A stretch of 64,000 nt of DNA from an uncultured Gammaproteobacteria bacterium. Lineage in GTDB: Bacteria > Patescibacteriota > Patescibacteriia > Magasanikbacterales > UBA922. The DNA is taken from NCBI GenBank assembly GCA_964597575.1, contig CAZQXB010000001.1, positions 594,511 to 658,510 on the forward strand, written 5' to 3'. Below are positions 1 to 64,000 of the stretch, piece by piece. The position numbers were made by a program, and so were the translations under genes. The number at the start of each line of letters is the position of its first letter. Positions within the stretch are counted from its first letter, which is position 1. The notes under the pieces were generated by a model, which was not told the origin of the DNA, did not search any database, and saw nothing but the letters and a program-made list of their open reading frames with translations.

Positions 1-811
1 CATCCCCTTTTCGCTTAGAGAGCTTTTTTCGATCCAAACTTACGAGGAGTGGCATGTGGGCATGAACCGGAATATTCCAACCAAATGCCTTGTAGAGCAA
101 AATATGTTTTGGGGTAGATGGAAGCCAGTCTTCACCGCGGATGACATGGGTAATTTCCATGAGGTGATCGTCGACGACAACAGCGAGGTGGTAGGTAGGA
201 AAACCGTCAGACTTCATGAGCACCTGATCATCAATTTCTTTACTCTGTACAGTCACACGTCCACGGACAATATCATCAAACGATACTTCTTGATTTTCTG
301 GTACTTTTAACCGGATGACGTGCGACACACCACTTTCAAGGAGGCTCTGCACTTCGTCATCAGGCAAGGTAAGGCTATTTCTCATGGCTAATCGGTCGTA
401 TTTTGGAGGTAACTTTAAGAGCTCTTGGTGCTTGCGCATGGCATCAAGTTCTTCTGTCGTGTCAAAAGCGTAATATGCTGCACCCTTTTGAATTAACTCT
501 TTCGCATATTTTCCATAAATATGAAGCCGTTCTGATTGAATGTATGGTCCATGACCACCCTTGTGTCCGATTTTTCCATTTGGTAAAAGAGTTGGCCCTT
601 CGTCAATCGTAATTCCAGCCCACGTTAATACTTTAATCATGTTTTCGACCGCCCCTTCTACTAAACGTTCCTGATCGGTGTCTTCCACACGAACAATAAA
701 CACCCCATGATTTTTTTGAGCAAAAAGAAAAGGGTACAGCGCTGCACGGAGTGACCCTACATGAACAAAGCCAGTTGGGCTTGGAGCAAAGCGAGTGCGG
801 ATATGTGTCAT
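1..811 (-). CDS. gltX: Glutamyl-tRNA synthetase, N-terminal part; C-terminus lies beyond window start
   Basis: Minus-strand translation from ATG (rc of 809-811) gives MTHIRTRFAPSPTGFVHVGSLRAALYPF... and later HVIRGEDWLPSTPKH, the class I HIGH-region signature of GltX. The frame stays open to position 1, which is why it is absent from the closed-ORF track. Confidence 0.85.
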   Translation of the reverse strand, partial: MTHIRTRFAPSPTGFVHVGSLRAALYPFLFAQKNHGVFIVRVEDTDQERLVEGAVENMIKVLTWAGITIDEGPTLLPNGKIGHKGGHGPYIQSERLHIYGKYAKELIQKGAAYYAFDTTEELDAMRKHQELLKLPPKYDRLAMRNSLTLPDDEVQSLLESGVSHVIRLKVPENQEVSFDDIVRGRVTVQSKEIDDQVLMKSDGFPTYHLAVVVDDHLMEITHVIRGEDWLPSTPKHILLYKAFGWNIPVHAHMPLLVSLDRKKLSKRKGD

Positions 812-1575
812 AAATGTTTATGCATGTGATGGAGGGCAATTCCAGCAGCTACAGCCACGTTCAGTGACTCAGTCTCCCCTCCTCCGGAAATTGTTACCTG
901 TTTTTGAAATAAAGCTAAAATATCTTCCGAAACCCCATGTGATTCACTTCCAAATACGACGATACTTTTTTTGTTCGGAGTATACGTTTCAAGCGGAGTG
1001 CCTTTCAGAGTAAAGGAGGTTACACTGTATCCTTTTGTGTGAAAAAATTCAAGCGTTTCTTTCAGGCTTTCTACGCGAACAATCGTCGTGTGATGAAGTG
1101 AGCCCATCGTGCTTCGGACAACCTTTTCATTGTACGGGTCTACGCACCCCTCAGAGAGAAGAATATTTGTAATTCCAAACCAGTCAGCCGTGCGGATAAT
1201 CGTCCCTAAATTTCCCGGATCACTAATGCGATCGAGTGCGACAATTGGCCCAGGAACAAAACTACTGATCGTGTGGTTTGGGAGCTCCACTTCGGCCAAA
1301 ATTCCGGCCGGTGTGGTGGTTCCAGAAATGCTTTTATAGGCAAGTTTACTTGTTTCAGATACAGGAATGTCATTCGCTTTGGCGAGAGCAATAATTTCCT
1401 GCTTATCAGCCTCAAGCATGCGCGACTCGTCAACGACAATACGCTTAATATTTTTATTATAGCGAAAGGCTTCCGCAACTCCCTTTACCCCTTCAATAAG
1501 AAACGCACCGTATTCTTCACGGCCTTTTTTATCAAGGAGTTTCAGTAAATGGGAAATGTCTGATTTTGAAAGCAT
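808..1575 (-). CDS. TrmH/SpoU-family RNA 2'-O-methyltransferase (RlmB-like)
   Basis: 255 aa with an N-terminal SpoU substrate-binding-like segment and a C-terminal SpoU methylase fold (GSESHGVS...NVAVAAGIALH). Its stop overlaps the gltX ATG (ATGA-type overlap). Confidence 0.8.
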   Translation of the reverse strand: MLSKSDISHLLKLLDKKGREEYGAFLIEGVKGVAEAFRYNKNIKRIVVDESRMLEADKQEIIALAKANDIPVSETSKLAYKSISGTTTPAGILAEVELPNHTISSFVPGPIVALDRISDPGNLGTIIRTADWFGITNILLSEGCVDPYNEKVVRSTMGSLHHTTIVRVESLKETLEFFHTKGYSVTSFTLKGTPLETYTPNKKSIVVFGSESHGVSEDILALFQKQVTISGGGETESLNVAVAAGIALHHMHKHL

Positions 1576-1576
1576 A

Positions 1577-2407
1577 TTATGATGATTGGTTAAATCCCAT
1601 TTTTTCTAAAAGAATAAGTGCTGGGAAAACGAATACGGCCGTTATAATTCTCCCGATACGCTTTGGTTCGAGGAGAAGTCTCCAGAGCCACTCTATTCCG
1701 ATGCGGCGCATAAAAAGCGGTGCCCGTGGTGTTTTTCCAGACAGTGTATCGAGTGAGCCGCCGATACCAATAGCGATTTTAACACTGGGCAATTCTCCGA
1801 GGTGTTCGGTAATCCAAAGCTCCTGCTTCCCATGACTGAAAGCGACGACGAGCACATCTGGGGCTGCTGCAATAATGGCATCAACCATTCCATCCTCAGC
1901 TTCTTTGCTTTCTGGAGTGAGCGAGCCTATTCCACCCTCGACACCGTAATGAAGAGAAATTCCCGGGTGCGTACCACAGATGATAAGGTTCGGTGCATAG
2001 ACTTGAAGAGCCTTACCTGCTTTCTCGAGAACTTCCTTGCTACCGGTCCCCAAAAGAAAGACTTTTTTTTGCTGTCGAGCTGATTCCTCAATGAGTGTAA
2101 GAAGAAGATCAACTCCTGGGAAACGCTCTACATTCCCATTCGCAAAAAGCTCGATCCCTCGCCCATCACAGACATTAAGGGGTGCAGCATTTAAGGCGGC
2201 CTTAAAAACCGTATCCCGGCTCGCTGCAACAAGAATTTCAGGGTTTGGGGTGGTGATAATATGACCCCCAGGTTCGGTAAAGAACGACCGAAGTTTTTCT
2301 GATATCTCGGCTTTCGTATAGGTGTCGATTCGAACTCCTAGAACAAAGAGAGCCACAGACAGCAAAATAATGGGTACGTTATGATGGGTACACGCACAGC
2401 CTACCAT
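1577..2407 (-). CDS. WecB/TagA/CpsF-family glycosyltransferase with N-terminal TM segment
   Basis: 276 aa. It carries the C-terminal GIEWLWRLLLEPKR motif typical of TagA/WecG, and HIITTPNPE near the N-terminus. Confidence 0.8.
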   Translation of the reverse strand: MVGCACTHHNVPIILLSVALFVLGVRIDTYTKAEISEKLRSFFTEPGGHIITTPNPEILVAASRDTVFKAALNAAPLNVCDGRGIELFANGNVERFPGVDLLLTLIEESARQQKKVFLLGTGSKEVLEKAGKALQVYAPNLIICGTHPGISLHYGVEGGIGSLTPESKEAEDGMVDAIIAAAPDVLVVAFSHGKQELWITEHLGELPSVKIAIGIGGSLDTLSGKTPRAPLFMRRIGIEWLWRLLLEPKRIGRIITAVFVFPALILLEKMGFNQSS

Positions 2408-2410
2408 AAT

Positions 2411-2438
2411 TTGACAGGCTTTTCCAGTGTGCTATAGT
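2411..2438 (+). promoter_or_regulatory. Sigma70-like promoter for clpB (TTGACA-16-TATAGT)
   Basis: TTGACA at 2411-2416 and TATAGT at 2433-2438, read directly from the sequence. Confidence 0.5.
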
Positions 2439-2439
2439 A

Positions 2440-2466
2440 TTATCACTCTAATAACGAGAGTGATAA
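2440..2466 (+). promoter_or_regulatory. CIRCE-like inverted repeat (TTATCACTC-N9-GAGTGATAA), putative HrcA-type heat-shock operator
   Basis: Perfect 9-bp arms separated by 9 nt, located immediately downstream of the clpB -10. The CIRCE consensus is TTAGCACTC-N9-GAGTGCTAA, so there is one symmetric mismatch per arm. Confidence 0.5.
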
Positions 2467-2504
2467 CTTTCCCCTGCTCCTATAATGATTCATTATCTAT
2501 CCGT

Positions 2505-5144
2505 ATGAATCCTCATAATTTCACCCAAAAGTCCCAGGAAGCGATTCAGAGAGCTTCAGATATTGCTCATGAACATGGCCAGCCCCAAGTGGAGCCTCCA
2601 CACCTTTTCGCCTCCCTTCTTCAAGAAGAGGAGGGCGTCGTGATTTCCGTACTTAAAAAAATGAATGCGAACATTCCTGAACTCCGAAATGCGGTGAGTA
2701 GCATGATTCAGGGGATGCCCCGAATCCCAGGCCCTATGCCGGGCGGTATCGGGCAGATTCTGATGGGTCAGGCCATGATGTATATTTTGGAGCGAGCCGG
2801 GGAAGAATCCAAAAAAATGGGCGATGAATACATTAGTGTTGAACATTTATTGTTGGCATTTTTAGGAAATAAAAACCCTATTAGCAGCGCTCTTGGAAAT
2901 CAGGGAGTTCATTACGACGACGTCTTAAAAACATTAGTGACGGTACGTGGAAATCAACGGGTTGATTCAGCAAACCCTGAAAGTAAATATCAGGCCCTTG
3001 AAAAATACGGTAAGAATTTTACCGAACTCGCTCGTCGAGAAAAGTTGGATCCTGTCATTGGTCGTGATGACGAAATTCGTCGAGTCATGCAGGTTCTCAC
3101 ACGTCGCACCAAAAATAACCCGGTACTTATTGGTGAGCCTGGAGTTGGGAAAACCGCCATTATTGAAGGCTTAGCACAGCGCATAGTAAAGGGCGATGTC
3201 CCTGAGAGTTTAAAAGAAAAAGAAGTGGTTGGGCTTGATATTGGTTCTCTCGTGGCCGGAACAAAATTTCGCGGTGAATTTGAGGAACGTTTTAAAGCAG
3301 TTTTAAAAGAAGTGATTGAATCCGATGGGCGTATTATTTTGTTTATTGATGAGCTCCACACCATTGTCGGAGCAGGTGCAAGTGAAGGTGCGGTCGATGC
3401 CAGTAACATGTTAAAGCCCGCACTCGCCCGTGGCGAACTTCATACGGTTGGGGCAACTACGCTTAAGGAATATCGTGAGCATATTGAAAAAGATGCAGCG
3501 TTTGAGCGTCGATTTCAACCGGTTCTCGTGACCGAGCCTACCCCTGAAGACGCGATTGCTATTTTGCGAGGAATCAAAGAAAAATATGAAGTCCATCATG
3601 GGGTCCGAATTACTGACTCTGCGATTGTGGCAGCGGTTGAATTATCAAGCCGCTATATTACCGACCGATTTTTACCCGACAAAGCGATTGATTTGATTGA
3701 CGAAGCTACCTCAGCCCTTCGTATGGAAATTGAATCAATGCCAGACGATTTAGATAAAATGAAACGAAAGATGATCAAAATCGAAATTGAAATGAGCGCC
3801 CTTAAAAAGGAAAAAGACGCTGATGCGAAAGAACGTTTGGGAAAACTGAAAGAAGAGATAGAAAATCTCCGCGAGAAAAGCAATGAGCTTGAAATGCACT
3901 GGAAAAATGAAAAAGAAATTATTGGAAAAATTCGTGAACATAAAAAAAGCATTGATAAGCTAAAGCAGGAAGCTGAAATTGAAGAACGAAACGGTAACTT
4001 ACAAAAAGTAGCCGAAATTCGCTACGGCAGTATTCCTATGATTGAAGAGGCTATTCGAGAAGATGAAAAGAAACTGACCGATATTCAAAAAGGACGTTCT
4101 ATTTTGAAAGAAGAAATTACTGAGGAAGATATTGCAGCCGTAGTTTCGCGCTGGACTAAAATTCCCGTTTCCAAAATGCTTCAGGATGAAATGCGCAAAC
4201 TCGTTACAATGGAAGATGAGCTTCGAAAGCGTGTCGTTGGTCAAGATGAGTCTATTCGCGCGGTAGCAAACGCGATTCGTCGTTCACGGGCTGGTATTTC
4301 TGAAAAGAAACGTCCAATCGGATCCTTTATCTTTCTTGGTCCAACCGGAGTTGGAAAAACGGAACTGGCTCGTGCACTCGCAGATTTTCTTTTTAATGAT
4401 GAGGAAGCTCTGGTTCGGGTGGATATGAGTGAGTTTATGGAAAAACATGCGGTCAGTCGCATGATCGGCTCCCCTCCTGGGTATGTGGGCTACGATGATG
4501 GAGGGCAGTTAACCGAAAAGATTCGTCGTCGTCCATTCTCGGTCGTGTTATTCGATGAAATCGAAAAAGCACATCCAGATATTTTCAATGTCATGCTTCA
4601 AATTCTCGATGATGGTCATGTAACTGATGCCAAAGGCCGTAAAGTCAATTTTAAGAATACCGTCATTATTATGACGAGTAACGTGGGGTCAGACATGATT
4701 ATGCGCTTAGGAAAGCGCGGAGAATTTGGCTTTGGTGATAATTCCGAAAAAACGACGAGTGAGAAAAAAGAAGACGCGATGAAAACGAAAGTCATGGAGG
4801 CTCTCCGTGATCAGTTTCGCCCAGAGTTTTTGAACCGCGTCGATGAAATTATCGTTTTTCATCCCCTCACAAAAGAGAATCTTCGTATCATTGTGGATCT
4901 TCAACTTCTTCAAATCGCAGAGCGACTTCGTGAAAGAAAGCTCACTCTTATTGTGACTGATGCAGCGAAGGATTGGCTCGGTGAAAAAGGATATGACGCA
5001 GAACTGGGAGCCCGCCCGATGAAACGGACGCTCCAAACTGAGGTTCTCGACCCTCTCGCGATACAAATCATGGCCGGAGAAGTGGTAGAGGGTGCGACTA
5101 TTACGGTTGATGTAAAAAATGATAAGATTACGTTCGTTGTTTAA
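2505..5144 (+). CDS. clpB: ATP-dependent chaperone ClpB (two AAA+ modules plus coiled-coil M domain)
   Basis: [16 protein letters not shown]-domain. D1 has Walker A GEPGVGKT and Walker [10 protein letters not shown] long coiled-coil middle domain follows. D2 has GPTGVGKTE and [11 protein letters not shown]. The track ORF starts at an upstream GTG (2427); the ATG at 2505 fits ClpB N-termini. Confidence 0.9.
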
Positions 5145-5157
5145 GTCATGGAATTCT

Positions 5158-5184
5158 AAAAAGCCCCGTTATGGGGCTTTTTAA
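5158..5184. terminator. Rho-independent terminator hairpin (aagcccc-gttat-ggggctt followed by TTTT), bidirectional between clpB and the convergent gene
   Basis: A GC stem plus T-tract 14 nt after the clpB stop. Confidence 0.7.
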
Positions 5185-5199
5185 TTACCAAGAATACGG

Positions 5200-6108
5200 T
5201 TATTTTAGGTGACCAGCTCGGGTCGTTTCTAATTCCTGAATTTCTTTGGTAAAGGCAGCAACACGATTGATAACTGGAACTTTAATAGGAAACTTCTCAA
5301 GTTCAGCATCAACGTTGTATTTTCCGATATCTGCATCAAGAAGCGTCTGGCGAATCGTCGCCTCATCGGTATTAAACTTTTCTTTTACGAGCTCAAGTAC
5401 TTCTGGATACTTTGCAATCTCTTCATTCCGAAGTTCACGCAATTCTGACACTGATTGCTGAAGTCCGCCAGCTAAATTCCCCTTCTCCTGGGCCGTGGCA
5501 ACGCGTTTTACTAACTTTCCATTCGTTACCTCGGAAACTTCCCCTTGATTTACCTCAACTATTTCGTCTCCTTTTGTTACCGCCACAACCCCTTCTCCGG
5601 TCATAATTTTTCCACCAGGGTGCATTTCAAAAGCGGTACCTTTCACCGTTGCGGTAAAGGTACCGTCGGTAACAACGTAGCTTCCGTTTGTATGTACACC
5701 ACTAACTTCGTGCCATGTACGACCACTCTCCAATCGGAGACGAATCGCATCTTCTTTGAGAGATTCAATGACCACTTTCGTGTTCATATCAAGAAGCACA
5801 ACCGAGCTTTCAAACATCTGAAGTGAGGCATTCCCGCCCATTTTGGTTTCAACCGTATCCCCTTCTTTCACAGCGGTAACTCCATCAACTAAAGTTCCAT
5901 TCACATAGACCTCAACCCCTAAATTGCGCGGCTCAACTTCCGCTGTGCGAATTGGCGCTGAAAAAAGCATACGGTACGCCACTACCCCGGCAACGGCAAG
6001 AGCGGCGATGATAAGCAGAACAACCGTAAGAACAATATACTTGGTCTTTGATCGTTTCGGCTCAGTGCTACCCATCTGAGTTGTCTGTACTGTTGCTGAA
6101 TTTTCCAT
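5200..6108 (-). CDS. Membrane-anchored protein with FecR-like beta domain
   Basis: 302 aa with an N-terminal TM helix (YIVLTVVLLIIAALAVAGVVAY). Its beta-rich central region resembles FecR-domain proteins (GTAFEMHPGG...GEGVVAV). Confidence 0.5.
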   Translation of the reverse strand: MENSATVQTTQMGSTEPKRSKTKYIVLTVVLLIIAALAVAGVVAYRMLFSAPIRTAEVEPRNLGVEVYVNGTLVDGVTAVKEGDTVETKMGGNASLQMFESSVVLLDMNTKVVIESLKEDAIRLRLESGRTWHEVSGVHTNGSYVVTDGTFTATVKGTAFEMHPGGKIMTGEGVVAVTKGDEIVEVNQGEVSEVTNGKLVKRVATAQEKGNLAGGLQQSVSELRELRNEEIAKYPEVLELVKEKFNTDEATIRQTLLDADIGKYNVDAELEKFPIKVPVINRVAAFTKEIQELETTRAGHLK

Positions 6109-6117
6109 AAATAAAGA

Positions 6118-6408
6118 TTATGTTTCTGGGAATAATTTTTTGTTGTTTTCGTCGTAGAGGTGAATGGCCAGAACCGGACAGGCTTCTGCTGCCATTTTTA
6201 TGGTTTCGTCATCCTCATAGGTGGAATTTTCTTTCACGACATATGCTAGGTTCTCATCATCCATTTGAAATGTCTTCGGTGCGACGAGGACACATGATCG
6301 CGCCCCAATACAGGCTGGTCGGTCGACAATCACCTTTCTGATTTTTCCTGTTGCTTTTGTACCGACTGACGGATTCTCAAATTGTGCTTCTGGTAGAGAT
6401 TCATTCAT
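6118..6408 (-). CDS. Small ferredoxin (single Fe-S cluster type)
   Basis: 96 aa with the Cys motifs DRPACIGARSC ... AAEACPV, typical of small [3Fe-4S]/[4Fe-4S] ferredoxins. Confidence 0.6.
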   Translation of the reverse strand: MNESLPEAQFENPSVGTKATGKIRKVIVDRPACIGARSCVLVAPKTFQMDDENLAYVVKENSTYEDDETIKMAAEACPVLAIHLYDENNKKLFPET

Positions 6409-6414
6409 AGTAGA

Positions 6415-7125
6415 TTAGTTATGTAAAGTTATTTCAGGAATGATGTTACACCCAACACTCGGTATGTGAATTGCTGCATCCGAGGATAAATTTTCTTTCG
6501 TTACCCAACTGTACTCATACCACGTCCCCTGCTCATCCCGACTAAATTCAGTCTGATTACCGAGGTCAGTTGCACCATAGTAGCAACGCATGACTTTCCA
6601 TGCATTTTTACCTGCTTCTGTTTGTTTCATGTCAATAAAGTATACGTCACCCCCGTATGCTGATGTTGCGATCGCGAGATTTATTCGAGGGTTTTCGACG
6701 TCTGGCCCACTCTCGTGCCAAATATCATGGACGGAATAGTTCCCTTTGAGTTCAATAAATTTATCCCAATGTTTTTTTTCTTCGTCGAGTTTAAGGACAC
6801 CTAAAAACGTCGTTTTTTCAAATGAACCACCATGTCCACCTACAAGGCCGTATGTGGTGAGCCCAACATGTTTTAATTGAATATACTGAGCAATAGTAAG
6901 ATCTTCCGGAAGAGTACCCATACCAAGGATTGCCTGACGCTCTTCGGTAATAATATAACCATCCTTATCGGTAAGATGTGCTGGTTTGTTAAGCTTTTCT
7001 TGACCAACACTATCTAAAATAAGAGGGCTCTGTTGGAGAAGAATGGCTTTCCATATAATAGTCCACAAAACAAAACATGCCAAGAATCCAAAAAAGAAAA
7101 ATTGTAGCTCGCGTGTTTTGTTCAT
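6415..7125 (-). CDS. Hypothetical membrane-anchored protein
   Basis: The ATG at 7125 gives MNKTRELQFFFFGFLACFVLWTIIW, a TM anchor followed by a ~200-aa globular region with no recognisable family. It sits inside the suf transcription unit. Confidence 0.5.
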   Translation of the reverse strand: MNKTRELQFFFFGFLACFVLWTIIWKAILLQQSPLILDSVGQEKLNKPAHLTDKDGYIITEERQAILGMGTLPEDLTIAQYIQLKHVGLTTYGLVGGHGGSFEKTTFLGVLKLDEEKKHWDKFIELKGNYSVHDIWHESGPDVENPRINLAIATSAYGGDVYFIDMKQTEAGKNAWKVMRCYYGATDLGNQTEFSRDEQGTWYEYSWVTKENLSSDAAIHIPSVGCNIIPEITLHN

Positions 7126-7126
7126 A

Positions 7127-7468
7127 CTACAAATCACCTAAAAAATTGTTCGCGGTCATAATATCTTCAGCAGAGAGACCGGTTCTCGTTGTCGTTTCAC
7201 GAGCGTCAGGATCTTCAAGTGGTTGCTGCATCAAAACCCGTTTTACTTCACTCACTGCTTCGTCGGGGGTTACATGATGAAGGAGTGTTTGGCCAACAAC
7301 GACATTTGGAGCGCTCGAACATGGGCCAACACATGGGCAAGGAGAAATATTAAGGTCATTTGGGAGAGCCCCTTGATTTTTTGCATCGACAAGAATTTGA
7401 GAGATGCGCTCTCCGCCAAACGTCTGGCACGATCTCCCATTACACACACGGACAGCAGGATGTTTCAT
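7127..7468 (-). CDS. Thioredoxin-like [2Fe-2S] ferredoxin family protein
   Basis: 113 aa with the Cys pattern VCNGRSCQ ... CPCVGPC, characteristic of the NuoE/thioredoxin-like ferredoxin family. Confidence 0.6.
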   Translation of the reverse strand: MKHPAVRVCNGRSCQTFGGERISQILVDAKNQGALPNDLNISPCPCVGPCSSAPNVVVGQTLLHHVTPDEAVSEVKRVLMQQPLEDPDARETTTRTGLSAEDIMTANNFLGDL

Positions 7469-7477
7469 AGAATTCTA

Positions 7478-7813
7478 TTATACACCAAGAACGACCCGAA
7501 GTTCAGGTGAAGGCTTCCAGGGGGGCTCAAATGTAACCGTGATATTCACTGTTTTAAATCCAAGCATCTTTAAGCTTGTTTCGATGTCTTCTTTGATCTG
7601 CTCGCCCGAAGGGCAAAGGGGTGTGGTGTAGGTGAGCAAAATATCAACCACTTCAGCACTTTTTATATCGATATTATAAATAAGACCAATCGTCCAAATA
7701 TCAACCCCAAGTTCGGGGTCAAAAACCGTTTCGAGCATTTCAATCACCTGCTCCTTTGAGGGAGCTTTTTTTGTACTAGGTATAGGAGCCATATCCGTGT
7801 GTATCAATATCAT
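7478..7813 (-). CDS. DUF59/MIP18-family Fe-S assembly protein (SufT-like)
   Basis: 111 aa with VFDPELGVDIWTIGLIY ... TTPLCPSGE, the DUF59 signature with conserved Cys. The start may instead be the internal ATG at 7792. Confidence 0.7.
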   Translation of the reverse strand: MILIHTDMAPIPSTKKAPSKEQVIEMLETVFDPELGVDIWTIGLIYNIDIKSAEVVDILLTYTTPLCPSGEQIKEDIETSLKMLGFKTVNITVTFEPPWKPSPELRVVLGV

Positions 7814-8504
7814 TGGCTAATTCAGGTCCAGCAGTTTTAACCATTTTGCCTTTTTTCAAAAGGTGAACGGTATCAGGCGTCACGTACTCTAAGATTCGGG
7901 TGTAGTGGGTGATGAGAAGAACTGCGGTATCTTTCGAACGGAAACGGGAAATTGCTTCCCCTACAGCCCTGAGACCATCTACATCAAGCCCAGAATCGGT
8001 TTCATCGAGGATAGCATACTTCGGGCTGAGCGTAAAAAGTTGGAGCATTTCAAGACGCTTTTTTTCTCCCCCGGAAAAACCCACATTGACCGAACGCGAG
8101 AGTGCCTCTTTTCCGAGCCCAAGTTTCTCTCCTTCGGTAATAAGAGTTCGGTGGAACGGAAGCGGGGCCACATGCTCGCCCGTGAGTGATTCTTTGGCGG
8201 TTCGTAAAAAATGGGAGATGCCTACACCATCAATTTCTGGTGGATATTGCATCGAAAGAAACAGCCCGCTCTTCGCTCGTTCATGCACCTTAGCGTTCGT
8301 GATCTCTTTTCCATCAATCGTAATCGATCCCCCGGTTATGGTATATTTTGGATGACCCATGAGGACGTTGGCAAAGGTTGATTTCCCTGAACCATTTGGG
8401 CCCATGAGGACATGTACCTCCCCTGGTGAAATAGTAAGATTGACTCCATCCAGAATGGGAGTGCTACCTGAAGAAACACTGAGATTTGAAATGTGGAGAG
8501 ACAT
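7776..8504 (-). CDS. sufC: Fe-S cluster assembly ATPase SufC
   Basis: MSLHISNLSV... then GPNGSGKST (Walker A), the ABC signature LSGGEKKR and Walker B ILDETDSGLD. The ATG at 8504 lies immediately after the sufU stop. Confidence 0.9.
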   Translation of the reverse strand: MSLHISNLSVSSGSTPILDGVNLTISPGEVHVLMGPNGSGKSTFANVLMGHPKYTITGGSITIDGKEITNAKVHERAKSGLFLSMQYPPEIDGVGISHFLRTAKESLTGEHVAPLPFHRTLITEGEKLGLGKEALSRSVNVGFSGGEKKRLEMLQLFTLSPKYAILDETDSGLDVDGLRAVGEAISRFRSKDTAVLLITHYTRILEYVTPDTVHLLKKGKMVKTAGPELANDIDTHGYGSYT

Positions 8505-8506
8505 AT

Positions 8507-8875
8507 TTATAGAGTGCGAGTTGCTTTTTGAATAGCACGGAGGGTAAGAGATGCGCAATTCTCGCGAGTATACACTATGTCAAAGCCGAACCATTCGTCA
8601 ATGTCTCGCTTGGTGTAGCCAGTAATTTCCTGAACAGTTCTTCCCTTCACAGCATCGGTAGCTAAAGATGCTCCAGCCAGGGAAATTGCACAGCCGACTC
8701 CGGTAAACTTTGCATCGACAATAATTCCCTCACGAATAAGAAGTTCCACGATAACTTCATCCCCACAACTCGAGTTAACTTCCCTTGCTGTGTGCGTGTG
8801 CCCCAAAAGAGACCCTTTATTATGTGGATTATGGTAGAGATCAAGAATGATGTCGCGGTATAAATCCATGCTCAT
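8507..8875 (-). CDS. sufU: SufU/IscU-like sulfur-transfer scaffold protein
   Basis: MSMDLYRDIILDLYHNPHNKG... with conserved Cys in CGDEV and GVGCAIS, typical of NifU-N/SufU. Confidence 0.8.
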   Translation of the reverse strand: MSMDLYRDIILDLYHNPHNKGSLLGHTHTAREVNSSCGDEVIVELLIREGIIVDAKFTGVGCAISLAGASLATDAVKGRTVQEITGYTKRDIDEWFGFDIVYTRENCASLTLRAIQKATRTL

Positions 8876-8876
8876 A

Positions 8877-10079
8877 CTACTGTTTGAAAATGTTTTGTGC
8901 GTCGAGCAGCGCCTGCACCGTGCGGTCAATGTCTTTTTTACTAGAGTAGGCGGCGAACGAAATACGTCCTGTTCCAGGGAGCTTCAGTAAACTCATAAGT
9001 GGCATAGTACAGTGCGACCCCCCACGAATGGCAATGTGTCTTTCTCCAAGAATTTCTGCAATGTCATGAGGGTGAATGCCGTCTACCGTAAAGGAAATAA
9101 CCCCAACCCTTTCCTCTGTTGTGCCTGGTCCAACAATAGTAAGCCCTGGAATACCCTTCAAGCAGGTCAGAGCATAGGTAACAAGCTCCTTTTCATGAGT
9201 CATGAACTGATCAAAACCAACAGAGGTAAGCCATTCCACGGCCCTCCCAAGCCCAATAGCTCCACTTATATTTGGTGTTCCCGCTTCAAATTTCCACGGA
9301 ACCTCGTTCCAGGTTGCCGATGCGTACGTTACTTCGCGAACCATATCGCCACCAAAAAGAAGCGGATCAAGAATCTCAAGTCTTTCTTTTTTTCCATACA
9401 ATATGCCGATACCCGTTGGACCATACATTTTGTGCCCAGAAGCAACGAGAAAATCACAATCAATCGCCTTCACATCGAGAGGAATGTGGGCAATGGATTG
9501 AGCCGCGTCAATAATAGTTACAGCATTCACTTTTTTTGCTTCAGAAACTATTTTTTCTATAGGGAAGATGCAGCCAAGCGTATTTGATACATGCATGACC
9601 GAAACGATTTTGGTTGTTTTATCAATTTTTGAAAGTGAATTTTCGTCAAGAAGAAAATCAGGGGTTAATTCCAAAAATCGAAGTTCAAATCCGTATACTT
9701 TACTCATTTCCTGCCAAGGCACAATGTTCGCATGATGCTCAGCACGAGTGAGCACGACACTATCCCCTTTCCTCAGTCGTTTTCCTAAGGATTGTACAAG
9801 GAGGTTCAAGCTTGAAGTAGTGCCACCGGTAAAGACCACCTCCTCTTTTGTTGCTCCAATAAAACGAGCGATGATTTCGCGAGCATGCTCGTATTGAAGC
9901 GTAGCCCGCGCAGCATCTGGGTACAACCCTCGGTGCACATTTGCGCGATACTCCTCTTCAAATTCGACTAGCGTATCAATTACACAAGCTGGCATGAGTG
10001 TGGTTGCTGCATTATCAAGATAGGCGTATACTTTATCGCGTTTCAGACGAGGGAATTGTGAACGAATATTTTTTTTCAT
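8877..10079 (-). CDS. sufS: Cysteine desulfurase SufS (group II)
   Basis: MKKNIRSQFPRLKRDKVYAYLDNAATT..., HHANIVPW, SGHKMYGPTGIGILYGK and RGGSHC. The upstream in-frame ATG at 10175 would add an atypical 32-aa extension, so 10079 is preferred. Confidence 0.9.
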   Translation of the reverse strand: MKKNIRSQFPRLKRDKVYAYLDNAATTLMPACVIDTLVEFEEEYRANVHRGLYPDAARATLQYEHAREIIARFIGATKEEVVFTGGTTSSLNLLVQSLGKRLRKGDSVVLTRAEHHANIVPWQEMSKVYGFELRFLELTPDFLLDENSLSKIDKTTKIVSVMHVSNTLGCIFPIEKIVSEAKKVNAVTIIDAAQSIAHIPLDVKAIDCDFLVASGHKMYGPTGIGILYGKKERLEILDPLLFGGDMVREVTYASATWNEVPWKFEAGTPNISGAIGLGRAVEWLTSVGFDQFMTHEKELVTYALTCLKGIPGLTIVGPGTTEERVGVISFTVDGIHPHDIAEILGERHIAIRGGSHCTMPLMSLLKLPGTGRISFAAYSSKKDIDRTVQALLDAQNIFKQ

Positions 10080-10229
10080 AGTTAGAGTACAGGTTGGGCA
10101 ATTTCTGAAAGACAGTAGTCCTTTTACCGGGTGCTGTGGTAAATGGTGAAAAGGTTTGCTGAAACTGTTCCCCATTGGTTTTTCCTAGATCAAGGTTAGC
10201 CCCAGCAAAAGGGTGGTTTGAAAAAACGT

Positions 10230-10355
10230 TTACCCCTGACTTCCACAGAATGATCGTGTTTCAAATAATTTTGTAGGATCTGGAAAGAGAAAAACGCAAC
10301 CGACAGTAACAAAATCACCAGAAAAATTCCAATTGTTTTTTTGATTCTTACTCAT
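10230..10355 (-). CDS. Small ORF (41 aa) translationally coupled to sufD
   Basis: Its ATG overlaps the sufD TGA (ATGA). Manual translation gives MSKNQKNNWNFSGDFVTVGCVFLFPDPTKLFETRSFCGSQG. There is no family match and it is below the 60-aa track cutoff. Confidence 0.25.
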   Translation of the reverse strand: MSKNQKNNWNFSGDFVTVGCVFLFPDPTKLFETRSFCGSQG

Positions 10356-11344
10356 GGGTAAAATTGAGTAATGCATAGTGATGGGTCAATTTGTGGGGGC
10401 AATGCTGGGGCTATGTGTGCTTCAAGCGTAAGAGATGTTGCTTTATTTCGGTCTAAGCCTCGAGAACAAAGATAGAACAATTTTTCATCAGACAAGCGAG
10501 TTGTTGTCACCGCATGAGAACACTGCACATCGTTTTCACGAATATCTAAATCGGGTACGGTTTGACTTTTCGCGTGAGGGGAAATAAGAAGCGTATGCAT
10601 TTCTTCACGTGCCTTCACTTGGCGGGCATGGGGAAGTATCGTTGTCTGTGCACGACCAATGTGACGCGCGTGCCCATCTAAAAGAACTCGGATATTGGCG
10701 TGCGATACCGTATGTGCGGCTTCATGAATAGTGTGATAAAAGGTGTCAAAAAGTTGACCGCCCTTTCCAAGGATAGCGCTTTTTACGATAGCCTCAGCTC
10801 CTTCCCCTACGAGGCAAGTTATTGTTTCGCTCGTGCATTCGTTTTCAGCTTGAGCTGTATCAAACCATGTTAATTTTGCATTTTTCTCTACCGTTGCAAC
10901 GCGTCGAATAGCCAGATGGCGAGGCGCATATTCTGATGATTCGTGCATGTAGCTTACCGTTGCGCCTTCGCCGATTTTGAGAATTAAAGAAAAAATGAGG
11001 AGGTCTTGCCCATGAGTATGCTCAATAATCGTTACGTTCGCATGAGGGGCAACAGAGAGAGTACACTGTAACACACTTGATTCAGCTAAACCTTCGGCAG
11101 TGAAATGAAACGGTTCCGATTCATTTTTTTTATCCAAAAAATGCGTATATGCACTTGTTGGCTTTATGCCAAAGAAGGGGTGTTTTTCGTCAAGGATAGT
11201 ATAGCCTCCCACTTCCTCCAGCTGCACCCCTTGTGCATCAACAACATCACCAGAACCTGGTGTTCGGTGATACAAATCAAAAGAAGTAAGGTCGTGCACC
11301 ATACCCGGCCCGTAGGAGAGAATTTTTGATCGTTCTTTGGGCAT
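10352..11344 (-). CDS. sufD: Fe-S cluster assembly protein SufD (SufB/SufD family, short form)
   Basis: 330 aa with the beta-helix C-terminal region and the LFYLCSRGL motif. It is too short for SufB, and a separate 468-aa sufB lies upstream. Confidence 0.8.
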   Translation of the reverse strand: MPKERSKILSYGPGMVHDLTSFDLYHRTPGSGDVVDAQGVQLEEVGGYTILDEKHPFFGIKPTSAYTHFLDKKNESEPFHFTAEGLAESSVLQCTLSVAPHANVTIIEHTHGQDLLIFSLILKIGEGATVSYMHESSEYAPRHLAIRRVATVEKNAKLTWFDTAQAENECTSETITCLVGEGAEAIVKSAILGKGGQLFDTFYHTIHEAAHTVSHANIRVLLDGHARHIGRAQTTILPHARQVKAREEMHTLLISPHAKSQTVPDLDIRENDVQCSHAVTTTRLSDEKLFYLCSRGLDRNKATSLTLEAHIAPALPPQIDPSLCITQFYP

Positions 11345-11359
11345 AAATTATCTTGTAAC

Positions 11360-11388
11360 ATTGTAGCTTATTTTAGGTAAAATTTCAA
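11360..11388 (-). promoter_or_regulatory. Sigma70-like promoter TTGAAA-17-TACAAT driving sufD and downstream suf genes
   Basis: On the minus strand, TTGAAA is the rc of 11383-11388 and TACAAT is the rc of 11360-11365, with exactly 17 nt between them. It sits about 15 nt upstream of the sufD ATG, giving a short leader. Confidence 0.5.
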
Positions 11389-11414
11389 GTTAAATTCTCA
11401 ATAGAGATGATAAT

Positions 11415-11440
11415 TAAAGAAGCCCTTTTTAGAGGGCTCC
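11415..11440 (-). terminator. Rho-independent terminator after the 1141-aa gene (agccct-ttttag-agggct, then U-tract on minus strand)
   Basis: A hairpin 24 nt past the stop at 11464, followed on the minus strand by TTCTTTAATT. Confidence 0.6.
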
Positions 11441-11463
11441 TTTAATGGGGTTAGTGCCTCTGG

Positions 11464-14400
11464 TTAAATACCGGTGTACGGAACAGAAGCCGAATATGCG
11501 GAACACGAATTTGTGGCTTGGTTGTAGGCGCAAAGACGAAGATAAATGGTACCGGTGGGAAAATTAAGCTCACCGCGATTAATGTAGACTTCGTTGTTTC
11601 CAGCAGCGCGCGCATAGGCTATTACACCTGACCCATACAGAGTAGGGTTGTTTTGCAGAGAGAAGAGAACTCGAAATTCTTGGTTTCCTGTCCAGTATGC
11701 GTATGCAGATGAGTTGAGAACTGTTAACGCATAGCTGTCCCCACTGCTTACCGGAGGGGTTGTTGGATTGGGTGCTGGCGAAGGGCTTGGAGTTGGTCCT
11801 GGTGTAGGAGATGGTGGGGGTGGCGGAATGGGTGCTGGAGAGCCTCCGCGACCAACCCACGAACCTCCGAATTCACAGCCTGTCCACCAGCACGGTGTAC
11901 CAAGAGCAAAATTTTCAAGAGCCGTAAATTTCGGAGCTTCGCTGTGTGATTGATTTTGCGAAAGGAGTGCTCCGAAATTTCCGTACCGAGTTTGAGGGGT
12001 GACGTCAACGAAATGAACAAATGTTTTTCCACCACGCTCTCTCCAGCCATTCAGGTATTGGGTGTAGAGGGCTCCCATTCGTGGATCGTTGTTTGCATCT
12101 CGAAAAAGAGCTTCGACCGTTGCATTATTTTCGTTTGCTCCATACGCAATAAGATGCTGCCCACCTTCGTATGCAATGAGATCGATTCCTGGGTACGATT
12201 GTCGAAGAAATGTATTATCATCGCTCATTTCCTGAAAGGCCTGAGGTAAATCTATCGACTGCAATTGATCGAAGATTTGATTGAGTGTCATGCTTTGTGT
12301 GGCCGATGAACCACTTAGTCTGTTTCCAAAGTATGGTGCTGTGGCAACCGCATCAATATTCTGATACGCGTTTCTCCAGGAGAGCAGGTTGCCTGTTCTC
12401 CAGGTGTTTCCCGTAAACGAGCCCATCACTCGCACTACGCGACCGTTTACACCAAATACGTCACGGAAAATTTGTCCAACTTGAACCGATCGTTCACTAA
12501 ATTGCCGCATTTCACCCATACCACAAGCTTGGATGTACCGGAGTGGCCACGGATGACCCTCACAATAGACACCGTTTCCTGGGTTTGCATCCTGATCACA
12601 CTCCGCTTGAAGATCAGGATTATTCTGACACCCTCGTGCCGCTAAAATTTGCTGCTGGAGGATGTATGGGTACGCACCATTCCACGATTCGTTCGAATAC
12701 TCAACAAAGATGCGACTGTTTGAGTTAATGGCACCGCGAATACGGGAAGCAATATCCCGCACAAGGGCGTCCGATGCATTTACCGGAATGTTAATCCACA
12801 AATCAGCCTGAAGGGTATTTGAGAACTCAGCAAGAATTTCTGGTGGGGTCCGAACCCAGTGAGCATCAGTGACGCGTGTAAGGTCACTCACGTTTACCAC
12901 ATTTTCAATACCTGCTTCATTTATCCCCCATTCTTGCATAAAACGCACAACGCTTGTTGAGCGATTATTACGAAGGTATGTCGGGTGAAACAGTTGTGGG
13001 TTTGGGGTGTCCGCAAAAATACGGCACGTATTTGATCCTCCGCACTGGCTGTTTGTTGTGCAGTACTGTGTTTGATCATTTGAGCACGATCCGCCTGGAG
13101 GGTATACGCGAATGTTTCTAATATAGTTATTTGGGTTCGTTGAACTAATTTCTAGCATGACAGTCGTTTCAAAGGCGGAGCGAGTTACATCGATCACATC
13201 ACGCCCTGGCCTCGACAAATCAGCATTTCGTGTACCTCCGGAATATACTATGACCCCTTCACCGTCATAGAGAACGGTATATCTACCTGTCGGATAAAAA
13301 GTTGAAGGGTTTGTTGAGCCTGCAACATTCGTTACGAGTGCGGTACGGATAATATTTGTTCCCGGAACATTATTTGGAACAGATCGTACCCATCCGTTAC
13401 TATCAAGATTGACTGCCGGACCACAGTTCCAGCATGCCTCGACAGTTCCGTTTCCTATAATACCAGAAGCCCATGGTCGTGATGATTTAAACAAATCTAC
13501 AAAAACCCAGTTCGCCCCGAAGTCAATAAGGGAATGAGTATTTGTTCCGATCGCGGATCGATAATTCGCCAAACTTCCAGATGGTGGAGGGCTCACTGGT
13601 GCTGGTGGAGGTACTGGAGCTGGAGGTGGCGGAGGTGTCGTTGGAGGAGTAGCAGGGGGTGCTGGTGGAGCAACAGGAGGTGTCGCCGGTGGGGGTGGTG
13701 GCGGTGTTCCGGGTGGAGCTGGAGGTGGCGGAGGTGTCGTTGGAGGAGTAGCAGGGGGTGCTGGTGGAGCAACAGGAGGTGTCGCCGGTGGGGTCGTTCC
13801 CCCTGCTGCGTTTACGGTAATTGAGGTCGGTCCTGAAGTCGTCTCTTGGCCGGAATTATCCCGAGCCCGGACAGATAGCGAGTGAGCTCCACGCGTTGGA
13901 TTCACCCAATTAAATACAAACGGCGAAATGGTGTCACGACGCAAAAGATTGGTGCCATCAAAAAACTCGACGTACGATATAGACCCGTTTGCATCGCTGG
14001 CTGTCGCCTCAAGCCGAACTGTTGTCGGTAGTGTAAAAACAGAATTTGCAATAGGGCTTGTAAGTGAAACTCTCGGTGCACCAGGGGTGGGTAACGGAAC
14101 AGGGGCGGGCGGAGGAAGAGGGACCGTCGATCCTGGAGATGGTGCGGGTGGAGTTGGAGGGGTAATCGGGCGAGAACTTGTTGCGTCCGCAAATACCCGT
14201 GCCAACGGAATTGTCGCTACATGATCAAGGCGAAATTGGTAAACGTTAGTCACCTCCTCGGCCGAGGTAATATACCGCTTTGCTAAAGATGAAGCAGTTT
14301 GACCGCTCGTAGAAACGGATTCTAAAGCGTACACTTTGGGATCGTTTTGATATTTAAAAAGAAGATTTGATGGGAGCGTATCAACCGTTGTAATGGCGGG

Positions 14401-14883
14401 CAACACCGTATATTTTTGAAGCACGACCGGGGTAACATCCTCAATTTGATCAAAAGAAAAGCCTAAAACATTCAGAAATGTATTTTCAGATTCAATAGGA
14501 TGTATTGAAGAGTTACCAAGAACTATGTAGACCTTTGGGTCTGTCACGGTTTTAAGTAAGGATCCGTTTGGATATACTCTTCGATGACCCCAAGGAAGAA
14601 AGGATAACTCGTGATTAGGTATGCGAGCGAGTGTTTGAGCATTTGTTATCCGAACGTCACTCCATGATGCAAAATGAGAAAAATAAACCTGCGAACTTTT
14701 AATTGGGCGTTTTTTACAGTCTTCTGAGATGTAATAGACTGCTGGGTTGTTAGGAATTTTATATGGTTGCAAAATGGTCAGCGGGCAATTTGTTGAGGTT
14801 TGGGATATTGCCGGGGCAACAAATACCACTCCGAGAGATGCAAATAGGGCCAAACCCAAAGAGAGAAGATGAGAACGACGCAT
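11464..14883 (-). CDS. Large secreted multidomain protein: signal peptide, Ig-like domain, Pro/Thr-rich linkers, putative clan GH-A glycoside-hydrolase-like core, C-terminal beta domain
   Basis: The ATG at 14883 gives MRRSHLLSLGLALFASLGVVFVAPAISQ, a signal peptide. PTPPAP linkers flank an Ig-like segment (SVRARDNSGQETTSGPTSITV). The core carries VEYSNESWNG (resembling the GH-A acid/base xExxNEx motif) and LIAYEGGQH (a nucleophile-like motif). The final PT-rich linker is followed by a beta-rich tail. Confidence 0.75.
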   Translation of the reverse strand: MRRSHLLSLGLALFASLGVVFVAPAISQTSTNCPLTILQPYKIPNNPAVYYISEDCKKRPIKSSQVYFSHFASWSDVRITNAQTLARIPNHELSFLPWGHRRVYPNGSLLKTVTDPKVYIVLGNSSIHPIESENTFLNVLGFSFDQIEDVTPVVLQKYTVLPAITTVDTLPSNLLFKYQNDPKVYALESVSTSGQTASSLAKRYITSAEEVTNVYQFRLDHVATIPLARVFADATSSRPITPPTPPAPSPGSTVPLPPPAPVPLPTPGAPRVSLTSPIANSVFTLPTTVRLEATASDANGSISYVEFFDGTNLLRRDTISPFVFNWVNPTRGAHSLSVRARDNSGQETTSGPTSITVNAAGGTTPPATPPVAPPAPPATPPTTPPPPPAPPGTPPPPPPATPPVAPPAPPATPPTTPPPPPAPVPPPAPVSPPPSGSLANYRSAIGTNTHSLIDFGANWVFVDLFKSSRPWASGIIGNGTVEACWNCGPAVNLDSNGWVRSVPNNVPGTNIIRTALVTNVAGSTNPSTFYPTGRYTVLYDGEGVIVYSGGTRNADLSRPGRDVIDVTRSAFETTVMLEISSTNPNNYIRNIRVYPPGGSCSNDQTQYCTTNSQCGGSNTCRIFADTPNPQLFHPTYLRNNRSTSVVRFMQEWGINEAGIENVVNVSDLTRVTDAHWVRTPPEILAEFSNTLQADLWINIPVNASDALVRDIASRIRGAINSNSRIFVEYSNESWNGAYPYILQQQILAARGCQNNPDLQAECDQDANPGNGVYCEGHPWPLRYIQACGMGEMRQFSERSVQVGQIFRDVFGVNGRVVRVMGSFTGNTWRTGNLLSWRNAYQNIDAVATAPYFGNRLSGSSATQSMTLNQIFDQLQSIDLPQAFQEMSDDNTFLRQSYPGIDLIAYEGGQHLIAYGANENNATVEALFRDANNDPRMGALYTQYLNGWRERGGKTFVHFVDVTPQTRYGNFGALLSQNQSHSEAPKFTALENFALGTPCWWTGCEFGGSWVGRGGSPAPIPPPPPSPTPGPTPSPSPAPNPTTPPVSSGDSYALTVLNSSAYAYWTGNQEFRVLFSLQNNPTLYGSGVIAYARAAGNNEVYINRGELNFPTGTIYLRLCAYNQATNSCSAYSASVPYTGI
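13619..13792. repeat. Tandem direct repeat, 2 x 99 bp, encoding a duplicated 33-aa Pro-rich linker
   Basis: gctggaggtggcggaggtgtcgttggaggagtagcagggggtgctggtggagcaacaggaggtgtcgccggtgg occurs at 13619 and again at 13718. The protein repeat is ATPPVAPPAPPATPPTTPPPPPAP x2. Confidence 0.8.
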
Positions 14884-14967
14884 AGACAAAAAAAGATAAT
14901 GCCCCTATGACAAAGGGTACCAAATTAAAGAACTATTCGCAATTTTTTATCCTCTTTGTCGCCTTCT

Positions 14968-16374
14968 CTACCCCACCGCTCCTTCCATCTCAAGTTCAAT
15001 AAGTTTGTTTAATTCAAGTGCATACTCGAGAGGGAGCGCCTTTACAATAGGTTCGATGAATCCTGCAACCACCATTTGCATGGCTCGCTCGGCGGTAAGC
15101 CCTCTGCTTTGCAAATAGAAAATCTCCTCTTCCCCAATTTTTCCCACCTTAGCCTCATGAGCAATATCAACATCACTTTGTTCGATATTCATAACAGGAT
15201 GAGTTGTTGAAATTGAAACCTCATCAAGAAGGAGCGCATCGCAAGCGACCGAAACAGTAGAGTCTGGTGCCTTCGCAGTTACCTTAACGAGCCCTCGGTA
15301 ACTTGAAATCCCTCCGCCAAGAGAAATAGATTTGGATTGAATCGTAGATTTTGTTCTCGGTGCAGCGTGAATTACTTTAGCTCCAGTATCTTGATGCTGA
15401 CCTGGTCCAGCAAAGACGACCCCCAAAGAGTCGGATGTTGCTCCTTCGCCACGCAAAATCGAGGCTGGATACAGCATGGTCACTCCAGAACCCATATTTC
15501 CATTAATCCACTCGACCACACCATTTTTATCAACTAACGCCCGCTTTGTATTTAAGTTGTAGGTATTTTTACTCCAATTTTCAATAGAGAAGTACCCGGC
15601 ACGAGCATTTTCATGCACAAATATTTCGACACACCCGGCATGCAAAGAACTTTTTGCATATCGTGGCGCACTGCAGCCTTCTATGTACTGCACCTCAGCC
15701 CCTTCATCGACAATAATAAGCGTATGTTCAAACTGACCACCCCGTTCTGCATTCATACGAAAGTACGCCTGAAGCGGCAGGTCAACCTTCACACCTTTGG
15801 GGACATAGATGAACGTCCCCCCACTCCATACCGCTGCATGGAGCATAACAAATTTGTGATCATTAATAGGAACGCACTGTGTCATGAAGTATTTCTGAAC
15901 CATCTCAGGATATTTTTGGACCGCTGTATCCATGTTTTCAAAAATAACCCCTTTATCAGCTAAGTTTTTTTGAATACTATGGTAGACAATATCACTGTCA
16001 TACTGAGCCCCTACCCCACCAAGCATAGTCTTTTCGGCTTCAGGAATACCGAGTCGGTCAAATGTTTTCTTGATATCTTCTGGTACCTCATCCCAATTTG
16101 CAGCCTCCTTTGTGTCTGGTCGAACAAAGTACACAATCTCATCGAGATGAAGCCCAGAAAGATCAGGGCCCCAAGTTGGCAGAGGTGCTTTCAGATACAG
16201 TGCAAGCGCAGCGAGCCGTTTTTCAAGCATCCAGGCTGGTTCATTTTTCTGAGCAGAAATTTCGCGTACGACTTCCTCGGTAATTCCAGGCTTGGCAATA
16301 TATTTTGAACGATCAACATTAGCCTCTTCGTAGAGAGACCGGCTCGGAGGTTGAATTGCCGGTCGGTTTGACAT
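14968..16374 (-). CDS. sufB: Fe-S cluster assembly protein SufB
   Basis: 468 aa, full-length SufB with the FYLQSRGL motif and conserved Cys/His region. It is separated from sufD by the 1141-aa gene. Confidence 0.9.
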   Translation of the reverse strand: MSNRPAIQPPSRSLYEEANVDRSKYIAKPGITEEVVREISAQKNEPAWMLEKRLAALALYLKAPLPTWGPDLSGLHLDEIVYFVRPDTKEAANWDEVPEDIKKTFDRLGIPEAEKTMLGGVGAQYDSDIVYHSIQKNLADKGVIFENMDTAVQKYPEMVQKYFMTQCVPINDHKFVMLHAAVWSGGTFIYVPKGVKVDLPLQAYFRMNAERGGQFEHTLIIVDEGAEVQYIEGCSAPRYAKSSLHAGCVEIFVHENARAGYFSIENWSKNTYNLNTKRALVDKNGVVEWINGNMGSGVTMLYPASILRGEGATSDSLGVVFAGPGQHQDTGAKVIHAAPRTKSTIQSKSISLGGGISSYRGLVKVTAKAPDSTVSVACDALLLDEVSISTTHPVMNIEQSDVDIAHEAKVGKIGEEEIFYLQSRGLTAERAMQMVVAGFIEPIVKALPLEYALELNKLIELEMEGAVG

Positions 16375-16496
16375 AATGAACCATTTAAATAGAAATACGC
16401 ATCGCTTCTTTAGAAGCCTCCAATGCCTGGCTGTGGATTTGATAAAAGAGTGTTCGGGGCTTGGGAAAGTGCGTCGATAAAATCAGGTATGTCCGT

Positions 16497-17399
16497 TTAC
16501 GGGAAGACAGAACGAATATATTCAATCGACTTGAACGGCTCTTCTGTATTTGTGATTTCATGCTGGCATGCATCAATAATTTCTATTTGTCCGTTGGTAA
16601 GCTTAAAGGTGAAAACAACTTTTCCACTTTGCTGAGAACAACCGTATGTCGGCGAAAGTAGACCAACATTTGGTGCGCTACGCTGACGAATTGAGGCATA
16701 ACTGGTCTGATTTACCTCACGGGAAATGACAGACATTTTCTCTGGACTTAACGTCGTTTTTAATTGCCCGTTTACATAATATTTTCCATTTGAGGTGAAT
16801 CGAAATTCACAGGGGTTTGACGAGCAATATAAATTACTTGAGTTTGAAGCTGTGTGATGTTTAAAATAAACCACATCATATTCAGGTACCACAATCAAGT
16901 TATTTGTCGGCCCTGGCTGCTGCACAATCGGTTGTGTCGTCGGTCCTGATTGTGGGGAAACAGTAATGCTTCCACTGCCACTTGTTCCACCACTCGACTG
17001 AGAACCAGGTGCAATTGTTGGTTGAGGCTGATTCGTAACAGGTTGAGCCGGAGAAAGGCCACTCGGTTGAGGGCGTACTATGGTCGGCGTTGGCTGATTC
17101 GTAACAGGTTGAGCCGGAGAAAGGCCACTTCCCCTAGCTGGGGTTGGTGAAGCCGCTGGCGGAGTAACGCTTACGGGTGTTGGATTTGTTGGAGGTACTG
17201 GGGCTCTCGGGGTTGGAGAAGCCGGCTCAGGAACTGGCGTAGGAGAGACCTCAACAGCATCAGGGGTTTTAGCAACTTTTTCTTCGGTTGTTTTTTCACC
17301 TTTACTAGCACTAAACCAAACCACGAACAAAAGAATGAAAAGAACGACAACGAAAGCTCCTCTTTTTTGATTTTGAGTAAGTGAGTCTAGCTTGGCCAT
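16497..17399 (-). CDS. Membrane-anchored Pro/Thr-rich protein with Cys-containing C-terminal domain
   Basis: 300 aa with an N-terminal TM (AFVVVLFILLFVVWF), a PT-rich stalk and an internal 22-aa tandem repeat (SGLSPAQPVTNQP...). The C-terminal globular part has 4 Cys. Confidence 0.5.
   Translation of the reverse strand: MAKLDSLTQNQKRGAFVVVLFILLFVVWFSASKGEKTTEEKVAKTPDAVEVSPTPVPEPASPTPRAPVPPTNPTPVSVTPPAASPTPARGSGLSPAQPVTNQPTPTIVRPQPSGLSPAQPVTNQPQPTIAPGSQSSGGTSGSGSITVSPQSGPTTQPIVQQPGPTNNLIVVPEYDVVYFKHHTASNSSNLYCSSNPCEFRFTSNGKYYVNGQLKTTLSPEKMSVISREVNQTSYASIRQRSAPNVGLLSPTYGCSQQSGKVVFTFKLTNGQIEIIDACQHEITNTEEPFKSIEYIRSVFP
17026..17129. repeat. Tandem repeat, 2 copies, 66-bp period (ggctgattcgtaacaggttgagccggagaaaggccact)
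   Basis: The 38-nt block is seen at 17026 and 17092, encoding the repeated SGLSPAQPVTNQP peptide. Confidence 0.7.
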
Positions 17400-17425
17400 A
17401 CAAATAGAATAAAAATAATGTAAAT

Positions 17426-18628
17426 TTAGGAAACGGAACCCATTTTTCGAACGGCAGAAACAACCTCATCAATTACTTTTTTTACATAGGCCATGTCGTC
17501 ACGGGTCGTTTCTTGTCCTAAAGAAAATCGGATACTCTGTCCCGCCTCTTCCTTACTCATTCCCGCGGCCAAGAGTACATGCGACGCTTCATCTTTATCT
17601 GTGGCACAGGCAGACCCACTGGCGACCGCGATCCCCTTAGCATCCAAGTAGACAATAAGTGCCTCAGCTTCAGCTCCAAAAAATGTAACGTGTAAGAAGT
17701 GCGGCAACTGCATCTTTGTATCCTTTGGCTTATTGATTCGAATATGCGAAATCTTCTTTGTGAGAAACTTTTCCAAGTCATCACGGAGGTGCTCAACTCT
17801 CGCAGATTCCTTGTTCAGATTTTTCCTCACCCGCTGAAGGGCCTGACTGAACCCGATGAGGTTGGGAACATTTTCCGTTCCGCTTCTGAGACCAAATTCT
17901 TGCCCTCCTCCAGGAATAAGAGGATAGAGCGGAACACCCCGACGCTTATATAATACACCAATTCCCTTTGGTCCATATATTTTTGAACCATTCAGCGTTA
18001 ATAAGTCAACATGAAGTCGTTCCACCGAAAGGTCGAGGAACTGTCCGGCTTGGCATGCATCGGTATGGAAAATAGGATACATTCCAGATGTACTTTTGCG
18101 CAAACGAAGGATGCCTCGTCCAATGTCAGAAATAGGTTGGATAGTGCCGAGCTCGTTATTCGCATACATAACAGACACAAGCACGGTTTGAGGTGAAATC
18201 GCTTCAAGCACGTCCACACTTCGGACAATACCCTCATTTGTTACAGGCACAATAGTTACGTCGGCCCCTTCTTTTTCCGCCAAACGAACTGCTTCCAAAA
18301 CGGCATGATGCTCAATCGCGGTTGTCACTATATGTGGTTTCTTTACGCCATTTTTCTTAGCCTCACGCACAACCCCCAAAATTGCCATAACACAGGATTC
18401 CGTGCCACCACTCGTAAAGAGGACCGTGTCCGGTTGTGCCTCGAGGATCGTTGCTACCAGAGCCCGTGCTTCATCAATTTTTTCACGAACAAAAGTAGCC
18501 TCTTTATAAAGAGCCGAAGGGTTCGCCTGATGAATAGTAAAAAACGAACGCATCGACAATAAAACCCCAGGGTCGATCGGGGTTGCTGCCGCGTGATCAA
18601 GGTTTATGGAAGGAGTTTTTCTCTTCAT
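17426..18628 (-). CDS. Cysteine desulfurase, IscS/NifS-like (group I)
   Basis: 400 aa with the PLP-lysine region SGHKIYGPKGIGVLYKRRG. This is a second desulfurase, distinct from SufS. Confidence 0.85.
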   Translation of the reverse strand: MKRKTPSINLDHAAATPIDPGVLLSMRSFFTIHQANPSALYKEATFVREKIDEARALVATILEAQPDTVLFTSGGTESCVMAILGVVREAKKNGVKKPHIVTTAIEHHAVLEAVRLAEKEGADVTIVPVTNEGIVRSVDVLEAISPQTVLVSVMYANNELGTIQPISDIGRGILRLRKSTSGMYPIFHTDACQAGQFLDLSVERLHVDLLTLNGSKIYGPKGIGVLYKRRGVPLYPLIPGGGQEFGLRSGTENVPNLIGFSQALQRVRKNLNKESARVEHLRDDLEKFLTKKISHIRINKPKDTKMQLPHFLHVTFFGAEAEALIVYLDAKGIAVASGSACATDKDEASHVLLAAGMSKEEAGQSIRFSLGQETTRDDMAYVKKVIDEVVSAVRKMGSVS

Positions 18629-18710
18629 AGAAATTTGGCTCTATGTTGCGTTTTTTATCCCTCTATAGTAGACTATATCTTATCAAGAAAATGCCATTTT
18701 GTCAACCGCT

Positions 18711-19403
18711 ATGCCTGCCCTCCCTCTTTATACAACAGTAGTGACCGAGCATCGTTTTCTGAACTCCACTGTCATGGAAATCCGCCTGGCTACTCCAGCA
18801 GGCTTTTCCTATACGCCAGGACAGTTTATTCAGGTCGTTATTCCAGGAACTGATGGAAAAGTAACTCGCTCTTACTCCCTTGCGAGCACTCCAAACGATC
18901 CCTATCTTGAACTCTGCATGAAAGTGGTTCCCGGAGGAACCACCGATACCTATTTTCAGCATTTGCGTGTCGGAGATACCGTTACGATTCGAGGTCCCTT
19001 AGGGCAATTTACGAACACTTCTGATAAAGCACTTGGCCTCGTTGCAACAGGAGCCGGTCTTGCTCCTATTATGGGTATTCTTCGGAATGAACTTATGGTA
19101 AAACAAAACACCAAACCCATTCATGTATGGTTCGGTGTTCGTAGTGAAGAAGACTTATTTTGGGTAGAGCGACTCGAAACACTTGCCCGAGATTTTTCCC
19201 ATTTTACCTACACACTCACTCTCTCCCAACCGGGCTCAGCGTGGAACGGCAATCGCGGGCGCGTAACAGAGCATATCCCTCTTCAATTCCTACCCAATGC
19301 TATTTGGTTTCTCTGCGGAAGTAAGCCAATGGTACAGGAAGTACGAGAGATGCTTTTTACAAAAGGTGTACCACCACAAGAAGTTCGTATAGAAATTTTT
19401 TAA
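18711..19403 (+). CDS. Ferredoxin-NADP reductase-family FAD/NAD(P)-binding oxidoreductase
   Basis: The ATG at 18711 gives MPALPLYTTV... then the RSYSLAS FAD-binding motif and the GTGLAP-like NAD(P) motif (ATGAGLAPIMGIL). The track ORF starts at an upstream TTG (18699). Confidence 0.7.
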   Translation: MPALPLYTTVVTEHRFLNSTVMEIRLATPAGFSYTPGQFIQVVIPGTDGKVTRSYSLASTPNDPYLELCMKVVPGGTTDTYFQHLRVGDTVTIRGPLGQFTNTSDKALGLVATGAGLAPIMGILRNELMVKQNTKPIHVWFGVRSEEDLFWVERLETLARDFSHFTYTLTLSQPGSAWNGNRGRVTEHIPLQFLPNAIWFLCGSKPMVQEVREMLFTKGVPPQEVRIEIF

Positions 19404-19411
19404 TCCTAATT

Positions 19412-20011
19412 CTAAAAGGGAAGAGTAAGATTGAGACTACTTCCACCCTGCGCACCACCTTGGTGAGCAACCTGCACTTGTGGAGAAAAATCAAAGTTTA
19501 CTGCGAGCGGACGGAGTTCTCCGGTGAGTGTTGTGTAGTAGAGCATTTTATTTTTTCGACCGTACTCGTAGAGCTCCTTCGTAACCTTCACATCTTGCTC
19601 ACAGTACTTTTTAATTTCATCCAGCTTTCCTTCAGCGAACCACTGCATAGCTTGAAGCCCATCAGCGCTTTTTTCAATTTGAAGCGTGGCCTTGGCCAAA
19701 TCATTAAGCTTGTATCGTGAACCATTCATTTCTTTAATCACTTTCAGCATGTCGAGGTGCGGAAAGCGTGTGAGATCACCAGCGTAGTATTTATTGAGTA
19801 CCGGAATATCAAAATGTTCGCTGTTAAAACCAATCAACCGTTCCGCACGTTCAAAAATCGGCCAAAGTTCTTTTAATTCATGCTCCTCGAATGATTGGTA
19901 GGTGTCTGTTTCATATTGATAAATGGAAACAACCGTCATTTTGAGAGAATCAAACTGTTTAATATCCCCAATTGTTTCAATATCAAAAACGACTTCGCGA
20001 CTTGGATTCAT
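19412..20011 (-). CDS. DEDDy-type 3'-5' exonuclease (DnaQ/RNase D-like)
   Basis: Exo I VVFDIETIGD, Exo II GFNSEHFDIPVL and Exo III YCEQDVKVTKELY. The start is taken as the internal ATG MNPSREVV. Confidence 0.6.
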   Translation of the reverse strand: MNPSREVVFDIETIGDIKQFDSLKMTVVSIYQYETDTYQSFEEHELKELWPIFERAERLIGFNSEHFDIPVLNKYYAGDLTRFPHLDMLKVIKEMNGSRYKLNDLAKATLQIEKSADGLQAMQWFAEGKLDEIKKYCEQDVKVTKELYEYGRKNKMLYYTTLTGELRPLAVNFDFSPQVQVAHQGGAQGGSSLNLTLPF

Positions 20012-20018
20012 AGAAGTA

Positions 20019-20372
20019 TTATTGGACTTTCTTGAAATTGACTTTAAACACGGGCTGGTAGGTATTTTCGTACTCATCTTTCACCTCCACCGTCTCCCCT
20101 TTCATGAGTTGGGTCATCGCCATATCGGTCAGTACCTCAGTATCACTCGCCATGTCAATTTTTAAATCATCAAGCTTCGTCAGTTCATTCGCAAAATTTT
20201 CCTTTACCGTTTGTTCAATTTGTTTTTTCTTTTCTCGAAGAGTGGTGAGTTTTTCCGTTACCTCCTGATACTCAAGTGAAGTCTCAAGAGCATCTTTGTA
20301 GGCGGCACGCAAATCTTTTTGTTTCTTTTTATTCTCTTGGAGACGAGCAAAAATTTCTTGAACAGATTGCAT
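20019..20372 (-). CDS. Hypothetical coiled-coil protein
   Basis: 117 aa with K/E-rich heptad-like sequence and no recognisable family. Confidence 0.4.
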   Translation of the reverse strand: MQSVQEIFARLQENKKKQKDLRAAYKDALETSLEYQEVTEKLTTLREKKKQIEQTVKENFANELTKLDDLKIDMASDTEVLTDMAMTQLMKGETVEVKDEYENTYQPVFKVNFKKVQ

Positions 20373-20434
20373 AGAAATGAAAATGAATGTGAAAAGTATA
20401 CCATGGCCTCAAACAGCGGACAAGCATCATTTTA

Positions 20435-22069
20435 TTACCGAGTACACGCAGCCACAAACGCTAAAAAGAGAGGGTGGGGCTCCATCGGGCGAGATAAAAA
20501 TTCAGGATGGAACTGAACCCCAACAAAGAATGGGTGGTCTTTCAGTTCAACAATTTCAACCAAATCTGTTTCTGGATTCACCCCGACAATTTGTAATCCA
20601 GCAGCATCAAGGGCATCTCGATATCCATTATTTAATTCGTACCGGTGGCGGTGGCGCTCTGAAATGATATCGGCTTTGTAAGCGGCATGGGTTTTGGTGC
20701 CTCGTCGTACCGCGCAATCGTATGCCCCGAGACGCATTGTACCTCCGTAGCGATTCTCTTTAACATTTTTCGCCTGCATCGGATTAATATGGATAATTGG
20801 ATCTGGAGTTTTCTCTGCAACTTCAACTGTATGAGCTTCTTTTTTCTGAAGTACATTGCGAGTAAACTCAACACAGGCAAGTTGCATACCATAGCAGAGG
20901 CCATAATAGGGAATCTTCTTCTCTCGGGCAAACCGAATGGCAGTCATAATTCCCTCAACCCCCCGTGCACCGAAACCACCTGGCACAAGCACACCATCAT
21001 ACTCACTTAGCTCCTCAACCTTTTTTATATTTTTTTCATAGGCTTCTGCGTCAATCCAGGTGAGCTCAGGTTTCCGCTTTTGTGCCCAAGCAGCATGTTT
21101 GATTGCTTCAATGACGGAAATGTAAGAATCCGCAAGTGTAAAATTTCCGGTACCAAAATATTTTCCAATGACTGCGATTTTAACAGGCTTTTCACTCGTT
21201 TCAATAGAACGGACTAATTTTTTCCATGATTCCATTTTCGAAGGACGCGTACGAAGTTCGAGAACCTTTAATAACTTGTTTCCAGCCTCCTGAGCTTCCA
21301 TACGAAGCGGTATTTCATAAATGGAAGAAACATCCGGGGCCGCAATACAGTTTTCTTTAGAAACTCCGCAAAAAACTGCTAATTTTTCTCGTCGAATTTC
21401 ATCGAGGGTTGTTTGTCCACGAGCAATAATCATGTCTGCTTGAATACCCGCATTATTCAGTGCCCGTGCCGCATGTTGAGTTGGTTTTGTTTTCATTTCA
21501 CCGAGGTGTGATGGAACAGGAAGATAGCTGACCAGCACAAAGGCAACACTCGACGGATCTTTTAACTTCATCATGCGGGCGGCTTCGAGAAAAAGAATAT
21601 TTTCATATTCACCAACCGTTCCACCAATTTCGATAATCGTAATATCTGCTTTATCCTTTTTCGCAGCAGTCTCAATACGACGGATAATTTCTTCCGGAAT
21701 ATGGGGAACCACCTGGACGCATTTCCCTTTATACTTCATGGCGCGTTCATTTTCGATAACGGTTTTGTACACTCGACCCGTTGTCATGTAGTTATCTTTC
21801 GATAAGTTGATGTTCAAAAAACGTTCATAGTTCCCCATATCTTGATCTGTCTCATCTTTATCATTCGTTACAAATACCTCACCGTGCTCGATTGGATTCA
21901 TCGTACCAGCGTCCACATTCACATACGGGTCAGCCTTAAGAGCGGTCACCGAAAAACCTTTCGCACTAAAAATTGCGCCCAAAGACGCCGAAGTAACTCC
22001 CTTACCCACCCCCGAAAGAACGCCTCCGACGACAAAAATGTATTTCTTCTTGGCTTTATTTTTTTTCAT
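20435..22069 (-). CDS. pyrG: CTP synthase
   Basis: 544 aa with the N-terminal synthase domain (VVGGVLSGVGKGV) and the C-terminal GATase domain (GLCYGMQ, HPEF). Confidence 0.95.
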   Translation of the reverse strand: MKKNKAKKKYIFVVGGVLSGVGKGVTSASLGAIFSAKGFSVTALKADPYVNVDAGTMNPIEHGEVFVTNDKDETDQDMGNYERFLNINLSKDNYMTTGRVYKTVIENERAMKYKGKCVQVVPHIPEEIIRRIETAAKKDKADITIIEIGGTVGEYENILFLEAARMMKLKDPSSVAFVLVSYLPVPSHLGEMKTKPTQHAARALNNAGIQADMIIARGQTTLDEIRREKLAVFCGVSKENCIAAPDVSSIYEIPLRMEAQEAGNKLLKVLELRTRPSKMESWKKLVRSIETSEKPVKIAVIGKYFGTGNFTLADSYISVIEAIKHAAWAQKRKPELTWIDAEAYEKNIKKVEELSEYDGVLVPGGFGARGVEGIMTAIRFAREKKIPYYGLCYGMQLACVEFTRNVLQKKEAHTVEVAEKTPDPIIHINPMQAKNVKENRYGGTMRLGAYDCAVRRGTKTHAAYKADIISERHRHRYELNNGYRDALDAAGLQIVGVNPETDLVEIVELKDHPFFVGVQFHPEFLSRPMEPHPLFLAFVAACTR

Positions 22070-22130
22070 ACAATGCTTGAAGCTATGTTGAATAGGAGTA
22101 TAGCAGAAAGAACGACTGTATGAAAATCTA

Positions 22131-22159
22131 TTGACAAATTACCTAAATTATGCTATATT
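22131..22159 (+). promoter_or_regulatory. Sigma70-like promoter TTGACA-17-TATATT for the GC-rich island gene
   Basis: TTGACA at 22131-22136 and TATATT at 22154-22159, followed by the strong SD aaggag at 22207-22212, 9 nt before the ATG at 22222. Confidence 0.5.
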
Positions 22160-22221
22160 TTGCACGCTCTCTTTAGCATGTTCCCATCGTGGCACGCTAT
22201 AGGAGTAAGGAGTTAAGGACA

Positions 22222-22818
22222 ATGAGAAAAGCAACAAAGGGCGCGAGGGTCCTGTGGATCGGAATGCTGGTCACCCTCGGGGCCCTCTGCCTCGCAGGGC
22301 CCGGCTGTGGCGGGACGGAGGAGAGCTCGCTTGAGGAGGAGCACTCCGAACTGTTCGGCAGCCCAACGCCGCAGCAGCGGTGCTTGCCGAGCTACTGCAC
22401 ATCACTCAACAAGGAGGTGCCGTTCCCACGGGTCATGTTGTGGTATCATGAATCCGATCCCCGGGGAGGTCAGCCCTGGCTGGGGACGCCGCAGGGTCAG
22501 TGCGTGGATGGTAGTGGTGGATCATTCGGCATCTACTACACTCCACAAGACCTCGCTGATGAATTTTCGCGGCATAGACACCAGTTCATTCAGCAGCCAA
22601 CCACACCGGGAAAACTGACCAGATTCACCAACAACTCCACTTACGGAATCACCGTAGTCTATATTCAGGGTGACTTCGACAACAGCGTCAGGCCGCTTAA
22701 CTACATAGGGCCAGGGCAGCAGCGAGCGCTGCCTACTCCAAGTGGCACAGATCGGTTCAAGGTCTATATCAATGGCGCCGGCACTTCGCTCGTGAACATC
22801 GCCGACGTGTGCAATTAG
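22222..22818 (+). CDS. Secreted Cys-containing protein of unknown function encoded on a GC-rich island
   Basis: MRKATKGARVLWIGMLVTLGALCLAGPGCGG is a signal or lipoprotein-like peptide. The ~170-aa mature part has 5 Cys and no family match. Codon usage is GC3-rich, unlike its neighbours, and it carries a strong SD, which is absent from host genes. Confidence 0.6.
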   Translation: MRKATKGARVLWIGMLVTLGALCLAGPGCGGTEESSLEEEHSELFGSPTPQQRCLPSYCTSLNKEVPFPRVMLWYHESDPRGGQPWLGTPQGQCVDGSGGSFGIYYTPQDLADEFSRHRHQFIQQPTTPGKLTRFTNNSTYGITVVYIQGDFDNSVRPLNYIGPGQQRALPTPSGTDRFKVYINGAGTSLVNIADVCN

Positions 22819-22977
22819 TCGACATCTGAGCAACTAGTATTACTGGGCATACCTGCTACCTAAATGCATTACCAGCATGCACCGCAGTTGAAGTCAGCCA
22901 CACCAGTTGCCGACTCCTGCCCATCTCGCGCCGGTCGCAAGCAGTGAACACAACTCGTTCCCTGTACCGGCCCCCTA

Positions 22978-23008
22978 TAAAAGAGCTTTTACGAAGGCTC
23001 TTTTTTGG
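22978..23008 (+). terminator. Putative terminator (agagcttt-tacg-aaggctct, then TTTTTT)
   Basis: An imperfect hairpin plus T-tract that closes the GC-rich island. Confidence 0.4.
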
Positions 23009-23045
23009 TCTTTGGGGTAATTCTCAAAAAACTACTCTTTCCTCT

Positions 23046-23074
23046 TGACTTTTTGGCTAAAATACGCTACACTA
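23046..23074 (+). promoter_or_regulatory. Promoter TTGACT-17-TACACT for era
   Basis: Read from the sequence, 20 nt upstream of the era ATG. Confidence 0.4.
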
Positions 23075-23094
23075 CGAGGTATTCTTTTTTGCCT

Positions 23095-23967
23095 ATGAAA
23101 TCCGGATTCGTCGTCTTAGTTGGACGAAGCAATGTTGGAAAATCAACTCTCATGAATACCCTTGTCGGGACAAAGATTTCCGCAACGTCTTTTCGTGCAC
23201 AAATGACTCGTCATATTATTCACGGAGTCATGAATATGCCAGATGGCCAGGCTATTTTTGTCGACACTCCAGGGATGTTTAAAGACCGCCGTAATGCCCT
23301 TACTGCCCGTTTAACCGGAAAAGTAAGCGAAGCCCTCAAAGACATTGATGTTATTGTGTATGTGGTCGACCCGACTCGTGAAGTAGGTCCGGAAGAACGT
23401 GCGATGTACGGCATGATTCGCCACTTATCGAACCCGAAACTTTTAGTGATTAATAAAAGCGACCTTCCCCCACGTGATCGCCCTCATACCCGTGAGTATG
23501 AAGCCTGGGCTGAAGATTTTGCAGGAGTATTTTATCTTTCAGCGCTTCGTGCAAGCCACATTCAACCTCTCAAAGAGAAGGTAATGGAACTTTTGCCAGA
23601 AGGTGAACCTCTCTATCCTCCCGACCAGCTTACAAACATCGACAACCATTTTTGGATTGCGGAAATTGTTCGTGAAAAAGTATTTTCTATTTTTGATAAA
23701 GAAGTGCCTTATTCCATGGCAGTCGAAGTTGATACGGTTGAAGAAAAGACCTTTGGAAAAGGTGATGCCGCTGTCCCTGGACTTGCGATAAAAGCCAGAA
23801 TTTTGACCAATGAAGAACGGTACAAACGAATAATTATCGGGGCACGAGGGAACAAAATTAAGGAAATCGGCCAAATGGCACGCAAGGAACTCGAAGCCTC
23901 AACCAACCGTAAAGTATTTCTTGAACTTGAAGTAGAGGTTGACACACACTGGGTTGAACGAATCTAG
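23095..23967 (+). CDS. era: GTPase Era
   Basis: MKSGFVVLVGRSNVGKSTLMN (G1), DTPG (G3), NKSD (G4) and a C-terminal KH domain (ARGNKIKEIG). Confidence 0.9.
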   Translation: MKSGFVVLVGRSNVGKSTLMNTLVGTKISATSFRAQMTRHIIHGVMNMPDGQAIFVDTPGMFKDRRNALTARLTGKVSEALKDIDVIVYVVDPTREVGPEERAMYGMIRHLSNPKLLVINKSDLPPRDRPHTREYEAWAEDFAGVFYLSALRASHIQPLKEKVMELLPEGEPLYPPDQLTNIDNHFWIAEIVREKVFSIFDKEVPYSMAVEVDTVEEKTFGKGDAAVPGLAIKARILTNEERYKRIIIGARGNKIKEIGQMARKELEASTNRKVFLELEVEVDTHWVERI

Positions 23968-23974
23968 ACAGATA

Positions 23975-24008
23975 TAAAAAACTCCGGTACTGTACCGGAG
24001 TTTTTTTA
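23975..24008. terminator. Bidirectional rho-independent terminator (actccggtac/gtaccggagt flanked by A- and T-tracts)
   Basis: A perfect GC-rich palindrome between era and the convergent gene. Confidence 0.8.
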
Positions 24009-24022
24009 TTATACAAATGCTG

Positions 24023-24754
24023 TTAGTAGCTGATTTCCACTTGGACACTCTCTGTTTTCGCTTTTGCTACACAATTTTTTAACTCTGTAGTTTGTTCCCA
24101 CTCACACTTCCCTGTGGTTTTATTCTTTCCGCATGTCGCTTTTTGGTAGCACGCAAACTCTGGTTTATAAATACACGTACTTACCATATCTTCATCACTG
24201 CACACTTCACCACTGCAGCCACTTGGCCGACACTCTCCTTTGGCCACCGTTGATGATGGAGCGACAGGCGGGGTCAACTCTTCTCCAAAACTCACGGGCA
24301 CCACAAACGACATATCGTTTTCTGGGAGTCCTGATGGATTATCGCGCATAAAAGCCAATGAACCGTTGGCTGTGGCCGGGCGCACAAACGTAAGCGTTGC
24401 AGAAAATGGCACGAACTCTTCAGTCATCCACTCTCCGTCAGCATTAGCAATGCCTGTCGCAACTTCTTGCCCATTCCCATCAAGAAGCTTTATAGGGAAG
24501 CTCGCTTCAAAAAAGTATGTTCCTCTCGCTTCGCCATTTATTCGAAGTGGGTTCGCGATGGTCTCATTTCTCTGAGGCGCTGATACGCGAATCATATCAC
24601 TTGGATCTTTTTCAGAAGGAGTGGCTGGAGTAACGACCGATGGAGATGGTTCTGGATTCATCGATCTCTTTATCGGTTCAAGAAGCAAAATGACACTGGC
24701 AAACATTACGACTGCAGCACCAAGGAGCGCGATCACCCACATTTGCTTATTCAT
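24023..24754 (-). CDS. Secreted/anchored protein with Gmad2/GerMN-like Ig domain and C-terminal 8-Cys module
   Basis: N-terminal TM or signal (MWVIALLGAAVVMFASVILLL) and a beta domain (GTYFFEASFPIKLLDGNGQEVATG). The C-terminus has 8 Cys (CRPSGCSGEVCS...CEWEQ). Confidence 0.5.
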   Translation of the reverse strand: MNKQMWVIALLGAAVVMFASVILLLEPIKRSMNPEPSPSVVTPATPSEKDPSDMIRVSAPQRNETIANPLRINGEARGTYFFEASFPIKLLDGNGQEVATGIANADGEWMTEEFVPFSATLTFVRPATANGSLAFMRDNPSGLPENDMSFVVPVSFGEELTPPVAPSSTVAKGECRPSGCSGEVCSDEDMVSTCIYKPEFACYQKATCGKNKTTGKCEWEQTTELKNCVAKAKTESVQVEISY

Positions 24755-24763
24755 AGCAAAAAA

Positions 24764-26200
24764 TTAAGAATGAATTGATGAAAACAAAGCATGCCCAACT
24801 CGAAGCACCTGCTCGTCTTGCAGCCGTGGACCAATAAGCTGCACGCCCACCGGAAGACCATTTTTTGTTTTTCCTCCAGGAATGGATAGGGCTGGAACAC
24901 CGGCCAAGGCTGCAGGGCTCACAAACACATCTGCTAAATACATAGAGAGAACATCAGAAGATTTTTCCCCTAAACGAAAGGCCGGAAATGGAGAAGTGGG
25001 AGTAATGATCGCGTCAACTTCCGTAAAGACATCTGCGAAATCTTTTGCAATAAGCGAACGCACTTTCTGAGCTTTTTTGTAGTACGCATCATAATAGCCG
25101 GCGGAGAGTGCATAGGTACCAATCATAATACGGCGTTTCACTTCACTCGGGAAACCATGGGAACGTGAGTTTGCGTAGACGGCCTCAAGCGCATCCCCTG
25201 CCTCACGGACTCCATAGCGGATTCCATCAAGACGGCCCAAATTAGAACTATCTTCGCTTGGAACAAGAAGGTAATATGTAGGGACTGCATACTTTGTATG
25301 CGGAAGTGATACCGGAACGACTACACAGCCCAAATCTTTCAGCTTTTGAATTGCACCATCCACAATCATTTTTGTTTCACTCTCTAATCCCTCAAGTTCA
25401 AAATATTCTTGCGGCACACCAATACGCATCCCCTTCACTGGCTTTTGAATTTCCTCAGTGTACGTTGGTACGTTGTGCGGCGCAGTTGTTGCATCAAGCG
25501 GATCAACTCCTGCCATGATTTCCATAAGGAGTGCTATGTCCTCAACGGTTTTAGCCATGGGCCCAACGGTATCGAGTGAAGAGGCCATTGGCATAATACC
25601 GTACCTTGAATTGCGTCCGTAACTCGGGCGAAACCCTACCACCCCACAAAATGCTGCCGGTTGGCGAATCGAACCACCGGTATCTTCTGCGATAGAAAAT
25701 AAGCACATGTTGGCAGCGAGAGCGGCCGCTGAACCACCTGAAGAACCACCTGACACACGCGAGGTATCATGAGGGTTTTTCACGGCTCCATACATGGAGT
25801 TTTCATTACTTGCTCCATGACCAAAGCTGTCACAATTTTGTTTACCCACGAGAACGGCACCGGCTTCTTTTATTTTTCGAACGACTGTTGCGTCAAACGG
25901 AGGGATGTAGGTATCTAAAATACGCGCCGCGCCAGTCGCTCGTACGTCTGCGGTACAAATAGCATCTTTTACTCCGAAGGGAATACCCGTAAGTACGCTG
26001 GCTTCTCCTTTTTGAAGAAGTTCATCGGCGACTTTTGCAGCATGATGCGCATCGTCTTCTGTCACCGTAATAAAGGCATTCATATCTGGATTTTTCTCAG
26101 CAATGATTTTCAAACATGCCTTGGTTAATTCCAAAGCAGAAAACTCCTTTTTATGAAGCCCAATTCTTGCTCCGGCTATTGTTAAATTCTGTACATCCAT
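24764..26200 (-). CDS. gatA: Glu-tRNA(Gln)/Asp-tRNA(Asn) amidotransferase subunit A
   Basis: Amidase signature GGSSGGSAAALAA...GGSIRQPAAFCGVVGFRPSYG. Confidence 0.9.
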   Translation of the reverse strand: MDVQNLTIAGARIGLHKKEFSALELTKACLKIIAEKNPDMNAFITVTEDDAHHAAKVADELLQKGEASVLTGIPFGVKDAICTADVRATGAARILDTYIPPFDATVVRKIKEAGAVLVGKQNCDSFGHGASNENSMYGAVKNPHDTSRVSGGSSGGSAAALAANMCLFSIAEDTGGSIRQPAAFCGVVGFRPSYGRNSRYGIMPMASSLDTVGPMAKTVEDIALLMEIMAGVDPLDATTAPHNVPTYTEEIQKPVKGMRIGVPQEYFELEGLESETKMIVDGAIQKLKDLGCVVVPVSLPHTKYAVPTYYLLVPSEDSSNLGRLDGIRYGVREAGDALEAVYANSRSHGFPSEVKRRIMIGTYALSAGYYDAYYKKAQKVRSLIAKDFADVFTEVDAIITPTSPFPAFRLGEKSSDVLSMYLADVFVSPAALAGVPALSIPGGKTKNGLPVGVQLIGPRLQDEQVLRVGHALFSSIHS

Positions 26201-26202
26201 AA

Positions 26203-26502
26203 TTATTCGGTAAATACCGCCTTTACGCGCAATAAATCAGCATGTTTTTCTGGAAATGCATCGAGAAGTTTTTGGCGAACATCGCTCTTAGTAAGCGCGG
26301 CTTCATCTGGTCGGGTAACATCCTCTAAACCCGTAACCTGAACTGTCTCCGACACAGTCGAGGTGTCGACGGTGTTTAGCTCTTCGACGTACGAAAAAAT
26401 AACCGAGAGTTCCTTGGCGTAGGCTTCAACTTCGGCATCAGTTACTCCGAGCCGCGCCAATTTGGCTACAGCCCGAACGGTTTCATGAGAAATGGTAGTC
26501 AT
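26203..26502 (-). CDS. gatC: Amidotransferase subunit C
   Basis: The ATG at 26502 gives MTTISHETVRAVAKLARL...YVEELN, a ~99-aa GatC. The track ORF has a spurious N-terminal extension. Confidence 0.8.
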   Translation of the reverse strand: MTTISHETVRAVAKLARLGVTDAEVEAYAKELSVIFSYVEELNTVDTSTVSETVQVTGLEDVTRPDEAALTKSDVRQKLLDAFPEKHADLLRVKAVFTE

Positions 26503-26678
26503 AGAGGTAAATGCGTAGCTAGTGTACCGTGCTCTTGGGGTCTTGACAAGATTGTACCATTTGAGTATTTTACACATGCTCACGTACAAGCGCCTTGCGG
26601 GCACCATTCTCCGGATTCGTCCGGTTGAGCACACACCGCCCCAAGCTCGCTTCGTACGTGGGCACTTTTATTTTGAAG

Positions 26679-29478
<2,800 letters not shown>

Positions 29479-29525
29479 ACGGACAGAAGTATACCATATC
29501 TCCTCCTACCGAAGAAAAATATTCT

Positions 29526-29581
29526 GTAAAATAAAGAGAGACCGGACCGAGCGAAGGATGTTACTCCTCCGCTCGGCCGGT
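29526..29581 (-). terminator. Strong GC-rich rho-independent terminator inside the GC-rich insert, just upstream of the pilD start
   Basis: An 11-bp stem with one bulge (ccggaccgagcg / cgctcggccgg), followed on the minus strand by TCTCTCTTTATTTTAC. Confidence 0.6.
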
Positions 29582-29707
29582 CCCGTGGGCGATCATCCTC
29601 GACCTGAGCCTCCGCTCACGGTCATGTCACTCGACGTTGCCCACGTGGGAACGACAGTGGCGAGGAATGAACCCCACTCGATCAGACAGGCCGGCGCCGG
29701 GCGCGGG

Positions 29708-29803
29708 TCAGCTGATCACGATGGTGCCGGCGCGGTTGCTCTCGAGCTTGCAGTGCTTGTAGTAACAGGTGTTCTGCACCTCGGTCGGGTCGTGGTTGCG
29801 CAT
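29708..29803 (-). CDS. 31-codon ORF with strong SD in a GC-rich insert (MRNHDPTEVQNTCYYKHCKLESNRAGTIVIS)
   Basis: Manual translation. The SD aaggaga lies 4 nt upstream of the ATG, and GC is about 60% against a ~40% background. There is no family assignment, so this could equally be a non-coding structured element. Confidence 0.3.
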   Translation of the reverse strand: MRNHDPTEVQNTCYYKHCKLESNRAGTIVIS

Positions 29804-29869
29804 CGGTTCTCCTTGGTGTCCTTGGCGAAGGCGTCTCCTGCACTGGGCAGTACAGACGCGGTTGATAAA

Positions 29870-29908
29870 AAAAGAATAAAATAAATCACCCTCTTTGTCA
29901 AGAGGGTG
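29870..29908 (-). terminator. Rho-independent terminator for the DUF368 gene (caccctctt-tgtc-aagagggtg, then U-tract)
   Basis: A 9-bp perfect stem. On the minus strand it is followed by ATTTATTTTATTCTTTTT. Confidence 0.6.
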
Positions 29909-29947
29909 AGAGGGATATTTTCCTAAATATGCCTTATTTTAGCCAAA

Positions 29948-30802
29948 TTATTGTTTTTTCGAAACCCAACGGTGAATAGCAAACACAAGAGCCATACCTA
30001 AAAATACCAGCATAACTCCAAACACTGTTTCACGGGTAAACTCTAGTCCAGTCTGCTTCCAAGGCCAAATTTTCCGAATAGAGCCAAGCATAAGTCCTAA
30101 AAGGACCGCAATGGTCACATCATGATACTTCCTCAAAAGCCATGCTACCACCCGCACAAACAGGAGAATTCCAACCACCATTCCCACCCCAAACGGAATG
30201 AGTACCCCCCAATTCCACAGGGCCACTGCCTCAACCATAGGGTAATACTGACCGAGAATATGAAGAGTAAACGCTCCAGATAAACCTGGCAATAAGCCCG
30301 CCACAACCGCCACAGCCCCGCTTAAAAAAAGCACCGGGGTTGTTTGGGGAAACTGCTGTGGAATAATATCAACCATAAACCAGCCCGCAACAAAACCAAT
30401 CAAGGTGAGGATCCAGGTAGCGGCTGTTTTTTTCTTGATTTCAGTATGAACGAAATATGCAGAGGCAAGCATGAGTCCGAACAAAAGTGCATCTGTATAT
30501 AATGGGAATGCCACCTTAAGTGCATCCACGGCTCGAGCTGATAGAACGACGGCCACCGCAACGCCGCTCGTAAGCACCACCAAAAAATGCCAAGGAATAT
30601 ACGCAGCAAGCTCTTTCCACTTTCCCCGTAAAAATAACCCGAGTGCTTGCCAATTAAATCGAGCAAGCGCCACTAAAATATCCTGATACAACCCTACAAT
30701 AATTGCCATGGTTCCCCCAGATACCCCAGCAACGATATCAACCGCCCCAATCACTAACCCTTTCACAAATAACCTTCCTCGAGAATCGGTATTCTGTAAC
30801 AT
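29948..30802 (-). CDS. DUF368-family membrane protein (putative polyprenyl-phosphate translocase, PopT-like)
   Basis: 284 aa, polytopic, with GVSGGTMAIIVGLY and a repeated half (GLSGAFTLHILG) typical of DUF368. Confidence 0.75.
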   Translation of the reverse strand: MLQNTDSRGRLFVKGLVIGAVDIVAGVSGGTMAIIVGLYQDILVALARFNWQALGLFLRGKWKELAAYIPWHFLVVLTSGVAVAVVLSARAVDALKVAFPLYTDALLFGLMLASAYFVHTEIKKKTAATWILTLIGFVAGWFMVDIIPQQFPQTTPVLFLSGAVAVVAGLLPGLSGAFTLHILGQYYPMVEAVALWNWGVLIPFGVGMVVGILLFVRVVAWLLRKYHDVTIAVLLGLMLGSIRKIWPWKQTGLEFTRETVFGVMLVFLGMALVFAIHRWVSKKQ

Positions 30803-30804
30803 AC

Positions 30805-31278
30805 TTATTGCTTAAGTAAGTTCTTAAGTACTGCTGCAACTTCACCAGCGTGACCTTCTGGCTTTGCTTTCTCCCATACATGAACAATAACCCCATCGGG
30901 ATCAATAAGAAAAGTAGAACGCGACATACCCATGTACGTTCTCCCCATGAACTTTCGCTCACCCCAAACCCCGAATGCATCGGCGAGCGCGTGATTCTCA
31001 TCAGCCCAGAGAGGAAAATTTAATTCGTATTTTGCGGTAAATTTTTCATGGGCCTTTAAACCATCTTTACTCACACCAATCACTACCGCCCCAAGCTTTT
31101 TAAGCTCAGCCTCAGCATCACGAAAACTACACGCCTGTGTGGTACACCCCGGTGTCATATCTTTCGGATAAAAATAGAGGACGACATACTTCCCAAGAAA
31201 ATCTTTCAAAGAAACTTCCTTTTCGTCTTTACCCATCACCTGCACATTGAGAGGTGCTTTCTTTCCAATCTGGAGCAT
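30805..31278 (-). CDS. bcp: Peroxiredoxin Bcp (thiol peroxidase)
   Basis: FYPKDMTPGCTTQACSF peroxidatic Cys motif. The start is taken as the ATG MLQIGKKAP. Confidence 0.85.
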   Translation of the reverse strand: MLQIGKKAPLNVQVMGKDEKEVSLKDFLGKYVVLYFYPKDMTPGCTTQACSFRDAEAELKKLGAVVIGVSKDGLKAHEKFTAKYELNFPLWADENHALADAFGVWGERKFMGRTYMGMSRSTFLIDPDGVIVHVWEKAKPEGHAGEVAAVLKNLLKQ

Positions 31279-31287
31279 AGACAAAGA

Positions 31288-31698
31288 TTATTTTTTAAGA
31301 AGGTCACGAATTTCTCGAAGAAGCACAATATTCTCCGGTGGAGGTGACACTGCAGCTTCTTCCTTTTTTTCTTCTCGTTCCATTTTTTGGCGAAGCGTGT
31401 TCAGGGCTTTAATAAAAAAGAAAATACTCCCGGAAATGATGAGAAAATCAAAAATCGACTGGATAAAAAGGCCGTAGCGAATGGCAAGTTCCGGCGTATC
31501 CTCTACTGCGGGTTTTAAGATCAGTGTGAGCCATTTAAAATCAACCCCTCCGAGAATTAAACTAATAATCGGGGTAATAATATCAGCCACGAGCGAGCTC
31601 ACAATTTTTCCAAAAGCTCCACCGATGACCACACCAATAGCCAAGTCAACCACATTCCCCTTTGCTGCAAACTGACGAAATTCTGTAAGAATAGACAT
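31288..31698 (-). CDS. mscL: Large-conductance mechanosensitive channel
   Basis: MSILTEFRQFAAKGNVVDLAIGVVIGGAFGKIV. Confidence 0.9.
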   Translation of the reverse strand: MSILTEFRQFAAKGNVVDLAIGVVIGGAFGKIVSSLVADIITPIISLILGGVDFKWLTLILKPAVEDTPELAIRYGLFIQSIFDFLIISGSIFFFIKALNTLRQKMEREEKKEEAAVSPPPENIVLLREIRDLLKK

Positions 31699-31742
31699 AT
31701 ATTAAGTACAGCCACGAAATAACGAGTTCAGTATAGCGTACC

Positions 31743-34322
31743 TTACCTGCCCTGGCTATCGCTTTCAGAAACCAAAGCTTCTTTCGGTGGAGGCAAAAAG
31801 TACTTACGGAGTTCAACCCCAACCAACGGCAAAAGGGATAGTGGAAGAATTGCTCCAAGCAAAGAGAGGGACAGCGGACGTGTTGCAAACAGTTGATTCG
31901 CAATTGGAACGTACACGAATAAAAATGCAATGAGAAGTGTGCCGAGAATGGTGAGTGTAAGAAAGATATTTTTTCCAACATGACGTGAAAAAAGGGAGTG
32001 ACGATCGGATCGGCAATTATATGCGTGCCATAATCGTGATAGAAATGCGGTCATAAACGCAGCGGTCTGTGCCGATTCTGGGTCAAGAACAAGGGCAACT
32101 CCGTACCCAGCGACTGCAGTCACCGTAAGTAGAACGGCTTCAAAAAAGATATTCCCCCATCGGCGGCTGGAAATAATGGGGCGACTTCTCGGCCGCGGTT
32201 TCATATTCATAATATGCCCTTCAGGGGGTTCAAGACCAAGAGCAATGGACGGCGCGGTTTCTGAACCTAAATTTAAAAGAAGAATGTGAATAGGTAAAAG
32301 TGGTGATGGCAAACCCATGAGAAGAGAAGTCAGGATAAAGAGAACCCCGGAAAGATTACAAGAAATTTGATATCGTAGAAATTTTCCAAAATTATGCATG
32401 ATCGTTCTCCCTTGCCGAATACTGTCTACAATCGTCGCATAGTTGTCATCTTCAAGAACAATGTCTGCCACCTCTCGAGCCACATCAGTCCCAGTGCGCC
32501 CCATCGCAATACCAATGTTAGCCGTTTTAATAGCCGGAGCATCGTTTACCCCGTCCCCCGTAACCGCAACCACGTGACCCGTCGCCTGGGCCGCCTCCAC
32601 AATCCGAAGCTTATCAACCGGAGACACCCGAGCGAATACCCGAACAAAGCCAAGGGCAGCTGCCAATTCAGCATCGTTCATTTTTTGTACCATACTTCCT
32701 TCCATAATTGCTTTGTCTCCCGGAATCATTCCAAGCTCAAGCGCGATACTTTTAGCAATAAGTTTATGGTCTCCGGTAATCATTATCGTCTCAATCCCCG
32801 CTCCACGAGCTGCGGCAATGGCAGCAATCACTTCTTTTCGAACTGGGTCACGCATACCAATAAGGCCAAGGTATACATGATTTTTGACCACTTCCTCTTC
32901 GGTAAAAGAAGCAAGATGGTCCGAAGGAGTGCCCAAATTCTTTGTTGAAAAAGCAAGCATGCGTGTACCTTTTGTTGCAAGCTCATCTGTTTTGGTATAG
33001 GGCTGTGTTCCACAATCAATACCCGCACAAATACTTTCTGTCGCACCCTTAGCAATAGCTAAGTACTTTCCATCCGGGCTCTTTACAACAACAACCATCC
33101 GTTTGGTATCTGAAGAAAAAGGAATTTCGTATACTCGCTCATACGAATTACGCACTACTTCAACTGAAATACCTTGTTTTTCTGCAGCTTCGAGCAAGCA
33201 AATTTCGGTAGGGTCTCCCACATATGTTCCATCATCTATTTTTTGTGCGTCAGAGCACAAAATCGCAGCCTCGAGCAGCCACTGGGGCTGTTCAGATATG
33301 ATGTCGGTTACCGTCATTTTATTTTCTGTGAGTGTCCCTGTTTTATCGGTTAAAATGGCTGTCGTACTGCCGAGAGTTTCAACGGCCGTTAAATTTCTCA
33401 CGGTAGCTTTCTGGCGTGCCATAACAGTTACCGATAAAGCAAGGACCGTGGTAACAACCGTCGGCATGCCTTCAGGCACAACCGCCACGGCCAATGAAAT
33501 AGCCGTAAAAAAGGCATCACTTAAACGAAGAGACTGTAAAAGGATGAGCGCAGCAAATACTATCCCTGCTGCAGCACAGGCAAAAATCGTTAAATGAAAC
33601 CCCAAGCGATTTAATTCTTCTTGGAGCGGAGTTTTCTTTTCTGGAGCATGGAGAAGAAGTGCCGACACCTGACCAATTTGAGTGTTGAGGCCTGTCACAA
33701 CGACGACCGCCTCAGCACGACCATGAACCACGACTGTTCCTTTGAACACCATCGTACTCTGATCCCCCATACTCACATCATCCGGAAGCACAGCCATAGC
33801 GTCTTTAAGTGCGGCGTTTGATTCCCCAGTTAACGCAGATTCGTCTGTTTTGAGTTGAGCTGTTTTAAGAAGACGAGCATCTGCCGGAACTTTATCTCCG
33901 GCTTCAAGCACAATAATATCACCTGGCACTAATTCTTCAGACCGAAGAGTGGTGAGTAGCCCCGCGCGTTTCACCTTCGCCGAAGCCACAATTCTTTTTT
34001 TAAGGGCAGCTAAAGCATGTTCAGCTTTTGTCTCTTGGAAAAACCCAATACCGATATTAATCAGTGCAATGGAAAAAATAACCCACGCATCAAGCGTGGC
34101 ACCGATTGCATACGAAAGAATAGCTGCAACTACGAGCAAAATAACCAAAACATCGGTTGATTTTTTTACTAACCGCTGCCACCAAAATATTCGTTTCCCT
34201 TCAGGGATCGCATTGGGCCCATAGATTTTTAATCGCAAAACAGCCTCTTCTTGAGAGAGCCCAGTTGCAGATGACTCGAGTGTCGATAGGACTTTACTCG
34301 AAGGAAGCGAATGGTAGAACAT
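31743..34322 (-). CDS. Cation-transporting P-type ATPase (type II, Ca2+/Mg2+-like)
   Basis: 859 aa with DKTGTLT phosphorylation site, TGES, PEGMPTVVTTVLA, TGDH...GDGVND and about 10 TM segments. Confidence 0.9.
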   Translation of the reverse strand: MFYHSLPSSKVLSTLESSATGLSQEEAVLRLKIYGPNAIPEGKRIFWWQRLVKKSTDVLVILLVVAAILSYAIGATLDAWVIFSIALINIGIGFFQETKAEHALAALKKRIVASAKVKRAGLLTTLRSEELVPGDIIVLEAGDKVPADARLLKTAQLKTDESALTGESNAALKDAMAVLPDDVSMGDQSTMVFKGTVVVHGRAEAVVVVTGLNTQIGQVSALLLHAPEKKTPLQEELNRLGFHLTIFACAAAGIVFAALILLQSLRLSDAFFTAISLAVAVVPEGMPTVVTTVLALSVTVMARQKATVRNLTAVETLGSTTAILTDKTGTLTENKMTVTDIISEQPQWLLEAAILCSDAQKIDDGTYVGDPTEICLLEAAEKQGISVEVVRNSYERVYEIPFSSDTKRMVVVVKSPDGKYLAIAKGATESICAGIDCGTQPYTKTDELATKGTRMLAFSTKNLGTPSDHLASFTEEEVVKNHVYLGLIGMRDPVRKEVIAAIAAARGAGIETIMITGDHKLIAKSIALELGMIPGDKAIMEGSMVQKMNDAELAAALGFVRVFARVSPVDKLRIVEAAQATGHVVAVTGDGVNDAPAIKTANIGIAMGRTGTDVAREVADIVLEDDNYATIVDSIRQGRTIMHNFGKFLRYQISCNLSGVLFILTSLLMGLPSPLLPIHILLLNLGSETAPSIALGLEPPEGHIMNMKPRPRSRPIISSRRWGNIFFEAVLLTVTAVAGYGVALVLDPESAQTAAFMTAFLSRLWHAYNCRSDRHSLFSRHVGKNIFLTLTILGTLLIAFLFVYVPIANQLFATRPLSLSLLGAILPLSLLPLVGVELRKYFLPPPKEALVSESDSQGR

Positions 34323-34342
34323 GTCAAAAAGTATATCACGAG

Positions 34343-35758
34343 TTAGCTCTTTCTCTCGACAGCCCGAAATATGCGGGGATCAAAAATAGAATCATCAAGC
34401 ACGCCGTGCACAAGGTAAAGCGCTAAACGCTTTGCTCCATATATCGAGGGGAGGATTCCGATTCCATTGCACCCTAAGTTGTAGAGGAGCAAGGGATTTT
34501 CTGGTTCAGGACCAATACAACGAAGTCCGGTACTCGTATACCCCATGAGCCCGTGCCACTCGTAGGTAAATTTTACTTTCCTTTTGGGTGCCGGAGCAAA
34601 AGTAGTCTTCAAAAAATTTCTCATTTCTTTTGTTGCCTGCTTTGGATACGGATGAAGATCCTTTGTATATTCGCCACCAGGAGGAAGTTCACTCTCTGGA
34701 CCACCGATGCATACTAAGTTGTGTGTTTCGTCTTTTTCATACTCATGGGCTCGGCGTGTAATAAGAAAGTACGGGTCGGCCTCGGCGGCTCCACTGCCCT
34801 CTTTGGCTCGACTATTTGAAACGTAACTAATTCCCGTAGGCGGACTTCCGAGCGGCTCAAGATACCCAGCCATGTACCCAATGCGACCTGTAACCATATC
34901 ATGAAACATCGTATCGACCGGCTCCCCGACCGTATTGGTAATACGAATTCGTTCAAACCCGTTGGTGCAAAGCACGATATGGCCTGCAGTAATTGTACCA
35001 CCATCAGACACGGCCTTCGCTTCACGACGCATGAGGTCGACCTGATCAATGGGAGTCTGTTCAAATACCTGAAGACGTTCGGGGTAGCGGGACATGAGTG
35101 CTGACAAAAGCTCTTCAGTAAAAAGAGCACTATTCACGCATCCTTTTCTACTCACCAGTGCTGCCACATATGCTTCATTTTTCGATTCCGTAAGTTCTAA
35201 AATGCGACTCGGGGATACCGCCGCACAAAGCGATTGATAGGCCGCAGGAATTTTAGGGAAAATCTGTTCAGAAACTAACATGTTCTCAATGGAGAGCCCC
35301 GCCTCTCTTTGAAGGCGAATATCTTCTAAATACGAAACCACGTCCTCAAGGGAAGCTAAGGCGGCATACCCAGTAAACGTCGAAAGCGGGGTTTTCAGTT
35401 CAAACGTTTTGTACAGAAAGAAGAGCAAATCCCATGCACTAAAAATGCCTTCTTGAGCTTTTGCAGCAAGTGGTAAGCCGTACACGCGAGCAATATCACT
35501 AAACGGCCGCTCAAAATAACTCACAATTTGCCCTGCATTGTGCCCGGTCGCGCCATGAGCAATTTTTCCCGCATCCACAAGAACAATTTTTTTCTCGGTA
35601 TCAAGAAGAAGGAAAGCAGCCGTAGTTACCCCGGCAATACCGCCACCAATAATTAAAACCTCGGTAGAAATATCCTCTGAAAGCTTTTTCGCGGCCCGTG
35701 TGCGACGAAGCGTGTGAATCCAAGGTGAAAAATTTTGTTTCCGGCGTCGAAAAAACAT
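34343..35758 (-). CDS. FAD-dependent oxidoreductase (DAO family)
   Basis: Rossmann dinucleotide motif VLIIGGGIAGVTTAAFL and C-terminal HGLMGYT. Confidence 0.7.
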   Translation of the reverse strand: MFFRRRKQNFSPWIHTLRRTRAAKKLSEDISTEVLIIGGGIAGVTTAAFLLLDTEKKIVLVDAGKIAHGATGHNAGQIVSYFERPFSDIARVYGLPLAAKAQEGIFSAWDLLFFLYKTFELKTPLSTFTGYAALASLEDVVSYLEDIRLQREAGLSIENMLVSEQIFPKIPAAYQSLCAAVSPSRILELTESKNEAYVAALVSRKGCVNSALFTEELLSALMSRYPERLQVFEQTPIDQVDLMRREAKAVSDGGTITAGHIVLCTNGFERIRITNTVGEPVDTMFHDMVTGRIGYMAGYLEPLGSPPTGISYVSNSRAKEGSGAAEADPYFLITRRAHEYEKDETHNLVCIGGPESELPPGGEYTKDLHPYPKQATKEMRNFLKTTFAPAPKRKVKFTYEWHGLMGYTSTGLRCIGPEPENPLLLYNLGCNGIGILPSIYGAKRLALYLVHGVLDDSIFDPRIFRAVERKS

Positions 35759-35761
35759 ACA

Positions 35762-36490
35762 CTACTTTGCTTTACGCATATAATATGCCCGGGTTTCAGG
35801 CGTAAACCGTTCAATGGCATACCGAAGCATAGTTCGAGGCATATAATCTTTGTGTGTTTCTAAAAAAGCCTGTAGTACCCCTGGATTCTTTTTACCGACC
35901 TCTCGGAGCATCCAGCCTGCAGCTTTATGCATCAGATCCTCCTTATCCTTCAACACAGTGGCAGCTGCAAAAAGAGTGGGTTCAAAAATACCTGTACGGA
36001 TAAATGCCCATGTGGAAACTACGCCTATCCGACGATCCCACAATCTTTTGCTTTTAAGAAGCTCGCCCTGAGTCTTTTTTACCCATATTTTTCTCGTACG
36101 ATATTCTTGAAGCCAAAAATCACCGACAAGGTATGGAGCAGTAAGATCAACCAAATCCCAATTATTCGCAGCGGATTTTTCTTTTATGAAAAAAGAATAT
36201 AATTGTTTTTTTTCTTTGAGAGAAGCGGCTTCGTACTGCATCACAAGTATCTCAAGCCCCACCAAGCGATCTTCATGCCAAGTACTACTTAATAATTGTT
36301 TTACAACAGAAAGCGGAGCGTCTTTATATTTTTTTGCGACCAAACGGCAGGCGGGCACGGTCACCCCGATGAATTTATCACCAAACCCGTACTCCCCTTT
36401 TTTGGTTTTAAAAAACCAGGTAAGTGTTTTGCCATACCCCGGCTTTTTAACCTTTCGAAGGTCTTTTTTGATAACAACGGCATTGGTCAT
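35762..36490 (-). CDS. DNA alkylation repair enzyme (AlkC/AlkD-like HEAT-repeat glycosylase)
   Basis: 242 aa with YGFGDKFIGVTVPACRLVAKKY ... WHEDRLVGLEIL ... ANNWDLVDL, matching the DNA_alkylation family pattern. Confidence 0.7.
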   Translation of the reverse strand: MTNAVVIKKDLRKVKKPGYGKTLTWFFKTKKGEYGFGDKFIGVTVPACRLVAKKYKDAPLSVVKQLLSSTWHEDRLVGLEILVMQYEAASLKEKKQLYSFFIKEKSAANNWDLVDLTAPYLVGDFWLQEYRTRKIWVKKTQGELLKSKRLWDRRIGVVSTWAFIRTGIFEPTLFAAATVLKDKEDLMHKAAGWMLREVGKKNPGVLQAFLETHKDYMPRTMLRYAIERFTPETRAYYMRKAK

Positions 36491-36610
36491 AGCTTAAAAC
36501 ACTGTACCATATTATGATCATTTTCTGAAGACAAAAGGCTTTACCTCAAAAGCACTCCGACGGACAGATGTTTTTTTCAGAAATGATCTTAAATGAAATA
36601 TAAGAAGGGT

Positions 36611-36638
36611 TGTTTCCCTGGTCACCACAGGGTACAAT
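36611..36638 (+). promoter_or_regulatory. Possible promoter TTGTTT-17-TACAAT abutting the helicase start (possible leaderless or short-leader mRNA using the second ATG at 36651)
   Basis: The hexamers are read from the sequence. The -10 ends 1 nt before the first ATG, so the start site may be 36651. Confidence 0.3.
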
Positions 36639-37970
36639 ATGGAAACATACCATATGACCCAAGAGGAAGCGCTCGACATTTTAAAGATGGGCCACAATGT
36701 TTTTCTCACGGGGCCGGCCGGAAGTGGCAAGACCTATGTTTTGAATTCTTACATTAAGTATCTAAAAAAACACAAGGTCCCGGTGGCAGTTACCGCTTCA
36801 ACCGGAATTGCCGCAGCCCATATGGATGGCACAACAATTCATTCCTGGACAGGCATTGGCCTTAAGGATTCCCTCACTCGTAAACAACTTACTGAACTAT
36901 CCAAAAACAAAGAACTGGTTGCGCGCATTGAAGGTGCTCGAGTTCTTATCATCGATGAAATCTCTATGCTTGATTCCAAGCGTTTTGAAGCCATTCAGAT
37001 GGTTTGCCAAAGCATACGAAAAAGCGCCCGGCCATTTGGTGGAATACAACTCGTTTTATGTGGAGATTTTTTTCAGCTTCCGCCAGTCGCTAAAAGAGAT
37101 GCTCCAGCCCCCCAGTTTTGCTTCACCTCCTATGCTTGGCGCGAAGCCAATATTGTCACCTGCTACCTCGAAAAACAATACCGCCAACACGACACACGCT
37201 TTCTCGACACGCTAAACGCTATCCGAAACAATGCGGTTACCCCAGAAATTCGAGCCACTTTGCTTGAGCGTCAAGGAAAACCCATCGAAGGAGTAGTAAA
37301 GCCAACGAAACTCTATACCCACAACCAGCGCGTAGACGAAGTGAATGCATTTGAGTTGAATCAAATTGAGGGGGAAACTTCAATTTACCGCATGAAATAC
37401 GATGGCGGATATACGGAAATTGATGAGCTTAAAAAATCGTGCCTTGCACCAGAAGAATTGGTAATCAAAAAAGGAGCGTTTGTCATGTTCACTAAAAATA
37501 ATTACGAAGCCGGGTACGTTAACGGCACTCTTGGAACGGTCGTCGCGATTGAAATCGATACCAACCATCCTGTTGTTCAAAAACTGGATGGCACAACGGT
37601 TGTAGCGAAACCCAGCGATTGGGTTATGGAAGACGATAGCGGAGAAGTGCTTGCCACCATTACTCAAATCCCCCTCAGGCTTGCCTGGGCCATGACCATT
37701 CATAAAAGCCAAGGGATGAGTTTGGATGCAGCCGAAATTGACCTCGGAAGTGCGTTTACCGAAGGAATGGGGTATGTAGCGCTGTCACGCGTTCGATCAC
37801 TTTCTGGAATTAAATTGCTTGGTTTAAATACCATGGCGCTTCGGGTAAACCCACTCGTTCATGAAGTAGATACCGAATTACGTATACTCTCGCTTGAGAG
37901 AGAAAAAGAATTACAAAAACTCCCCAAACGAGAAAAACAAGATCTCCACAAAAAATTTCTAAAAAAATAA
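36639..37970 (+). CDS. PIF1-family ATP-dependent DNA helicase
   Basis: GPAGSGKTYVL (motif I), VAVTASTGIAA, LIIDEISML (motif II) and GGIQLVLCGDFFQLPPV, the PIF1/RecD-like signature, plus a C-terminal SH3-like region. Confidence 0.75.
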   Translation: METYHMTQEEALDILKMGHNVFLTGPAGSGKTYVLNSYIKYLKKHKVPVAVTASTGIAAAHMDGTTIHSWTGIGLKDSLTRKQLTELSKNKELVARIEGARVLIIDEISMLDSKRFEAIQMVCQSIRKSARPFGGIQLVLCGDFFQLPPVAKRDAPAPQFCFTSYAWREANIVTCYLEKQYRQHDTRFLDTLNAIRNNAVTPEIRATLLERQGKPIEGVVKPTKLYTHNQRVDEVNAFELNQIEGETSIYRMKYDGGYTEIDELKKSCLAPEELVIKKGAFVMFTKNNYEAGYVNGTLGTVVAIEIDTNHPVVQKLDGTTVVAKPSDWVMEDDSGEVLATITQIPLRLAWAMTIHKSQGMSLDAAEIDLGSAFTEGMGYVALSRVRSLSGIKLLGLNTMALRVNPLVHEVDTELRILSLEREKELQKLPKREKQDLHKKFLKK

Positions 37971-37996
37971 ATCCGGCAAATCGCCGGATTTATTTT
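37969..37996. terminator. Bidirectional rho-independent terminator (aaatccggc-aaatc-gccggattt)
   Basis: A perfect 9-bp stem flanked by A- and T-tracts, between the convergent helicase and META genes. Confidence 0.7.
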
Positions 37997-38010
37997 AACG
38001 AAATAAGAAT

Positions 38011-38610
38011 CTATTGACCAAGAACACGGGTAAATGTCATCGTTCCTGCACCACCCTTGAGGTTTAATGTAAGCGTATTTCCAGATGCAGATACCGTATA
38101 CCCAATCACATCAGTTAAATACCCAGAATAAATAGTTTCTTGAGAATCTTTGCAATACATAAGGGTTGATGTTAACGGACCGATGCTCATGTATCCAGCA
38201 TTTGCGGTGTATTTTCCAGAAACGCTATTGCAGTCAGTGTGACTTACCATGCGTTCTCGCGTTTCAAAACTGAGCACAAAACGTTCAGGATTTTTTGGAG
38301 TAAACGTTCCTGTTTTAAGGGTTGTTTTCTGCCACTTCCAGGTTGTTCCGAATAAAGCTCCATTCATCGGTTCCGGAGTTGGCGCAGGAACTGGTGCTTT
38401 CGGAGTAGGCGCTGGCGGCTTAACTGCTCGAGCAGGTGGTTTTACCGCCGTTCCCGGAGCTACCACAGTAGTTGTTGGAGCTGCGCTTGGCTGAGGATCC
38501 ACTCCCTGTTTCTTTTCCTTATCTGGTTTCATCATGAATGCCACCCCGAGCGAAATAATAACGACCCCTGCCACGACAACAAGAAAAATAAATGGCGCCT
38601 TCTTTGTCAT
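38011..38610 (-). CDS. Membrane-anchored META-domain (DUF306/HslJ-like) protein
   Basis: TM anchor (FIFLVVVAGVVIISLGVAF), a PA-rich linker and a C-terminal META-like domain (CNSVSGKYTANAGYMSIGPLTSTLMYC). A GTG at 38682 overlaps the upstream stop, so the start is uncertain. Confidence 0.65.
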   Translation of the reverse strand: MTKKAPFIFLVVVAGVVIISLGVAFMMKPDKEKKQGVDPQPSAAPTTTVVAPGTAVKPPARAVKPPAPTPKAPVPAPTPEPMNGALFGTTWKWQKTTLKTGTFTPKNPERFVLSFETRERMVSHTDCNSVSGKYTANAGYMSIGPLTSTLMYCKDSQETIYSGYLTDVIGYTVSASGNTLTLNLKGGAGTMTFTRVLGQ

Positions 38611-38678
38611 ACTTATGAAGAATAAGAAATATTGTATAGTATAGCACACTCTATACAAAATTATCTCTTTTTTTCTCC

Positions 38679-39956
38679 TCACGATAATCCCTGACGTATC
38701 TCTTCTTCCACTAAACGCTTTGGGCGAGCATATGCTAAACGACTTAAACGCCGAAGTGTTGTAATTTGTTCCGCGTCGGCAGTGCCCCGTGCAGGTAAAC
38801 TTACTCCAGAAAACGCTTCACTCATTTTGCCATCAATCATGAGCTTCAAATAAAAATGAAATTTTGGAAGGTTAAGGAAATCTTCTTTCTTTATCGGATA
38901 GAATTCTTTTGCGAGCATCTCTGCATCTTCCACACCGACCCCAAAAGCCATAAATGTGCCTACGTTTCCTAAAATAGAATCTTGCATTCGTTCGGGAAGC
39001 TGTGCAAAGTACTGATTGGTCAAGTGAACCCCAAGCCCGTACTTGCGTGATTCCGAAAGTAAGCTTGAAAAGGTATCAGAAATAAGATTCTGAAACTCGT
39101 CGACATACAAATAAAAAGGGTATCGTTTTTCGACCGGCAACCCCGCTCTTTTTAAAATCGCAGCCTGTAATTTTGAAATGAAAATAAGCCCGAGCATCTG
39201 TGCATTAATGTCCCCAATTTTTCCTTTCGAAAGATCAATCAAAAGAATCTTTTCTCGATCAAGGATGTGGTCAAACTGAAAAGCTGATTTTCTCTGCCCG
39301 ATGATATTTCTCATGAGGCCGTTATTCATGAAGTGGCCAAATTTTGAGGTAAAATAATTAAGCATTTCGGATTTATGAAAATCTGAGGTACTTGCCATCT
39401 GCTTTGTCCAAAAATCAATCACCAGTGGGTCTTTTATGAACTTCCGCTTCGCAAGCTCAAACCGTTTATCAATAAAAAGTTTCGGGATCTCAATAAGGCT
39501 TCCCCCTTCTGGCCCCGCCATCACGGTCAGGGCCGCGCTCCGAAGCCAGTGCTCAAATTGTGGACCAATGATCCCTGTTTTATCCGGATCAAATAATTTA
39601 TAAAAAATTTCAATAACCTGAGCCACGAGAAAATCTTTTTCTGCTTCGTCACGCCACTCAAGCAAATTTAACCCAAAGGAGCATTCCGCATCAGAAGGAT
39701 CAAACAAAATAACATCCTCTAGACGGTTTTTTGGAATACGTTCTAAAAGCCAAGCGATCGACTCACCGTGAGGGTCGATGAAACAGACGCCATGCTGGTT
39801 TTCAATATCCTGCAAGCAAAGATTTTGAAACATGGTGGACTTCCCTGCCCCGGTTTTTCCAAGCATATACATATGCCGCAAACGATCGGCATCTTTATAC
39901 ACGATAGAGGTTTTTTTATTCCGAAACTCATTCGTTCCAAGGAGAACAGTAGGCAT
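38679..39956 (-). CDS. Soluble P-loop NTPase of the TraD/TraG/VirD4 coupling-protein (HerA/FtsK-like) superfamily
   Basis: 425 aa. HMYMLGKTGAGKST (Walker A) is followed by FIDPHGE. ILLIDLSKGKIG, LYVDEFQNL (Walker B-like) and ESRKYGLGVHLTNQYFAQL are also present, with no N-terminal TM segments. Confidence 0.6.
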   Translation of the reverse strand: MPTVLLGTNEFRNKKTSIVYKDADRLRHMYMLGKTGAGKSTMFQNLCLQDIENQHGVCFIDPHGESIAWLLERIPKNRLEDVILFDPSDAECSFGLNLLEWRDEAEKDFLVAQVIEIFYKLFDPDKTGIIGPQFEHWLRSAALTVMAGPEGGSLIEIPKLFIDKRFELAKRKFIKDPLVIDFWTKQMASTSDFHKSEMLNYFTSKFGHFMNNGLMRNIIGQRKSAFQFDHILDREKILLIDLSKGKIGDINAQMLGLIFISKLQAAILKRAGLPVEKRYPFYLYVDEFQNLISDTFSSLLSESRKYGLGVHLTNQYFAQLPERMQDSILGNVGTFMAFGVGVEDAEMLAKEFYPIKKEDFLNLPKFHFYLKLMIDGKMSEAFSGVSLPARGTADAEQITTLRRLSRLAYARPKRLVEEEIRQGLS

Positions 39957-39961
39957 ACAAT

Positions 39962-40246
39962 TTATTCTTCAGTTCCGAAAAACTTTTGCTCAAAATAATA
40001 GGGCGGGAGAACAAACGAATAGTGAGATAGTGTCTCTTGTTTTGCCTCCTCAACCGCAAATAGTTTTTTTAAGGCTTTTCTTTCTTGCTCTAACTTTTCT
40101 TCAATAGTATGAAAAAACTTTGGACTTACCACTCTTTCAATCTTTTTAAGCTCTGCACAACGCGCATGATAAAGAGCTGTAATATCTTCTTCAGAAAGCA
40201 TCGGGGCTTCCGCGCTGCCATGTATAGGGGAATAGAAGTGGGTCAT
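39962..40246 (-). CDS. Hypothetical 94-aa protein
   Basis: It overlaps the upstream AAA+ gene stop by 4 nt (ATGA) and has no family match. Confidence 0.4.
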   Translation of the reverse strand: MTHFYSPIHGSAEAPMLSEEDITALYHARCAELKKIERVVSPKFFHTIEEKLEQERKALKKLFAVEEAKQETLSHYSFVLPPYYFEQKFFGTEE

Positions 40247-41910
40247 ACTTCATCGGCTAAAAGTTTTTCACTAATCAAATTTTCACACGTTGTTTCAATA
40301 AAACGTTTTACCGGTCGGGCACCAAAACGTGGATCAGACAACGTGCGAATCTTCTTTTTTAGAATTTCAGGGTCAATTTTAAAGGAAATTTTGTGTTTTG
40401 CAACCCGTGCCTCTACTTTTTTAATTTCTAACTTCGCCACCTCAAGCAGGTGTTCTTCGGTAAGAGGTTGAAAAACAAGCACAGCATCAAACCGATTTAA
40501 GAATTCTAAACGAAAAAATTGCGCGAGTGCAGGGACCAATTTTTCCTGAAAGAAAGCCTCGCTGTGAATGTCATCTCCTTTTTTAAAGCCATCGATAATA
40601 TCACCCACAGCTAAGTTTGAAGTAGCCATAATAACCGTTTGCGTGAAGTCGATGGTCTCACCCTGACCTGAGGTAAGTCTTCCATCATCTAAAATCTGCA
40701 AAAAGACATCAAAAATTTTGGGATGGGCTTTTTCAATTTCATCGAGAAGCACCAAACTGTACGGCTCCGTTTTTACGGCATTGGTGAGCCCTCCCCCTGC
40801 TTCAAAGCCGACATATCCTGCAGGCGCACCAATAAGACGCGCCACGGTGTGTGCCTCGCCAAATTCGGACATATCAATACGGACAAAACTTTTCTTTCCC
40901 CCGAACAACTCACTTGCCAACACTTTCGCTGTTTCTGTTTTTCCAACCCCAGAAGGACCGAGCACAAGAAAAGACCCGAGGGGGCGGTTTGGATTCTTTA
41001 GCCCAAGCTTCGCTCGCTTCACGGTTGAGGCAATTTGATTCAATGCAACTTTCTGCCCAATAATATGAGAATTAAGCTTATGTTCCAGTTGGCGAAGACG
41101 TTCTTTTTGAGATACTTGGAGTTCAGTTAAAGGAACGCCTACTTTATCAGAAATAACCTGATAGACATCCTCCTCTTTTACCTCCTTCCCTCCTTTTGTT
41201 TTGACGAGCGTTACAGACTCATCGAGAATACTTACCCCTGCCCCTGGCGAGTGACCGAGAACGGCAAACCGTTCAACGAGGCTCAAAATAAGCTCCAAAA
41301 TAGTTTGAGGGATTTGAATATGAGGGAGACCGAAACGCTTTTCCGCCGCCCGAAGAATTTGTATCTGCTCAGCTGCAGGTTGGGGTTTCAATGTCAGAAC
41401 TTCAAAAAAATGAAGAAATTGGGCCTGTTCGTTTTGAAGCCATGCAAATTCTTTCGATTCAAAAGAAAGAATCAACCGTACTTTTCCCAAATCAGCAATT
41501 GGTTTCAAAAGCTGAATCATATGCTGAAGAATGATCGGTTTGTTGTAGACGAGTGCTCCAAAATTATCAATAATAAAAACACAGCTCGGTAGTGAATCAA
41601 GTGCTTCTTTATATTTTTGAAGTGGTACCTGTACGGTACTATTTAAAGGTTCAAACGCCGAAGCTTCACATTCCACCACTCGAAAGGGTTTTGTTTCCTT
41701 TTTTTGAGCATATCGCTCCGCAAAACCACGAAGGAGAGAAGTTTTTCCAATGCCATTTGGCCCGACCACAATACAATTGTTGTGTACTGTACGGTGGACG
41801 ACCCGCTCCATGCGCTCACACTCTTCAGCACGACCAATACACGGCAAAAGACGCCCTTTGAATGCTTCGAGTGTTAAATCGTAATACCCAATTTTTGTAA
41901 ACTCAGGCAT
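40243..41910 (-). CDS. Clp/Hsp100-family AAA+ ATPase paralog lacking the N-domain, with a degenerate D1 Walker B
   Basis: 555 aa. D1 has Walker A VVGPNGIGKTS, but its Walker B is FIIDNFG, where Asn replaces the catalytic Glu. D2 is canonical: LGPSGVGKTE, LVLLDEIEKAH and sensor region SNLAVGD, with a ClpB-like D2 C-terminus. Confidence 0.8.
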   Translation of the reverse strand: MPEFTKIGYYDLTLEAFKGRLLPCIGRAEECERMERVVHRTVHNNCIVVGPNGIGKTSLLRGFAERYAQKKETKPFRVVECEASAFEPLNSTVQVPLQKYKEALDSLPSCVFIIDNFGALVYNKPIILQHMIQLLKPIADLGKVRLILSFESKEFAWLQNEQAQFLHFFEVLTLKPQPAAEQIQILRAAEKRFGLPHIQIPQTILELILSLVERFAVLGHSPGAGVSILDESVTLVKTKGGKEVKEEDVYQVISDKVGVPLTELQVSQKERLRQLEHKLNSHIIGQKVALNQIASTVKRAKLGLKNPNRPLGSFLVLGPSGVGKTETAKVLASELFGGKKSFVRIDMSEFGEAHTVARLIGAPAGYVGFEAGGGLTNAVKTEPYSLVLLDEIEKAHPKIFDVFLQILDDGRLTSGQGETIDFTQTVIMATSNLAVGDIIDGFKKGDDIHSEAFFQEKLVPALAQFFRLEFLNRFDAVLVFQPLTEEHLLEVAKLEIKKVEARVAKHKISFKIDPEILKKKIRTLSDPRFGARPVKRFIETTCENLISEKLLADEV

Positions 41911-41917
41911 AGGAAAA

Positions 41918-44434
41918 CTAAGCAGCTATGGCGATTGGTGTCTGCGGTACAGAGTGTTGAAGAATACTCCTCACATTTCCTTCAATCACCTCTTCCAATT
42001 CACTTGGATTATACCCACGAACGCGACCGAGAAGAGACTCTACTTGACCCCGAGTTCTCGCCGTAATTTCTTTTTTAAATTCTTCGCCAATTTTTTCTTT
42101 CCCTTGTGGCACCATCTCTGGTTTCAAAGTAGCGCCGTCGGTTTGTTTTGCAACATCGCGTACATATGTTCTTTCTTCAAAGCCTTTTTGGTCGGGCGTT
42201 TCTTTTCTCTCTAGCCCAATTTTTTCAGTAGTTTCAAACTTCAACGACACCCCTTCACTTGTGGTTTTTTCAGGAACCGTATGATTCGTGTCTAATTGGT
42301 CTATGTTTTTTTCGGCAACCACAACCTCTTTTACAACAGTTTCTTGTCTTAAAGATACAGAAGGTGAAAACAGCACCGCAGGTTCCGAGGTGGCGGTTCT
42401 TTCCTTATCCGTATTATTCACGATTTCTACTATGCCCACATCTTCCAAAGAAGGCGTTTCAGAAAATTCGACCATCTTTGTAACAGGAATAACTTGAGCT
42501 TTTTCCACAATATCCTTTTCAGTTGCTTCAACTACTTGAGCTACAAACACCTCTTCCATCACGAACACTCCTTCAGAATTATTTTCATAATCCTGAACTT
42601 GGCCAGACTCTTTCTCCACTATTGCTATACCAGATACATCGTCAACAATGGGCAGGTAAGTTTCTTTTCCCACTCCTAGCACCCCAGAAAGAGTAGTGGG
42701 AAGGGAAACAGGAGCCACACTCTCAATATCGGTATCAGTAATTGCCTGCTCCACGAGCCCAATACCAGTTTCCTGCCATACCGCTTGCGCAGTTTCAGCA
42801 AAAGTTTCTTCCTCCGCTACTAAATTTTCTTTTCTCTCAGATACTGTCGTTTCTGTAACAGAAAAAGGGGTAGATTCGATAGAAGCTGAAGAGTTATCTA
42901 CCTCAACCATCGGGAAAACTTCCGTGTCAAAAATAAGTGTTATCGCTTCTGGGGTAGGAGTTGCAGTATTACTTTCTCTCTTAAAATCCGTGACGCGCTC
43001 ATCCCTCTCTACAACTTCCGTATCTCCCTTTTCATGGAAAGAAAAAGTCTCTTCAAAAGAAGTGTCGGCAACCACAATAGACTCTGGGGCAAAATTTTCT
43101 CTTTCGCCCACTGTCATTTTTTTAATATGAAGAGAATTTTCACCTTCTTCAGAACTTGATGCACTTTTTTCTATGTCATCTCTCAGAATAGGGGCCACAT
43201 CTACATAGTGAGAAAAAGAAGACATCTCTGACTCTCCTACCAGACCACGCGAAACATCATATGTTTCTAACTCAATACCAGAAGAGACTTTTATCTCTTT
43301 TGTTTGGAAAGAGGGATCTTCCGGAGTTTGAACTTCTAAAAAAACAGGAACACCTTCTGAAATCTCAAAAGATTGACCTTCCTTTTCAAGGGTAATGCCG
43401 AGCAGCTCCCCCTCTGTTTCATAAACATGCTGAATAACTTCACTGCGTGGGGCATGAACTTGCCGTGCAACATCTCCTAATTCTAGAATCTGAGGAATGA
43501 GTTCATGATTCTCCTCTACAGAAGCCGCCTCGTCTACACCTTCTTGTTCTAATGAAGGGGTGGTAAAAATTTCTTTAGGTAACATTATCGGCGACACCTC
43601 ACCTAAAAAAGGTTGCTCAAATTTTTCAGTTTCAAAAACATGAGATTCTTCAGGCGCAGCAAACATCCGATCAAACCAGGAGTTCTGTTCCTCCGTAGTC
43701 TCTAGATTACCATTCTCGGGTAAGGACAGTTCCACACCCGTGGCGATTACGCCAGATACATCATGGTGCTCTAAAGATTCCTGCCAGATAGGGGTTAAGT
43801 TAAGTTCAATGCCCTGCGTACTTAAATCAACCACCGTTCCATCACCCTCTTCATCAAGCTCGCCATCATTCGCTACCCTCTCCGCAGACACAGGGACATC
43901 ACGAGTAAATCCATACATTGCAATCTTACCATCAGCAGTCACCCACATTTTTGATATATGCCACACCTCTTTATCACCTTTTTGTTCGACATGCTTTCCA
44001 ATATGCTCTGATCTCGGACCCTCCTGAAGGGCCCCCCGCATTCGTTCGTGGTACGCAATCTCCTCGGCTGTACCGGTCTCATGCACACCCTTGGTAACAT
44101 CGTGCTGTGTTCTTGGTACGAATAAATGCCCGGTAGTTGCATCAAACTCCATTTGTCCCACATTGTCAGAAAATTCTACACTCCACTCAGACATCTCCCC
44201 ACCAAACATCGTTCGAATTTCCTCTAAAGCAGATTCCTGAGTGGGAGGAGTATACTCCTCAGAGACGCTAGCTGGCTCTCGTTCATTCTGCAAAGCCAGC
44301 TCTCCAGAATCAGGGGATGCTGGAGGAAGCTCAACTGAATTTGGCGCGCGAAAAGGACTACCCTCACTAGAATTGGGAAATTGATCTTCTTCAGGCTCTT
44401 TTTCAATTCTCTGTTGTCCGTGGAGTTCTCGCAT
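41918..44434 (-). CDS. 838-aa hyper-acidic, low-complexity (E/D/S/T/V-rich) protein with a short globular N-terminal region
   Basis: Acidic residues dominate throughout. There is no TM or signal peptide. Residues ~90-180 (FDATTGHLFVPRTQHD...WHISKMWVTADGKIAMYGF) look globular. It is first in the operon. Confidence 0.6.
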   Translation of the reverse strand: MRELHGQQRIEKEPEEDQFPNSSEGSPFRAPNSVELPPASPDSGELALQNEREPASVSEEYTPPTQESALEEIRTMFGGEMSEWSVEFSDNVGQMEFDATTGHLFVPRTQHDVTKGVHETGTAEEIAYHERMRGALQEGPRSEHIGKHVEQKGDKEVWHISKMWVTADGKIAMYGFTRDVPVSAERVANDGELDEEGDGTVVDLSTQGIELNLTPIWQESLEHHDVSGVIATGVELSLPENGNLETTEEQNSWFDRMFAAPEESHVFETEKFEQPFLGEVSPIMLPKEIFTTPSLEQEGVDEAASVEENHELIPQILELGDVARQVHAPRSEVIQHVYETEGELLGITLEKEGQSFEISEGVPVFLEVQTPEDPSFQTKEIKVSSGIELETYDVSRGLVGESEMSSFSHYVDVAPILRDDIEKSASSSEEGENSLHIKKMTVGERENFAPESIVVADTSFEETFSFHEKGDTEVVERDERVTDFKRESNTATPTPEAITLIFDTEVFPMVEVDNSSASIESTPFSVTETTVSERKENLVAEEETFAETAQAVWQETGIGLVEQAITDTDIESVAPVSLPTTLSGVLGVGKETYLPIVDDVSGIAIVEKESGQVQDYENNSEGVFVMEEVFVAQVVEATEKDIVEKAQVIPVTKMVEFSETPSLEDVGIVEIVNNTDKERTATSEPAVLFSPSVSLRQETVVKEVVVAEKNIDQLDTNHTVPEKTTSEGVSLKFETTEKIGLERKETPDQKGFEERTYVRDVAKQTDGATLKPEMVPQGKEKIGEEFKKEITARTRGQVESLLGRVRGYNPSELEEVIEGNVRSILQHSVPQTPIAIAA

Positions 44435-44705
44435 AATTAAAAACGCACCTCTCCCGAGGTGGTCAAAAAATATACTGAGATAGATATTTCCTGCTCGGGA
44501 TGTCTACACTATTTGGCGATCTGACTCCTTTAGGCTGCCCTAAAGATTACAGTTGCGGCACAGTACCGGAATTTCACCGGACTTCCCCAAATAGCTGCTC
44601 AATTGTGTGTCCATTGTATCTCGCGCATCGAGCGGTGTCAAACGTCCAAATATCACAAAAAAATATTCACTACTGCGTACACTAAAATGGTTATCCACAC
44701 CGTAT

Positions 44706-44736
44706 TTGACTCTCACGTTACGTCATAGTTTACTAT
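44706..44736 (+). promoter_or_regulatory. MerR-type promoter: TTGACT, 19-bp spacer, TACTAT, with internal dyad CACGT-T-ACGTCA
   Basis: The hexamers are at 44706-44711 and 44731-44736. The 19-bp spacing and in-spacer dyad are the classic architecture of MerR-family autoregulated promoters. Confidence 0.5.
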
Positions 44737-44761
44737 AGATCTTAGGAAGAATCTTCCCTCT

Positions 44762-45511
44762 ATGAGTTATACGGTTAACCAGTTAGCGCAACTCGCACAC
44801 ATTAGCGTGCGGACACTTCATTACTATGATGAAATTGGGCTTCTCGAACCCTCTTCTGTCATGAAAAATGGATACCGCTCCTATGAGGAAAAAGAACTTA
44901 TCCGCCTGCAGCAGATACTCTTTTTTCGCGAGCTCGAGTTTACGCTCGAAGATATTAAGCGCATGCTCAACCGCCCCAATTTTAGTGTGGTCGAGGCGCT
45001 TCGAGACCAAAAAAAACTCATGCAGTTAAAACAGAATCGCCTCACGAACCTCGTGAAGACGATTGATAAAACGATTCGCACTATGACGAAGAATCAAAAA
45101 ATGAATGATGAGGAAATGTACGATGCATTCAAAGATGAAGATGTGAAACAGTATCAGGAAGAAGTGAGAGAGCGTTGGGGAAATACAGAGGCGTACAAAC
45201 AAAGCCAGGCCAAAGTGAGCAAAATGACAAAAAAAGAAATGGACAAGCTAAAAGAAGATGGAAAGAAGTTTACCGAAGAGCTTGCAAAGGCCATGGATAA
45301 GCCAATCGATAGTAAAGAAGTACAGGCGCTTATCCAAAAACACTACGATGGGGTAAACCTTTTTTACACGTGCGATCTTCAGATGTATCGAAACCTTGCT
45401 CAAATGTATGTCGACGATCCACGATTCACGGCCTATTACGATAAATTCCGCCCAGGTCTTGCCGTATTTGTTCGGGATGCGATCTTTCATTACATTGATG
45501 CAAAAAAGTAA
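44762..45511 (+). CDS. MerR-family transcriptional regulator with TipAS/Mta-like C-terminal effector domain
   Basis: N-terminal HTH MSYTVNQLAQLAHISVRTLHYYDEIGLL and a coiled-coil linker. The C-terminal domain resembles the TipAS antibiotic-recognition domain. Confidence 0.85.
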   Translation: MSYTVNQLAQLAHISVRTLHYYDEIGLLEPSSVMKNGYRSYEEKELIRLQQILFFRELEFTLEDIKRMLNRPNFSVVEALRDQKKLMQLKQNRLTNLVKTIDKTIRTMTKNQKMNDEEMYDAFKDEDVKQYQEEVRERWGNTEAYKQSQAKVSKMTKKEMDKLKEDGKKFTEELAKAMDKPIDSKEVQALIQKHYDGVNLFYTCDLQMYRNLAQMYVDDPRFTAYYDKFRPGLAVFVRDAIFHYIDAKK

Positions 45512-45570
45512 TTGGTTTAAATAACACACCCGGATGAGGGTGTGTTATTTTTACTCCATGTTTCACTTAA

Positions 45571-45990
45571 TTAAAATACCGTGCGTTCAAAAATAAGACC
45601 GGCAACGAGAAGTGAAATAAGTTGGTACCCAGTCATAATCAAAAACTTTTGCCACTTCCCTCTTTTGGAAAGATTATCCCAGAGTACTGCACTCGCTTGT
45701 ATCGGCATAATAAAACCAAACCAAATGGCAAATGCAGTAACTGGTCCCCGTACAAGGCCACGCGAAACGGCATACGCGAGAGCCGTATTAATAAGGAGTG
45801 ACAGCAAAAATTGAATAATGTAGAGCACCTGAGCATCTTTCTGCATGGCTTTCAATTCAGTCTCACTTTTTCCGGCCACGCCCATAAACTCCATCCATTT
45901 CTTTCCAAAAAGAAACGGGCCGTACCACAACATACCAAGGCCCATTTGAATGATCGCCACGACGAATATTGAAATGAAAGGAATGTCCAT
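45571..45990 (-). CDS. Small polytopic membrane protein (DUF1761-like)
   Basis: The ATG MDIPFISIFVVAIIQMGLG... is followed by 4 predicted TM helices. Confidence 0.45.
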   Translation of the reverse strand: MDIPFISIFVVAIIQMGLGMLWYGPFLFGKKWMEFMGVAGKSETELKAMQKDAQVLYIIQFLLSLLINTALAYAVSRGLVRGPVTAFAIWFGFIMPIQASAVLWDNLSKRGKWQKFLIMTGYQLISLLVAGLIFERTVF

Positions 45991-46006
45991 AAAAAATAAT
46001 ATAATT

Positions 46007-46681
46007 CTATTGTCGCACATCCGAAACAATCTTTCCGTCACGAAGAGTTACCACCCGTTTTGCTTTTTTTGCATACTCTTCTTCATGAGTAACCATCACA
46101 ATCGTCTGACCACTTTTATGAAGCTCAAGGAAAGCATCCATCACCACCCGGGAATTTTCTGAATCAAGGTTCGCCGTAGGTTCATCCGCAAAAAGCACAC
46201 GGGGTTCGTGGGCGATAGCACGAGCAATTGAAACACGTTGTTGTTGCCCACCAGAAAGCTGACTCGGCAAATTCTTTTTCTTTTCCAAAAGTCCGATGCG
46301 AGCTAATGCTTTTTCTGCCTTTTGATACGCTTCTTTTTTCTGCATTCCCTGCATAAGCATAGGTAGCCCTACATTTTCTAAAGCGGTAAGTTCAGGAAGA
46401 AGTGCGTAGTCTTGAAACACAAACCCCATTTTGTTCAAACGCACATACGTTTTTTCTGTTTGATTCATCTGATGCGTCGGCTCTTTATCAAAAAAAACCT
46501 CTCCATCTGTCGGCTCATCGAGAAGAGAGAGTTGATAGAGCAGTGTGGATTTTCCAGCGCCAGATGGCCCAATGATCGCCACAAATTCTGCGTCATCAAT
46601 CCGAAGCGACACTTCTTTTAGAACCGTAATCGCGGTATCCCCCTCTCCAAATCGTTTTACGAGTTTTTCAGCAACAATCAT
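46007..46681 (-). CDS. ABC transporter ATP-binding protein (MacB/LolD/FtsE-like)
   Basis: GPSGAGKSTL, LSGGQQQRVSIARA and LFADEPT. Confidence 0.85.
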   Translation of the reverse strand: MIVAEKLVKRFGEGDTAITVLKEVSLRIDDAEFVAIIGPSGAGKSTLLYQLSLLDEPTDGEVFFDKEPTHQMNQTEKTYVRLNKMGFVFQDYALLPELTALENVGLPMLMQGMQKKEAYQKAEKALARIGLLEKKKNLPSQLSGGQQQRVSIARAIAHEPRVLFADEPTANLDSENSRVVMDAFLELHKSGQTIVMVTHEEEYAKKAKRVVTLRDGKIVSDVRQ

Positions 46682-46682
46682 A

Positions 46683-47981
46683 TTAGCGTCCTAAAATAGC
46701 ATCAAGGGTGTTTTTCCGTACGATCATTTTTGCAGGAATGTACCCGGCTAAAAGCGAAACGGTCAGCAAGATAATAATACGAATTGTTGCTCCCATTGGC
46801 GTTACTACTAAAATTCCATCGGAAAATGGGAAGTTGATCGGATTTGCATTGAAAAACGGTTTAAGGAATCCAAAGGTGAACAAGGCGCCAATGGCTGAAC
46901 CCACAGCACCGTAAAAAAATGCCTGAAGCACATACGAAAATTCAATAGCAAGGGGGCTAATACCAACACCTTTCATAATCCCAATGAATTTCCGTTTGGT
47001 TACGGCATTAATAAAGATCACAATAAAAATCGTAATTGTTGCCACAACAAGAGCGATCGACGACAATGCATTTCCAAGCACACCCATGGTTGTTTCAATA
47101 TCCCGAAGAAACGAGGGAATAGCTTCTTGATACGTCTGTACGCGCGGCCCTGATACTCCAGTAAACTCCTTTACATCAGCCACGACCTGTTCGGCATACC
47201 CTTTATCCGTTTGAATGGCAATTTCCTGTATTTCCATTTTTCGAACCGGCAGAAGCCGTCGCACCTCGCTATCGAGCACAAAAGCACGCGTAGAAATCTC
47301 ATCGACTTTACTTTTCACAATCCCGCGCACAATAAACTCTTTTGTAGCCTGTCCTCCGTCTTCTTGGGCAATGGTTAATCGCACGCGAGTGCCCACGTCA
47401 ACATCTTCAAGCAAGTTAAGCCCTGGGATATTGGCATCAGCAAACGAAGAATATTTTTTAAGCATGTTTGCACCAATAAGCATCCCCTGTGCATCGCCAG
47501 GTTGGAGCGTTTCCCCACGGATAATAAAGCGCGAGAAACCGGTCAGCGCTTCTTCTTGAGTAGGGTCAAAGCCAGAAATTGCGATACCTGCTTCATTTGG
47601 TTTTTCTTCCTTTTTTGGCAACCGGTCAAGAGTTCCCAAAATTTGTCCTGCCACCACGTAACGAGGTGAAATCTTTTGAACATGTTCGTGGCCCTCTAAG
47701 TACGAAATAAGCGCATGAGAATTTGGAATGTAGGTGCGTCCCTCTGCAGTAGTAACAATTGCGTCTCCGCTGTAATTATCACGAAACTGAATGAATGACC
47801 CACTAATAAGCCCGAGCAAGAGCCCAGACACGACCACCAGGTTCAAGAAGGTAAGGACCATGATCGAAATAATCAGAAAAGTGGTCCACTTATTCGAACG
47901 GCGAAGCTGGCGGAGGGCCAAAAACCAACCCACTCGAACGGTGTTATATAGTTCCTTCTTTTTGAGCTGAATTTTAGTCAT
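46683..47981 (-). CDS. ABC transporter permease, FtsX/MacB-like with large extracytoplasmic domain
   Basis: Internal ATG MTKIQLKKKELY. There is one N-terminal TM, a large periplasmic domain and three C-terminal TMs. It lies immediately upstream of the ABC ATPase gene. Confidence 0.8.
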   Translation of the reverse strand: MTKIQLKKKELYNTVRVGWFLALRQLRRSNKWTTFLIISIMVLTFLNLVVVSGLLLGLISGSFIQFRDNYSGDAIVTTAEGRTYIPNSHALISYLEGHEHVQKISPRYVVAGQILGTLDRLPKKEEKPNEAGIAISGFDPTQEEALTGFSRFIIRGETLQPGDAQGMLIGANMLKKYSSFADANIPGLNLLEDVDVGTRVRLTIAQEDGGQATKEFIVRGIVKSKVDEISTRAFVLDSEVRRLLPVRKMEIQEIAIQTDKGYAEQVVADVKEFTGVSGPRVQTYQEAIPSFLRDIETTMGVLGNALSSIALVVATITIFIVIFINAVTKRKFIGIMKGVGISPLAIEFSYVLQAFFYGAVGSAIGALFTFGFLKPFFNANPINFPFSDGILVVTPMGATIRIIILLTVSLLAGYIPAKMIVRKNTLDAILGR

Positions 47982-48043
47982 AGATATGTGCCACACTGTA
48001 CCATGCTGCGTAGAGAAAATCAACTTGATTTTAAACTTACAGA

Positions 48044-48072
48044 TTGACAGGAGTCTCAAAAAATGCTACTAT
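48044..48072 (+). promoter_or_regulatory. Sigma70-like promoter TTGACA-17-TACTAT for the GC-rich 94-aa gene
   Basis: The hexamers are at 48044-48049 and 48067-48072. The ATG at 48087 is about 8 nt past the predicted start site. Confidence 0.45.
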
Positions 48073-48086
48073 TTCTGCTCAAGAAA

Positions 48087-48371
48087 ATGCCAACACAATC
48101 ACGGTTTAGCACCATCAGAGGTGCCCCATACACACCGCGCCCAGGAGATCGGATTCTCTGGGACAAAAGAAACCATGTCATCACAGTTCGTCCGGAAGGC
48201 TCGTCAGCTGCGGTTCTCGTGGACGGGAAGATGACTGTTTCGACCAAGGGAATTACCGGAACCGCAGCCATGAAGCTTATCGAGGAGCTTGCAAAGGCGA
48301 GCGGCAACGGCGTGCGGTTCGCACAGGAGGAGTACCTTACCGAAATCTACGAACTGCGCTCAAGCCCCTGA
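48087..48371 (+). CDS. 94-aa protein of unknown function on a GC-rich island
   Basis: MPTQSRFSTIRGAPYTPRPGDRILWDKRNHVITVRPEGSSAAVLVDGKMTV.... GC is about 56-58% against the AT-rich background, and there is no family match. Confidence 0.5.
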   Translation: MPTQSRFSTIRGAPYTPRPGDRILWDKRNHVITVRPEGSSAAVLVDGKMTVSTKGITGTAAMKLIEELAKASGNGVRFAQEEYLTEIYELRSSP

Positions 48372-48379
48372 ACGCTCTC

Positions 48380-48415
48380 CCTCAGGCCCGACCCTCGATT
48401 GGTCGGCGCCTGAGG
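48380..48415. terminator. GC-rich ~14-bp hairpin (cctcaggcccgacc...ggtcggcgcctgagg) without U-tract; possible terminator or 3' stabiliser
   Basis: Read from the sequence, between the convergent island gene and the NUDIX gene. Confidence 0.35.
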
Positions 48416-48436
48416 ACCCTATACCAAGCCAATATT

Positions 48437-48895
48437 TTAAACCCCTTTGGGGCTTTTTTCATTTATATGACGTTCAAACGAATACTGCCCTGCAAATTTT
48501 TTCACAGTCATATACACATTCTCTTTCAGCGCCTCCTCTTTCGTAAAAAATCGAGTTTCAACACACTCAGATGAAGGTGTAATGACCATGTCCGCTACAG
48601 TCGTGAGGTAGAACACATTTACCACCCACCGACCGGAATTTGGTGAACGCCCCGTAATAAAATAAAGGGGGAAATCCCCAACTGAAGTAACCACTAACCC
48701 CATTTCTTCTTTTACTTCTCGCACCAATCCTTCTGCAGGACTCTCACCAAAATCTAATCCTCCACCCGGAAAGTCCCACAATCCACTCTCTTCTTTACAG
48801 AGCAAAAAACGCCCTTCAGAATCTAAAATGAGAGCTTTGACACTCACCCGGTAAAAACAATTGGGGATATTCTCGTGTTCAAACATATTTTGCAT
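48437..48895 (-). CDS. NUDIX hydrolase
   Basis: Nudix box GGGLDFGESPAEGLVREVKEEMGL. Confidence 0.8.
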   Translation of the reverse strand: MQNMFEHENIPNCFYRVSVKALILDSEGRFLLCKEESGLWDFPGGGLDFGESPAEGLVREVKEEMGLVVTSVGDFPLYFITGRSPNSGRWVVNVFYLTTVADMVITPSSECVETRFFTKEEALKENVYMTVKKFAGQYSFERHINEKSPKGV

Positions 48896-48926
48896 GTACA
48901 CCTCCTAAGGTGTAACTAGAAAATTG

Positions 48927-49856
48927 TTAAGCTGATTCTAATACACTTTTCAAAAGAGGTACAATTTGCTTGCGCATAAGTACATTAGCCCTCACTGCTA
49001 CAGATTCTTGAAATGACACTTCCAATACCTGCTCAAGAAGAACTCTCGTTTTTTCATCTGGAGAGACAAAATAATTTTTACTCTCTTCAAGTTCAATCGT
49101 ATTTTGAAATATATAATCAAGTTTTTCCTTCTGCTGAATCTCTTGAAGAATTTGCACAATCTCTTCCCCTCTTTCCTCAATAAGCACCTTTGCACCAATC
49201 ATTTCAATCTGGGCAATTCCCATCTTTTTCTCCCCACAAGTAAATAGGACAAAATCCCCTTCAATTCGTTCTTTTAATTTTCCTCCTGGCATGTCTGACT
49301 TAGCTAGAAACAATTCTTTCCAGAAGTCTTCACCTAACTGGGCAATAGAGTTTAGCCGTGCAAATGCATTTCTATCACGATCCGTAGTTACCGTTGCTTT
49401 AAAATTCAATGTATTTGAAATAATAGCACCACAGATAAGAACGGCTGATTCTCGCGACATTTCAATCTGCTTATCAAAAAATCTCTCCGCAATAAGTGTT
49501 GCGGCCGACCCCACTAACTCTACCTGCACCCGGGCATTCGGAAAGGCATCAGCTCGATGCACTTTTCTGTGATCAATGACCTCAATCACTTTACCTAGTT
49601 CAATATGCCCATGCAGTGCCTGCGGTTCACTGGTATCAACTAAAACCACCTCATCATAGTCACTACTATCACTAACCACACTCGGAAAAGGGATATTGAA
49701 TCGTTTCAAAACATATTCCGCCTCTTCGTGTGGTTGACCCAAAATACCAACCGTTGCGAGTCGTTCAGTTTTCTGTAGAAACTCAGCATATGCAACGATT
49801 CCAGCCACCCCATCAAGATCTGGATTTACGTAACTTGTAATTAAAATGGGTTTCAT
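48927..49856 (-). CDS. DHH-family phosphoesterase (family II pyrophosphatase/NrnA-like)
   Basis: N-terminal NPDLDGVAGIVAYAEF (DHH motif I-II) and VIDHRKVH (motif III-like). Confidence 0.65.
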   Translation of the reverse strand: MKPILITSYVNPDLDGVAGIVAYAEFLQKTERLATVGILGQPHEEAEYVLKRFNIPFPSVVSDSSDYDEVVLVDTSEPQALHGHIELGKVIEVIDHRKVHRADAFPNARVQVELVGSAATLIAERFFDKQIEMSRESAVLICGAIISNTLNFKATVTTDRDRNAFARLNSIAQLGEDFWKELFLAKSDMPGGKLKERIEGDFVLFTCGEKKMGIAQIEMIGAKVLIEERGEEIVQILQEIQQKEKLDYIFQNTIELEESKNYFVSPDEKTRVLLEQVLEVSFQESVAVRANVLMRKQIVPLLKSVLESA

Positions 49857-49863
49857 ATAATGA

Positions 49864-50109
49864 TCATCTCAGAGCACATAGCAATTCCTTCTCTCCCTTG
49901 GTGAGCTGCTTTATGCGATACTCTTCCTTTTGAGCTAAAGAACGCGTACGAAATTTCTTACTATATACTAAACTGACGGGCAGTCGAGAGCGGGTATACC
50001 GAGCCCCTTTATTTCCAAAACTATGCTCCCTGATTCGACGAGGTATATTTGTCGTAATTCCTGTATATAAAGAATTATCAGCACAACGCAGTATATACAA
50101 AAAATACAT
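49864..50109 (-). CDS. GIY-YIG nuclease-family small protein (UPF0213-like)
   Basis: MYFLYILRCADNSLYTGITTNIPRRIREH ... ARYTRSR. Confidence 0.8.
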   Translation of the reverse strand: MYFLYILRCADNSLYTGITTNIPRRIREHSFGNKGARYTRSRLPVSLVYSKKFRTRSLAQKEEYRIKQLTKGEKELLCALR

Positions 50110-50122
50110 AGAGCAAGTATTT

Positions 50123-51094
50123 TTACTCTAAATTTTCAAGGTCTTTTCGAAAAGAAGGAAGTTTTTCTAACTCAAGAATTTTATGAAGAATAATCGCAAC
50201 ACCCTGCTCTGACTGTTCCAGATAGGCGTGCATCCGTTCTGCGCTCTCTTTTTCTTCTGCATCAAAAACCCCTTGTTCACGCATACCCTGTATCTCTTCT
50301 CGCACGCCTTGCATATAAGTTCTCGACTCTTCTTCAACCGCTTTTGCAATTCTCCGAGCATTGGCAATTGCCGCCTTATTAAAGCCTAAACTCTGAATTA
50401 CATTCCGCTCAGCTTCGGCTCCTAACCGAGAAGGTAGACCGTCAACAAATTCTCGCATTGATCCTTCTGATAACCGACCACCCTCGTCTTTGTTTTTCGC
50501 GCCCGTAGGTTCTACCACCGCAAGCTCACCTAAAACTCTTTGCATTTGAGGATCATCTGCATCATAAGCAACCGCAAGGTCTTTCCGAATGGTTGAAAGG
50601 AACTCTGCATCAAGCTCTTGAAGAACTGCGTCTTCCGAACGACCAGATTGGACTTTCAAAAAGAAGACGGTACGGATTCTCGCCACCAACTCTTTCAGAG
50701 ATAGTTCAGCATGTGTTTCTTCGTCAAAATACTCTTCATGGTCTGGGTCGAGTTCTTCTTTTTTCCGGGTATAAAAATCACCGAACTGTTCTTCCAAAAC
50801 AAAAGAGCTATCGTCATCAAAGCCGTAGTGTGCAAATACTGCCTCAAGATTCCTTGTGAGCACTCTGGAGTTTTCATTCGCGATGAACTCACTCGAGCTT
50901 GCATCAAAACTGCCAATATACTCTCGTACCTGAGCTCTCTCATTTTCAGAAAGTTTCCCATTAAAAAATTTCTGAATTCGATCCATGACCTGGTCTTCGA
51001 ATTCTTTATACAACAACTCAACCTGTACTCTTTCTTGCGCCTTTTCCTGCTCTTCAGTTCCAAACCAACCACCTCTCCCAGTCTCTCGTGACAT
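50123..51094 (-). CDS. Hypothetical acidic cytoplasmic protein
   Basis: 323 aa, E/D-rich and helical, with no family match. Confidence 0.45.
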   Translation of the reverse strand: MSRETGRGGWFGTEEQEKAQERVQVELLYKEFEDQVMDRIQKFFNGKLSENERAQVREYIGSFDASSSEFIANENSRVLTRNLEAVFAHYGFDDDSSFVLEEQFGDFYTRKKEELDPDHEEYFDEETHAELSLKELVARIRTVFFLKVQSGRSEDAVLQELDAEFLSTIRKDLAVAYDADDPQMQRVLGELAVVEPTGAKNKDEGGRLSEGSMREFVDGLPSRLGAEAERNVIQSLGFNKAAIANARRIAKAVEEESRTYMQGVREEIQGMREQGVFDAEEKESAERMHAYLEQSEQGVAIILHKILELEKLPSFRKDLENLE

Positions 51095-51192
51095 ATACGA
51101 CAGATGCTATAATTACAAAATACTTTTTAGAAATGTATTAATATAGTCTACCCCACCATCTCCTTTTAGCACAATATCAAATTTGGAGATGC

Positions 51193-51765
51193 TCATACCT
51201 CTAAAAGGTCAAATAATTCTCGTTCACATTTCTTTAAACTCGAATCTTTTCCATGTTTATACTCTTTAAATGCTTGCCAAAATCGTATGGTTTGAGGTTT
51301 CCTCCACGGTTTAAACACAATAGCAATCGGACAAAACTCTTTCCCACTCCATTCTTTTCGACCCCGAAACATATGCTGCGACACTCTTCCCCAATGCTGA
51401 AAGACTTGTAACTCTAGTGTACCCTTCCATTCCCACTGGCTACGTTCCGACCAATTTATAACGACTGCTTGGGAACGAATTTGGGGCAGGATATGCTCTT
51501 CGACATACTCTTTCCAAACAGGAGAATCTGAATAAACAAAAAGTAAATGCTTTCCTTTTGGGTACCACCTTTGCCTTACTAAAAAACCAAGCCTCTTCCC
51601 TTTTATAAAGTGGTAAAAAAGAAAGAAGATAATTACCGGAAAAAGAATGGCAAGAAAGACGAGAAAAAAGATCGTCACGAAGAAATCTTTCATTTTTCTT
51701 TGCAGTGACTGTTCGTGTGGCATAGAGCCTAGCGGGTTTACTTTTTTATTTCGATTATTTTTCAT
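51193..51765 (-). CDS. Hypothetical membrane protein
   Basis: One or two N-terminal TM helices (FFVTIFFLVFLAILFPVIIFFLFY) and a W-rich soluble domain. Confidence 0.45.
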   Translation of the reverse strand: MKNNRNKKVNPLGSMPHEQSLQRKMKDFFVTIFFLVFLAILFPVIIFFLFYHFIKGKRLGFLVRQRWYPKGKHLLFVYSDSPVWKEYVEEHILPQIRSQAVVINWSERSQWEWKGTLELQVFQHWGRVSQHMFRGRKEWSGKEFCPIAIVFKPWRKPQTIRFWQAFKEYKHGKDSSLKKCERELFDLLEV

Positions 51766-52177
51766 CCACGGTAATCTTTTTTAACACTCCTTTTCTTTTG
51801 ACAATATTCTTATAATCCCATTGTATAAGCTCTGCTTTTTTGAGCCAACGCTTGAGATCTTTCTTATTAATTTGTGACACATCAGCATATCGCATTTCTG
51901 CCGCCTTAAAGCTTCCTTCTTTTTGCAAATCTCTTTCTTTGAAAGATTGGCCGCTCCAAAAAAGTAACCGCACATTCCCCTTCAACTTGCTGTAGCCAAC
52001 GATAGGATTACCTTCTAAAAACCATACGGGGTGCGCATGCCATAATTTATTTTCTGACTTCGGCAAACTCCGAGTAATTTCTTCCGAGAGTACATCACAT
52101 ATTTCTTTATCCTCCTTGGAAAGAGCCTCGTTATACGCTTGAATATCTGGGGAAATTTTAGATGCTGTTTTTAGCAT
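51755..52177 (-). CDS. Hypothetical protein (possibly YdeI/DUF1801-like)
   Basis: 140 aa, overlapping the downstream gene by 11 nt. Similarity is weak. Confidence 0.35.
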   Translation of the reverse strand: MLKTASKISPDIQAYNEALSKEDKEICDVLSEEITRSLPKSENKLWHAHPVWFLEGNPIVGYSKLKGNVRLLFWSGQSFKERDLQKEGSFKAAEMRYADVSQINKKDLKRWLKKAELIQWDYKNIVKRKGVLKKITVDEK

Positions 52178-52308
52178 ACCAAAAGCAATTAGTTATGGAA
52201 CTATGAGGTATCATATCCTATTTGATTCAGAAAATATACCAGCTAGCTTATACCGCCTAAAAATGGCTTTATCATGTTTATTTTAGCACCACTTCTATTG
52301 CCTTTTTT

Positions 52309-52614
52309 GTGGCACTTTACCAGGCATTTAAGTTGCTTGGGTATATGGGGCGAAATGAAGTATCTTCACAAGCAGCGGTAAAAACCTTACGAACCATAAA
52401 GTACTGTGCGATAATTCTCGTCGCTTTTATTATAGGGGCTGAAGCCTACCTCGGTATTGTTCAGCGCAAAATTGAGGAAGATATTGCCGGCGGCGTAATG
52501 ATGGGTCTTGTTATGATTTTCGTTTCCGCCGTAGTTGGTACTGCTGCTGCGGTATTTGAAAGAACTTTACAAAACGCGGTGGATATAAAGTCTGAGAATG
52601 AGTTAACGGTTTAA
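52309..52614 (+). CDS. Small two-TM membrane protein
   Basis: GTG start with two hydrophobic helices. It may be DUF2975-like, but that is uncertain. Confidence 0.35.
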   Translation: MALYQAFKLLGYMGRNEVSSQAAVKTLRTIKYCAIILVAFIIGAEAYLGIVQRKIEEDIAGGVMMGLVMIFVSAVVGTAAAVFERTLQNAVDIKSENELTV

Positions 52615-52647
52615 AACTTTTCTTTCCATTCAAATTCAGTCTACAAA

Positions 52648-52685
52648 AAATACATAAGAGCACCGTACGGTGCTCTTATGTATTT
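52648..52685. repeat. Perfect 38-nt palindrome aaatacataagagcaccg-ta-cggtgctcttatgtattt (copy 1 of a repeated palindromic element)
   Basis: Read from the sequence. It shares the core ATAAGAGCACC...GGYGCTCTTAT and the flanks CAAAAA / TTGCGG with the copy at 62406-62443. Confidence 0.75.
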
Positions 52686-52830
52686 GCGGGGAATAAAAGA
52701 AAAAAATCGAATGGAATTCAAGGGATCTTGCCAGTAGAAGGAGGGGTTTGGGGAGGAATTCCGTCCGCTCCTTGGCCGTGGGTAAATGACGATTTTAAGT
52801 TTTTGAATGAGGTTGCAATACCTCATTCCG

Positions 52831-52862
52831 GAGCTCGTTTCAAGGTAGTCTGAAACGAGCTC
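52831..52862 (+). terminator. 12-bp perfect hairpin gagctcgtttca-aggtagtc-tgaaacgagctc followed by TGCTTTGG
   Basis: Read from the sequence. It is preceded by a second hairpin at 52806-52827. Confidence 0.4.
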
Positions 52863-52916
52863 TGCTTTGGCAGCAAATTCTTTTATTAGCAATTCACATT
52901 TTTAATCCAATAAACA

Positions 52917-53465
52917 CTACTTATAAAACAACTCATGGCTGCGAAGCTCCTCCTTAATGTCCAAATAATCAGGAAGAGCTTTTGCCACAAGTGCCCAGAA
53001 TTTTCTAGAATGGTTGAATTCTTTGAGATGGCACATTTCGTGAACGATAATATAATCTTGATATTTTGGTGCCAAAAATATAATTTTGTAGTTCAGATTT
53101 AAATTTTGCTTACCTGAACAGCTCCCCCATCGAGTCTTTTGATTTTTAATAAAAATTTTGTTGTATGAAAAACCGTACACTTTATTATAAAACTCAACTC
53201 TTTTCTCTACGAGAGAAAGGGCTTTATCCTTATTTTCTAAATAATCCTTGTGCGAGAAAGTACGAATAGCCTTACTATCCACGCTTTTGAAAAATTGAAT
53301 TTTATCCCACACCCATTGCTTTTTATCAGCAATAAATTTTTCAATCAGCGACAGCTCTACCCCCAAAGGACTGGTAACAACAACACTTCCATCACAATAC
53401 ACCGCAAGGCGCATTCGTTTCGCCCTTTTGCTTCTCTTTAGTTTGTAAGGAATCTTCTTCTCCAT
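52917..53465 (-). CDS. DUF45/YgjP-family zinc metallohydrolase
   Basis: WGSCS ... YIIVHEMCHLKEFNHS (HExxH). Confidence 0.75.
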   Translation of the reverse strand: MEKKIPYKLKRSKRAKRMRLAVYCDGSVVVTSPLGVELSLIEKFIADKKQWVWDKIQFFKSVDSKAIRTFSHKDYLENKDKALSLVEKRVEFYNKVYGFSYNKIFIKNQKTRWGSCSGKQNLNLNYKIIFLAPKYQDYIIVHEMCHLKEFNHSRKFWALVAKALPDYLDIKEELRSHELFYK

Positions 53466-53469
53466 AGTT

Positions 53470-56382
53470 CTAGAATTTCTTCGTGATGATGTCCACCAGT
53501 CTATTCAAGAATTTTGGAAAGTCTTTAAGTACAAATCGACCTTTATAATCTCTCAAAATCAATTCCTGCAAGGTTTGTTTTATATCCTTCACAAACACAT
53601 CCCGCTTTGAGGATTCCTGCCAACCACTATCGAGATCGTCTTCAATACGAATGCGCAACTCTTTTATAAATTCCTTTATCACATCCTCTTTTCCAGCCTC
53701 AACAAACTCTTGAGAAATGACATAGAGCGCGTATTCCTTTAGATCAAGCCCTAGATCCTTCGCCTCGTCTCCTTTCGTCTTGATATCGCTCATCAATTCC
53801 TCATATCGGCGTATTCGTTCGGCAAGGTCAATTTGATTCTGTTCAAACTCACGACGAATAGCGGTTAGCCGTTCGCTAAACTTCTGATACGCCGGATTTT
53901 CATCAAGATTGATAGAGATTTCCTGCTTGAGCATCTTCTCAAGGTTGAGAGCCTTTTCTTCTTCGTCCATTCCCTTGAGGCGTTCAAGCGTGTACAAATC
54001 ATTCACGCGAAGTTCTCTGAAATTCTTGGTGATTCCTTCGTAGTCGATGATATTGCTCTTTTGAATAAGCTCTTTAACTTTCTCCCCATATTCTTCAAGC
54101 AAATAGCGATCATCTTCGCTTCGGAATTCTTTCAAAAATGCCAGGTAAAAACTCGTCACCCATTCAAACGGACGAATATACTGCTTCAGGAATGGATCAG
54201 GCGAAAGAAACTCAAACAAACTCTTGAGCTTCATATACTTCTCAACAAAGTATTTCTGCTTGTCTTGATTATCGATGAAAATCTTGAGACATCGACGAAG
54301 ATTATCCATTGATGGGTCTTCAATATTCACGCCGGTAAATACCTTCATCACATCATTTAAGACATCAGTAAATCGCGCCTTGACTCGCTCAATATCAATC
54401 ATCGCCGAATCAATGACGTCTTCGTCAAAATCTAGAGCATCATAAAGATTCCTCGTAATGCCATAGTAGTCAATAATCTTTCCGGCTTCTTTGTTTTTAT
54501 ATACCCGATTCGTACGCGCAATAGCCTGCAAGAGGTTGTGGTCGCGAAGCGGCTTGTCGAGGTACATCACTTGCTCAATCGGCGCGTCAAAACCAGTGAG
54601 CAACATATCGCACACCAAAAGGAATTTAAGTGATGACTTTGAATCTTTGAATTTCTCAATGATTTGCTCTCGCTCACGTTTGCTCGTGTTGTACACCTTC
54701 AAATCATCCGCATCACTGTTTGGGTCGCCAGGCGAATACACTACCGCCGACCATTCAGCCGGAACCAATTTATCAAGTAGCTTTTTATACGTTGCCACGG
54801 CTTCACGGTCATATGCCACTATTTGCCCCTTAAAGCCGTTTGGCTCCACATAGAGCTTGTAATGCTCCACAATATCCCTTGCCACGGCTTCCATACGCTT
54901 AGGAAGCTTCACGAGCGCTGCTTTCTTACCATACTTCTTCACCAACTCGGTCTTTTGTTTGTCTGACAAATCTCCAGCAATCTCTTCAAACTGTTGATCA
55001 AGCTTTTCTTCATCAATAGAAAACTTTGAAAGACGCGCTTCGTAGGTAACAGGGATAGTCGCCCCGTCATCAATCGCTTGCTGGATAGAGTAGTAGTCCA
55101 AGTATCGCTTCCCATCACCTTCATAATTTCGGAATGTATTGGTATGCGTCTTATCCACCGGCGTTCCAGTGAATCCGAAGAAAAATGCTTTTTTGAACGC
55201 ATTACGCATGTTAATACCCGACACACCCTCGTCCCCTCGATGCGCCTCGTCAGAAAGCACAATCACATTCTCATCAAGATTTTCCACCTTGTCTCCAAGC
55301 TCAGCAAACTTCTGAATGGTCGTAATGAATATGCCTTTCTCCGGTGATTGAATTTTTTCTTCCAAATCTTTGCGCGAAGTGACACGAACAATATTTTTTC
55401 CACCAGCATTGGTAAATGTTTCAAATATTTGATCGTCCAAATCCACGCGGTCAACCAAAATAAATACCTTAGGGTTTTCCAGTTGTTTATTAAACCGTAG
55501 TTTCCATGCCGTGAAATACATCGTGAGCGTCTTGCCTGACCCTTGTGTGTGCCAAATAAGCCCTTGTCGTTTCTCTTTACTTACAACACGCTCAACAATT
55601 TTATTCGTCGCACGCATTTGCTGATAACGAGCAATTTTCTTCACCAATTTCTCCTTCTCTTTTTCAAATAAAATGAAATTTTGCACGATATCCAAAAAAT
55701 TCTCTTTAGAAAGAAGTGAGAAAAGCGACATCTCCAACTCTCCACCAAGCTCTTTTTCCATGTCTTCGTCGCGCCACTGGAGGAAGTATTGCTTTGGCGC
55801 GCCGGTTGCACCGTACACCGTTTTGAGCCCGTCGCTCGCGATATTGAAGCAGTTGGGAATAAACAACTTGCGAGCTACTTTTTCGTATCGCTTTATCTGG
55901 TCAATACCATTTTCAAAACTCACACCCTCCGAAGCCGTCGGGCTTTTGGCCTCAATATCTACAAGCGGAAGCCCGTTTACGAAAATCATAATATCCTGAC
56001 GTATGTTTTCCGTATCCCCCTCAAAATAGAATTGATTAGTAACAACAAATTGATTGTTTTCTGGATTATCGAAATCTACGATTTTATAATCGCGAAATAA
56101 TCCCGTTGCAGAATCTTTGAGGTTTATACCGTTACGAATTGCGTCAAGAAAAATTTGATTTGAGTCAATTTTATTTACTTCACGCAAAATACTTTTGGCG
56201 ACAGTATCATCAACGCTGTTTATTCTTTTAATAGCATCAAGTAATTGTGGTTTGATAGTATACTCACTCTCCAAATCACGGAGTTTGGCAAATTCCTCTG
56301 GTTTTATGTATTCAAAACCAAGCTTATCTTTAATAAACCTGATGATGTAATTTTCTACTGTAACTTGTTCATTGAATTTCAT
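53470..56382 (-). CDS. hsdR: Type I restriction enzyme R subunit
   Basis: ATG at 56382 (MKFNEQV), an N-terminal nuclease region, helicase motifs (QGSGKTLT, VLSDEAHR) and a C-terminal helical domain. The track ORF starts at an upstream TTG. Confidence 0.9.
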   Translation of the reverse strand: MKFNEQVTVENYIIRFIKDKLGFEYIKPEEFAKLRDLESEYTIKPQLLDAIKRINSVDDTVAKSILREVNKIDSNQIFLDAIRNGINLKDSATGLFRDYKIVDFDNPENNQFVVTNQFYFEGDTENIRQDIMIFVNGLPLVDIEAKSPTASEGVSFENGIDQIKRYEKVARKLFIPNCFNIASDGLKTVYGATGAPKQYFLQWRDEDMEKELGGELEMSLFSLLSKENFLDIVQNFILFEKEKEKLVKKIARYQQMRATNKIVERVVSKEKRQGLIWHTQGSGKTLTMYFTAWKLRFNKQLENPKVFILVDRVDLDDQIFETFTNAGGKNIVRVTSRKDLEEKIQSPEKGIFITTIQKFAELGDKVENLDENVIVLSDEAHRGDEGVSGINMRNAFKKAFFFGFTGTPVDKTHTNTFRNYEGDGKRYLDYYSIQQAIDDGATIPVTYEARLSKFSIDEEKLDQQFEEIAGDLSDKQKTELVKKYGKKAALVKLPKRMEAVARDIVEHYKLYVEPNGFKGQIVAYDREAVATYKKLLDKLVPAEWSAVVYSPGDPNSDADDLKVYNTSKREREQIIEKFKDSKSSLKFLLVCDMLLTGFDAPIEQVMYLDKPLRDHNLLQAIARTNRVYKNKEAGKIIDYYGITRNLYDALDFDEDVIDSAMIDIERVKARFTDVLNDVMKVFTGVNIEDPSMDNLRRCLKIFIDNQDKQKYFVEKYMKLKSLFEFLSPDPFLKQYIRPFEWVTSFYLAFLKEFRSEDDRYLLEEYGEKVKELIQKSNIIDYEGITKNFRELRVNDLYTLERLKGMDEEEKALNLEKMLKQEISINLDENPAYQKFSERLTAIRREFEQNQIDLAERIRRYEELMSDIKTKGDEAKDLGLDLKEYALYVISQEFVEAGKEDVIKEFIKELRIRIEDDLDSGWQESSKRDVFVKDIKQTLQELILRDYKGRFVLKDFPKFLNRLVDIITKKF

Positions 56383-56389
56383 AGTATTA

Positions 56390-57571
56390 CTATGGTTTTT
56401 TGTCCAAGTTCGCCACAAACCCTTCTTTTGATAAAATTTCTACAATCCCTCGCAAAAGATAGTTGTTTGCAAAAGCCACTGTATAAATCCTACCGTTTTC
56501 TTTGAGCGGCATGACCATCTTTTTTTCTTTCAACTTCGAGATAATACGAGACCTTTGCACTGATGAATCCTCATTCAACACCTTCTCCAAATCGCCGGCT
56601 TTTACTTGCATATCTTTTTGAGAGATTATAAATGTCAGAATCTTATATTCTCGATCAGTAATCCATTTATTCTCAAGAGAAAAACTAAAAACTGGTAACA
56701 AAATACTATTGATCAAATAATTTTGATCAAGCAATTTATCTATTTTTTCAATTTCAGCCTTTAGACCCGAGAATACATATTCGCACCATGCGATTGTTTT
56801 TTCTTGTTCTCCAGTATCCGCACCGGCAAGCATATCGTAATATTTTTGCCTATCCATACAAAACATTGCTGTTGGGTTCAAAATCGAACCCGTCTTCACC
56901 TGAAACCCCTGCTTAATGAGCATGGCATAGGTTAGTAACCGCACCAAACGGCCATTTCCATTATCAAACGGGTGAATCCAAGCAAAACGATGGTGTGCCA
57001 GTGCCATAACTAAGAGGTCATTCGCTTTTTCAGTCTTTTGATTTACAAAAGAAAGTAGTTCGTCAAAATAATTTGGTACTTGCAGGTATTCAGGTAAGAC
57101 AACCGAAGACCCTGTAATTTCAGGATTTACATTTCGAAGTTCACCGGGCCGCGCTGAACCTTCTCCTTCTGGTGGTGGAGTAAGATCTTTCGTTATGATT
57201 TTATGCACTTCTGATAAAATAGCCCTACTGATCTCGGTATCTTCTTTAATAGTCTTATGCAAAAATTGCAAAGCATTTTCAATATTATCAATTTCTCTAG
57301 AGCTTTCGTCTGTACGGGTTTTTCCTTGAATTTTTTTCTCCACGAATTCCGCCAGTGTTGTACGATTACCTTCTATTCGTGCCGAACCCAAACTTTCTAG
57401 TATATGAAAAATATCTTTCAATTGAAAAAAGATGTACGGTGGCACACCCACGCTAAAAATCCGTTTAGTGCGTAGTTCTTCAAGCTCAAAAATCAAAGTG
57501 GCAAGACGCGAGTTCCACTCTGGTTTTATAAGCTTAAGCGGTATTTCTTTGAATTCTCGTGTATTTTTCAT
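56390..57571 (-). CDS. Fic/DOC-family protein (AMPylase-like) with C-terminal winged-helix
   Basis: Fic motif HPFDNGNGRLVRLL. Confidence 0.85.
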   Translation of the reverse strand: MKNTREFKEIPLKLIKPEWNSRLATLIFELEELRTKRIFSVGVPPYIFFQLKDIFHILESLGSARIEGNRTTLAEFVEKKIQGKTRTDESSREIDNIENALQFLHKTIKEDTEISRAILSEVHKIITKDLTPPPEGEGSARPGELRNVNPEITGSSVVLPEYLQVPNYFDELLSFVNQKTEKANDLLVMALAHHRFAWIHPFDNGNGRLVRLLTYAMLIKQGFQVKTGSILNPTAMFCMDRQKYYDMLAGADTGEQEKTIAWCEYVFSGLKAEIEKIDKLLDQNYLINSILLPVFSFSLENKWITDREYKILTFIISQKDMQVKAGDLEKVLNEDSSVQRSRIISKLKEKKMVMPLKENGRIYTVAFANNYLLRGIVEILSKEGFVANLDKKP

Positions 57572-57708
57572 AAATTGATGATAGCATTATTTACAACATA
57601 CTACAATACTATTTAACATATACACATACAAAAGCCTTATTTTAAGCTATTTTATTACATATACTCTGTAGTATTATTTAACATTTCTCTAATAATGATT
57701 TAACATAT

Positions 57709-59013
57709 TCATGGGATCATTTTCCCAATCGCAGCAAGATGATCAGTTCTCACTTGTCCGCTTAATAAGTCTTGCATCAGGCCTTTTTTGAGGAGAGTAA
57801 ATTTTTCTTTTAATTTTTTATTGACCAAAATCTTTTCATCGACTGCGGAAAGAATTTCCGCAATTTCTTTTTGTTCATCTTCTGTTGGAATCGGGATATA
57901 TACCTGCTCCAAGCTTCCTATAGGCAACTGGGGCTGAGCTGAGCCGGAGACGATTTCTTTATACTTTCGCTTCAACATATCACTCTTCATTAAATGATAT
58001 AGGAAGACTGCCTCGACGCCGTCAAAAGCTCTTAATAAAACCATGCCTGAATTAATTCTTATATTTTCGAAGGTAACATTTTTATCGTAATAAGCAACGT
58101 TTCCTACGGTACCTCTCGTGGTCAACACAACATCTTCCCTTTGAAGCCTTCCCTTTCTTAACGCTTGATCCTTTTCTCTTGATATGAACTGCAATTCGTT
58201 AAATAAAAACTTATCGTCTTTAATGTTCTTATTATTCAGGAACAGACAATAACCCCCACTTGTGAGATAGGGGTCAATAAAATCATGGCCGTGTGGGTAA
58301 TTAACACCGCGATCACCATCAATTATTTCTATAGGTGCATCTTTTAACTTTAAAACCTCCCACTCTTGAGGAATCTGCCCGATTTTTGTTTCTTTAAATT
58401 TTGTATGCCCAATCCCGCGAGTAAAGAGCTGTTGCATCAGTCCGCGTTTGAGTTTTTCTGTCGTCTCAATCACTTCCTGCGTTTTCGCGATATCCTCATC
58501 CACCACACCTAAAATCTCTGCAATCTTTTGCTGTTCTTTGATTGGAGGAATAAGAACTTCAATTTGAGTTTTTATTACAGATGGTCGCACCTCCTTTATG
58601 GTGCTACCAGAGGAAAGTTTGTGCAGAAGATTTTTCTTACTTAGAAGTAAATAATACAAATAAGTATTAAGAAGGTCATCATTTGGTATAATCCCCGCAA
58701 TTCCTTGCTTTGTAGTAACAGGAACATCCGCAATACCAACTTCGCCAATAGTAGCCCCGAACGACAGGATTACGCTTCCAGTCGGCCACAGTTTTGCAGA
58801 TGATTTTTGGAGACCTTCATCCGTAAGTGTGTCCTTTGTTTGTTTAATATGTGGTTTTATATCATTAACCACAACCCAAGGAATCTTGCCGCCAAAATAT
58901 TCATCTTTTGAACGCAAAGGTGTCCCTCCATCACCAATATCAGCGAGAAAATTGCCCAATTCTCCAAATTTCCATCCATTCGGAATATTCTGTTGCGTTT
59001 TAGTGATTGGCAT
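57709..59013 (-). CDS. hsdS: Type I R-M specificity subunit with two target-recognition domains
   Basis: Two TRD-like halves separated and followed by conserved coiled-coil spacers (LKRGLMQQLF / LKKGLMQDLL). The ATG is at 59013. Confidence 0.85.
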   Translation of the reverse strand: MPITKTQQNIPNGWKFGELGNFLADIGDGGTPLRSKDEYFGGKIPWVVVNDIKPHIKQTKDTLTDEGLQKSSAKLWPTGSVILSFGATIGEVGIADVPVTTKQGIAGIIPNDDLLNTYLYYLLLSKKNLLHKLSSGSTIKEVRPSVIKTQIEVLIPPIKEQQKIAEILGVVDEDIAKTQEVIETTEKLKRGLMQQLFTRGIGHTKFKETKIGQIPQEWEVLKLKDAPIEIIDGDRGVNYPHGHDFIDPYLTSGGYCLFLNNKNIKDDKFLFNELQFISREKDQALRKGRLQREDVVLTTRGTVGNVAYYDKNVTFENIRINSGMVLLRAFDGVEAVFLYHLMKSDMLKRKYKEIVSGSAQPQLPIGSLEQVYIPIPTEDEQKEIAEILSAVDEKILVNKKLKEKFTLLKKGLMQDLLSGQVRTDHLAAIGKMIP

Positions 59014-59677
59014 ATTCTTCAATTAACTTTCTCGCGTATGCACGACCAAAATATTTTATGACAACAAACCCGAAACATAGGTACAGACCGTAGCCGATCA
59101 AACAGATTACTCCAACGGTGCGCAGCAGACTCAATGGCTCGGAAAGAAAAATAAGAAGTAGTGACCCGAAAATTCCGCTCAAAGAAGCTCCCCAGAGGTT
59201 TCTGACGAATCCATACTCGATATTATGTTGAAGTACCAAGTAGCCATCTTTTACCTTCCCGATTATCACGCGGATGGAATCCTTGATTCGCTTACGCGCA
59301 TCTTTTTCGTTCTTGTGTTCGTCATCTGCGGTTGGCAGCTGAATTGATAAATCTCTTTTGACCGCCTGACGGATCTGGTCTTTAAACTCGCTCGAATATT
59401 CATCATCAGAGTACATAAGGAAGCTTGTTGTTGGAAAATAAAGTTGCTTCTTAAACAAAAAGTCCTCAAAAATTTTACTCGGTATGCGAACAAAATACTG
59501 GTTGAAGGTATAAAGTAGAATGGTTGACAGCCCAACATTTCCGACAGCAGAAGCGATTAAGGAATCAATATTCCAGATGTTGTTGAGGTAAAAATATTGA
59601 AAAACAAACCACGGAATAAGTCCGATGATAGTCGGAAAGATTCTCGCTATGAGGTTGTAAGTGGAGAATATTTTCAT
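59000..59677 (-). CDS. Hypothetical 4-TM membrane protein embedded in the R-M operon
   Basis: 225 aa with two N-terminal and two C-terminal TM helices around a charged cytoplasmic middle. The gap to the upstream gene is 2 nt, and it overlaps hsdS by 14 nt. Confidence 0.5.
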   Translation of the reverse strand: MKIFSTYNLIARIFPTIIGLIPWFVFQYFYLNNIWNIDSLIASAVGNVGLSTILLYTFNQYFVRIPSKIFEDFLFKKQLYFPTTSFLMYSDDEYSSEFKDQIRQAVKRDLSIQLPTADDEHKNEKDARKRIKDSIRVIIGKVKDGYLVLQHNIEYGFVRNLWGASLSGIFGSLLLIFLSEPLSLLRTVGVICLIGYGLYLCFGFVVIKYFGRAYARKLIEEYANH

Positions 59678-59679
59678 AT

Positions 59680-60534
59680 CTATACAGCGAGTGTGTCGTA
59701 TGAGCGAGTACCGTCCGCTCCAAATTCAATAAGAATATGCCCGTCACTACGGGTAGTGAGCACTTTTCTCGTACTTCCTCCAAAATTTACCCCGTCTCCT
59801 AATACATGACCTGCATATTTCTGTGCCATACCTCCTTGTGTGTCATACATTATGTCTTTATCGGAAATCACCACGACCTCTGGAAAGCAATTCTCGAAAA
59901 TTGATTCGTGATATCCATTATCCCTTCCGTGATGCGGGGCAATAAGTACATCTGTTGAAAGCATGTGCGTTTTCACCGCATCTTTTTGAAGAATCTTTTC
60001 CCAAGCCACTCGCTCTAAATCACCAGCGACACAGAGCTTTGATCCTCCAAACTCCACAAAGAGCATTTGACTAAGGTGATTCGTGTTAAGATCTCCATCC
60101 AAATCACTTTGTTCTAGGTGATAAGAATGGGTTGTGTACACAGGAGTGAAATCAACAGCGTTGCCCGTGTAAGTGTCTTTCAGATGGCACACATGTTGGA
60201 GCGCAAAAGTGATTTCATCCTTGTGATTCTTCAGTTCCTGACTAGTGATATTTTTTGGAAGTCGAGTAGTCCATATATCAACTTTCTTTCTTAGGTCTGG
60301 CAACCATGAAAAATGGTCATGGTCGTAGTTTGTGATAGTTAGGTTACCCAAACGAGGTTTTCCGTTTGCGTTCTTTGGAAGTATATTTTTTGAGACTATA
60401 AATTCCACCGGAGAGAATCCTTCGCTTTCACCACCGCAATCTATAAGTCGTGCATGGCTAGGTTGTTCATTAGGGAAAACCAATATAGATTGTGCCGCAC
60501 CAACATCAAACACCGCAATTTGTAATTTACTCAT
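59680..60534 (-). CDS. Metallo-beta-lactamase-fold hydrolase embedded in the R-M operon
   Basis: LIDCGG, NYDHDHF (HxHxDH-like), APHHG and ISDKD. Confidence 0.65.
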   Translation of the reverse strand: MSKLQIAVFDVGAAQSILVFPNEQPSHARLIDCGGESEGFSPVEFIVSKNILPKNANGKPRLGNLTITNYDHDHFSWLPDLRKKVDIWTTRLPKNITSQELKNHKDEITFALQHVCHLKDTYTGNAVDFTPVYTTHSYHLEQSDLDGDLNTNHLSQMLFVEFGGSKLCVAGDLERVAWEKILQKDAVKTHMLSTDVLIAPHHGRDNGYHESIFENCFPEVVVISDKDIMYDTQGGMAQKYAGHVLGDGVNFGGSTRKVLTTRSDGHILIEFGADGTRSYDTLAV

Positions 60535-60536
60535 AT

Positions 60537-62222
60537 TTAATATTTTAATTCTGATAAATAATTAGCGACCTTTTTATCAATTGCTTCGCGGGTTTTTTCA
60601 ATCTCCCTCACTTCACTCCACACCGTTTTTACATCCACCACCTCTTCATCTTCGCCATTTTCTACATAGCGACGTACGTTGAGATTGAACTCGTTTTCTT
60701 CGAGCTCCTTAATATCCACCACGCGAGCGTATTTTTCAATATCTCGGTAGCTTTCAAATGCTGACACCATTTTCTCGATATCCTTCTTGCGTAGGCGGTT
60801 TTGATTTTTTCCTTCCTCGTAATCTTGCTCGGCATCAATGATAAGGATTTTATCCTTATGATTCTCTGGCTTGTTTTTGTTGAATATCACAATTGCCGCC
60901 GGAATACCTGTACCATAGAAAAGTTTTGCAGGAAGAGCGATAATGGCTTCTATAAGATCGTTCTTGATAAGTTCCTCACGGATACGACCTTCGGCACCTC
61001 CACGGAAAAGCACGCCATGCGGAAGCACGATGCCGGCGCGGCCGTTTTCGTTCATTGACTTCACCATGTGGAGCACAAAAGCGTAGTCGGCTTTTTTTGC
61101 CGGAGGCATTTCGTAGCCCGCCACTCGTCCATGTTTGTCATTCTTGAATATCTCATACTCCCACTCGCTTATGGAGTAAGGCGGATTGGCAACACAAATA
61201 TCAAATGTCTTGAGCGAGCCGTCAGGATTGAGAAACTTTGGATCAGCAAGTGTATCTCCGCGTTGAATGTTGGCACTATCAAGTCCATGGAGGAACATGT
61301 TGATTTTCGCAATCGCGTATGTCCCGATGTTTATTTCCTGTCCGTAGAGGTAGAGTGAGCGAGCTTTCTTTTCTCCTGCGCTCAGTCTGAGATGGTGATA
61401 GGCCTCCAAGAGGAAACCACCCGAGCCGACCGCCATGTCGTAGATGTGGTCTTTCTCGTGGGGCTTAAGGATACTGACGATCACACGCTCAACTTCCCGC
61501 GGAGTATAAAATGATCCTCCTTTTTTTCCGGCGTCCGCGGCGAACTGCGCAATTAAATACTCGTAAGCATCGCCAAGTAAATCAGTGCTTATGTAATTGT
61601 CACCAAAATTATACTTAGAAAAATGATTGATTAACTTTTGCAGAACCTCGTTTGGAAATTTGTCTTTGTTGGCAAAATCAAGGTCATCAAAAATCTTGTC
61701 CAGCTTCGGACTGTTGGCATTGGTTAGCTTATCAAAAATTTCGTTGAGCTTGTGGCCGATACCTTCGGCTTGTTTTTGTATGACTTCCCATCGACATTCC
61801 TTTGGAACCTGAAACTTGTGATTGTGATCCGCCTTGGCTATTTCTTCATCATGATATTCCTCAAGAATTTTTTTGTATTCTTCGTCCCACACATCACTAA
61901 TTCGTTTATAGAAAAGAAGACCAAAAATATATTTTTTATAATCTGCACTATCTATTCTGTCGCGCAAAATATCTGCACTACTCCAAAGGAATTGCTTAAG
62001 CTGTGTTAGGTCCATTTTTCCTTCATCATCAGTCAGTGGCGCACCGAGATCTTTGACAATGCTTTTGTCATTAGCTATTTTTTCCAAATCTTCAGGACGA
62101 TATTTTCTGTCACCACGGGGACCAACACGCATAGGAGTAATCAAACCTTTTTTCTCCCAATTCCTCAATGTGTCTTTATCTAGACCAAAAATCTTTGCCA
62201 CCTCACTAATCGAAAGTAACAT
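60537..62222 (-). CDS. hsdM: Type I R-M N6-adenine DNA methyltransferase with N-terminal MerR/excisionase-type HTH fusion
   Basis: N-terminal ISEVAKIFGLDKDTLRNWEKKGLITP (HTH_17-like), then an HsdM_N-like helical region, the AdoMet motif DMAVGSGGFL and the catalytic NPPY (VANPPYS). Confidence 0.9.
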   Translation of the reverse strand: MLLSISEVAKIFGLDKDTLRNWEKKGLITPMRVGPRGDRKYRPEDLEKIANDKSIVKDLGAPLTDDEGKMDLTQLKQFLWSSADILRDRIDSADYKKYIFGLLFYKRISDVWDEEYKKILEEYHDEEIAKADHNHKFQVPKECRWEVIQKQAEGIGHKLNEIFDKLTNANSPKLDKIFDDLDFANKDKFPNEVLQKLINHFSKYNFGDNYISTDLLGDAYEYLIAQFAADAGKKGGSFYTPREVERVIVSILKPHEKDHIYDMAVGSGGFLLEAYHHLRLSAGEKKARSLYLYGQEINIGTYAIAKINMFLHGLDSANIQRGDTLADPKFLNPDGSLKTFDICVANPPYSISEWEYEIFKNDKHGRVAGYEMPPAKKADYAFVLHMVKSMNENGRAGIVLPHGVLFRGGAEGRIREELIKNDLIEAIIALPAKLFYGTGIPAAIVIFNKNKPENHKDKILIIDAEQDYEEGKNQNRLRKKDIEKMVSAFESYRDIEKYARVVDIKELEENEFNLNVRRYVENGEDEEVVDVKTVWSEVREIEKTREAIDKKVANYLSELKY

Positions 62223-62405
62223 ACTTTATATACTATCTTTTTAATATTTCATATGTTATCATAGGTTCATTGTTTCCGTCAAACTTTTTACAAAAATTCA
62301 TAAGTTTTCATAGGTTAGAGGGTTTTTACCTCTTGCCATCCTCCGCCCCACTGAGGTGGGAACCTTCCGGTTCCCAAACCCCTGTTCGAATCCACTCTAC
62401 CCAAA

Positions 62406-62443
62406 AATTATATAAGAGCACCATGAGGCGCTCTTATATAATT
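62406..62443. repeat. Palindromic element copy 2: aattatataagagc-accatgaggc-gctcttatataatt
   Basis: 14-bp perfect arms with the same ATAAGAGC core and CAAAAA / TTGCGG flanks as copy 1. Confidence 0.75.
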
Positions 62444-62950
62444 GCGGTGTGTATTGGACGAAGTTCGAATGTATTTCGGGAAAAATCCGCAGGATTTTGA
62501 CTGATTCGCACGCGCGGAGCGCGTGGTGGCTTTGACCCAAATCGTACGCTCCGATTGCCTGGTGAAGCGAACCAATGCGCCTCGGACACGCTCGCGGACT
62601 CGCGTGTGCAAAAGCCAAAAAAATTTCCTTGCATTTTTCTCGCGTCTCCTCCCCCCACCCCTCCGCCGCGAAGCGGAAAAAGAAATGGAAAGGAAATTTT
62701 TTGGTTTTGCTTCGCCGTTTCAGTCTCCAAAAAGAGCATCTCTATTTTATCACTTTTGATATGCTCTTTTCTCTGCCTTCACGGCGACCGAGGCGCACCT
62801 CCTATCCGCGTTCGGTGGTAACTCGGTACTCCGCGAACCACGCACAAGTGCCTACGCATAGCCCGCTCGCATTCGCTCGCGCTGGCTGCTTCGGCATTGT
62901 GCGTGTTCGCTCGGTGGCTTCGTTGGAGTAGGTGGTAACTCTAAAAAGAA

Positions 62951-62970
62951 GTTTGTGCTAAAGCACAAAC
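62951..62970 (-). terminator. Rho-independent terminator (gtttgtgc-taaa-gcacaaac, then U-tract on minus strand)
   Basis: A perfect 8-bp stem. The rc of 62941-62950 is TTCTTTTTAG. Confidence 0.55.
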
Positions 62971-63016
62971 AAATCTCTATGTGCTTGCCCCACCCACCCA
63001 GTGCGCGCACAGAAAA

Positions 63017-63036
63017 CCACCTGCTGACGCAGGTGG
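63017..63036 (-). terminator. Rho-independent terminator for the cupredoxin-like gene (ccacctgc-tgac-gcaggtgg, then TTTTCTGT)
   Basis: A perfect 8-bp stem 12 nt after the stop at 63049. The two terminators lie in tandem. Confidence 0.65.
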
Positions 63037-63048
63037 CTCCCTTGAAAA

Positions 63049-63450
63049 CTAACTCGATTTAATTTGAAAATTGTACATTCCCATTCCGCACACACCCTGT
63101 ATTTTTTCGCCAGATTTTGGAGTGCCAAGGTCAATCACTTCTTCGCCAGATGGTTGTAATATTTTTTGAAAACCTGTCGAGCGGATAACGAGTGATGCAG
63201 AGCAATCGTATGTGCCGTTTGTCTTTACAATAAGTTTTGTAGGTAGGTTCGGTTGTATAATCGATTGGCGTGGCGAGTACCCACCCTTCGCATCCACGGT
63301 GACATATTGCACACCGTCTTTTACTTCAACATTTTGAGATTGCGAGACAGCACCATTTTCGGAAGAAGTAGGTTTTTCAGACACAAAATACAGCGTTCCA
63401 CCAATGATAACGATGCTGATGATAATGGAAATGATTGTGTTCTTTTGCAT
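63049..63450 (-). CDS. Membrane-anchored cupredoxin-like (Cupredoxin_1-type) protein
   Basis: N-terminal TM, a beta-sandwich-like domain with Cys (YDCSASL) and C-terminal GVCGMGMY. Confidence 0.45.
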   Translation of the reverse strand: MQKNTIISIIISIVIIGGTLYFVSEKPTSSENGAVSQSQNVEVKDGVQYVTVDAKGGYSPRQSIIQPNLPTKLIVKTNGTYDCSASLVIRSTGFQKILQPSGEEVIDLGTPKSGEKIQGVCGMGMYNFQIKSS

Positions 63451-63468
63451 AGAGATTAACTAGTAAAA

Positions 63469-64000
63469 TTATACATTAAATAACGGGTTGATAATACCAA
63501 GCCCCGCAAGCCCAGCGAGAAGCGCAAAAATTCCAAGACCGATAACAACCACTCCCGCAGATTTGAAAAAGAGCGGAGCATATTTTGATTGAGCAATCGA
63601 AGCAGAGCCGAAAGATAGAAGTGCGAGCATTGGAAGCGTACCGAGCGCGAATGCGGTCATAATGAGTAGGCCCGACAAGAATGAACCGCTTGATAGAGCC
63701 GCAACCTGCATCGCCTGAGTGAAGCCACAAGGCAAGAAGAAAGTCCCGACACCGACAAGAAATGGAGCGATGGTTTTGTGTTCTACCTTACGGAAAAAGC
63801 TAAATACACCAGATGGCAAAGCAATCACGTTTTTCTTAAACAAACCTACGAGATTAAGCCCGAGCACGATCATCACGACGGATGCAAGGATTCCAAGTAT
63901 CGCCGTGAGGGTAAAACTTATGCCGATCGCGCTTCCAATGGTACCGAGCATCCCACCGAGCACCGCAAAACTCACTAATCGCCCTCCGTGGAAAAGCATC
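63469..64000 (-). CDS. Polytopic membrane protein (DsbD_2/CcdA-like), probably N-terminally truncated by the window end
   Basis: Multiple TM helices and FLPCGF. It is paired with a cupredoxin-like gene, as is often seen for DsbD_2 proteins. Confidence 0.45.
   Translation of the reverse strand, partial: MLFHGGRLVSFAVLGGMLGTIGSAIGISFTLTAILGILASVVMIVLGLNLVGLFKKNVIALPSGVFSFFRKVEHKTIAPFLVGVGTFFLPCGFTQAMQVAALSSGSFLSGLLIMTAFALGTLPMLALLSFGSASIAQSKYAPLFFKSAGVVVIGLGIFALLAGLAGLGIINPLFNV

Follow-up and report, generated by a model that had tools for sequence, protein, structure and literature searches.

A CIRCE-type operator with a symmetric one-letter variation probably governs clpB in an ultra-small CPR bacterium

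Introduction

The repressor HrcA and its operator CIRCE form the textbook heat-shock repressor system. In the Bacillus subtilis model, HrcA is active only with GroEL, which unfolded proteins titrate away. In B. subtilis-type Firmicutes, clpB belongs to the regulon of CtsR, whose operator is a direct heptad repeat. CIRCE has been described at clpB in Mollicutes: Mycoplasma gallisepticum shows CIRCE together with heat induction at clpB, dnaK, lon as well as dnaJ_2, two mismatches being that study's working limit (PMC4245973), and Spiroplasma melliferum carries CIRCE ahead of clpB (PMC5138195). In Campylobacter, HrcA footprints over the start site and represses by steric hindrance (PMC7464140).

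Here we describe a dyad at the clpB promoter in a 64-kb stretch of DNA (the window), along with its counterparts in related genomes. The site resembles B. subtilis CIRCE in its 9-N9-9 layout, in agreeing with the consensus at 16 of 18 positions and in its placement, which is at the -10 element of a housekeeping-sigma promoter or immediately past it; in the relatives, as in B. subtilis, the motif stands before groESL and before the operon that contains hrcA, grpE, dnaK and dnaJ, with autoregulation of hrcA. It differs in having T and A for G and C at positions 4 and 24 and in its target, clpB, and the HrcA of the relatives has about 227 residues against about 340 in B. subtilis. The Mollicutes (M. 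gallisepticum, S. melliferum and M. genitalium) are alike in their reduced genomes, in CIRCE on clpB, dnaK and lon, and in the tolerance of up to two mismatches (PMC4245973, PMC5138195); their sites, however, are scored against the canonical G/C form and their HrcA is full-length, whereas a symmetric letter recurs in the clade considered here. The first-pass annotation of this DNA had set CIRCE on clpB against the classical targets groESL and dnaK; the M. gallisepticum and S. melliferum precedents show that such a placement is not unusual. Campylobacter and Helicobacter also pair a shortened HrcA with a CIRCE-like repeat that diverges from the consensus and spans the transcription start (PMC7464140), but epsilonproteobacterial HrcA works with HspR. 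Literature searches on HrcA/CIRCE in the candidate phyla radiation (CPR), Patescibacteria or Saccharibacteria, and on the string TTATCACTC, returned nothing relevant.

Results

The dyad and the clpB promoter

The elements of the locus are as follows.

1577..2407, minus strand: divergent gene for a WecG/TagA-family glycosyltransferase (TIGR00696, 96 bits)
2411..2416, plus strand: -35 hexamer TTGACA of the clpB promoter (promoter scan)
2430..2438, plus strand: extended -10 element TGcTATAGT of the clpB promoter (TATAGT hexamer at 2433-2438, with TG ahead)
2440..2448, plus strand: left arm of the CIRCE-type operator, TTATCACTC, with T, not G, at position 4
2449..2457, plus strand: operator spacer, TAATAACGA, 9 nt, unconserved among relatives
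2458..2466, plus strand: right arm of the CIRCE-type operator, GAGTGATAA, with A, not C, at position 24
2505..5144, plus strand: clpB, the putative regulated gene, 879 aa (TIGR03346, 1286 bits versus a cut-off of 1232)

Read directly from the letters, the dyad TTATCACTC-N9-GAGTGATAA consists of two 9-bp arms that match perfectly in inverted orientation across a 9-nt spacer, as the first-pass annotation had described it; a fold prediction also pairs the terminal bases of the spacer, giving 10 bp and a loop of 7. It agrees with the CIRCE consensus, TTAGCACTC-N9-GAGTGCTAA, at 16 of 18 arm positions and with the exact spacing. The two mismatches fall at the symmetric positions 4 (G to T) and 24 (C to A), the single substitution per arm that had been noted earlier. 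Even with three mismatches allowed, the dyad was the sole CIRCE-like match in the window. Shuffled sequences gave on average 0.01 matches to the variant pattern and 0.00 to the consensus, and none of 100 shuffles contained a CIRCE match at three or fewer mismatches.

The clpB promoter is of the sigma-70 type and near consensus, with the promoter scan returning TTGACA-16-TGcTATAGT (11 of 12 positions). The dyad starts one base past TATAGT, at or after the -10 as first proposed, and ends 38 nt ahead of clpB, a core-promoter position of the kind found for CIRCE. ATG 2505 as the start of clpB agrees with an 879-aa homologue, P0121, to which the window ClpB is 93% identical over its full length; identity to Magasanikbacteria ClpB proteins is 78-79%. 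We consider it very probable, judging from sequence comparison, that the dyad is a CIRCE-type HrcA operator (G4T with the symmetric C24A) functional in clpB repression, since identical dyads elsewhere mostly precede chaperone genes or hrcA.

The wecG-like gene and clpB divide one 97-bp intergenic region, and the wecG-like promoter must therefore overlap the clpB promoter and operator. This divergent layout recurs in L017, L021, L089, L116 and L207-L209. On the minus strand at 2439-2466, the dyad arms read as a sigma-70-like promoter facing the wecG-like gene, TTATCA-16-GATAAT (9 of 12 positions), the only promoter-like minus-strand site in the intergenic region. A canonical G/C operator would read GCTAAT in that hexamer, and the last T of GATAAT is unconserved in L207, the 93% relative. 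Separately, a 7-bp hairpin, GATTCAT-N11-ATGAATC (2487-2511), would pair the clpB start codon; considered as an RNA thermometer, it was set aside as probably a chance feature, being absent from L207.

Content of the window

Family scans of nearly all open reading frames of at least 150 aa, together with tblastn searches using the HrcA, GroES, GroEL, DnaK and Hsp20 proteins of relatives as queries, detected no hrcA, groES, groEL, dnaK or hsp20 in the 64-kb window, nor was there a second copy of the dyad within it. We infer that the source genome encodes hrcA outside the window.

Several other features were recorded. An Rfam scan of the window returned only an AdoCbl riboswitch, distant from the dyad: it is of type AdoCbl-II (44506-44605, minus strand; 42 bits versus a gathering score of 36.5) and lies directly upstream of an 838-aa open reading frame (41918-44434, minus strand) with no Pfam match even at an E value of 0.01. 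That frame is followed by a gene for a 555-aa AAA+ protein with ClpB-D2-type domains (40243-41910, minus strand), and the two genes are a predicted B12-controlled pair. A type I restriction-modification locus occupies 53470-62222 (minus strand), in which hsdM (60537-62222) encodes an N-terminal MerR-type helix-turn-helix (residues 4-51). Its hsdR and hsdS genes flank a Fic/DOC gene (56390-57571), and hsdS is separated from hsdM by two open reading frames that have no family match (59000-60534). A further cluster at 36639-39956, which may be a mobile-element remnant, comprises a PIF1-type helicase gene (36639-37970, plus strand), a gene for a META-domain protein (38011-38682, minus strand) and, beside these, one for a TraG/VirD4-like coupling protein (38679-39956, minus strand).

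Identical dyads in other genomes

We scanned one genome per species, covering 185,579 species and 596 Gb, for the exact dyad TTATCACTC-N9-GAGTGATAA. At least 119 stretches carried it, against about 9 expected by chance (596 Gb / 4^18). Neighbours were called as the longest open reading frame whose start lay no more than 400 nt from the dyad in either direction, and their products were clustered. Among the matches listed, a heat-shock gene or hrcA starts within 400 nt of the dyad in 110 of 119, with the following neighbours.

groES or groES-groEL beside the dyad: 48 loci among the matches listed
clpB beside the dyad: 27 loci among the matches listed
gene for an HrcA of about 227 aa beside the dyad: 23 loci among the matches listed
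hsp20 beside the dyad: 8 loci among the matches listed
dnaK beside the dyad: 4 loci among the matches listed

In at least ten genomes, among them JAZDMW (hrcA, L054, and clpB, L088), JABIGQ (groESL and clpB), CAZHYG (clpB and hrcA) and JBAZIZ (clpB and hrcA), the exact dyad stands at two distinct heat-shock operons. The clpB of JAZDMW is one of those most similar to the window gene among the matches listed, of which the best reaches 73.6% nucleotide identity. The 119 listed loci contain only four extra CIRCE-like sites, too small a number to serve as an operator-independent sample. The HrcA-type regulon postulated by the first-pass annotation is thus represented in relatives, where the identical dyad stands at groESL, hrcA, dnaK, hsp20 and clpB; its proposal to look for the dyad at chaperone promoters and for an hrcA gene found both in the nearest relatives.

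The matches listed come mostly from CPR bacteria, namely Magasanikbacteria, Peribacteria/Peregrinibacteria, Saccharibacteria and Paceibacteria-type groups, with some low-GC bins. In Rhodobacteraceae, Salinibacter/Salinivenus and Peptoniphilaceae, the matches listed are groES sites only, in the T/A form. Many TPA bins titled 'uncultured Gammaproteobacteria' (including L001, L002, L008, L018, L026, L027, L029, L046, L089, L090, L096, L098, L109, L116 and L119) have a GC content of 0.37-0.44, a Magasanikbacteria-like clpB, the wecG gene order and a short hrcA; on these CPR-like bins the label looks wrong.

Operators at clpB of the closest relatives

The nearest ClpB proteins are labelled Candidatus Magasanikbacteria and show 93, 79 and 78% identity. 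Gene order is common to the window and its relatives: gltX, an rlmB-like gene, wecG, an oppositely oriented clpB, a ferredoxin gene and suf genes. On these grounds the window is assigned to a Magasanikbacteria-like member of the CPR. Three relatives were picked on ClpB similarity alone, with the operator disregarded, and all three have a CIRCE element in the same slot after the -10, in the forms T/A (93%), T/C (79%) and G/C (78%).

In all clpB promoters of Magasanikbacteria type, whether from the 27 listed loci or from the three relatives, the pattern is TTGACA-N16/17-(TG)nTATAnT and the dyad follows after 1-3 nt; TTGACA-N16/17-TATAnT precedes the dyad in L005, L008, L018, L029, L060, L088, L090, L109, L116, L207, L208 and L209. 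In Peribacteria and others, the -35 lies just ahead of the dyad or within its spacer. Because its sequence is kept while its placement relative to the promoter elements shifts, the dyad behaves as a DNA operator.

Short HrcA proteins of the relatives

The protein of about 227 aa encoded beside the dyad has the N-terminal winged helix of HrcA (…SGATVRNE…PHTSAGRIPT…) and a C-terminal GPxRMDY motif. Against PF01628 it scores 47-63 bits (cut-off 22.2), matching profile positions 85-215 only. TIGR00331 gives 150-166 bits in two stretches and stays under its equivalog threshold (197.2), since the short protein has no counterpart to the central part of the model. Against NF003033, a 264-position model with a cut-off of 248, the short HrcA of CPR bacteria scores 56-74 bits over the N-terminal 95 residues only, and the shortenings in epsilonproteobacteria and CPR are probably independent.

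The fold comprises a winged helix-turn-helix and a GAF-like domain, as in Thermotoga maritima HrcA (1STZ). Unlike the short protein, 1STZ has about 100 extra residues, which we take to be its inserted dimerising domain, and a canonical SSAT helix start. Since these residues are missing, dimer formation and GroEL control in short HrcA may differ from those in model organisms. A PDB search found no structure of an HrcA-DNA complex.

In Magasanikbacteria, hrcA heads an hrcA-grpE-hsp20-dnaK-dnaJ operon, and the dyad ends 1-3 nt before the hrcA ATG. Besides the 23 dyad-adjacent loci among the matches listed, hrcA is also present in L200-L206. Short HrcA proteins of CPR bacteria span about 221-263 aa (23 loci within L004-L110, L120-L161 and L200-L206; proteins P0001-P0120), and their NCBI records are mostly titled 'hypothetical protein'.

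Position 4 and the recognition helix

For a sample independent of the operator, metagenome contigs were scanned with an HrcA alignment and the peptide pattern PHTS[AS]GR[IV]P. Most of the short hrcA genes (CPR; 225-260 aa) found in this way have a canonical G/C operator upstream; T/A occurs only at L120, and L141, L161 and L179 are hybrids. The T/A variant is therefore not a general feature of CPR bacteria.

In none of the 24 HrcA proteins encoded beside an exact T/A operator does the recognition helix begin with S-[PS]-A-T-x-R-N, which is constant elsewhere. In 22 of them S-[PS]-A-T itself is lost from the start of the third helix (SGAT, xEAT, SAPT, SGPT, SSPT, GAPM or SAAT), while the other two, L044 and L100, keep SPAT and have RIE in place of RNE. 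The 120 closest homologues of the Magasanikbacteria HrcA all carry SGAT, SAPT, SAAT, SDAT or xEAT. A model of the protein places the third helix at residues 43-55, which makes the changed residue the first of the recognition helix. In every one of the 48 canonical cases this residue is P or S, whereas the clade has G, E, A or D there.

As a prospective test, seven further hrcA loci with a changed motif were chosen while their operators were unknown. They proved to be T/A at three loci, T/C at two (L200 and L203), A/C at one (L204) and G/C at one (L202). In the samples chosen independently of the operator, non-G operators accompany 9 of 12 changed-motif loci against 0 of 48 canonical-motif loci (Fisher p = 1.5e-8, without correction for shared ancestry).

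Our first reading of this co-variation was a clean G-to-T switch in specificity, in which the lineage's HrcA would have changed in step with its operators and would by now demand T in place of G at position 4. Such a switch would account for the symmetry of the change in both arms, for the T/A form at two operons in ten or more genomes, and for the altered helix start both beside T/A operators and among the closest homologues, as well as for the association with non-G operators. We demoted it on the hybrids and canonical sites met in the prospective hrcA loci and the three clpB loci, and now regard it as unlikely: the same changed motif goes with T/C, A/C and G/C operators, the clpB operators of the nearest relatives are likewise of three kinds, and T/A also stands at groES in Rhodobacteraceae, Salinibacter/Salinivenus and Peptoniphilaceae.

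Because hybrid operators exist, one HrcA dimer must accept both T and G half-sites. The operators indicate a relaxation, and not a switch: the clade's HrcA would no longer discriminate at position 4. T at this position is probably a tolerated or preferred variant for the clade's short HrcA and no separate specificity. More tentatively, the change in the first residue of the recognition helix could be what cost the reduced HrcA of Magasanikbacteria, and of some other CPR bacteria, its discrimination at position 4, a proposal that we hold as possible but would not favour over its negation. The altered HrcA specificity suggested by the first-pass annotation accordingly survives in part, as a relaxed position 4, and not as a switch, for relatives have T/A, T/C, A/C and G/C in the same slot.

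Seven hybrids (L077, L141, L179, L200, L203, L204 and L208) all carry the non-G letter in the gene-upstream arm. This asymmetry hints that promoter context also shapes the letter at position 4.

Proposed control of clpB

In the proposed mechanism, the dyad, placed just past the -10 of the strong sigma-70-type clpB promoter, would cover the expected transcription start, at about A2445. Without heat stress, a dimer of HrcA, whose gene would lie elsewhere in the genome, would occupy the dyad and block RNA polymerase, keeping clpB low. Upon protein unfolding, HrcA would become inactive, and clpB would be derepressed together with groESL and the hrcA-grpE-hsp20-dnaK-dnaJ operon. HrcA binding, repression and heat induction at the clpB dyad are what we infer from the arrangement of these elements.

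We also weighed whether the main role of the repeat might be that of an RNA hairpin in the clpB leader, acting on mRNA stability or translation, and not that of protein-binding DNA. If transcribed in full, the 27-mer would indeed fold well (-10.7 kcal/mol, z = -6.6). The expected start at about 2445, however, falls in the left arm and leaves only about 4 bp of the stem transcribed, and the predicted fold from 2445 does not use the dyad. Relatives place the dyad variously, past the -10, about the -35 or so that the -35 falls in its spacer, which fits a DNA operator, and at hrcA 1-3 nt separate the end of the dyad from the ATG. A hairpin role is accordingly very improbable.

That the dyad arose as a palindrome by chance, or serves some unrelated regulator, has a negligible probability, even though the window holds no gene for the regulator and about 0.2 perfect 9-N9-9 repeats of whatever sequence are expected per 64 kb, for the shuffles yielded no CIRCE match, 110 of the 119 identical dyads (among the matches listed) precede chaperone genes or hrcA, and arms, spacing and symmetry fit neither HspR/HAIR (consensus CTTGAGT-N7-ACTCAAG, PMC7464140) nor a CtsR operator; given dyads at several operons of single genomes, this reading can be treated as excluded.

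Discussion

With the dyad read as an HrcA operator, the one-letter deviation at the window site is best described as ordinary lineage variation and no new system. What marks the clade, namely a short HrcA together with a relaxed position 4 and a changed helix start, amounts to a modest variant and is a pattern from outside the window.

The finding would mean that the ultra-small bacteria of the CPR, whose transcription factors are very few and for which experimental genetics is lacking, retain the classical HrcA/CIRCE heat-shock circuit, and that in Magasanikbacteria clpB is a regular member of it. For genome analysis, scans for CIRCE in CPR bacteria should permit T, and sometimes A, at position 4, and annotation should recognise short HrcA despite an NCBIfam score below the equivalog level. 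The co-variation between helix start and position 4 also offers a lead on how HrcA reads its operator. If discrimination at position 4 has indeed been lost in the way suggested here, this natural co-variation would pinpoint the HrcA residue that reads position 4, and HrcA would be able to act on its palindrome even when the presumed dimerising domain is missing.

Follow-up and report, generated by a model that had tools for sequence, protein, structure and literature searches.

An ancestral SUF operon probably split by the insertion of a gene for a secreted protein in an uncultured bacterium

How did genes for Fe-S cluster biogenesis (SUF), which elsewhere lie next to each other, come to be separated by the gene of a large secreted protein? 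The question was raised by the window analyzed here, a stretch of 64,000 nucleotides from contig CAZQXB010000001.1, in which a gene we call BIG lies between sufB and sufD. The bacterium is probably of the Patescibacteria type. In the reading that we favor, with a probability of about 0.78, an ancestral SUF operon was split by the insertion of BIG with its own terminator, an internal promoter serves the downstream genes, and a second insert, BIG2, was later deleted to a relic.

The minus-strand order was csd-like, X, sufB, BIG, a terminator, a promoter, sufD, a 41-amino-acid (aa) ORF, sufS, sufU, sufC, sufT and ferredoxins. Matches to Pfam and TIGR profiles bore out the gene identities and order given in the initial annotation, and the cluster was found to reach further upstream, with the csd-like gene and X. 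From upstream to downstream, the genes are:

17426–18628, minus strand: csd-like, a second cysteine-desulfurase-like gene, 400 aa (Aminotran_5, PF00266, E = 2.9e-64)
16497–17399, minus strand: gene X, membrane-anchored, a non-SUF insert between csd and sufB
14968–16374, minus strand: sufB, 468 aa (TIGR01980, 680 bits, cutoff 346)
11464–14883, minus strand: BIG, secreted multidomain protein, 1139 aa (ORF 11464–14889, likely ATG at 14883)
10352–11344, minus strand: sufD-like, 330 aa (PF01458, E = 1.9e-43)
8877–10079, minus strand: sufS, 400 aa from the ATG at 10079 (TIGR01979, 499 bits, cutoff 475)
8507–8875, minus strand: sufU-like, 122 aa (PF01592, E = 1.3e-22)
7776–8504, minus strand: sufC, 242 aa (TIGR01978, 293 bits, cutoff 213)
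7478–7792, minus strand: sufT (DUF59), 104 aa (PF01883, E = 6e-15; gene call in Logan contig L091)
7127–7468, minus strand: thioredoxin-like [2Fe-2S] ferredoxin (PF01257, E = 4.4e-7)
6415–7125, minus strand: membrane protein, 236 aa
6118–6408, minus strand: 4Fe-4S single-cluster ferredoxin (PF13370, E = 2.8e-15)
5200–6108, minus strand: FecR-domain protein, closing the co-directional series ahead of the convergent clpB (PF04773, E = 7.4e-8)

The sufD-like and sufU-like products scored below the cutoffs of TIGR01981 (153 bits, cutoff 222) and TIGR01994 (83.8 bits, cutoff 92.5), respectively. The TIGR01979 match begins at residue 35 of the long sufS ORF, and a 400-aa sufS gene was called both in L091 and in relatives. 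The most likely starts are 10079 for sufS, 8875 for sufU, 8504 for sufC and 7792 for sufT, in agreement with the gene calls of L091 and the protein lengths in relatives.

SufB identity was 92% to relative L083, 89% to L082 and 80% to L002. The database label of L002, Gammaproteobacteria, is probably wrong. Orthologues of the csd-like gene occupy the equivalent position in L002, L082 and L083 (53–55% identity). The X protein has an N-terminal hydrophobic helix, a Pro/Thr-rich linker and a Cys-containing C-terminal domain, and a Pfam search gave no match to it. Its orthologues sit in the identical slot in L082 (317 aa) and L083 (568 aa, four Big_7 domains), and it is missing from L002. SufD identity to L082, L083 and a third relative, L085, was 53–60%. 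The 236-aa membrane protein, without a match in Pfam or NCBIfam, is present in L085 (32% identity) and missing from L083. The 4Fe-4S ferredoxin is 85–94% identical to those of L083 and L085, where it is likewise followed by a FecR-domain gene.

BIG was found between sufB and sufD in three relatives, L082, L083 and L085 (SufB identity 89–92%). In L002, the closest relative without BIG, a single nt separates the end of sufB (6446) from the start of sufD (6448); sufD and sufS overlap and are followed by sufU, sufC and sufT. L005 has the same order, and L004 carries sufB-sufS-sufU-sufC. A SufB/D-like gene directly follows sufB in ~75 of 80 GTDB loci, and the gap between the sufB and sufD HSPs was at most 872 nt in the 43 loci scored with a SufD query, compared with ~4.1 kb in the window (coordinate arithmetic). 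Farther homologues of BIG were located outside SUF clusters in unrelated contexts: L086 (66%, beside a tRNA gene), L087 (55%) and L084 (52%). The relatives thus share the arrangement, yet BIG also has a distribution independent of it. As the initial annotation had proposed, BIG is best read as an insertion into an ancestral SUF operon; it is shared by four loci and would be old. The synteny comparison suggested there came out in its favor, with sufB and sufD contiguous where BIG is missing. Its description of sufC as displaced did not hold: sufC follows sufU in L002, L004, L005, L082, L083 and L085, insert or not, and sufB-sufD-sufS-sufU-sufC-sufT is the normal order of the lineage.

Codon usage and GC3 of BIG resemble host values (core z = 0.1 and −0.9), and a foreign origin is therefore not visible in its composition; this fits an old event and adds no support for it. 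No mobile-element signature was found flanking BIG, and a 10-nt direct repeat in the two spacers did not surpass the best of 200 shuffles. L002 was the only insert-free relative between 80% and 89% SufB identity, so the event was polarized by parsimony with outgroups farther away, and parsimony likewise gave the direction and order of the events proposed here.

The inserted protein starts with a Sec-type signal peptide and an N-domain of ~200 aa. A Big_7 Ig domain comes next; a Pro/Thr linker joins it to the glycoside-hydrolase-like core, which a second linker connects to a C-terminal domain of ~90 aa. Three of its parts were localized:

13870–14076, minus strand: Big_7 bacterial Ig domain, aa 272–340 (PF17957, E = 2.9e-15)
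13615–13793, no strand assigned: perfect 99-bp tandem duplication in the Pro/Thr linker, 1.8 copies (TRF: 100% matches, score 358)
11848–13578, minus strand: catalytic-type core, aa 438–1014, beta-sandwich plus (beta/alpha)8 barrel, clan GH-A-like

PDB sequence matches of the Big_7 domain were Ig modules of a chitodextrinase and a GH9 enzyme. Sequence searches of Pfam, NCBIfam and PDB with the core gave no match. The core has a clan GH-A (beta/alpha)8 glycoside-hydrolase fold and belongs to a large family without a Pfam model; its nearest systems are the clan GH-A retaining hydrolases (GH51 arabinofuranosidase 1pz2, GH39 xylosidase 1w91, GH79, GH30 and GH5), although identity to the solved structures is only 8–15%. 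Unlike these enzymes, BIG adds the N- and C-terminal domains, both without a family match. Fold and catalytic motifs support BIG as a predicted secreted enzyme. Orthologues of matching architecture in L082, L083 and L085 have cores 76–82% identical to that of the window, and BIG is under strong constraint; a biochemical tie to Fe-S assembly is not evident.

Four elements around these genes bear on transcription:

18677–18705, minus strand: predicted promoter of the upstream unit, TTGACA-17-TAAGAT, before the csd-like gene (10/12 matches, TG before the −10)
14884–14967, minus strand: sufB-BIG spacer, with a weak promoter-like match only (TTGCGA-17-TACCCT)
11413–11446 (extended stem; core 11419–11440), minus strand: intrinsic-terminator-like hairpin and U-tract, predicted to end the BIG transcript
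11360–11388, minus strand: predicted internal promoter of sufD and the downstream genes, TTGAAA-17-TACAAT, 15 nt from the sufD ATG

The hairpin after BIG folds with −19.3 kcal/mol (z = −3.69 against shuffles) and is followed by UUUAAUU. A dedicated terminator scan of the region did not list it; folding clearly supports it. A hairpin with a U-tract directly follows BIG in L082 (z −3.7), L083 (z −4.2) and L085 (z −6.0) as well, with differing sequences, so that the terminator noted earlier is retained in all four BIG-bearing loci. Promoter-like sites in the region were no commoner than expected by chance in shuffled sequence (23 observed, 20.1 ± 4.3 expected), and a lone consensus match therefore carries little weight. 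Conservation in the relatives lifts the sufD site above chance: a 31-nt block before sufD, TTGAAA-17-TAnnnT, has 26 invariant columns across the four BIG-bearing loci, between flanks that cannot be aligned. Its 25-nt promoter pattern occurs once in each of these loci and in none of 87 others, and has one exact occurrence in the window against 0.02 expected. The promoter postulated upstream of sufD is thus present and conserved as a site, which is consistent with a role in transcription. L082 and L083 also carry TTGACA-17-TAnnnT at the equivalent position before csd, where, as in the window, it may act as a promoter.

In the sufB-BIG spacer, no terminator-like structure was found (fold z = 0.00), which makes read-through from sufB into BIG plausible in the window. 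MAFFT alignment revealed no conserved block shared between this spacer and those of L082 or L083. Co-regulation of the exoprotein with sufB had been considered in the initial annotation; as a conserved feature it is not supported. In L083, sufB and BIG are kept apart by a terminator, a promoter and three additional genes, one of them on the opposite strand, and in L082 a good promoter (TTGACC-18-TATACT) precedes BIG.

A second insert was recognized between sufD and sufS:

10080–10355, minus strand: BIG2 pseudogene relic, 275 bp, containing the 41-aa ORF (10230–10355)

In relatives, a gene of 700–820 aa, BIG2, occupies this place; it overlaps the sufD stop with its start and ends 0–3 nt from sufS. 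In L083 it is split into pieces of 706 and 77 aa. In the relic, the beginning of BIG2 (start codon and N-terminal helix) runs directly into its last ~68 codons, frameshifts are present, and the start overlaps the sufD stop as ATGA, as in L083. When the C-terminal fragment of L083 BIG2 was searched against the whole window by tblastn, the best three matches all fell in 10088–10265 (E = 1.7e-6, 0.008 and 0.26). Local alignment of the relic DNA to the last 150 nt of L083 BIG2 scored 107, against a null of 20.6 ± 2.2. The 41-aa ORF was rejected as a gene, being a frameshifted remnant of BIG2.

We propose that the lineage started from a compact operon, sufB-sufD-sufS-sufU-sufC-sufT, whose tight packing L002 retains. 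Non-SUF genes encoding extracytoplasmic proteins would have entered it in the common ancestor that the window organism shares with the three relatives: BIG, a self-contained unit with its own intrinsic terminator, between sufB and sufD, and BIG2, translationally coupled, between sufD and sufS. The BIG terminator would block transcription from upstream, so that the downstream genes would be served by the internal sigma-70-type promoter. With this promoter 9–15 nt before the sufD start codon, the leader of the sufD mRNA would be very short or absent. Terminator and internal promoter together predict two units. Unit 1 would run from P(csd) through csd-like, X and sufB to BIG, the latter reached by read-through and/or from a weak promoter of its own, and end at the BIG terminator; unit 2 would run from P(sufD) through sufD, the BIG2 relic, sufS, sufU, sufC, sufT and the ferredoxins to the FecR-domain gene. 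This model, like all that is said here on transcription, is derived from sequence. The window lineage probably lost BIG2 later, by a deletion of ~2.2 kb that left the frameshifted relic.

X, BIG and BIG2 could instead be accessory components, for example a surface module obtaining substrates from a host, whose expression selection has kept tied to Fe-S cluster biogenesis. BIG has kept its position while SufD diverged, its core is more conserved than SufD, SufS (63–73%) and SufC (66–72%), and X and BIG2 are packed without room for signals of their own. The only BIG2 homologue outside the clade with a long contig lies in a redox-stress neighborhood, flanked on one side by rubrerythrin, a CCG-domain protein and DUF3501 and on the other by an AhpC-type peroxiredoxin and CMD genes. 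However, BIG closes with its own conserved terminator and is preceded by promoter-like elements in L082 and L083, it has homologues away from SUF, and L002 has the same SUF genes and none of the three inserts. BIG2 is dispensable, since it is deleted in the window and split in L083; no role in Fe-S assembly is known for a glycoside-hydrolase fold, and inertia alone can preserve gene order among relatives at such a distance. We therefore regard recruitment as unlikely.

It is quite improbable that the split is ancestral for the lineage and that L002 became contiguous secondarily, by losing BIG, X and BIG2 through deletion. Just one insert-free relative is available within 80% SufB identity, and the BIG2 relic demonstrates that deletion does happen in this cluster. 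L002, however, carries no relic at its tight sufB/sufD and sufD/sufS junctions, sufD directly follows sufB in L005 (65%), L012 (57%) and ~70 other genomes, and relatives of BIG at 52–66% lie outside SUF clusters. Three clean deletions in L002 would be required, plus an earlier insertion anyway.

The arrangement is real and not an artefact: that chimeric assembly or binning joined the large gene to the SUF genes is barely credible, for although BIG contains a perfect tandem repeat and the short-read Logan contigs L001 and L091 (both SRR13355620, each seen in three samples) stop inside it, they independently reproduce the sufB-BIG junction (L001) and BIG-sufD-41aa-sufS-sufU-sufC-sufT (L091), and three further assemblies, from different projects, show this gene order too.

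Known SUF gene orders include sufABCDSE in E. coli and sufCDSUB in Bacillus; the actinobacterial order is sufR-sufBDCSU-sufT. The window cluster has in common with bacterial SUF operons SufB, SufC, a SufD-like protein, the type II cysteine desulfurase SufS with a SufU-type partner, and DUF59/SufT, with the SUF genes on one strand in one neighborhood. It differs from them in its lineage-wide order, in being broken by non-SUF genes, a terminator and an internal promoter, and in the second cysteine-desulfurase-like gene upstream. SufD, SufU and SufT do not reach the NCBIfam equivalog cutoffs, and the cluster contains no SufA, SufE or SufR.

Operon death by insertion has been described, e.g., for ptr inserted into recCBD, and insertions within operons are rarer than additions at their ends (Price, Arkin and Alm 2006, PLoS Genet, PMC1480536). 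As in those cases, an unrelated gene lies inside a conserved operon, the flanking genes remain close and on the same strand, and the insert is newly adjacent to an upstream gene, here sufB. In contrast to them, the window splits a multi-subunit scaffold (SufB from SufC and SufD), the relatives have up to six extra genes at three junctions, conservation across four genomes is visible both for the internal promoter, as the repair element, and for the terminator of the insert, and one insert, BIG2, was caught as a decaying relic. The locus is a well-documented yet ordinary case of operon remodelling.

The genes of the SUF cluster were mapped by ORF listing and profile searches, which confirmed the map of the initial annotation. 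All of them lie on the minus strand, and they are given here in the order in which they would be transcribed.

Genes of the SUF cluster in the window (coordinates, strand, description)
17426-18628, minus strand, csd-like cysteine desulfurase (Aminotran_5)
16497-17399, minus strand, X, protein with a TM membrane anchor and a Pro/Thr linker, its C-terminal domain conserved and Cys-containing; no family match
14968-16374, minus strand, sufB; full-length TIGR01980 equivalog, 680 bits (cutoff 346)
11464-14889, likely ATG 14883, minus strand, BIG, large secreted protein with one Big_7 domain
10352-11344, minus strand, sufD-like; PF01458 SUFBD core, E = 1.9e-43; TIGR01981 153 bits, below the cutoff of 222
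8877-10175 (ORF), minus strand, sufS; TIGR01979 499 bits (cutoff 475)
8507-8929 (ORF), minus strand, sufU-like; PF01592; TIGR01994 83.8 bits, below the cutoff of 92.5
7776-8558 (ORF), minus strand, sufC; TIGR01978 293 bits (cutoff 213)
7478-7813 (ORF), minus strand, sufT / DUF59 (PF01883)
7127-7468, minus strand, thioredoxin-like [2Fe-2S] ferredoxin (PF01257)
6415-7137 (ORF), minus strand, membrane protein of 236 aa; no family match
6118-6408, minus strand, 4Fe-4S ferredoxin (PF13370)
5200-6108, minus strand, FecR-domain protein (PF04773)

SufB, SufC and SufS passed their equivalog cutoffs, and a SufU-like partner was present. The SufD-like gene occupies the position expected for sufD and is kept in relatives. 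Gene calls in an independent short-read contig (L091), together with protein lengths in relatives, placed the true starts of sufU, sufC, sufT and the membrane protein at 8875, 8504, 7792 and 7125, and that of sufS (400 aa) probably at 10079 rather than 10175. The SUF core genes do not form one uninterrupted operon: an unrelated gene stands in the 3.6 kb between sufB and sufD, and the terminator hairpin and predicted promoter found there are both conserved. Pfam, NCBIfam and PDB sequence searches of X, BIG, the N- and C-domains of BIG, the 236-aa membrane protein and BIG2, a second inserted gene found in relatives, returned nothing except Big_7.

Gene order was compared in 80 loci, fetched by SufB similarity from a GTDB set with one genome per species. 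The nearest SufB in that set (80% identity) was from L002, labelled an uncultured gammaproteobacterium, a name that we suspect to be a binning label. The next matches came from a Candidatus Magasanikiibacteriota MAG (72%), a 'bacterium' (70%) and two archaeal-labelled MAGs (65% and 57%); Magasanikiibacteriota is a member of the Patescibacteria group. The labels of these nearest matches conflict, and we regard the Patescibacteria as the likely home of the window. L002 lacks BIG and has the order csd-like, sufB, sufD, sufS, sufU, sufC, sufT, with sufB ending 1 nt before the sufD start and with sufD and sufS overlapping. The order in L005 is the same, whereas L004 has sufB-sufS-sufU-sufC and a Peregrinibacteria MAG has sufC-sufB-sufD-sufS-sufU. 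Overall, a SufB/D-like gene immediately followed sufB in ~75 of the 80 loci, and sufB and sufD were neighbours in the outgroups L002, L005 and L012 and in ~70 other loci. In the 43 loci scored with a SufD query, the gap between the sufB and sufD HSPs was at most 872 nt, compared with ~4.1 kb (by coordinate arithmetic) in the window. The sufC gene follows sufU in L002, L004 and L005, all without BIG, as well as in the BIG-bearing relatives L082, L083 and L085. This is the ordinary gene order of the lineage, unconnected with the insertion, and the 'displaced sufC' of the initial annotation was not borne out. SufD of L002 (6448-7065) has only 205 aa, compared with 317-331 aa in the window clade. 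In two further loci, L003 (10001-11371; the Magasanikiibacteriota MAG, SufB 72%) and L006 (10001-11395; a Woesearchaeota-labelled MAG, 57%), sufB was apparently an orphan, with no other suf genes within up to 10 kb upstream and ~4 kb downstream.

A search with full-length BIG returned only ten proteins, and in L082 and L083, the sources of the two closest, the gene is placed precisely between sufB and sufD. The same sufB-BIG-sufD arrangement was found in L085, located via a SufD query. A metagenome scan with SufD gave one locus only, and sampling of the clade is therefore sparse. SufB of these three loci is 89-92% identical to that of the window, nearer than L002; within the clade, SufD (53-60%), SufS (63-73%) and SufC (66-72%) are far less similar. 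The distribution of BIG is independent of the SUF operon: homologues lie outside SUF clusters in L086 (66% core identity, beside a tRNA gene), L087 (55%) and L084 (52%), and at least 1480 proteins from many taxa belong to the family of the core. On this comparative evidence, BIG is best described as an insertion into a formerly contiguous sufB-sufD operon. The initial annotation had proposed such an insertion, with a new promoter evolving downstream, and it is supported by the contiguous genes of relatives, the occurrence of BIG elsewhere and the conserved promoter block. Codon usage of the BIG core and N-domain is host-like, and the BIG orthologues are at roughly equal distances from one another, consistent with a single ancient insertion that was then inherited vertically. 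Neither codon usage nor GC3 gave a sign of foreign origin, and the raised GC at 13000-14500 stems from the Pro/Thr linker of BIG (GC 0.67). A target-site duplication was rejected: the longest direct repeat common to the flanking spacers, TTCTTTAATT (10 nt), did not surpass the best one found in 200 shuffles. In L083, sufB and BIG are separated by three more genes (4463-6024), of which one is a DUF2204 gene, one encodes a 123-aa membrane ORF in the opposite orientation and one is an ORF of 106 aa, suggesting that the sufB-sufD junction is still accepting genes. The slot of X, a gene absent from L002, is occupied in L083 by a protein of 568 aa that carries four Big_7 domains.

A strong hairpin with a U-tract directly follows BIG in all four BIG-bearing loci; its sequence differs between them, while the structure is preserved. 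Folding energies and z-scores against shuffles were -19.3 kcal/mol and -3.7 in the window (followed by UUUAAUU), -21.0 kcal/mol and -3.7 in L082, -15.6 kcal/mol and -4.2 in L083, and -24.3 kcal/mol and -6.0 in L085. Lying after the BIG stop codon, the hairpin has the features of a predicted rho-independent terminator. Between it and sufD, in an otherwise unalignable spacer, a 31-nt block (CTTGAAATTTTnnnnnAAATAAGCTAnnnT) has 26 columns that are invariant in the four loci. Within the block, 17 nt separate TTGAAA from TAYWMT (TTGAAA-17-TACAAT in the window); hexamer positions and spacing are invariant, and the conserved stretch of the spacer is AAATAAGC. The 25-nt promoter pattern occurs once in each of the four BIG-bearing loci and in none of 87 other loci examined, and its one exact occurrence in the window compares with 0.02 expected. 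Promoter-like sites are as numerous in the region as in shuffled sequence; the sufD promoter is credited because it is conserved, and a lone consensus match would not count. TTGAAA-17-TACAAT is a predicted sigma-70-type promoter under selection. Both the terminator and the sufD promoter of the initial annotation thus hold as sequence signals conserved in four loci. The -10 element ends 9-15 nt before the sufD ATG, so that the sufD mRNA would be almost leaderless. The block was rejected as a repeated regulatory element, since it occurs singly in the window; the other match differs at 3 positions and is intragenic.

Farther upstream, TTGACA-17-TAAGAT precedes the csd-like gene at a position conserved in L082 and L083. 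No terminator-like structure was found in the X-sufB (z = 0.18) or sufB-BIG (z = 0.0) spacers of the window, and the unstructured sufB-BIG spacer makes transcription read-through from sufB into BIG plausible there. The co-regulation of the exoprotein with sufB, suggested in the initial annotation, was nevertheless not supported: L082 has its own promoter-like TTGACC-18-TATACT in front of BIG, and in L083 the stretch from sufB to BIG includes, besides the three additional genes, a terminator as well as an extended -10 element. By eye, TTGCGA-17-TACCCT in the window seems to sit at the position matching the L082 element, a weak suggestion; a MAFFT alignment of the DNA upstream of BIG in three loci revealed no conserved block. 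In L002, an ORF upstream of the csd-like gene (2749-3198) resembles an Rrf2/IscR-type regulator by sequence and has no counterpart in the window. Elsewhere in the window, an AdoCbl-II (cobalamin) riboswitch (44506-44605, minus strand; 42 bits, gathering score 36.5) lies just upstream of an 838-aa ORF (41918-44434). The presence of clpB and a WecG/TagA-type transferase, like the sigma-70-like promoters and intrinsic terminators, indicates a bacterial source.

A second gene, BIG2, separates sufD from sufS in three relatives, intact in L082 (13270-15660, 796 aa) and L085 (2624-5089, 821 aa) and split in L083 (10893-13388, 706 + 77 aa); L088 (10001-12328) is a further BIG2 locus. The BIG2 start overlaps the sufD stop. 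At its N-terminus the protein has a transmembrane helix and at its C-terminus a Cys-containing part; its GGxGG repeats are Gly-rich, and many of the glycines are invariant. The family is very small (7 proteins among 5.8 billion clusters), and its AF2 model, at pLDDT 53, was of too low a quality for a fold search. In the window, the sufD-sufS spacer (10080-10355, minus strand) has only 275 bp. The 41-aa ORF listed there in the initial annotation is present, has the same ATGA overlap with sufD and begins MSKNQK (MSKKQK in L083). In its three frames the spacer encodes WNFSG, KRFFKPPFCWG and GANLDLGKTNGEQFQQTFSPF, colinear with WSFSG...KRFFRLPLCCGANLDPEKANGKPFPQTYSPF at the BIG2 end. When the 77-aa L083 fragment was searched by tblastn against six frames of the 64-kb window, the three best matches all fell in 10088-10265 (E = 1.7e-6, 0.008 and 0.26), and local alignment of the DNA with the final 150 nt of L083 BIG2 gave a score of 107, compared with 20.6 +/- 2.2 for shuffles. 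The ORF therefore does not stand as a gene: with the spacer, it is a frameshifted pseudogene relic of BIG2. The window lineage thus formerly carried this gene and lost ~2.2 kb of it. In its long form, the sufS ORF has 32 extra codons at the front, which overlap the relic tail in a different frame. For annotation, the 41-aa ORF is to be recorded as a pseudogene, sufS as starting at 10079, and sufC after sufU as normal in the group.

BIG starts with a typical Sec signal peptide (MRRSHLLSLGLALFASLGVVFVAPAISQ) and contains two Pro/Thr-rich linkers and a single Big_7 Ig domain. Inside a linker, a 99-bp unit is perfectly duplicated in tandem (1.8 copies, 13615-13793), which looks like a recent expansion. 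The short-read contigs L001 and L091 both terminate within BIG. The core (aa 438-1014, window 11848-13578), searched alone, retrieved at least 1480 proteins and carries no Pfam domain; some members have CBM9, fn3, SLH or dockerin modules attached as fusions, and source names (proteins P0011-P0130) are only 'sugar-binding protein' or 'hypothetical'. An EYSNE...W-N motif and a YEGGQH motif were invariant in an alignment of 64 core sequences. The AlphaFold model of the core (pLDDT 91.4, pTM 0.92) predicts a (beta/alpha)8 barrel of the clan GH-A type. The candidate acid/base N304/E305 and nucleophile E479 (core numbering) follow predicted strands and are invariant or nearly so in the 64 sequences. 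No Pfam or NCBIfam match up to E 1 linked the core to a named CAZy/Pfam GH family, and no PDB sequence matched BIG outside the Ig domain. The N-domain (~200 aa) shares ~55% identity with other very large proteins; neither it nor the C-domain had a family match. We infer that BIG would be secreted and act as a retaining glycoside hydrolase, one whose family has no name; its core marks a large group of glycoside-hydrolase-like proteins (at least 1480) without a Pfam model.

Surface proteins functionally coupled to Fe-S assembly would offer another explanation of the inserts, one that we consider improbable. It would fit the stronger conservation of BIG compared with SufD, SufS and SufC, the lack of space for own signals at X and BIG2, and a Burkholderiales-labelled BIG2 homologue flanked by rubrerythrin, CCG-domain and DUF3501 genes at one end and by AhpC-type peroxiredoxin and CMD genes at the other. 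However, L002 lacks all three inserts, BIG2 is lost in the window and broken in L083, and BIG has its own terminator and homologues elsewhere. Less probable still is a conserved cell-surface module of X, BIG and BIG2, its expression deliberately coupled to Fe-S biogenesis in small-genome, probably episymbiotic bacteria; BIG2 would then be a very rare family linked to redox/Fe-S stress, given the neighbours of the Burkholderiales homologue. A secondary deletion producing the contiguous sufB-sufD of L002 would be unparsimonious, and no relic was found in L002. An assembly artefact is excluded, as independent contigs reproduce both junctions (sufB-BIG in L001; BIG-sufD-41aa-sufS-sufU-sufC-sufT in L091).

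Under the insertion reading, the cluster would be transcribed as two units. The first would run from the csd promoter through the csd-like gene, X and sufB into BIG, stopping at the BIG terminator. The second would start at the conserved sufD promoter and cover sufD, the relic, sufS, sufU, sufC, sufT, the ferredoxins and the FecR-domain gene, so that the SufBC2D scaffold would be assembled from the products of two transcripts. By these signals, transcription of sufB can probably be separated from that of sufC and sufD, in a lineage with probably few regulators. The understanding of Fe-S biogenesis is unchanged by these findings. Their interest lies in a clean natural example of an essential multi-subunit operon surviving a cut, with every stage still to be seen: a terminator that came with the insert or was retained by it, a promoter next to the first downstream gene that became fixed and then strongly conserved, and a second insert later purged, leaving a relic.

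Our literature search found nothing specific on SUF gene order in CPR/Patescibacteria. Price, Arkin and Alm described 'operon death by insertion', as when a ptr insertion broke recCBD, and found insertions inside operons to be rarer than additions at their ends (PMC1480536). The split SUF operon is a tidy variant of this known type of event, of modest general significance. It resembles operon death by insertion (PMC1480536), and the repair is visible here as a strongly conserved promoter.

What the first reader, a model, noticed from the sequence alone, without database searches (positions are those of the whole stretch)
22131..23008. GC-rich island 1: self-contained gene for a secreted Cys protein with foreign-looking expression signals
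A ~0.9-kb block between pyrG and era has much higher GC and GC3-rich codons than all flanking genes. It carries its own consensus promoter (TTGACA-17-TATATT), a strong SD (aaggag with 9-nt spacing) and its own terminator. Strong SDs are essentially absent from the host genes in this window. The 199-aa product has a signal or lipoprotein-like peptide and 5 Cys with no recognisable family, so it could be a toxin, bacteriocin, adhesin or effector.
Basis: seen in the sequence. Interest (0 to 1): 0.6.

Follow-up and report, generated by a model that had tools for sequence, protein, structure and literature searches.

The report
Foreign GC-rich orphan gene cassette
A small, self-contained gene with foreign-looking (GC-rich) composition sits between pyrG and era in a tiny-genome Magasanikbacteria (CPR) bacterium and encodes an exported protein with no detectable relative; it is most likely a horizontally acquired accessory gene and is only moderately unusual.

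Summary
Window 22222-22818 (+) is a 198-aa ORF with GC 0.58 and GC3 0.69. The 49 host genes have GC3 0.40 +/- 0.04 (z = 7.9, codon-usage z = -5.1). It has the best sigma-70 match in the window (TTGACA-17-TATATT with TG), an AAGGAG SD and a hairpin terminator. Host genes show no SD signal above background. The product has a clear Sec-type signal peptide, a non-canonical lipobox (A-G-P-G-C29) and six Cys. No credible relative turned up in Pfam, NCBIfam, PHROGs, PADLOC, PDB, phage or plasmid records, or two very large protein libraries. The host is a Candidatus Magasanikbacteria bacterium. In 69 related loci rplI (L9) sits next to era, 59 of them with pyrG too; here rplI is absent from that slot. 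The closest relative (Era 84%) has a different, unrelated GC-rich orphan cassette (GC3 0.96) directly upstream of era, confirmed in two independent assemblies. The same layout recurs twice more in this window and in other Magasanikbacteria. Best reading: a horizontally acquired, phage-moron-like accessory cassette for a surface or secreted protein in a variable slot. Its function is unknown. It is not a structured RNA, and a chimeric assembly is unlikely.

The parts
22131..22159 (+). Promoter of the cassette: -35 TTGACA (22131-22136), a 17-nt AT-rich spacer, TG at 22151-22152 and -10 TATATT (22154-22159)
   Evidence: 11 of 12 positions, with TG. (best promoter match of all 50 gene upstream regions in the window). 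(the pattern TTGACA-N14-TGNTANNNT occurs 3 times, against 0.04 expected).
22166..22221 (+). Inferred 5' UTR of about 56 nt, containing the SD AAGGAG at 22207-22212 (9-nt spacing to the ATG)
   Evidence: Sequence. SD duplex energy -8.7 kcal/mol, in the top 1.3% of random positions. The transcription start is inferred from the -10 box and has not been measured.
22222..22818 (+). Coding sequence of a 198-aa orphan exported protein (the stop codon TAG is included)
   Evidence: GC3 0.69, periodicity p = 0.0003, ORF length p = 0.016. (no family and no credible homolog).
22222..22308 (+). Signal peptide region (aa 1-29). The n-region is MRKATKGAR (+4 charge), the h-region is VLWIGMLVTLGALCLAG, followed by P-G-C29. 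It is a possible lipoprotein with the non-canonical lipobox A-G-P-G-C.
   Evidence: Hydropathy (1.95-2.18 over residues 11-26). The lipobox assessment rests on inspection against consensus patterns recalled from the literature.
22819..22978 (+). GC-rich 3' UTR (GC about 0.53) that belongs to the foreign block
   Evidence: No Rfam match. The fold z-score of -2.6 is mostly due to the terminator.
22979..23008 (+). Intrinsic terminator: AAAAGAGCTTT-TACG-AAGGCTCTTTT followed by a T run. It is symmetric (A run upstream), so it is potentially bidirectional.
   Evidence: (I8).
20435..22069 (-). Left flank: pyrG (CTP synthase), host composition (GC3 0.38)
   Evidence: 66-75% identity to the pyrG gene next to rplI-era in relatives.
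23098..23967 (+). Right flank: era (GTPase), host composition (GC3 0.39). Its own promoter TTGACT-17-TACACT is at 23045-23073.

Best explanation
Island 1 is a horizontally acquired, self-contained accessory gene cassette. It resembles a phage 'moron', but it sits in the core chromosome of a Candidatus Magasanikbacteria (CPR/Patescibacteria) bacterium. It occupies the slot upstream of era that holds ribosomal protein gene rplI in most relatives.

How it most likely works (inferred unless stated otherwise). A near-consensus extended -10 sigma-70 promoter drives a monocistronic mRNA of about 840 nt, which ends at its own hairpin terminator. Host genes lack any SD signal, and many look leaderless. 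This GC-rich mRNA instead starts translation through a strong SD. The 198-aa precursor is exported by the Sec pathway through a classical n/h/c signal peptide. It is then either cleaved near residues 26-31 or lipid-anchored at Cys29. That would leave a tethered or secreted domain of about 170 aa with an acidic N-terminal linker and four Cys, enough for up to two disulfides. A beta-rich fold is hinted only by a low-confidence model.

The protein would act at the cell surface as a strain-specific accessory factor. My best guess is a surface-protection or partner-interaction protein of the kind that moron-encoded lipoproteins often are.

Shown here: the atypical composition, the coding signal, the expression signals, the signal peptide, the absence from the orthologous site in relatives, and the recurrent architecture. 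Inferred: the HGT origin (no donor was found), expression, export and function.
For: Composition and codon usage are extreme outliers.

The block is coding and not a structured RNA. The periodicity has p = 0.0003 and the ORF length p = 0.016. There is no Rfam hit. The whole-transcript fold z-score is only -1.5.

The expression signals are real and are the strongest in the window. The signal peptide is evident.

The host was identified as Magasanikbacteria from Era hits. In 69 related loci rplI lies next to era, and 59 of these also carry pyrG. None encodes a relative of the island protein. No rplI was found anywhere in the 64-kb window.

The closest relative (L037/L001, Era 84%) has an unrelated 256-aa orphan ORF (GC3 0.96) at the same position, with TTGACA-17-TATAGT and its own terminator. 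DNA homology to the window starts exactly at the era start codon. That junction is present in two independent assemblies that are 99.5% identical over 1653 bp.

The same architecture (consensus promoter, long leader and/or strong SD, high-GC3 orphan ORF, terminator) is seen at window 29530-29875 (-) and 48044-48460 (+), and in L031 and L055.

For one such relative cassette (the L031 362-aa ORF), homologs at 40-57% identity exist. One of them lies on a uniformly 60-69% GC contig, L090. This shows that high-GC donors exist for this class.
Against: No donor or homolog of this particular protein exists in about 15 billion public proteins. The HGT argument therefore rests on composition and synteny alone.

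There are no mobility hallmarks: no tRNA, integrase, or flanking direct or inverted repeats.

The promoter and terminator have host-like AT-rich composition. How a foreign ORF came to be framed by them is unexplained.

The lipobox is non-canonical. Structure prediction failed (pLDDT 35), so nothing supports any specific function. Expression is unmeasured, and read support across the junctions could not be checked.
Confidence: 0.62

Rival explanations
1. Assembly chimera or contaminant: a fragment from a higher-GC organism was wrongly joined into the Magasanikbacteria contig.
For: There is a sharp GC shift. The closest relative's contig L001 breaks inside its own GC-rich block, so assemblers do struggle at this place. 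I had no read data.
Against: The foreign body of about 0.8 kb is framed on both sides by host-like sequence inside a 913,817-bp contig. A chimera would therefore need two precise false joins. The joins also fall exactly so that a host-type promoter plus SD precedes the ATG and a terminator follows the 3' UTR. The analogous island-era junction in the sister species is reproduced in two independent assemblies. The exact protein is recorded from both NCBI and Logan sources.
Confidence: 0.05
2. Native, lineage-specific, fast-evolving gene whose odd composition is not due to transfer. For example, selection or mutation bias could have acted on a highly expressed surface-protein gene.
For: The promoter and terminator are host-like. 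No donor was found. Surface proteins of CPR bacteria are often orphans.
Against: No host gene in the window has GC3 above 0.49, yet this one has 0.69. The untranslated 3' region is also GC-rich, which codon selection cannot explain. The gene is absent from the same slot in all 69 loci that carry rplI there. The sister species has a different, unrelated, even more GC-rich gene at this site.
Confidence: 0.12
3. The ORF is not functional as a protein. The block would be dead foreign DNA, or a non-coding RNA transcribed from the strong promoter.
For: GC-rich intergenic spots in AT-rich genomes are often RNA genes. Long ORFs arise more easily in GC-rich DNA. No homolog supports the reading frame.
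Against: There is codon periodicity in exactly the ORF frame (p = 0.0003) and the ORF is unusually long (p = 0.016). An SD sits at the correct spacing and the N-terminus is a textbook signal peptide. There is no Rfam match even at E <= 5, and the fold z-score is -1.5.
Confidence: 0.1
4. Specific functional sub-hypothesis: the protein is a moron-type surface lipoprotein that blocks phage adsorption or DNA entry (superinfection exclusion). An alternative version is that it mediates attachment to a partner cell.
For: The moron-like architecture fits. The protein is small, exported and possibly lipid-anchored. The site is a variable hotspot with different cargo in sister species. Phage morons commonly encode such functions (PMC2920897 and my own knowledge of Llp, Ltp and Cor).
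Against: There are no PADLOC or PHROG hits. There is no prophage context. No fold model is available. The idea is purely analogical.
Confidence: 0.15

Closest known systems
Phage/prophage 'morons' (Hendrix and colleagues; criteria as summarised in PMC2920897)
   Same: A single extra gene inserted between two conserved neighbours. It has its own promoter and factor-independent terminator, and its GC content differs from the surrounding genes. The insertion site behaves as a hotspot that carries different cargo in related genomes. The cargo is often an orphan or a surface protein.
   Different: The neighbours here are housekeeping chromosomal genes (pyrG, era) and not phage genes. No prophage is evident. 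The cargo has no relative in any phage or other genome. The host is an SD-poor CPR bacterium and the cassette brings a strong SD.
Compositionally atypical genomic islets / ORFan genes acquired by horizontal transfer
   Same: GC and codon usage are atypical, the gene is absent from the orthologous locus in relatives, and it has no assigned function.
   Different: The unit is very small (one gene). It has no integrase, tRNA or repeat boundaries and no identifiable donor. Its regulatory ends have host composition while only the transcribed body is foreign.
Moron-encoded superinfection-exclusion lipoproteins (T5 Llp, TP-J34 Ltp, phi80/N15 Cor; from my own knowledge)
   Same: A small exported protein with a lipoprotein-like N-terminus, encoded by an independently transcribed accessory gene.
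   Different: There is no sequence or fold similarity. The lipobox here is non-canonical (A-G-P-G-C). The function is untested.

Membership tests
Phage moron | Own transcriptional control (promoter and/or terminator) | tested here: met
   TTGACA-17-TATATT with TG, 11 of 12 positions, plus a hairpin terminator at 22979-23004.
Phage moron | GC content different from the surrounding genes | tested here: met
   GC 0.58 against 0.44; GC3 0.69 against 0.40 +/- 0.04, z = 7.9.
Phage moron | Inserted between adjacent genes of a phage or prophage genome | tested here: not met
   The flanks are pyrG and era, conserved neighbours across Magasanikbacteria. There are no PHROG hits and no match in phage or viral collections.
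Phage moron | The same moron is found in other, unrelated phages or genomes | tested here: not met
   The only credible hit is the protein itself, in searches of 5.8 billion protein clusters and 1.84 billion cluster representatives.
Phage moron | Hotspot behaviour: different cargo at the same site in related genomes | tested here: met
   The sister species L037/L001 carries an unrelated cassette (GC3 0.96) directly upstream of era. Other relatives have extra genes in the pyrG-rplI-era interval.
Horizontally acquired genomic island | Atypical composition together with absence from the orthologous locus in relatives | tested here: met
   None of 88 related loci encodes a relative of the protein.
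Horizontally acquired genomic island | Mobility hallmarks (integrase, tRNA target, flanking direct repeats) | tested here: not met
   There is no tRNA in the window. There are no meaningful flanking direct or inverted repeats. The unit contains only one ORF.
Horizontally acquired genomic island | Identifiable donor lineage (homologs with matching composition) | tested here: not met
   There are no homologs. A donor-type high-GC contig was found only for a different cassette, the one in L031.
Sec-exported protein | Tripartite signal peptide (positive n-region, hydrophobic h-region of 10-20 residues, polar c-region) | tested here: met
   MRKATKGAR, then VLWIGMLVTLGALCLAG, then PGCGG. Hydropathy is about 2 over residues 11-26. 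No dedicated predictor was available.
Bacterial lipoprotein (Lgt/Lsp substrate) | Canonical lipobox [LVI][ASTVI][GAS]C at the end of the h-region | tested here: inconclusive
   Cys29 is preceded by A-G-P-G. Gly at -1 is acceptable, but Pro at -2 and Gly at -3 break the strict consensus. The sequence fits only permissive Gram-positive patterns that I recalled from memory.
Bacterial lipoprotein (Lgt/Lsp substrate) | Actual lipid modification and Lsp cleavage | not testable with these tools
   This needs labelling or globomycin experiments.
Structured non-coding RNA | Match to a known RNA family, or folding clearly better than shuffled sequence | tested here: not met
   Rfam at gathering threshold and at E <= 5 gave nothing relevant. 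The z-score is -1.5 for the 845-nt transcript.

The most novel reading that the evidence does not exclude
Magasanikbacteria chromosomes may carry a distinct class of chromosomal 'morons'. These would be single-gene or few-gene cassettes taken from high-GC partners (possibly the host organisms these episymbionts live on, or the hosts' phages). Each is framed by a near-consensus native-type promoter, a strong SD that native genes do not use, and a terminator. They insert recurrently at hotspots next to core genes such as era. If this is true, the cassettes record who these unculturable bacteria exchange DNA with. They would also reveal a dedicated route for putting foreign genes to use in an SD-poor, largely leaderless translation system.
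Probability: 0.25. Interest if true: 0.7.

Novelty: new variant of a known kind. Interest (0 to 1): 0.42.

Why it matters
On its own this is one more orphan gene acquired by transfer, which is a common thing. Three points give it some value.

1. It shows a reduced CPR genome (a contig of about 0.9 Mb) taking up and apparently expressing foreign genes at a core-genome hotspot. That hotspot normally holds a ribosomal protein gene.

2. The cassette uses SD-led initiation in a genome whose own genes show no SD signal. This is a natural contrast for studying how translation starts in CPR bacteria.

3. If the recurrent GC-rich cassettes come from the hosts of these episymbionts, they could help identify those hosts, which are unknown for Magasanikbacteria.

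Tried and rejected
1. Family assignment. Pfam, NCBIfam, PHROGs, PADLOC and PDB sequence searches gave only noise.

2. Distant homology. The exhaustive phmmer search returned two tail-fibre-like repeat proteins (P0002 at E = 1e-11, P0003 at E = 5e-4). The score is the sum of up to 13 near-identical repeats, each aligning at about 30 bits and 26% identity around a short PTxP...TNNS motif. I rejected this as homology evidence.

3. Structure. AlphaFold2 without an alignment gave pLDDT 35 for both the full-length protein and the mature part. No fold search was run, because matches to such a model would be meaningless.

4. Non-coding RNA reading. Rejected.

5. Mobile-element boundaries. None were found.

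6. Phage, plasmid and viral origin. No matches.

7. Shared expression platform. I tested whether the promoter/5'UTR or the terminator is homologous between the window and the sister species. The alignments look random, so there is no evidence for a conserved platform with swapped cargo.

8. Exact-protein look-ups of the island protein, Era and PyrG, intended to find conspecific contigs. Nothing was on record.

9. The 13.5-kb GC peak. It is a Pro/Thr/Ala-rich linker inside a large protein and not an island.

10. Literature. A search for Magasanikbacteria, HGT and GC content found nothing.

Full report
**What is there**

The window averages 44% GC. Between pyrG (20435-22069, minus strand) and era (23098-23967, plus strand) lies a plus-strand ORF, with ATG at 22222 and stop at 22816-22818, encoding 198 aa.

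The ORF has GC 0.584. Only 0.09% of equal-sized windows reach that value. Its GC1/GC2/GC3 are 0.57/0.49/0.69. The 49 other long ORFs in the window have GC3 0.395 +/- 0.037 with a maximum of 0.486, so the island is 7.9 sd away. Its synonymous codon choice scored under the host model is 5.1 sd below the host mean. The GC-rich stretch begins in the 5' leader at about 22185 and continues through the 3' UTR to about 22975. The promoter and terminator lie in AT-rich DNA.

**Is it a gene?**

The GC3 excess in exactly this frame has a shuffle p of 0.0003. An open stretch of this length in the shuffled block has p = 0.016. AAGGAG lies 9 nt before the ATG. The N-terminus is a textbook signal peptide: MRKATKGAR, followed by a 17-residue hydrophobic core, followed by PGCGG.

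Rfam finds nothing at the gathering threshold or at E <= 5. The 845-nt transcript folds no better than shuffles (z = -1.5). I conclude that it is protein-coding and not a structured RNA.

**Expression signals**

TTGACA-17-TATATT with a TG extension (22131-22159) matches 11 of 12 positions. It is the best promoter match upstream of any gene in the window. The hairpin at 22979-23004 plus a T run is a plausible intrinsic terminator.

The SD duplex energy at host start codons averages -1.5 kcal/mol, the same as at random positions (-1.7). Only 4 of 49 genes reach -6 or lower. The island scores -8.7, in the top 1.3% of random positions. Many host genes have a -10-like box only 7-30 nt before the ATG, which suggests short leaders or none.

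The promoter itself, however, is of the same type as the host's. Examples are era (TTGACT-17-TACACT) and pyrG (TTTTCA-18-TATACT). It also lies in host-like AT-rich DNA. Only the SD and the transcribed body look foreign.

**The protein**

The precursor has six Cys (positions 23, 29, 54, 59, 94, 197), an acidic linker after the signal peptide, and then a domain of about 150 aa. Hints of beta structure come only from a low-confidence model. Cys29 is preceded by A-G-P-G, which is not a canonical lipobox, so lipid anchoring is possible but unproven.

No family was found in Pfam, NCBIfam, PHROGs, PADLOC or PDB. The 5.8-billion-cluster search returned only the protein itself, from a 913,817-bp contig recorded by NCBI and Logan. 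Exhaustive phmmer against 1.84 billion representatives added only two repeat proteins, whose score is an artefact of summed repeats. Phage, viral and plasmid collections gave nothing. AlphaFold2 without an alignment failed (pLDDT 35).

**Context in relatives**

Era places the genome in Candidatus Magasanikbacteria, within the CPR. Of 88 related loci, 69 have rplI (ribosomal protein L9, about 148 aa, minus strand) directly upstream of era, and 59 of these also carry pyrG. The median gaps are 107 nt (pyrG-rplI) and 165 nt (rplI-era).

The window has no rplI in that slot or anywhere in its 64 kb. Whether L9 was moved or lost cannot be told from this window. One relative (L011) has pyrG and era adjacent with only about 240 nt between them and no rplI. 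That is effectively an empty site. Several relatives carry extra genes inside the interval, so the slot is variable.

**The sister species**

L037 and L001 (Era 84%) are two independently assembled contigs, 99.5% identical over 1653 bp. Directly upstream of era, L037 carries a block of about 0.9 kb at about 64% GC. The block has TTGACA-17-TATAGT, a leader of about 70 nt, a 256-aa ORF with GC3 0.96 and its own terminator.

This ORF is unrelated to the window protein and is also an orphan. Window-to-L037 DNA homology begins exactly at the era start codon. The flanking regulatory sequences do not align. Two sister lineages therefore hold different foreign cargo at the same place. This argues strongly against an assembly artefact and for an insertion hotspot.

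**A recurring architecture**

Two more units in the window have the same layout.
- 29530-29875 (minus strand): TTGACA-17-TATTCT, AAGGAG, a 31-aa ORF with GC3 0.94, a long 3' UTR and a strong terminator.
- 48044-48460 (plus strand): TTGACA-17-TACTAT with TG, an ORF of about 94 aa with GC 0.56, and a terminator.

Other Magasanikbacteria loci show the same pattern.
- L031: TTGACA-17-TATACT, SD TAGGAGGTG, and two ORFs with GC3 0.93 and 0.86.
- L055: TTGACG-17-TATATC, SD AGGAGG, and an ORF with GC3 0.76 just downstream of era.

None of these ORFs has a Pfam domain. The L031 362-aa ORF has ten homologs at 29-57% identity. One of them lies on a uniformly 60-69% GC contig (L090). Another lies in a mosaic contig (L089), among SD-led GC-rich genes next to a MoxR-VWA module. 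For at least one member of this class, then, a genuinely high-GC gene pool exists.

**Interpretation**

The unit meets three of the usual descriptors of phage morons as summarised in PMC2920897: it has its own promoter and terminator, its GC content is deviant, and its site behaves as a hotspot. It fails two others, namely phage context and occurrence elsewhere. I therefore call it moron-like and do not class it as a moron.

The most likely history is insertion of foreign DNA into a variable intergenic slot, with retention because the gene is expressed and useful or harmless. How the foreign body came to be framed by AT-rich host-type signals is not explained by my data. I also could not find the donor.

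The proposed function, a surface or secreted accessory protein possibly involved in phage exclusion or partner interaction, is an analogy only.

**Verdict**

As a single item this is a fairly ordinary orphan gene acquired by transfer. The hotspot behaviour, the displaced rplI and the recurrent SD-led GC-rich cassettes in an SD-poor CPR lineage raise it to moderate interest.

Noticed in passing
window 29530-29875 (minus strand): A second GC-rich (about 0.6-0.66) self-contained unit. It has TTGACA-17-TATTCT, AAGGAG, a 31-aa ORF MRNHDPTEVQNTCYYKHCKLESNRAGTIVIS (GC3 0.94), a GC-rich 3' region of about 150 nt and a strong GC-rich terminator hairpin. There is no Rfam match. It could encode a small peptide or be an RNA gene.
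   Followed up: partly
window 48044-48460 (plus strand): A third unit of the same layout, lying antisense to its neighbours. It has TTGACA-17-TACTAT with TG, an ORF of about 94 aa (MPTQSRFSTIRGAPYTPRPGDRILWDK...) with GC 0.56, and two hairpins of which the last is a terminator. There is no Rfam match.
   Followed up: partly
window 22070-23097, compared with 69 related loci: Ribosomal protein L9 (rplI), which lies between pyrG and era in most Magasanikbacteria, is missing from this slot and from the whole 64-kb window. It is also missing next to era in the sister species L037 and in L011 (pyrG and era adjacent). Loss and relocation cannot be distinguished here.
   Followed up: partly
whole window (49 host ORFs): Host genes show no Shine-Dalgarno signal above background. 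Many have a -10-like box 7-30 nt before the ATG, which suggests leaderless or short-leader mRNAs. Only 3-4 genes (for example 19412-20077 and 48437-48901) have strong SDs.
   Followed up: partly
window 44506-44605 (minus strand): An AdoCbl-II (cobalamin) riboswitch, 42 bits against a gathering score of 36.5. It lies upstream of the 838-aa ORF 41918-44434.
   Followed up: no
window 62230-63050: An 0.8-kb stretch without a convincing ORF, next to a type I restriction-modification methylase gene (60537-62222). It is full of long imperfect hairpins (for example 62391-62458 and 62611-62708) and has a 30-nt direct repeat (62238 and 62287). There is no Rfam match, and its nature is unknown.
   Followed up: partly
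window 13501-13975 (inside ORF 11464-14889, minus strand): The strongest GC peak in the window is not an island. It is a Pro/Thr/Ala-rich linker (PPATPPVAPPAPP repeats) in a 1141-aa secreted-type protein: GC2 is high and GC3 is normal.
   Followed up: yes
L089 about 2150-2232 and about 7920-8000: Two GC-rich SD-led genes on this mosaic contig share a near-identical 5' leader element (GAAAGCAnCAnGAAT(T)GTTCGTGGTGTAAAA) with a small hairpin. This may be a shared regulatory element of such cassettes. The neighbouring genes are a MoxR-VWA module.
   Followed up: no
L037 1-1170 (minus strand): In the sister species the gene to the left of the GC-rich cassette is not pyrG. It is a secreted lipase-like protein, so the neighbourhood has been rearranged as well.
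   Followed up: no

Follow-up and report, generated by a model that had tools for sequence, protein, structure and literature searches.

The GC-rich island in the spacer between the genes for a DUF368 (polyprenyl-phosphate transporter) protein and PilD probably represents a lineage-specific, independently transcribed small-protein gene, inherited vertically within a small clade. The hosts are small-genome bacteria of roughly 45% GC. Judging from its signals, the gene would be transcribed from a strong σ70-type promoter, whose –35 box is embedded in the hairpin of the DUF368 terminator, into a monocistronic minus-strand mRNA of ~340 nt that extends from about 29866 to 29525. This mRNA would comprise a 5′ stem-loop, a canonical Shine-Dalgarno (SD) sequence, a 31-codon open reading frame (ORF), a GC-rich 3′ hairpin of ~100 nt and, at its end, a terminator of 20 bp. 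The sequence and length of the encoded peptide seem to evolve fast, with selection apparently holding the wobble positions at G or C.

A GC-rich island shared by related genomes

Within the window, i.e. the whole 64-kb stretch of DNA analyzed here, the island (29539–29866) has a GC content of 63–68% compared to 44% for the window itself. Measured in 100-nt steps, the interval 29550–29849 lay at 0.60–0.66 and its flanks at 0.34–0.41, with a maximum of 0.68 over 150 nt (window mean 0.44, sd 0.059), in line with the GC-rich stretch marked in a first-pass annotation of this DNA. The same annotation had allowed for an assembly chimera. This is ruled out, as the identical locus (100% identity over 12,855 bp) is present in the Logan assembly of SRR13355620, the locus being reported in three samples, and as orthologous islands were found in independent assemblies from other samples. 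Accessions for the source environments are SRR13355620, SRR29476910/27 and JGI 3300045502.

Four related metagenomic loci kept the gene order MscL-Bcp-DUF368-[gap]-PilD-LigA-GatC-GatA. Their DUF368 proteins were 93% (closest relative, L003) or 56–59% (three others, from loci of 45–47% GC overall) identical to that of the window, and the DUF368–PilD gap spanned 500–630 bp in the three deeper loci (L086, L087 and L089). Every gap harbored exactly one SD-led small ORF on the same strand as in the window (32, 38, 55 and 104 codons in the four relatives), and the relatives share the promoter inside the DUF368 terminator, the 5′ UTR stem-loop and a GC-rich 3′ UTR. Homologous inserts, whose occurrence in relatives the first-pass annotation had raised as a question, were thus present in all related loci examined (L003, L086, L087/L090 and L089), with site, strand and promoter matching those of the window. 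The set comprises five loci in total, effectively four independent lineages; one conserved 27-mer is GGCGCCGGCCTGTCTGATCGAGTGGGG. A peptide search, likewise suggested at the outset, retrieved a single match among 1.84 billion protein representatives: a homologue of 32 aa (P0001; 74% identity, E 1.2e-5), which is encoded at the corresponding position in a relative, immediately after a DUF368 gene that shares 93% identity with the one in the window. The arrangement was absent at a more distant DUF368 locus (45% identity). DUF368 relatives among 185,579 species genomes did not exceed 42% identity, which means that the lineage has no close relative in that collection.

The composition had initially been ascribed to acquisition from a high-GC donor. 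A recent insertion, or a non-functional remnant retaining the composition of such a donor, would account for the excess in GC (0.63–0.68 vs. 0.44) and in GC at third codon positions (GC3; 0.94 vs. ~0.40), a usage that resembles the actinobacterial type, and other GC-rich genes do occur in the window. Yet all related loci, even where DUF368 identity falls to 56%, have the island in this position, so that it must be at least as old as the clade, and its GC3 has not decayed while synonymous sites of the neighboring genes are near saturation (pS 0.49 in the closest pair). Nor was any donor-like DNA or protein found among plasmids, phages, the species genomes, JGI metagenome contigs or the protein representatives: blastn against plasmids and phages returned nothing usable, a longer DNA pattern had no match in the genome collection, and viral-contig scans were empty or gave chance matches. 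A degenerate DNA pattern for MRNHDPTE matched only two JGI metagenome contigs (L004 and L005), which match at these eight residues only, as part of a longer high-GC ORF, and were put down to coincidence. At the island's ends, repeats were limited to AT-rich 8-mers; the locus had no inverted terminal repeats, no convincing target duplications and no mobility genes, and a mobile element or cassette was rejected on these grounds. Like horizontally acquired genomic islets, the island has atypical base composition and codon usage and abrupt boundaries, but it differs from them in being syntenic in all relatives and unameliorated, with neither mobility signatures nor a donor. We thus consider recent foreign origin highly improbable. 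An ancient horizontal acquisition by the ancestor of the clade is possible, in which case the present genome would contain no ‘insert’ as such.

Architecture of the predicted transcription unit

All features described below lie on the minus strand. The DUF368 gene ends in a terminator hairpin (TCACCCTCTTGACAAAGAGGGTGA, 29886–29909; 10 bp, –16.2 kcal/mol) followed by a T-run. Embedded in this hairpin is the –35 box of a σ70-type promoter (29873–29901) that matches the consensus at 10 of 12 positions, with TTGACA at 29896–29901, a 17-nt spacer and TATTCT at 29873–29878; transcription is predicted to start near A29866. The hairpin with its embedded TTGACA was kept in the orthologous loci (TGGACA in L003). 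A promoter of the form TTGACA-17 nt-TAnnnT, with a spacer of exactly 17 nt, was common to all five loci, with TATAGT/TATGAT/TACATT/TATATT as –10 boxes in L003, L086, L087 and L089.

The putative 5′ UTR contains a stem-loop (GCGUCUGUACUGCCCAGUGCAGGAGACGC, 29831–29859; –12.2 kcal/mol), predicted to begin at least ~8 nt from the 5′ end; a single-stranded, CA-rich segment comes next. Where L003 differs from this element, by two dinucleotides, the changes fall in loops. A stem-loop in two parts occupies the corresponding position in each of L086, L087 and L089, and four compensatory pairs were counted among these three. Automatic alignment failed to find a 5′ UTR structure common to the five loci and recovered one for L086, L087 and L089 only. 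The SD sequence AAGGAGA (29808–29814) precedes the ATG by 4 nt, as the first-pass annotation had it, and a GGAG-type SD stands 4–7 nt ahead of the start codon in five out of five orthologues. It leads into the small ORF MRNHDPTEVQNTCYYKHCKLESNRAGTIVIS (29708–29803; 31 codons plus TGA).

A few nucleotides past the stop codon, a weak putative GC hairpin (GCGCCCGGCGC, 29694–29704; –3.8 kcal/mol) abuts the palindrome ccggcgccgg, and all orthologues have a CGGCGC-type motif after the TGA. A long 3′ UTR hairpin (29585–29682; –44.6 kcal/mol) contains the palindromes cccgtgggc/gcccacgtggg. Compared to L003 its base is almost identical and its apex ~50% diverged with the hairpin still formed; 2 of 38 pairs are compensatory, a count from two sequences only. 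The unit closes with an intrinsic terminator (29523–29584), whose 19–20-bp hairpin (29539–29584; –37.6 kcal/mol) is followed by CTCTTTATTTTAC and has the U-rich tail CUCUUUAUUUUAC. This terminator does not satisfy a T-run rule and is consequently unlisted in a simple terminator scan, making it a fold-based call. Comparably strong terminators with U tails were present in L086, L087 and L089 (–24 to –34 kcal/mol), so that four out of four complete loci, window included, have one. Hence, the layout proposed in the first-pass annotation—the DUF368 terminator on one side, a strong terminator on the other, and a structured tail with GC palindromes after the stop codon—was recovered in full.

Codon usage and substitution pattern

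Of the 31 sense codons of the small ORF, 30 end in G or C. Its GC1, GC2 and GC3 values are 0.44, 0.38–0.41 and 0.94, and G or C at 30 out of 32 positions of one codon phase has a hypergeometric P of about 1e-6. The five orthologous ORFs all have a GC3 of 0.92–0.98 (GC1 and GC2 of 0.41–0.54 in L086, L087 and L089) and a U content of 6–15%. By comparison, GC3 is 0.32–0.49 in 53 of the 55 window genes; the two exceptions, further GC-rich genes, reach 0.59 and 0.69. The codons favored by the small ORFs are the minority codons in those 55 genes. Pooled over the five ORFs, AAC (32/32), AAG (12/12), GAG (10/10) and CAG (15/15) account for 69 of 69 uses, and CAC (11/11), ATC (13/13), TAC (8/8) and GGC (24/29) follow the same trend. 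In a control of 81 unrelated loci (several hundred kb), three marginal ORFs of 25–28 codons passed a looser filter.

Between the window and L003, the DUF368 gene shows the pattern of a constrained protein (pS 0.489, pN 0.038). The small ORF shows the opposite of normal purifying selection on proteins, with pN/pS above 1: no synonymous change in 16.8 sites (pS 0) and 11 nonsynonymous ones (pN 0.144; 4, 6 and 1 at the first, second and third codon positions), plus one in-frame codon indel. At the synonymous rate of DUF368, the absence of synonymous changes has a probability of 1.3e-5. Alternative frames of the ORF showed no pattern of purifying selection and none was coding-like; a +1-shifted 53-codon ORF was discarded, being open merely as a trivial consequence of the G/C wobble. 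In the deeper orthologues, codons of the shared motif MRxTNGP show synonymous C/G swaps (CGC/CGG, ACC/ACG, CCG/CCC), indicating that it is the G/C character of the position that is kept. Shuffled sequences fold at least as well as the ORF RNA (z 0 to +1), which argues against the GC pattern being an artefact of RNA structure.

The same comparison points to constraints at the RNA level, as the 5′ UTR (94% identity) and the base strands of the 3′ hairpin (~97%) are both better conserved than the ORF, next to neutral sites that differ by 49%. Because pN exceeds a pS of zero, the RNA itself, or the process of translating it, may be more important than the sequence of the peptide. One way to read this is that the locus chiefly makes a regulatory or dual-function RNA, with a translated ORF, UTR segments acting on other molecules, and a nucleotide-level constraint that freezes the wobble positions. 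Such a reading would fit the identity values, the lack of any synonymous change, the apex that varies yet stays a hairpin, the 5′ stem-loop architecture common to all orthologues, and the island folding better than shuffles as a whole (z –3.0). Against it, RNA pairing cannot yield a period-3 G/C pattern over 31–104 codons, the ORF part is no more structured than shuffles, SD, start codon and reading frame are preserved and indels stay in frame, and the UTR sequences of the deep orthologues cannot be aligned. The further suggestion in the first-pass annotation of a structured RNA found no counterpart among known families: with Rfam 15 at the gathering threshold, the whole window matched only an AdoCbl-II riboswitch, located elsewhere, while 29400–30000 at E values up to 10 gave sub-threshold noise only, the orthologous loci gave nothing relevant, and ARAGORN detected no tRNA or tmRNA. 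A CsrA sponge was rejected, GGA motifs not being enriched. Dual-function sRNAs (SgrS/SgrT, RNAIII/delta-haemolysin, SR1/SR1P) likewise pair a short transcript with a small ORF and structured non-coding segments that outconserve the peptide; the island, in contrast, lacks homology to them (no Rfam match) and a known base-pairing target or seed, and its UTRs are not conserved across the deeper orthologues. Overall, we regard RNA as the main product as rather unlikely.

Similarly tentative is the idea that function resides in the RNA or the act of translation with the peptide drifting, in which case the island would exemplify an undescribed type of small translated RNA from an uncultivated lineage with small genomes; frozen G/C wobble alongside a peptide that drifts in sequence and length would fit this. 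It might take the form of a nuclease-proof, U-poor mRNA that also acts as a regulator via conserved UTR helices, or of a sensor, situated in front of the operon with gatCA, in which the ribosome responds to the decoding of Asn/Gln/NAC codons.

The small-protein gene remains the best-supported of the first-pass suggestions: ORF, SD and start codon are kept in five orthologous loci, as is the frame, and the gene has its own predicted promoter and terminator, the generic hallmarks of a small-protein gene. Under this reading, we conjecture that G/C wobble and hairpins at both ends could make for a long-lived, efficiently translated transcript and hence a high or persistent peptide output, a stable-mRNA rationale for the elevated GC3.

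Properties of the predicted peptide

The peptides, 31–104 aa in length, are rich in Asn, Gly and Thr (Asn 12.3% vs. 3.7% in window proteins) and hydrophilic, with GRAVY values of –0.84 in the window and –0.6 to –1.5 across orthologues. The deep orthologues resemble one another only in short motifs of low complexity, the shared ones being MRxTNGP, KQNI and DNRxDNI. AlphaFold2 returned no confident fold (mean pLDDT 48 and 53), and the product is probably a hydrophilic, disordered peptide. No peptide had a hydrophobic transmembrane segment, and a type I toxin or membrane micropeptide was dismissed on account of this and the GRAVY range. TGA read-through or selenocysteine insertion was also discarded, as the sequence continuing beyond the stop uses one frame in the window and another in L003 and is not conserved.

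Searches for a known protein family in Pfam, NCBIfam, PHROGs, PADLOC and, by profile, PDB produced no match, with none in Pfam/NCBIfam at E values up to 10. A single PHROG match at E 0.05 was disregarded. Neither an exact-peptide look-up nor a word-indexed search of proteins using the padded peptide gave a match, a profile built from the five small proteins returned only three of its own members, and the literature on the sample accessions and on the phenomenon yielded nothing relevant.

The first-pass annotation had also considered a RiPP-like precursor. The peptide is short and includes CYYKHC, so a RiPP-type or disulfide-looped precursor could be imagined in which dedicated enzymes modify a C-x4-C loop with a Tyr-Tyr-Lys-His core. 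Moreover, N- and C-terminal residues are conserved between the window and L003 and the middle is variable, superficially resembling a leader with a variable core. However, both cysteines are altered in the closest homologue (C13S; H-C to H-F-C) and absent from the deeper orthologues, the neighbors in all loci are housekeeping genes (MscL, Bcp, DUF368, PilD, LigA and GatCA), with no maturase, protease or exporter among them, and no NCBIfam or Pfam precursor model matched. We therefore give this reading hardly any credence. A diversity-generating retroelement was rejected as well: the 64-kb window contains no second repeat copy (word size 7), no reverse transcriptase is found among the flanking genes, and the substitutions between the window and L003 are not adenine-specific.

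Relationship to the downstream operon

Beyond the terminator, and outside the unit, lies an extended –10 promoter element for pilD (TGGTATACT, 29488–29496, minus strand), 9 nt before the pilD ATG (29476–29478), which has no SD. All four complete loci carry the predicted element, TGnTATACT...CGTATGAT, without variation at 9–10 nt before the ATG. From these signals, pilD looks independently transcribed and leaderless.

This bears on a further option in the first-pass annotation, namely a leader peptide. GatCAB makes Asn-tRNA and Gln-tRNA, and the ORF and terminator stand directly upstream of a gatC/gatA-containing operon in every locus. An Asn/Gln-rich ORF could thus sense charging of Asn-tRNA or Gln-tRNA and control terminator read-through into pilD-ligA-gatC-gatA. 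Asn and Gln together make up 13–23% of the peptides compared to ~7% of window proteins, their codons being dispersed with no tandem run, and in the window and L003 a basal helix can compete with the 5′ arm of the terminator once the 3′ arm is omitted. Nevertheless, pilD seems to possess its own promoter, and the best duplex between the terminator 5′ arm and upstream RNA is no better than in dinucleotide shuffles in the four complete loci (P 0.43–0.82). The stop-to-terminator distance (125–270 nt) and ORF length (31–104 codons) vary, and attenuation would leave G/C wobble at all other codons unexplained. Attenuators such as trpL, hisL and tnaC resemble the island in that an operon is preceded by a short SD-led ORF, then GC-rich hairpins, then an intrinsic terminator, but differ in that the island has no antiterminator, a long and variable stop-to-terminator distance, no run of regulatory codons, and a predicted promoter between it and the operon. 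We accordingly hold attenuation to be very unlikely.

Comparison with known small genes and stabilized mRNAs

As a putative small-protein gene, the island may find its nearest parallels among sORF-encoded small hydrophilic stress or spore proteins, such as the minor SASPs of Bacillus. As in those cases, the predicted unit is monocistronic and equipped with a strong SD as well as a promoter and terminator of its own, and its product is hydrophilic, of low complexity, below 110 aa and devoid of a predicted fold. In contrast to known families, its peptide has no sequence relation to any described one, its codon usage is opposite to that of the host genome and kept as such across orthologues, and its nonsynonymous changes outnumber synonymous ones.

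Stabilized bacterial mRNAs include ompA, with its 5′ stem-loop, and the cry transcripts of Bacillus thuringiensis, with their 3′ ‘retroregulator’ terminators. The island resembles them in that its strongly signaled ORF is flanked by a predicted hairpin close to the 5′ end and, on the 3′ side, by a predicted hairpin of great stability and a terminator; its predicted 5′ hairpin is set off from the very 5′ end, and those mRNAs are not known for U-poor ORFs with wobble positions confined to G/C. If mRNA stability or decoding were the cause, the locus would offer a natural experiment in synonymous-site selection, given the unusual substitution pattern in which wobble positions are more constrained than amino-acid-changing ones. 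Evidently, a sharp anomaly in the GC content and codon usage of a gene can be ancient, passed on vertically and maintained by selection, which calls for caution in composition-based inference of horizontal transfer. The island also adds a candidate small-protein family that had escaped annotation, as gene callers either overlooked the ORF or called an opposite-strand shadow ORF in its place.

A GC-rich island with the signals of a small gene

Against a window mean of 44% GC (sd 5.9% in 150-nt windows), the island at 29539–29866 reached 63–68% between AT-rich flanks of 34–41%. All neighboring genes are carried by the minus strand: a DUF368/VCA0040-like polyprenyl-phosphate transporter gene (29948–30802) on one side, beyond which lie peroxiredoxin/AhpC-TSA ("Bcp"), then MscL and cation P-type ATPase domain matches, and, on the other, the genes for the prepilin peptidase PilD (28705–29478) and a LigA-like ORF (26679–28748) with NAD-dependent DNA ligase domain matches. 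On this strand, the intervening region comprises a promoter-like TTGACA-17-TATTCT (29901–29873) whose –35 box falls within the DUF368 terminator hairpin (29886–29909), a 29-nt stem-loop in the 5′ UTR (29859–29831), an SD sequence (AAGGAGA, 29814–29808), the 31-codon small ORF MRNHDPTEVQNTCYYKHCKLESNRAGTIVIS (29803–29708), a small GC hairpin 3′ of its TGA stop, a ~100-nt 3′ UTR hairpin (29682–29585; –44.6 kcal/mol), and a terminator hairpin of 19–20 bp followed by a U-rich tail (29584–29539; –37.6 kcal/mol). Every sequence-level statement on the island in the first-pass annotation was correct. An assembly artefact was ruled out as its origin by the same 12,855 bp in the SRR13355620 Logan assembly (100% identity; three samples reported); the NCBI contig that contains the window is 913,817 bp long.

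Orthologous small genes at the same site in related loci

The island had no match among plasmids or phages by blastn, nor did the small protein in Pfam, NCBIfam, or a word-indexed protein search. Of the HMM and Rfam searches that the first-pass annotation had proposed, Rfam yielded no match, while HMMER, run over all 1.84 billion protein representatives, returned one, a 32-aa protein (MRNHDPTEKQNISYYKHFCDFEDNRADNIVIS; 74% identity to the window peptide, E 1.2e-5). It is encoded on a 944-bp JGI contig (L003), directly 3′ of a DUF368 gene; the DUF368 proteins of L003 and the window are 93% identical. Three more distant loci (L086, L087, L089) were reached through DUF368 homologues at 56–59% identity, with L090 being an L087-identical locus from another sample. 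Their gene order is MscL-Bcp-DUF368-[500–630 bp]-PilD-LigA-GatC-GatA, and each spacer holds a single ORF, SD-led and on the same strand as DUF368 (104, 55, and 38 codons, respectively). The small proteins are hydrophilic, rich in Asn, Gly, and Thr, and have the short motifs MRxTNGP, KQNI, and DNRxDNI in common. A promoter of the form TTGACA, exactly 17 nt, TAnnnT was found in 5/5 loci (–35 TGGACA in L003), its –35 box lying within the DUF368 terminator hairpin each time, i.e. a conserved terminator/promoter overlap. A 5′ UTR stem-loop and a GC-rich 3′ UTR likewise recurred, and the related loci that are complete, three in number, each have a strong terminator.

An insert from a high-GC donor, as initially suggested, predicts absence in relatives; instead, homologous islands sit at the same site in L003, L086, L087/L090, and L089. 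Since DUF368 differs between window and L003, the closest pair, by 61 synonymous differences (pS 0.489, pN 0.038), neutral sites are heavily substituted, and yet small-ORF GC3 is ≥0.92 in all lineages. By this comparison, island composition has not decayed, and the island is an orthologous gene rather than an insert. A mobile element was rejected, as terminal repeats are absent. The unit is confined to a small, poorly sampled clade, because a DUF368 locus at 45% identity had a different neighborhood and the closest DUF368 relative in the species-genome collection was just 42% identical. On two occasions, two clade members with different small-gene versions shared one sample (L089 and L090 in SRR29476910; L003 and L086 in JGI 3300045502).

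A G/C-locked wobble position

GC by codon position in the window small ORF was 0.44/0.38–0.41/0.94, whereas GC3 was 0.32–0.49 in 53 of the 55 other window ORFs (0.59 and 0.69 in two further GC-rich ones). The codons of the small peptide are minority codons among those 55, and its coding signature is foreign to the host genome. Given small-ORF composition, 30/32 G/C at one phase has P ~1e-6, and the bounds of this periodicity are those of the ORF; a looser filter applied to 81 unrelated loci recovered just three marginal ORFs of 25–28 codons, without SD. In L086, L087, and L089, GC3 was 0.98, 0.95, and 0.92 with ordinary GC1/GC2, in loci of 45–47% GC. Codon choice was nearly deterministic across the five pooled ORFs (AAC 32/32, AAG 12/12, GAG 10/10, CAG 15/15, CAC 11/11, ATC 13/13, TAC 8/8), and all five stop at TGA, the rarest stop in window genes (7/55). 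ORF RNA contained 6–15% U and had no excess of structure over dinucleotide shuffles (z 0 to +1), so pairing does not explain the wobble pattern.

Gene callers either overlooked the small gene or annotated a 108-codon antisense ORF in its place (29558–29884, plus strand; Logan gene caller), which is a shadow of the small ORF because its G/C-rich phase is at codon position 1. This case illustrates how GC3-rich small genes can be mis-annotated.

Comparison of the small ORF in window and L003 gave one in-frame codon insertion and 11 substitutions (four, six, and one at codon positions 1, 2, and 3), all 11 nonsynonymous (pN 0.144, pS 0 of 16.8 sites). At the DUF368 synonymous rate, ~8 synonymous changes were expected (P = 1.3e-5). 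No other frame on either strand had a purifying pattern; the openness of an overlapping 53-codon frame simply follows from its first-position G/C, since no stop codon begins with G or C. In the MRxTNGP codons shared by L087 and L089, synonymous differences were solely C/G swaps (CGC/CGG, ACC/ACG, CCG/CCC); thus G/C-ness is preserved, not nucleotide identity. It is unusual for ~95% GC3 to be kept clade-wide in genomes of ~45% GC while nonsynonymous change exceeds synonymous change. A DGR was rejected (second copy absent from the window, changes not adenine-specific), as was TGA read-through (window and L003 do not have the downstream frame in common). As a bacterial small-protein gene, the gene in the island is of a known kind; the family it represents is new and lacks annotation.

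Untranslated regions, a predicted pilD promoter, and a possible function

In the 5′ UTR, window and L003 differ in two dinucleotides, both within predicted loops. Identity is ~97% in the two strands that make up the 3′ hairpin base, and about half of its ~55-nt apex is substituted, with hairpins still formed and two compensatory pairs. In this comparison of two sequences, the pattern is suggestive of structural constraint; UTRs of deeper orthologues were not alignable beyond short motifs and have only their architecture in common. Conservation is higher in UTR segments than in the peptide, and on this basis the RNA itself might have a second function, which we consider unlikely. A CsrA sponge was rejected, GGA motifs not being enriched.

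An extended –10 TGnTATACT is invariant at 4/4 loci (–10 to ATG: window 29476–29496, minus strand; L086 ~5735–5758; L087 ~5000–5023; L089 ~4095–4118). Because it lies only 9–10 nt before the pilD ATG and an SD is absent, pilD mRNA is probably leaderless. This bears on the leader peptide suggested by the first-pass annotation, considered here as an attenuator in which small ORF and terminator would regulate pilD-ligA-gatCA. The small peptides are Asn- and Gln-rich, as would suit such a role given that GatCAB makes Asn-tRNA and Gln-tRNA, but pilD has this extended –10 of its own and no SD, the terminator 5′ arm has no antiterminating partner (the best upstream candidate was no better than shuffles at any locus; P 0.43–0.82), and 125–270 nt separate stop codon from terminator. 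The alternative suggestion of a RiPP-like precursor is not supported, given non-conserved Cys residues, which also speak against a disulfide loop, and neighborhoods that lack maturase genes.

From the conserved signals of the small-protein gene, we infer transcription as an independent, monocistronic mRNA of ~340 nt and, via the canonical SD, translation into a hydrophilic small peptide that probably lacks structure. AlphaFold2 pLDDT was low, at 48 for the 104-aa orthologue and 53 for the window peptide (4-sequence alignment); such values fit a disordered peptide but are not informative. The G/C-locked wobble, U-poor ORF, 5′ stem-loop, and very stable 3′ hairpins may together yield a nuclease-resistant, efficiently decoded message, and high or persistent expression would be a plausible, if conjectural, outcome.

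Other features of the window

A second GC-rich gene (22133–22818, plus strand) comprises a 209-codon ORF (22189–22818; GC3 0.69) with a lipoprotein-like N-terminus (…LGALCLAGPGCGG…), preceded by a promoter-like TTGACA-17-TATATT and without Pfam or NCBIfam family match. At 48063–48430 (plus strand), a 102-codon ORF of raised GC3 (0.59), also without family match, is followed by a GC-rich hairpin (~48385–48420). The segment 62505–62955 (GC 0.59–0.65) has overlapping ORFs on both strands, flat in GC by codon position and none convincing. Rfam likewise matched nothing in this segment, which may represent either a degraded gene or an RNA gene not yet described. Another GC peak (0.69) is produced by a GC-rich direct repeat of ~100 nt at 13530–13913, within a 1141-codon ORF (11464–14889, minus strand). 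Finally, an AdoCbl-II (cobalamin) riboswitch aptamer (44506–44605, minus strand; 42 bits vs. a gathering score of 36.5) was detected upstream of an 838-codon ORF (41918–44434, minus strand).
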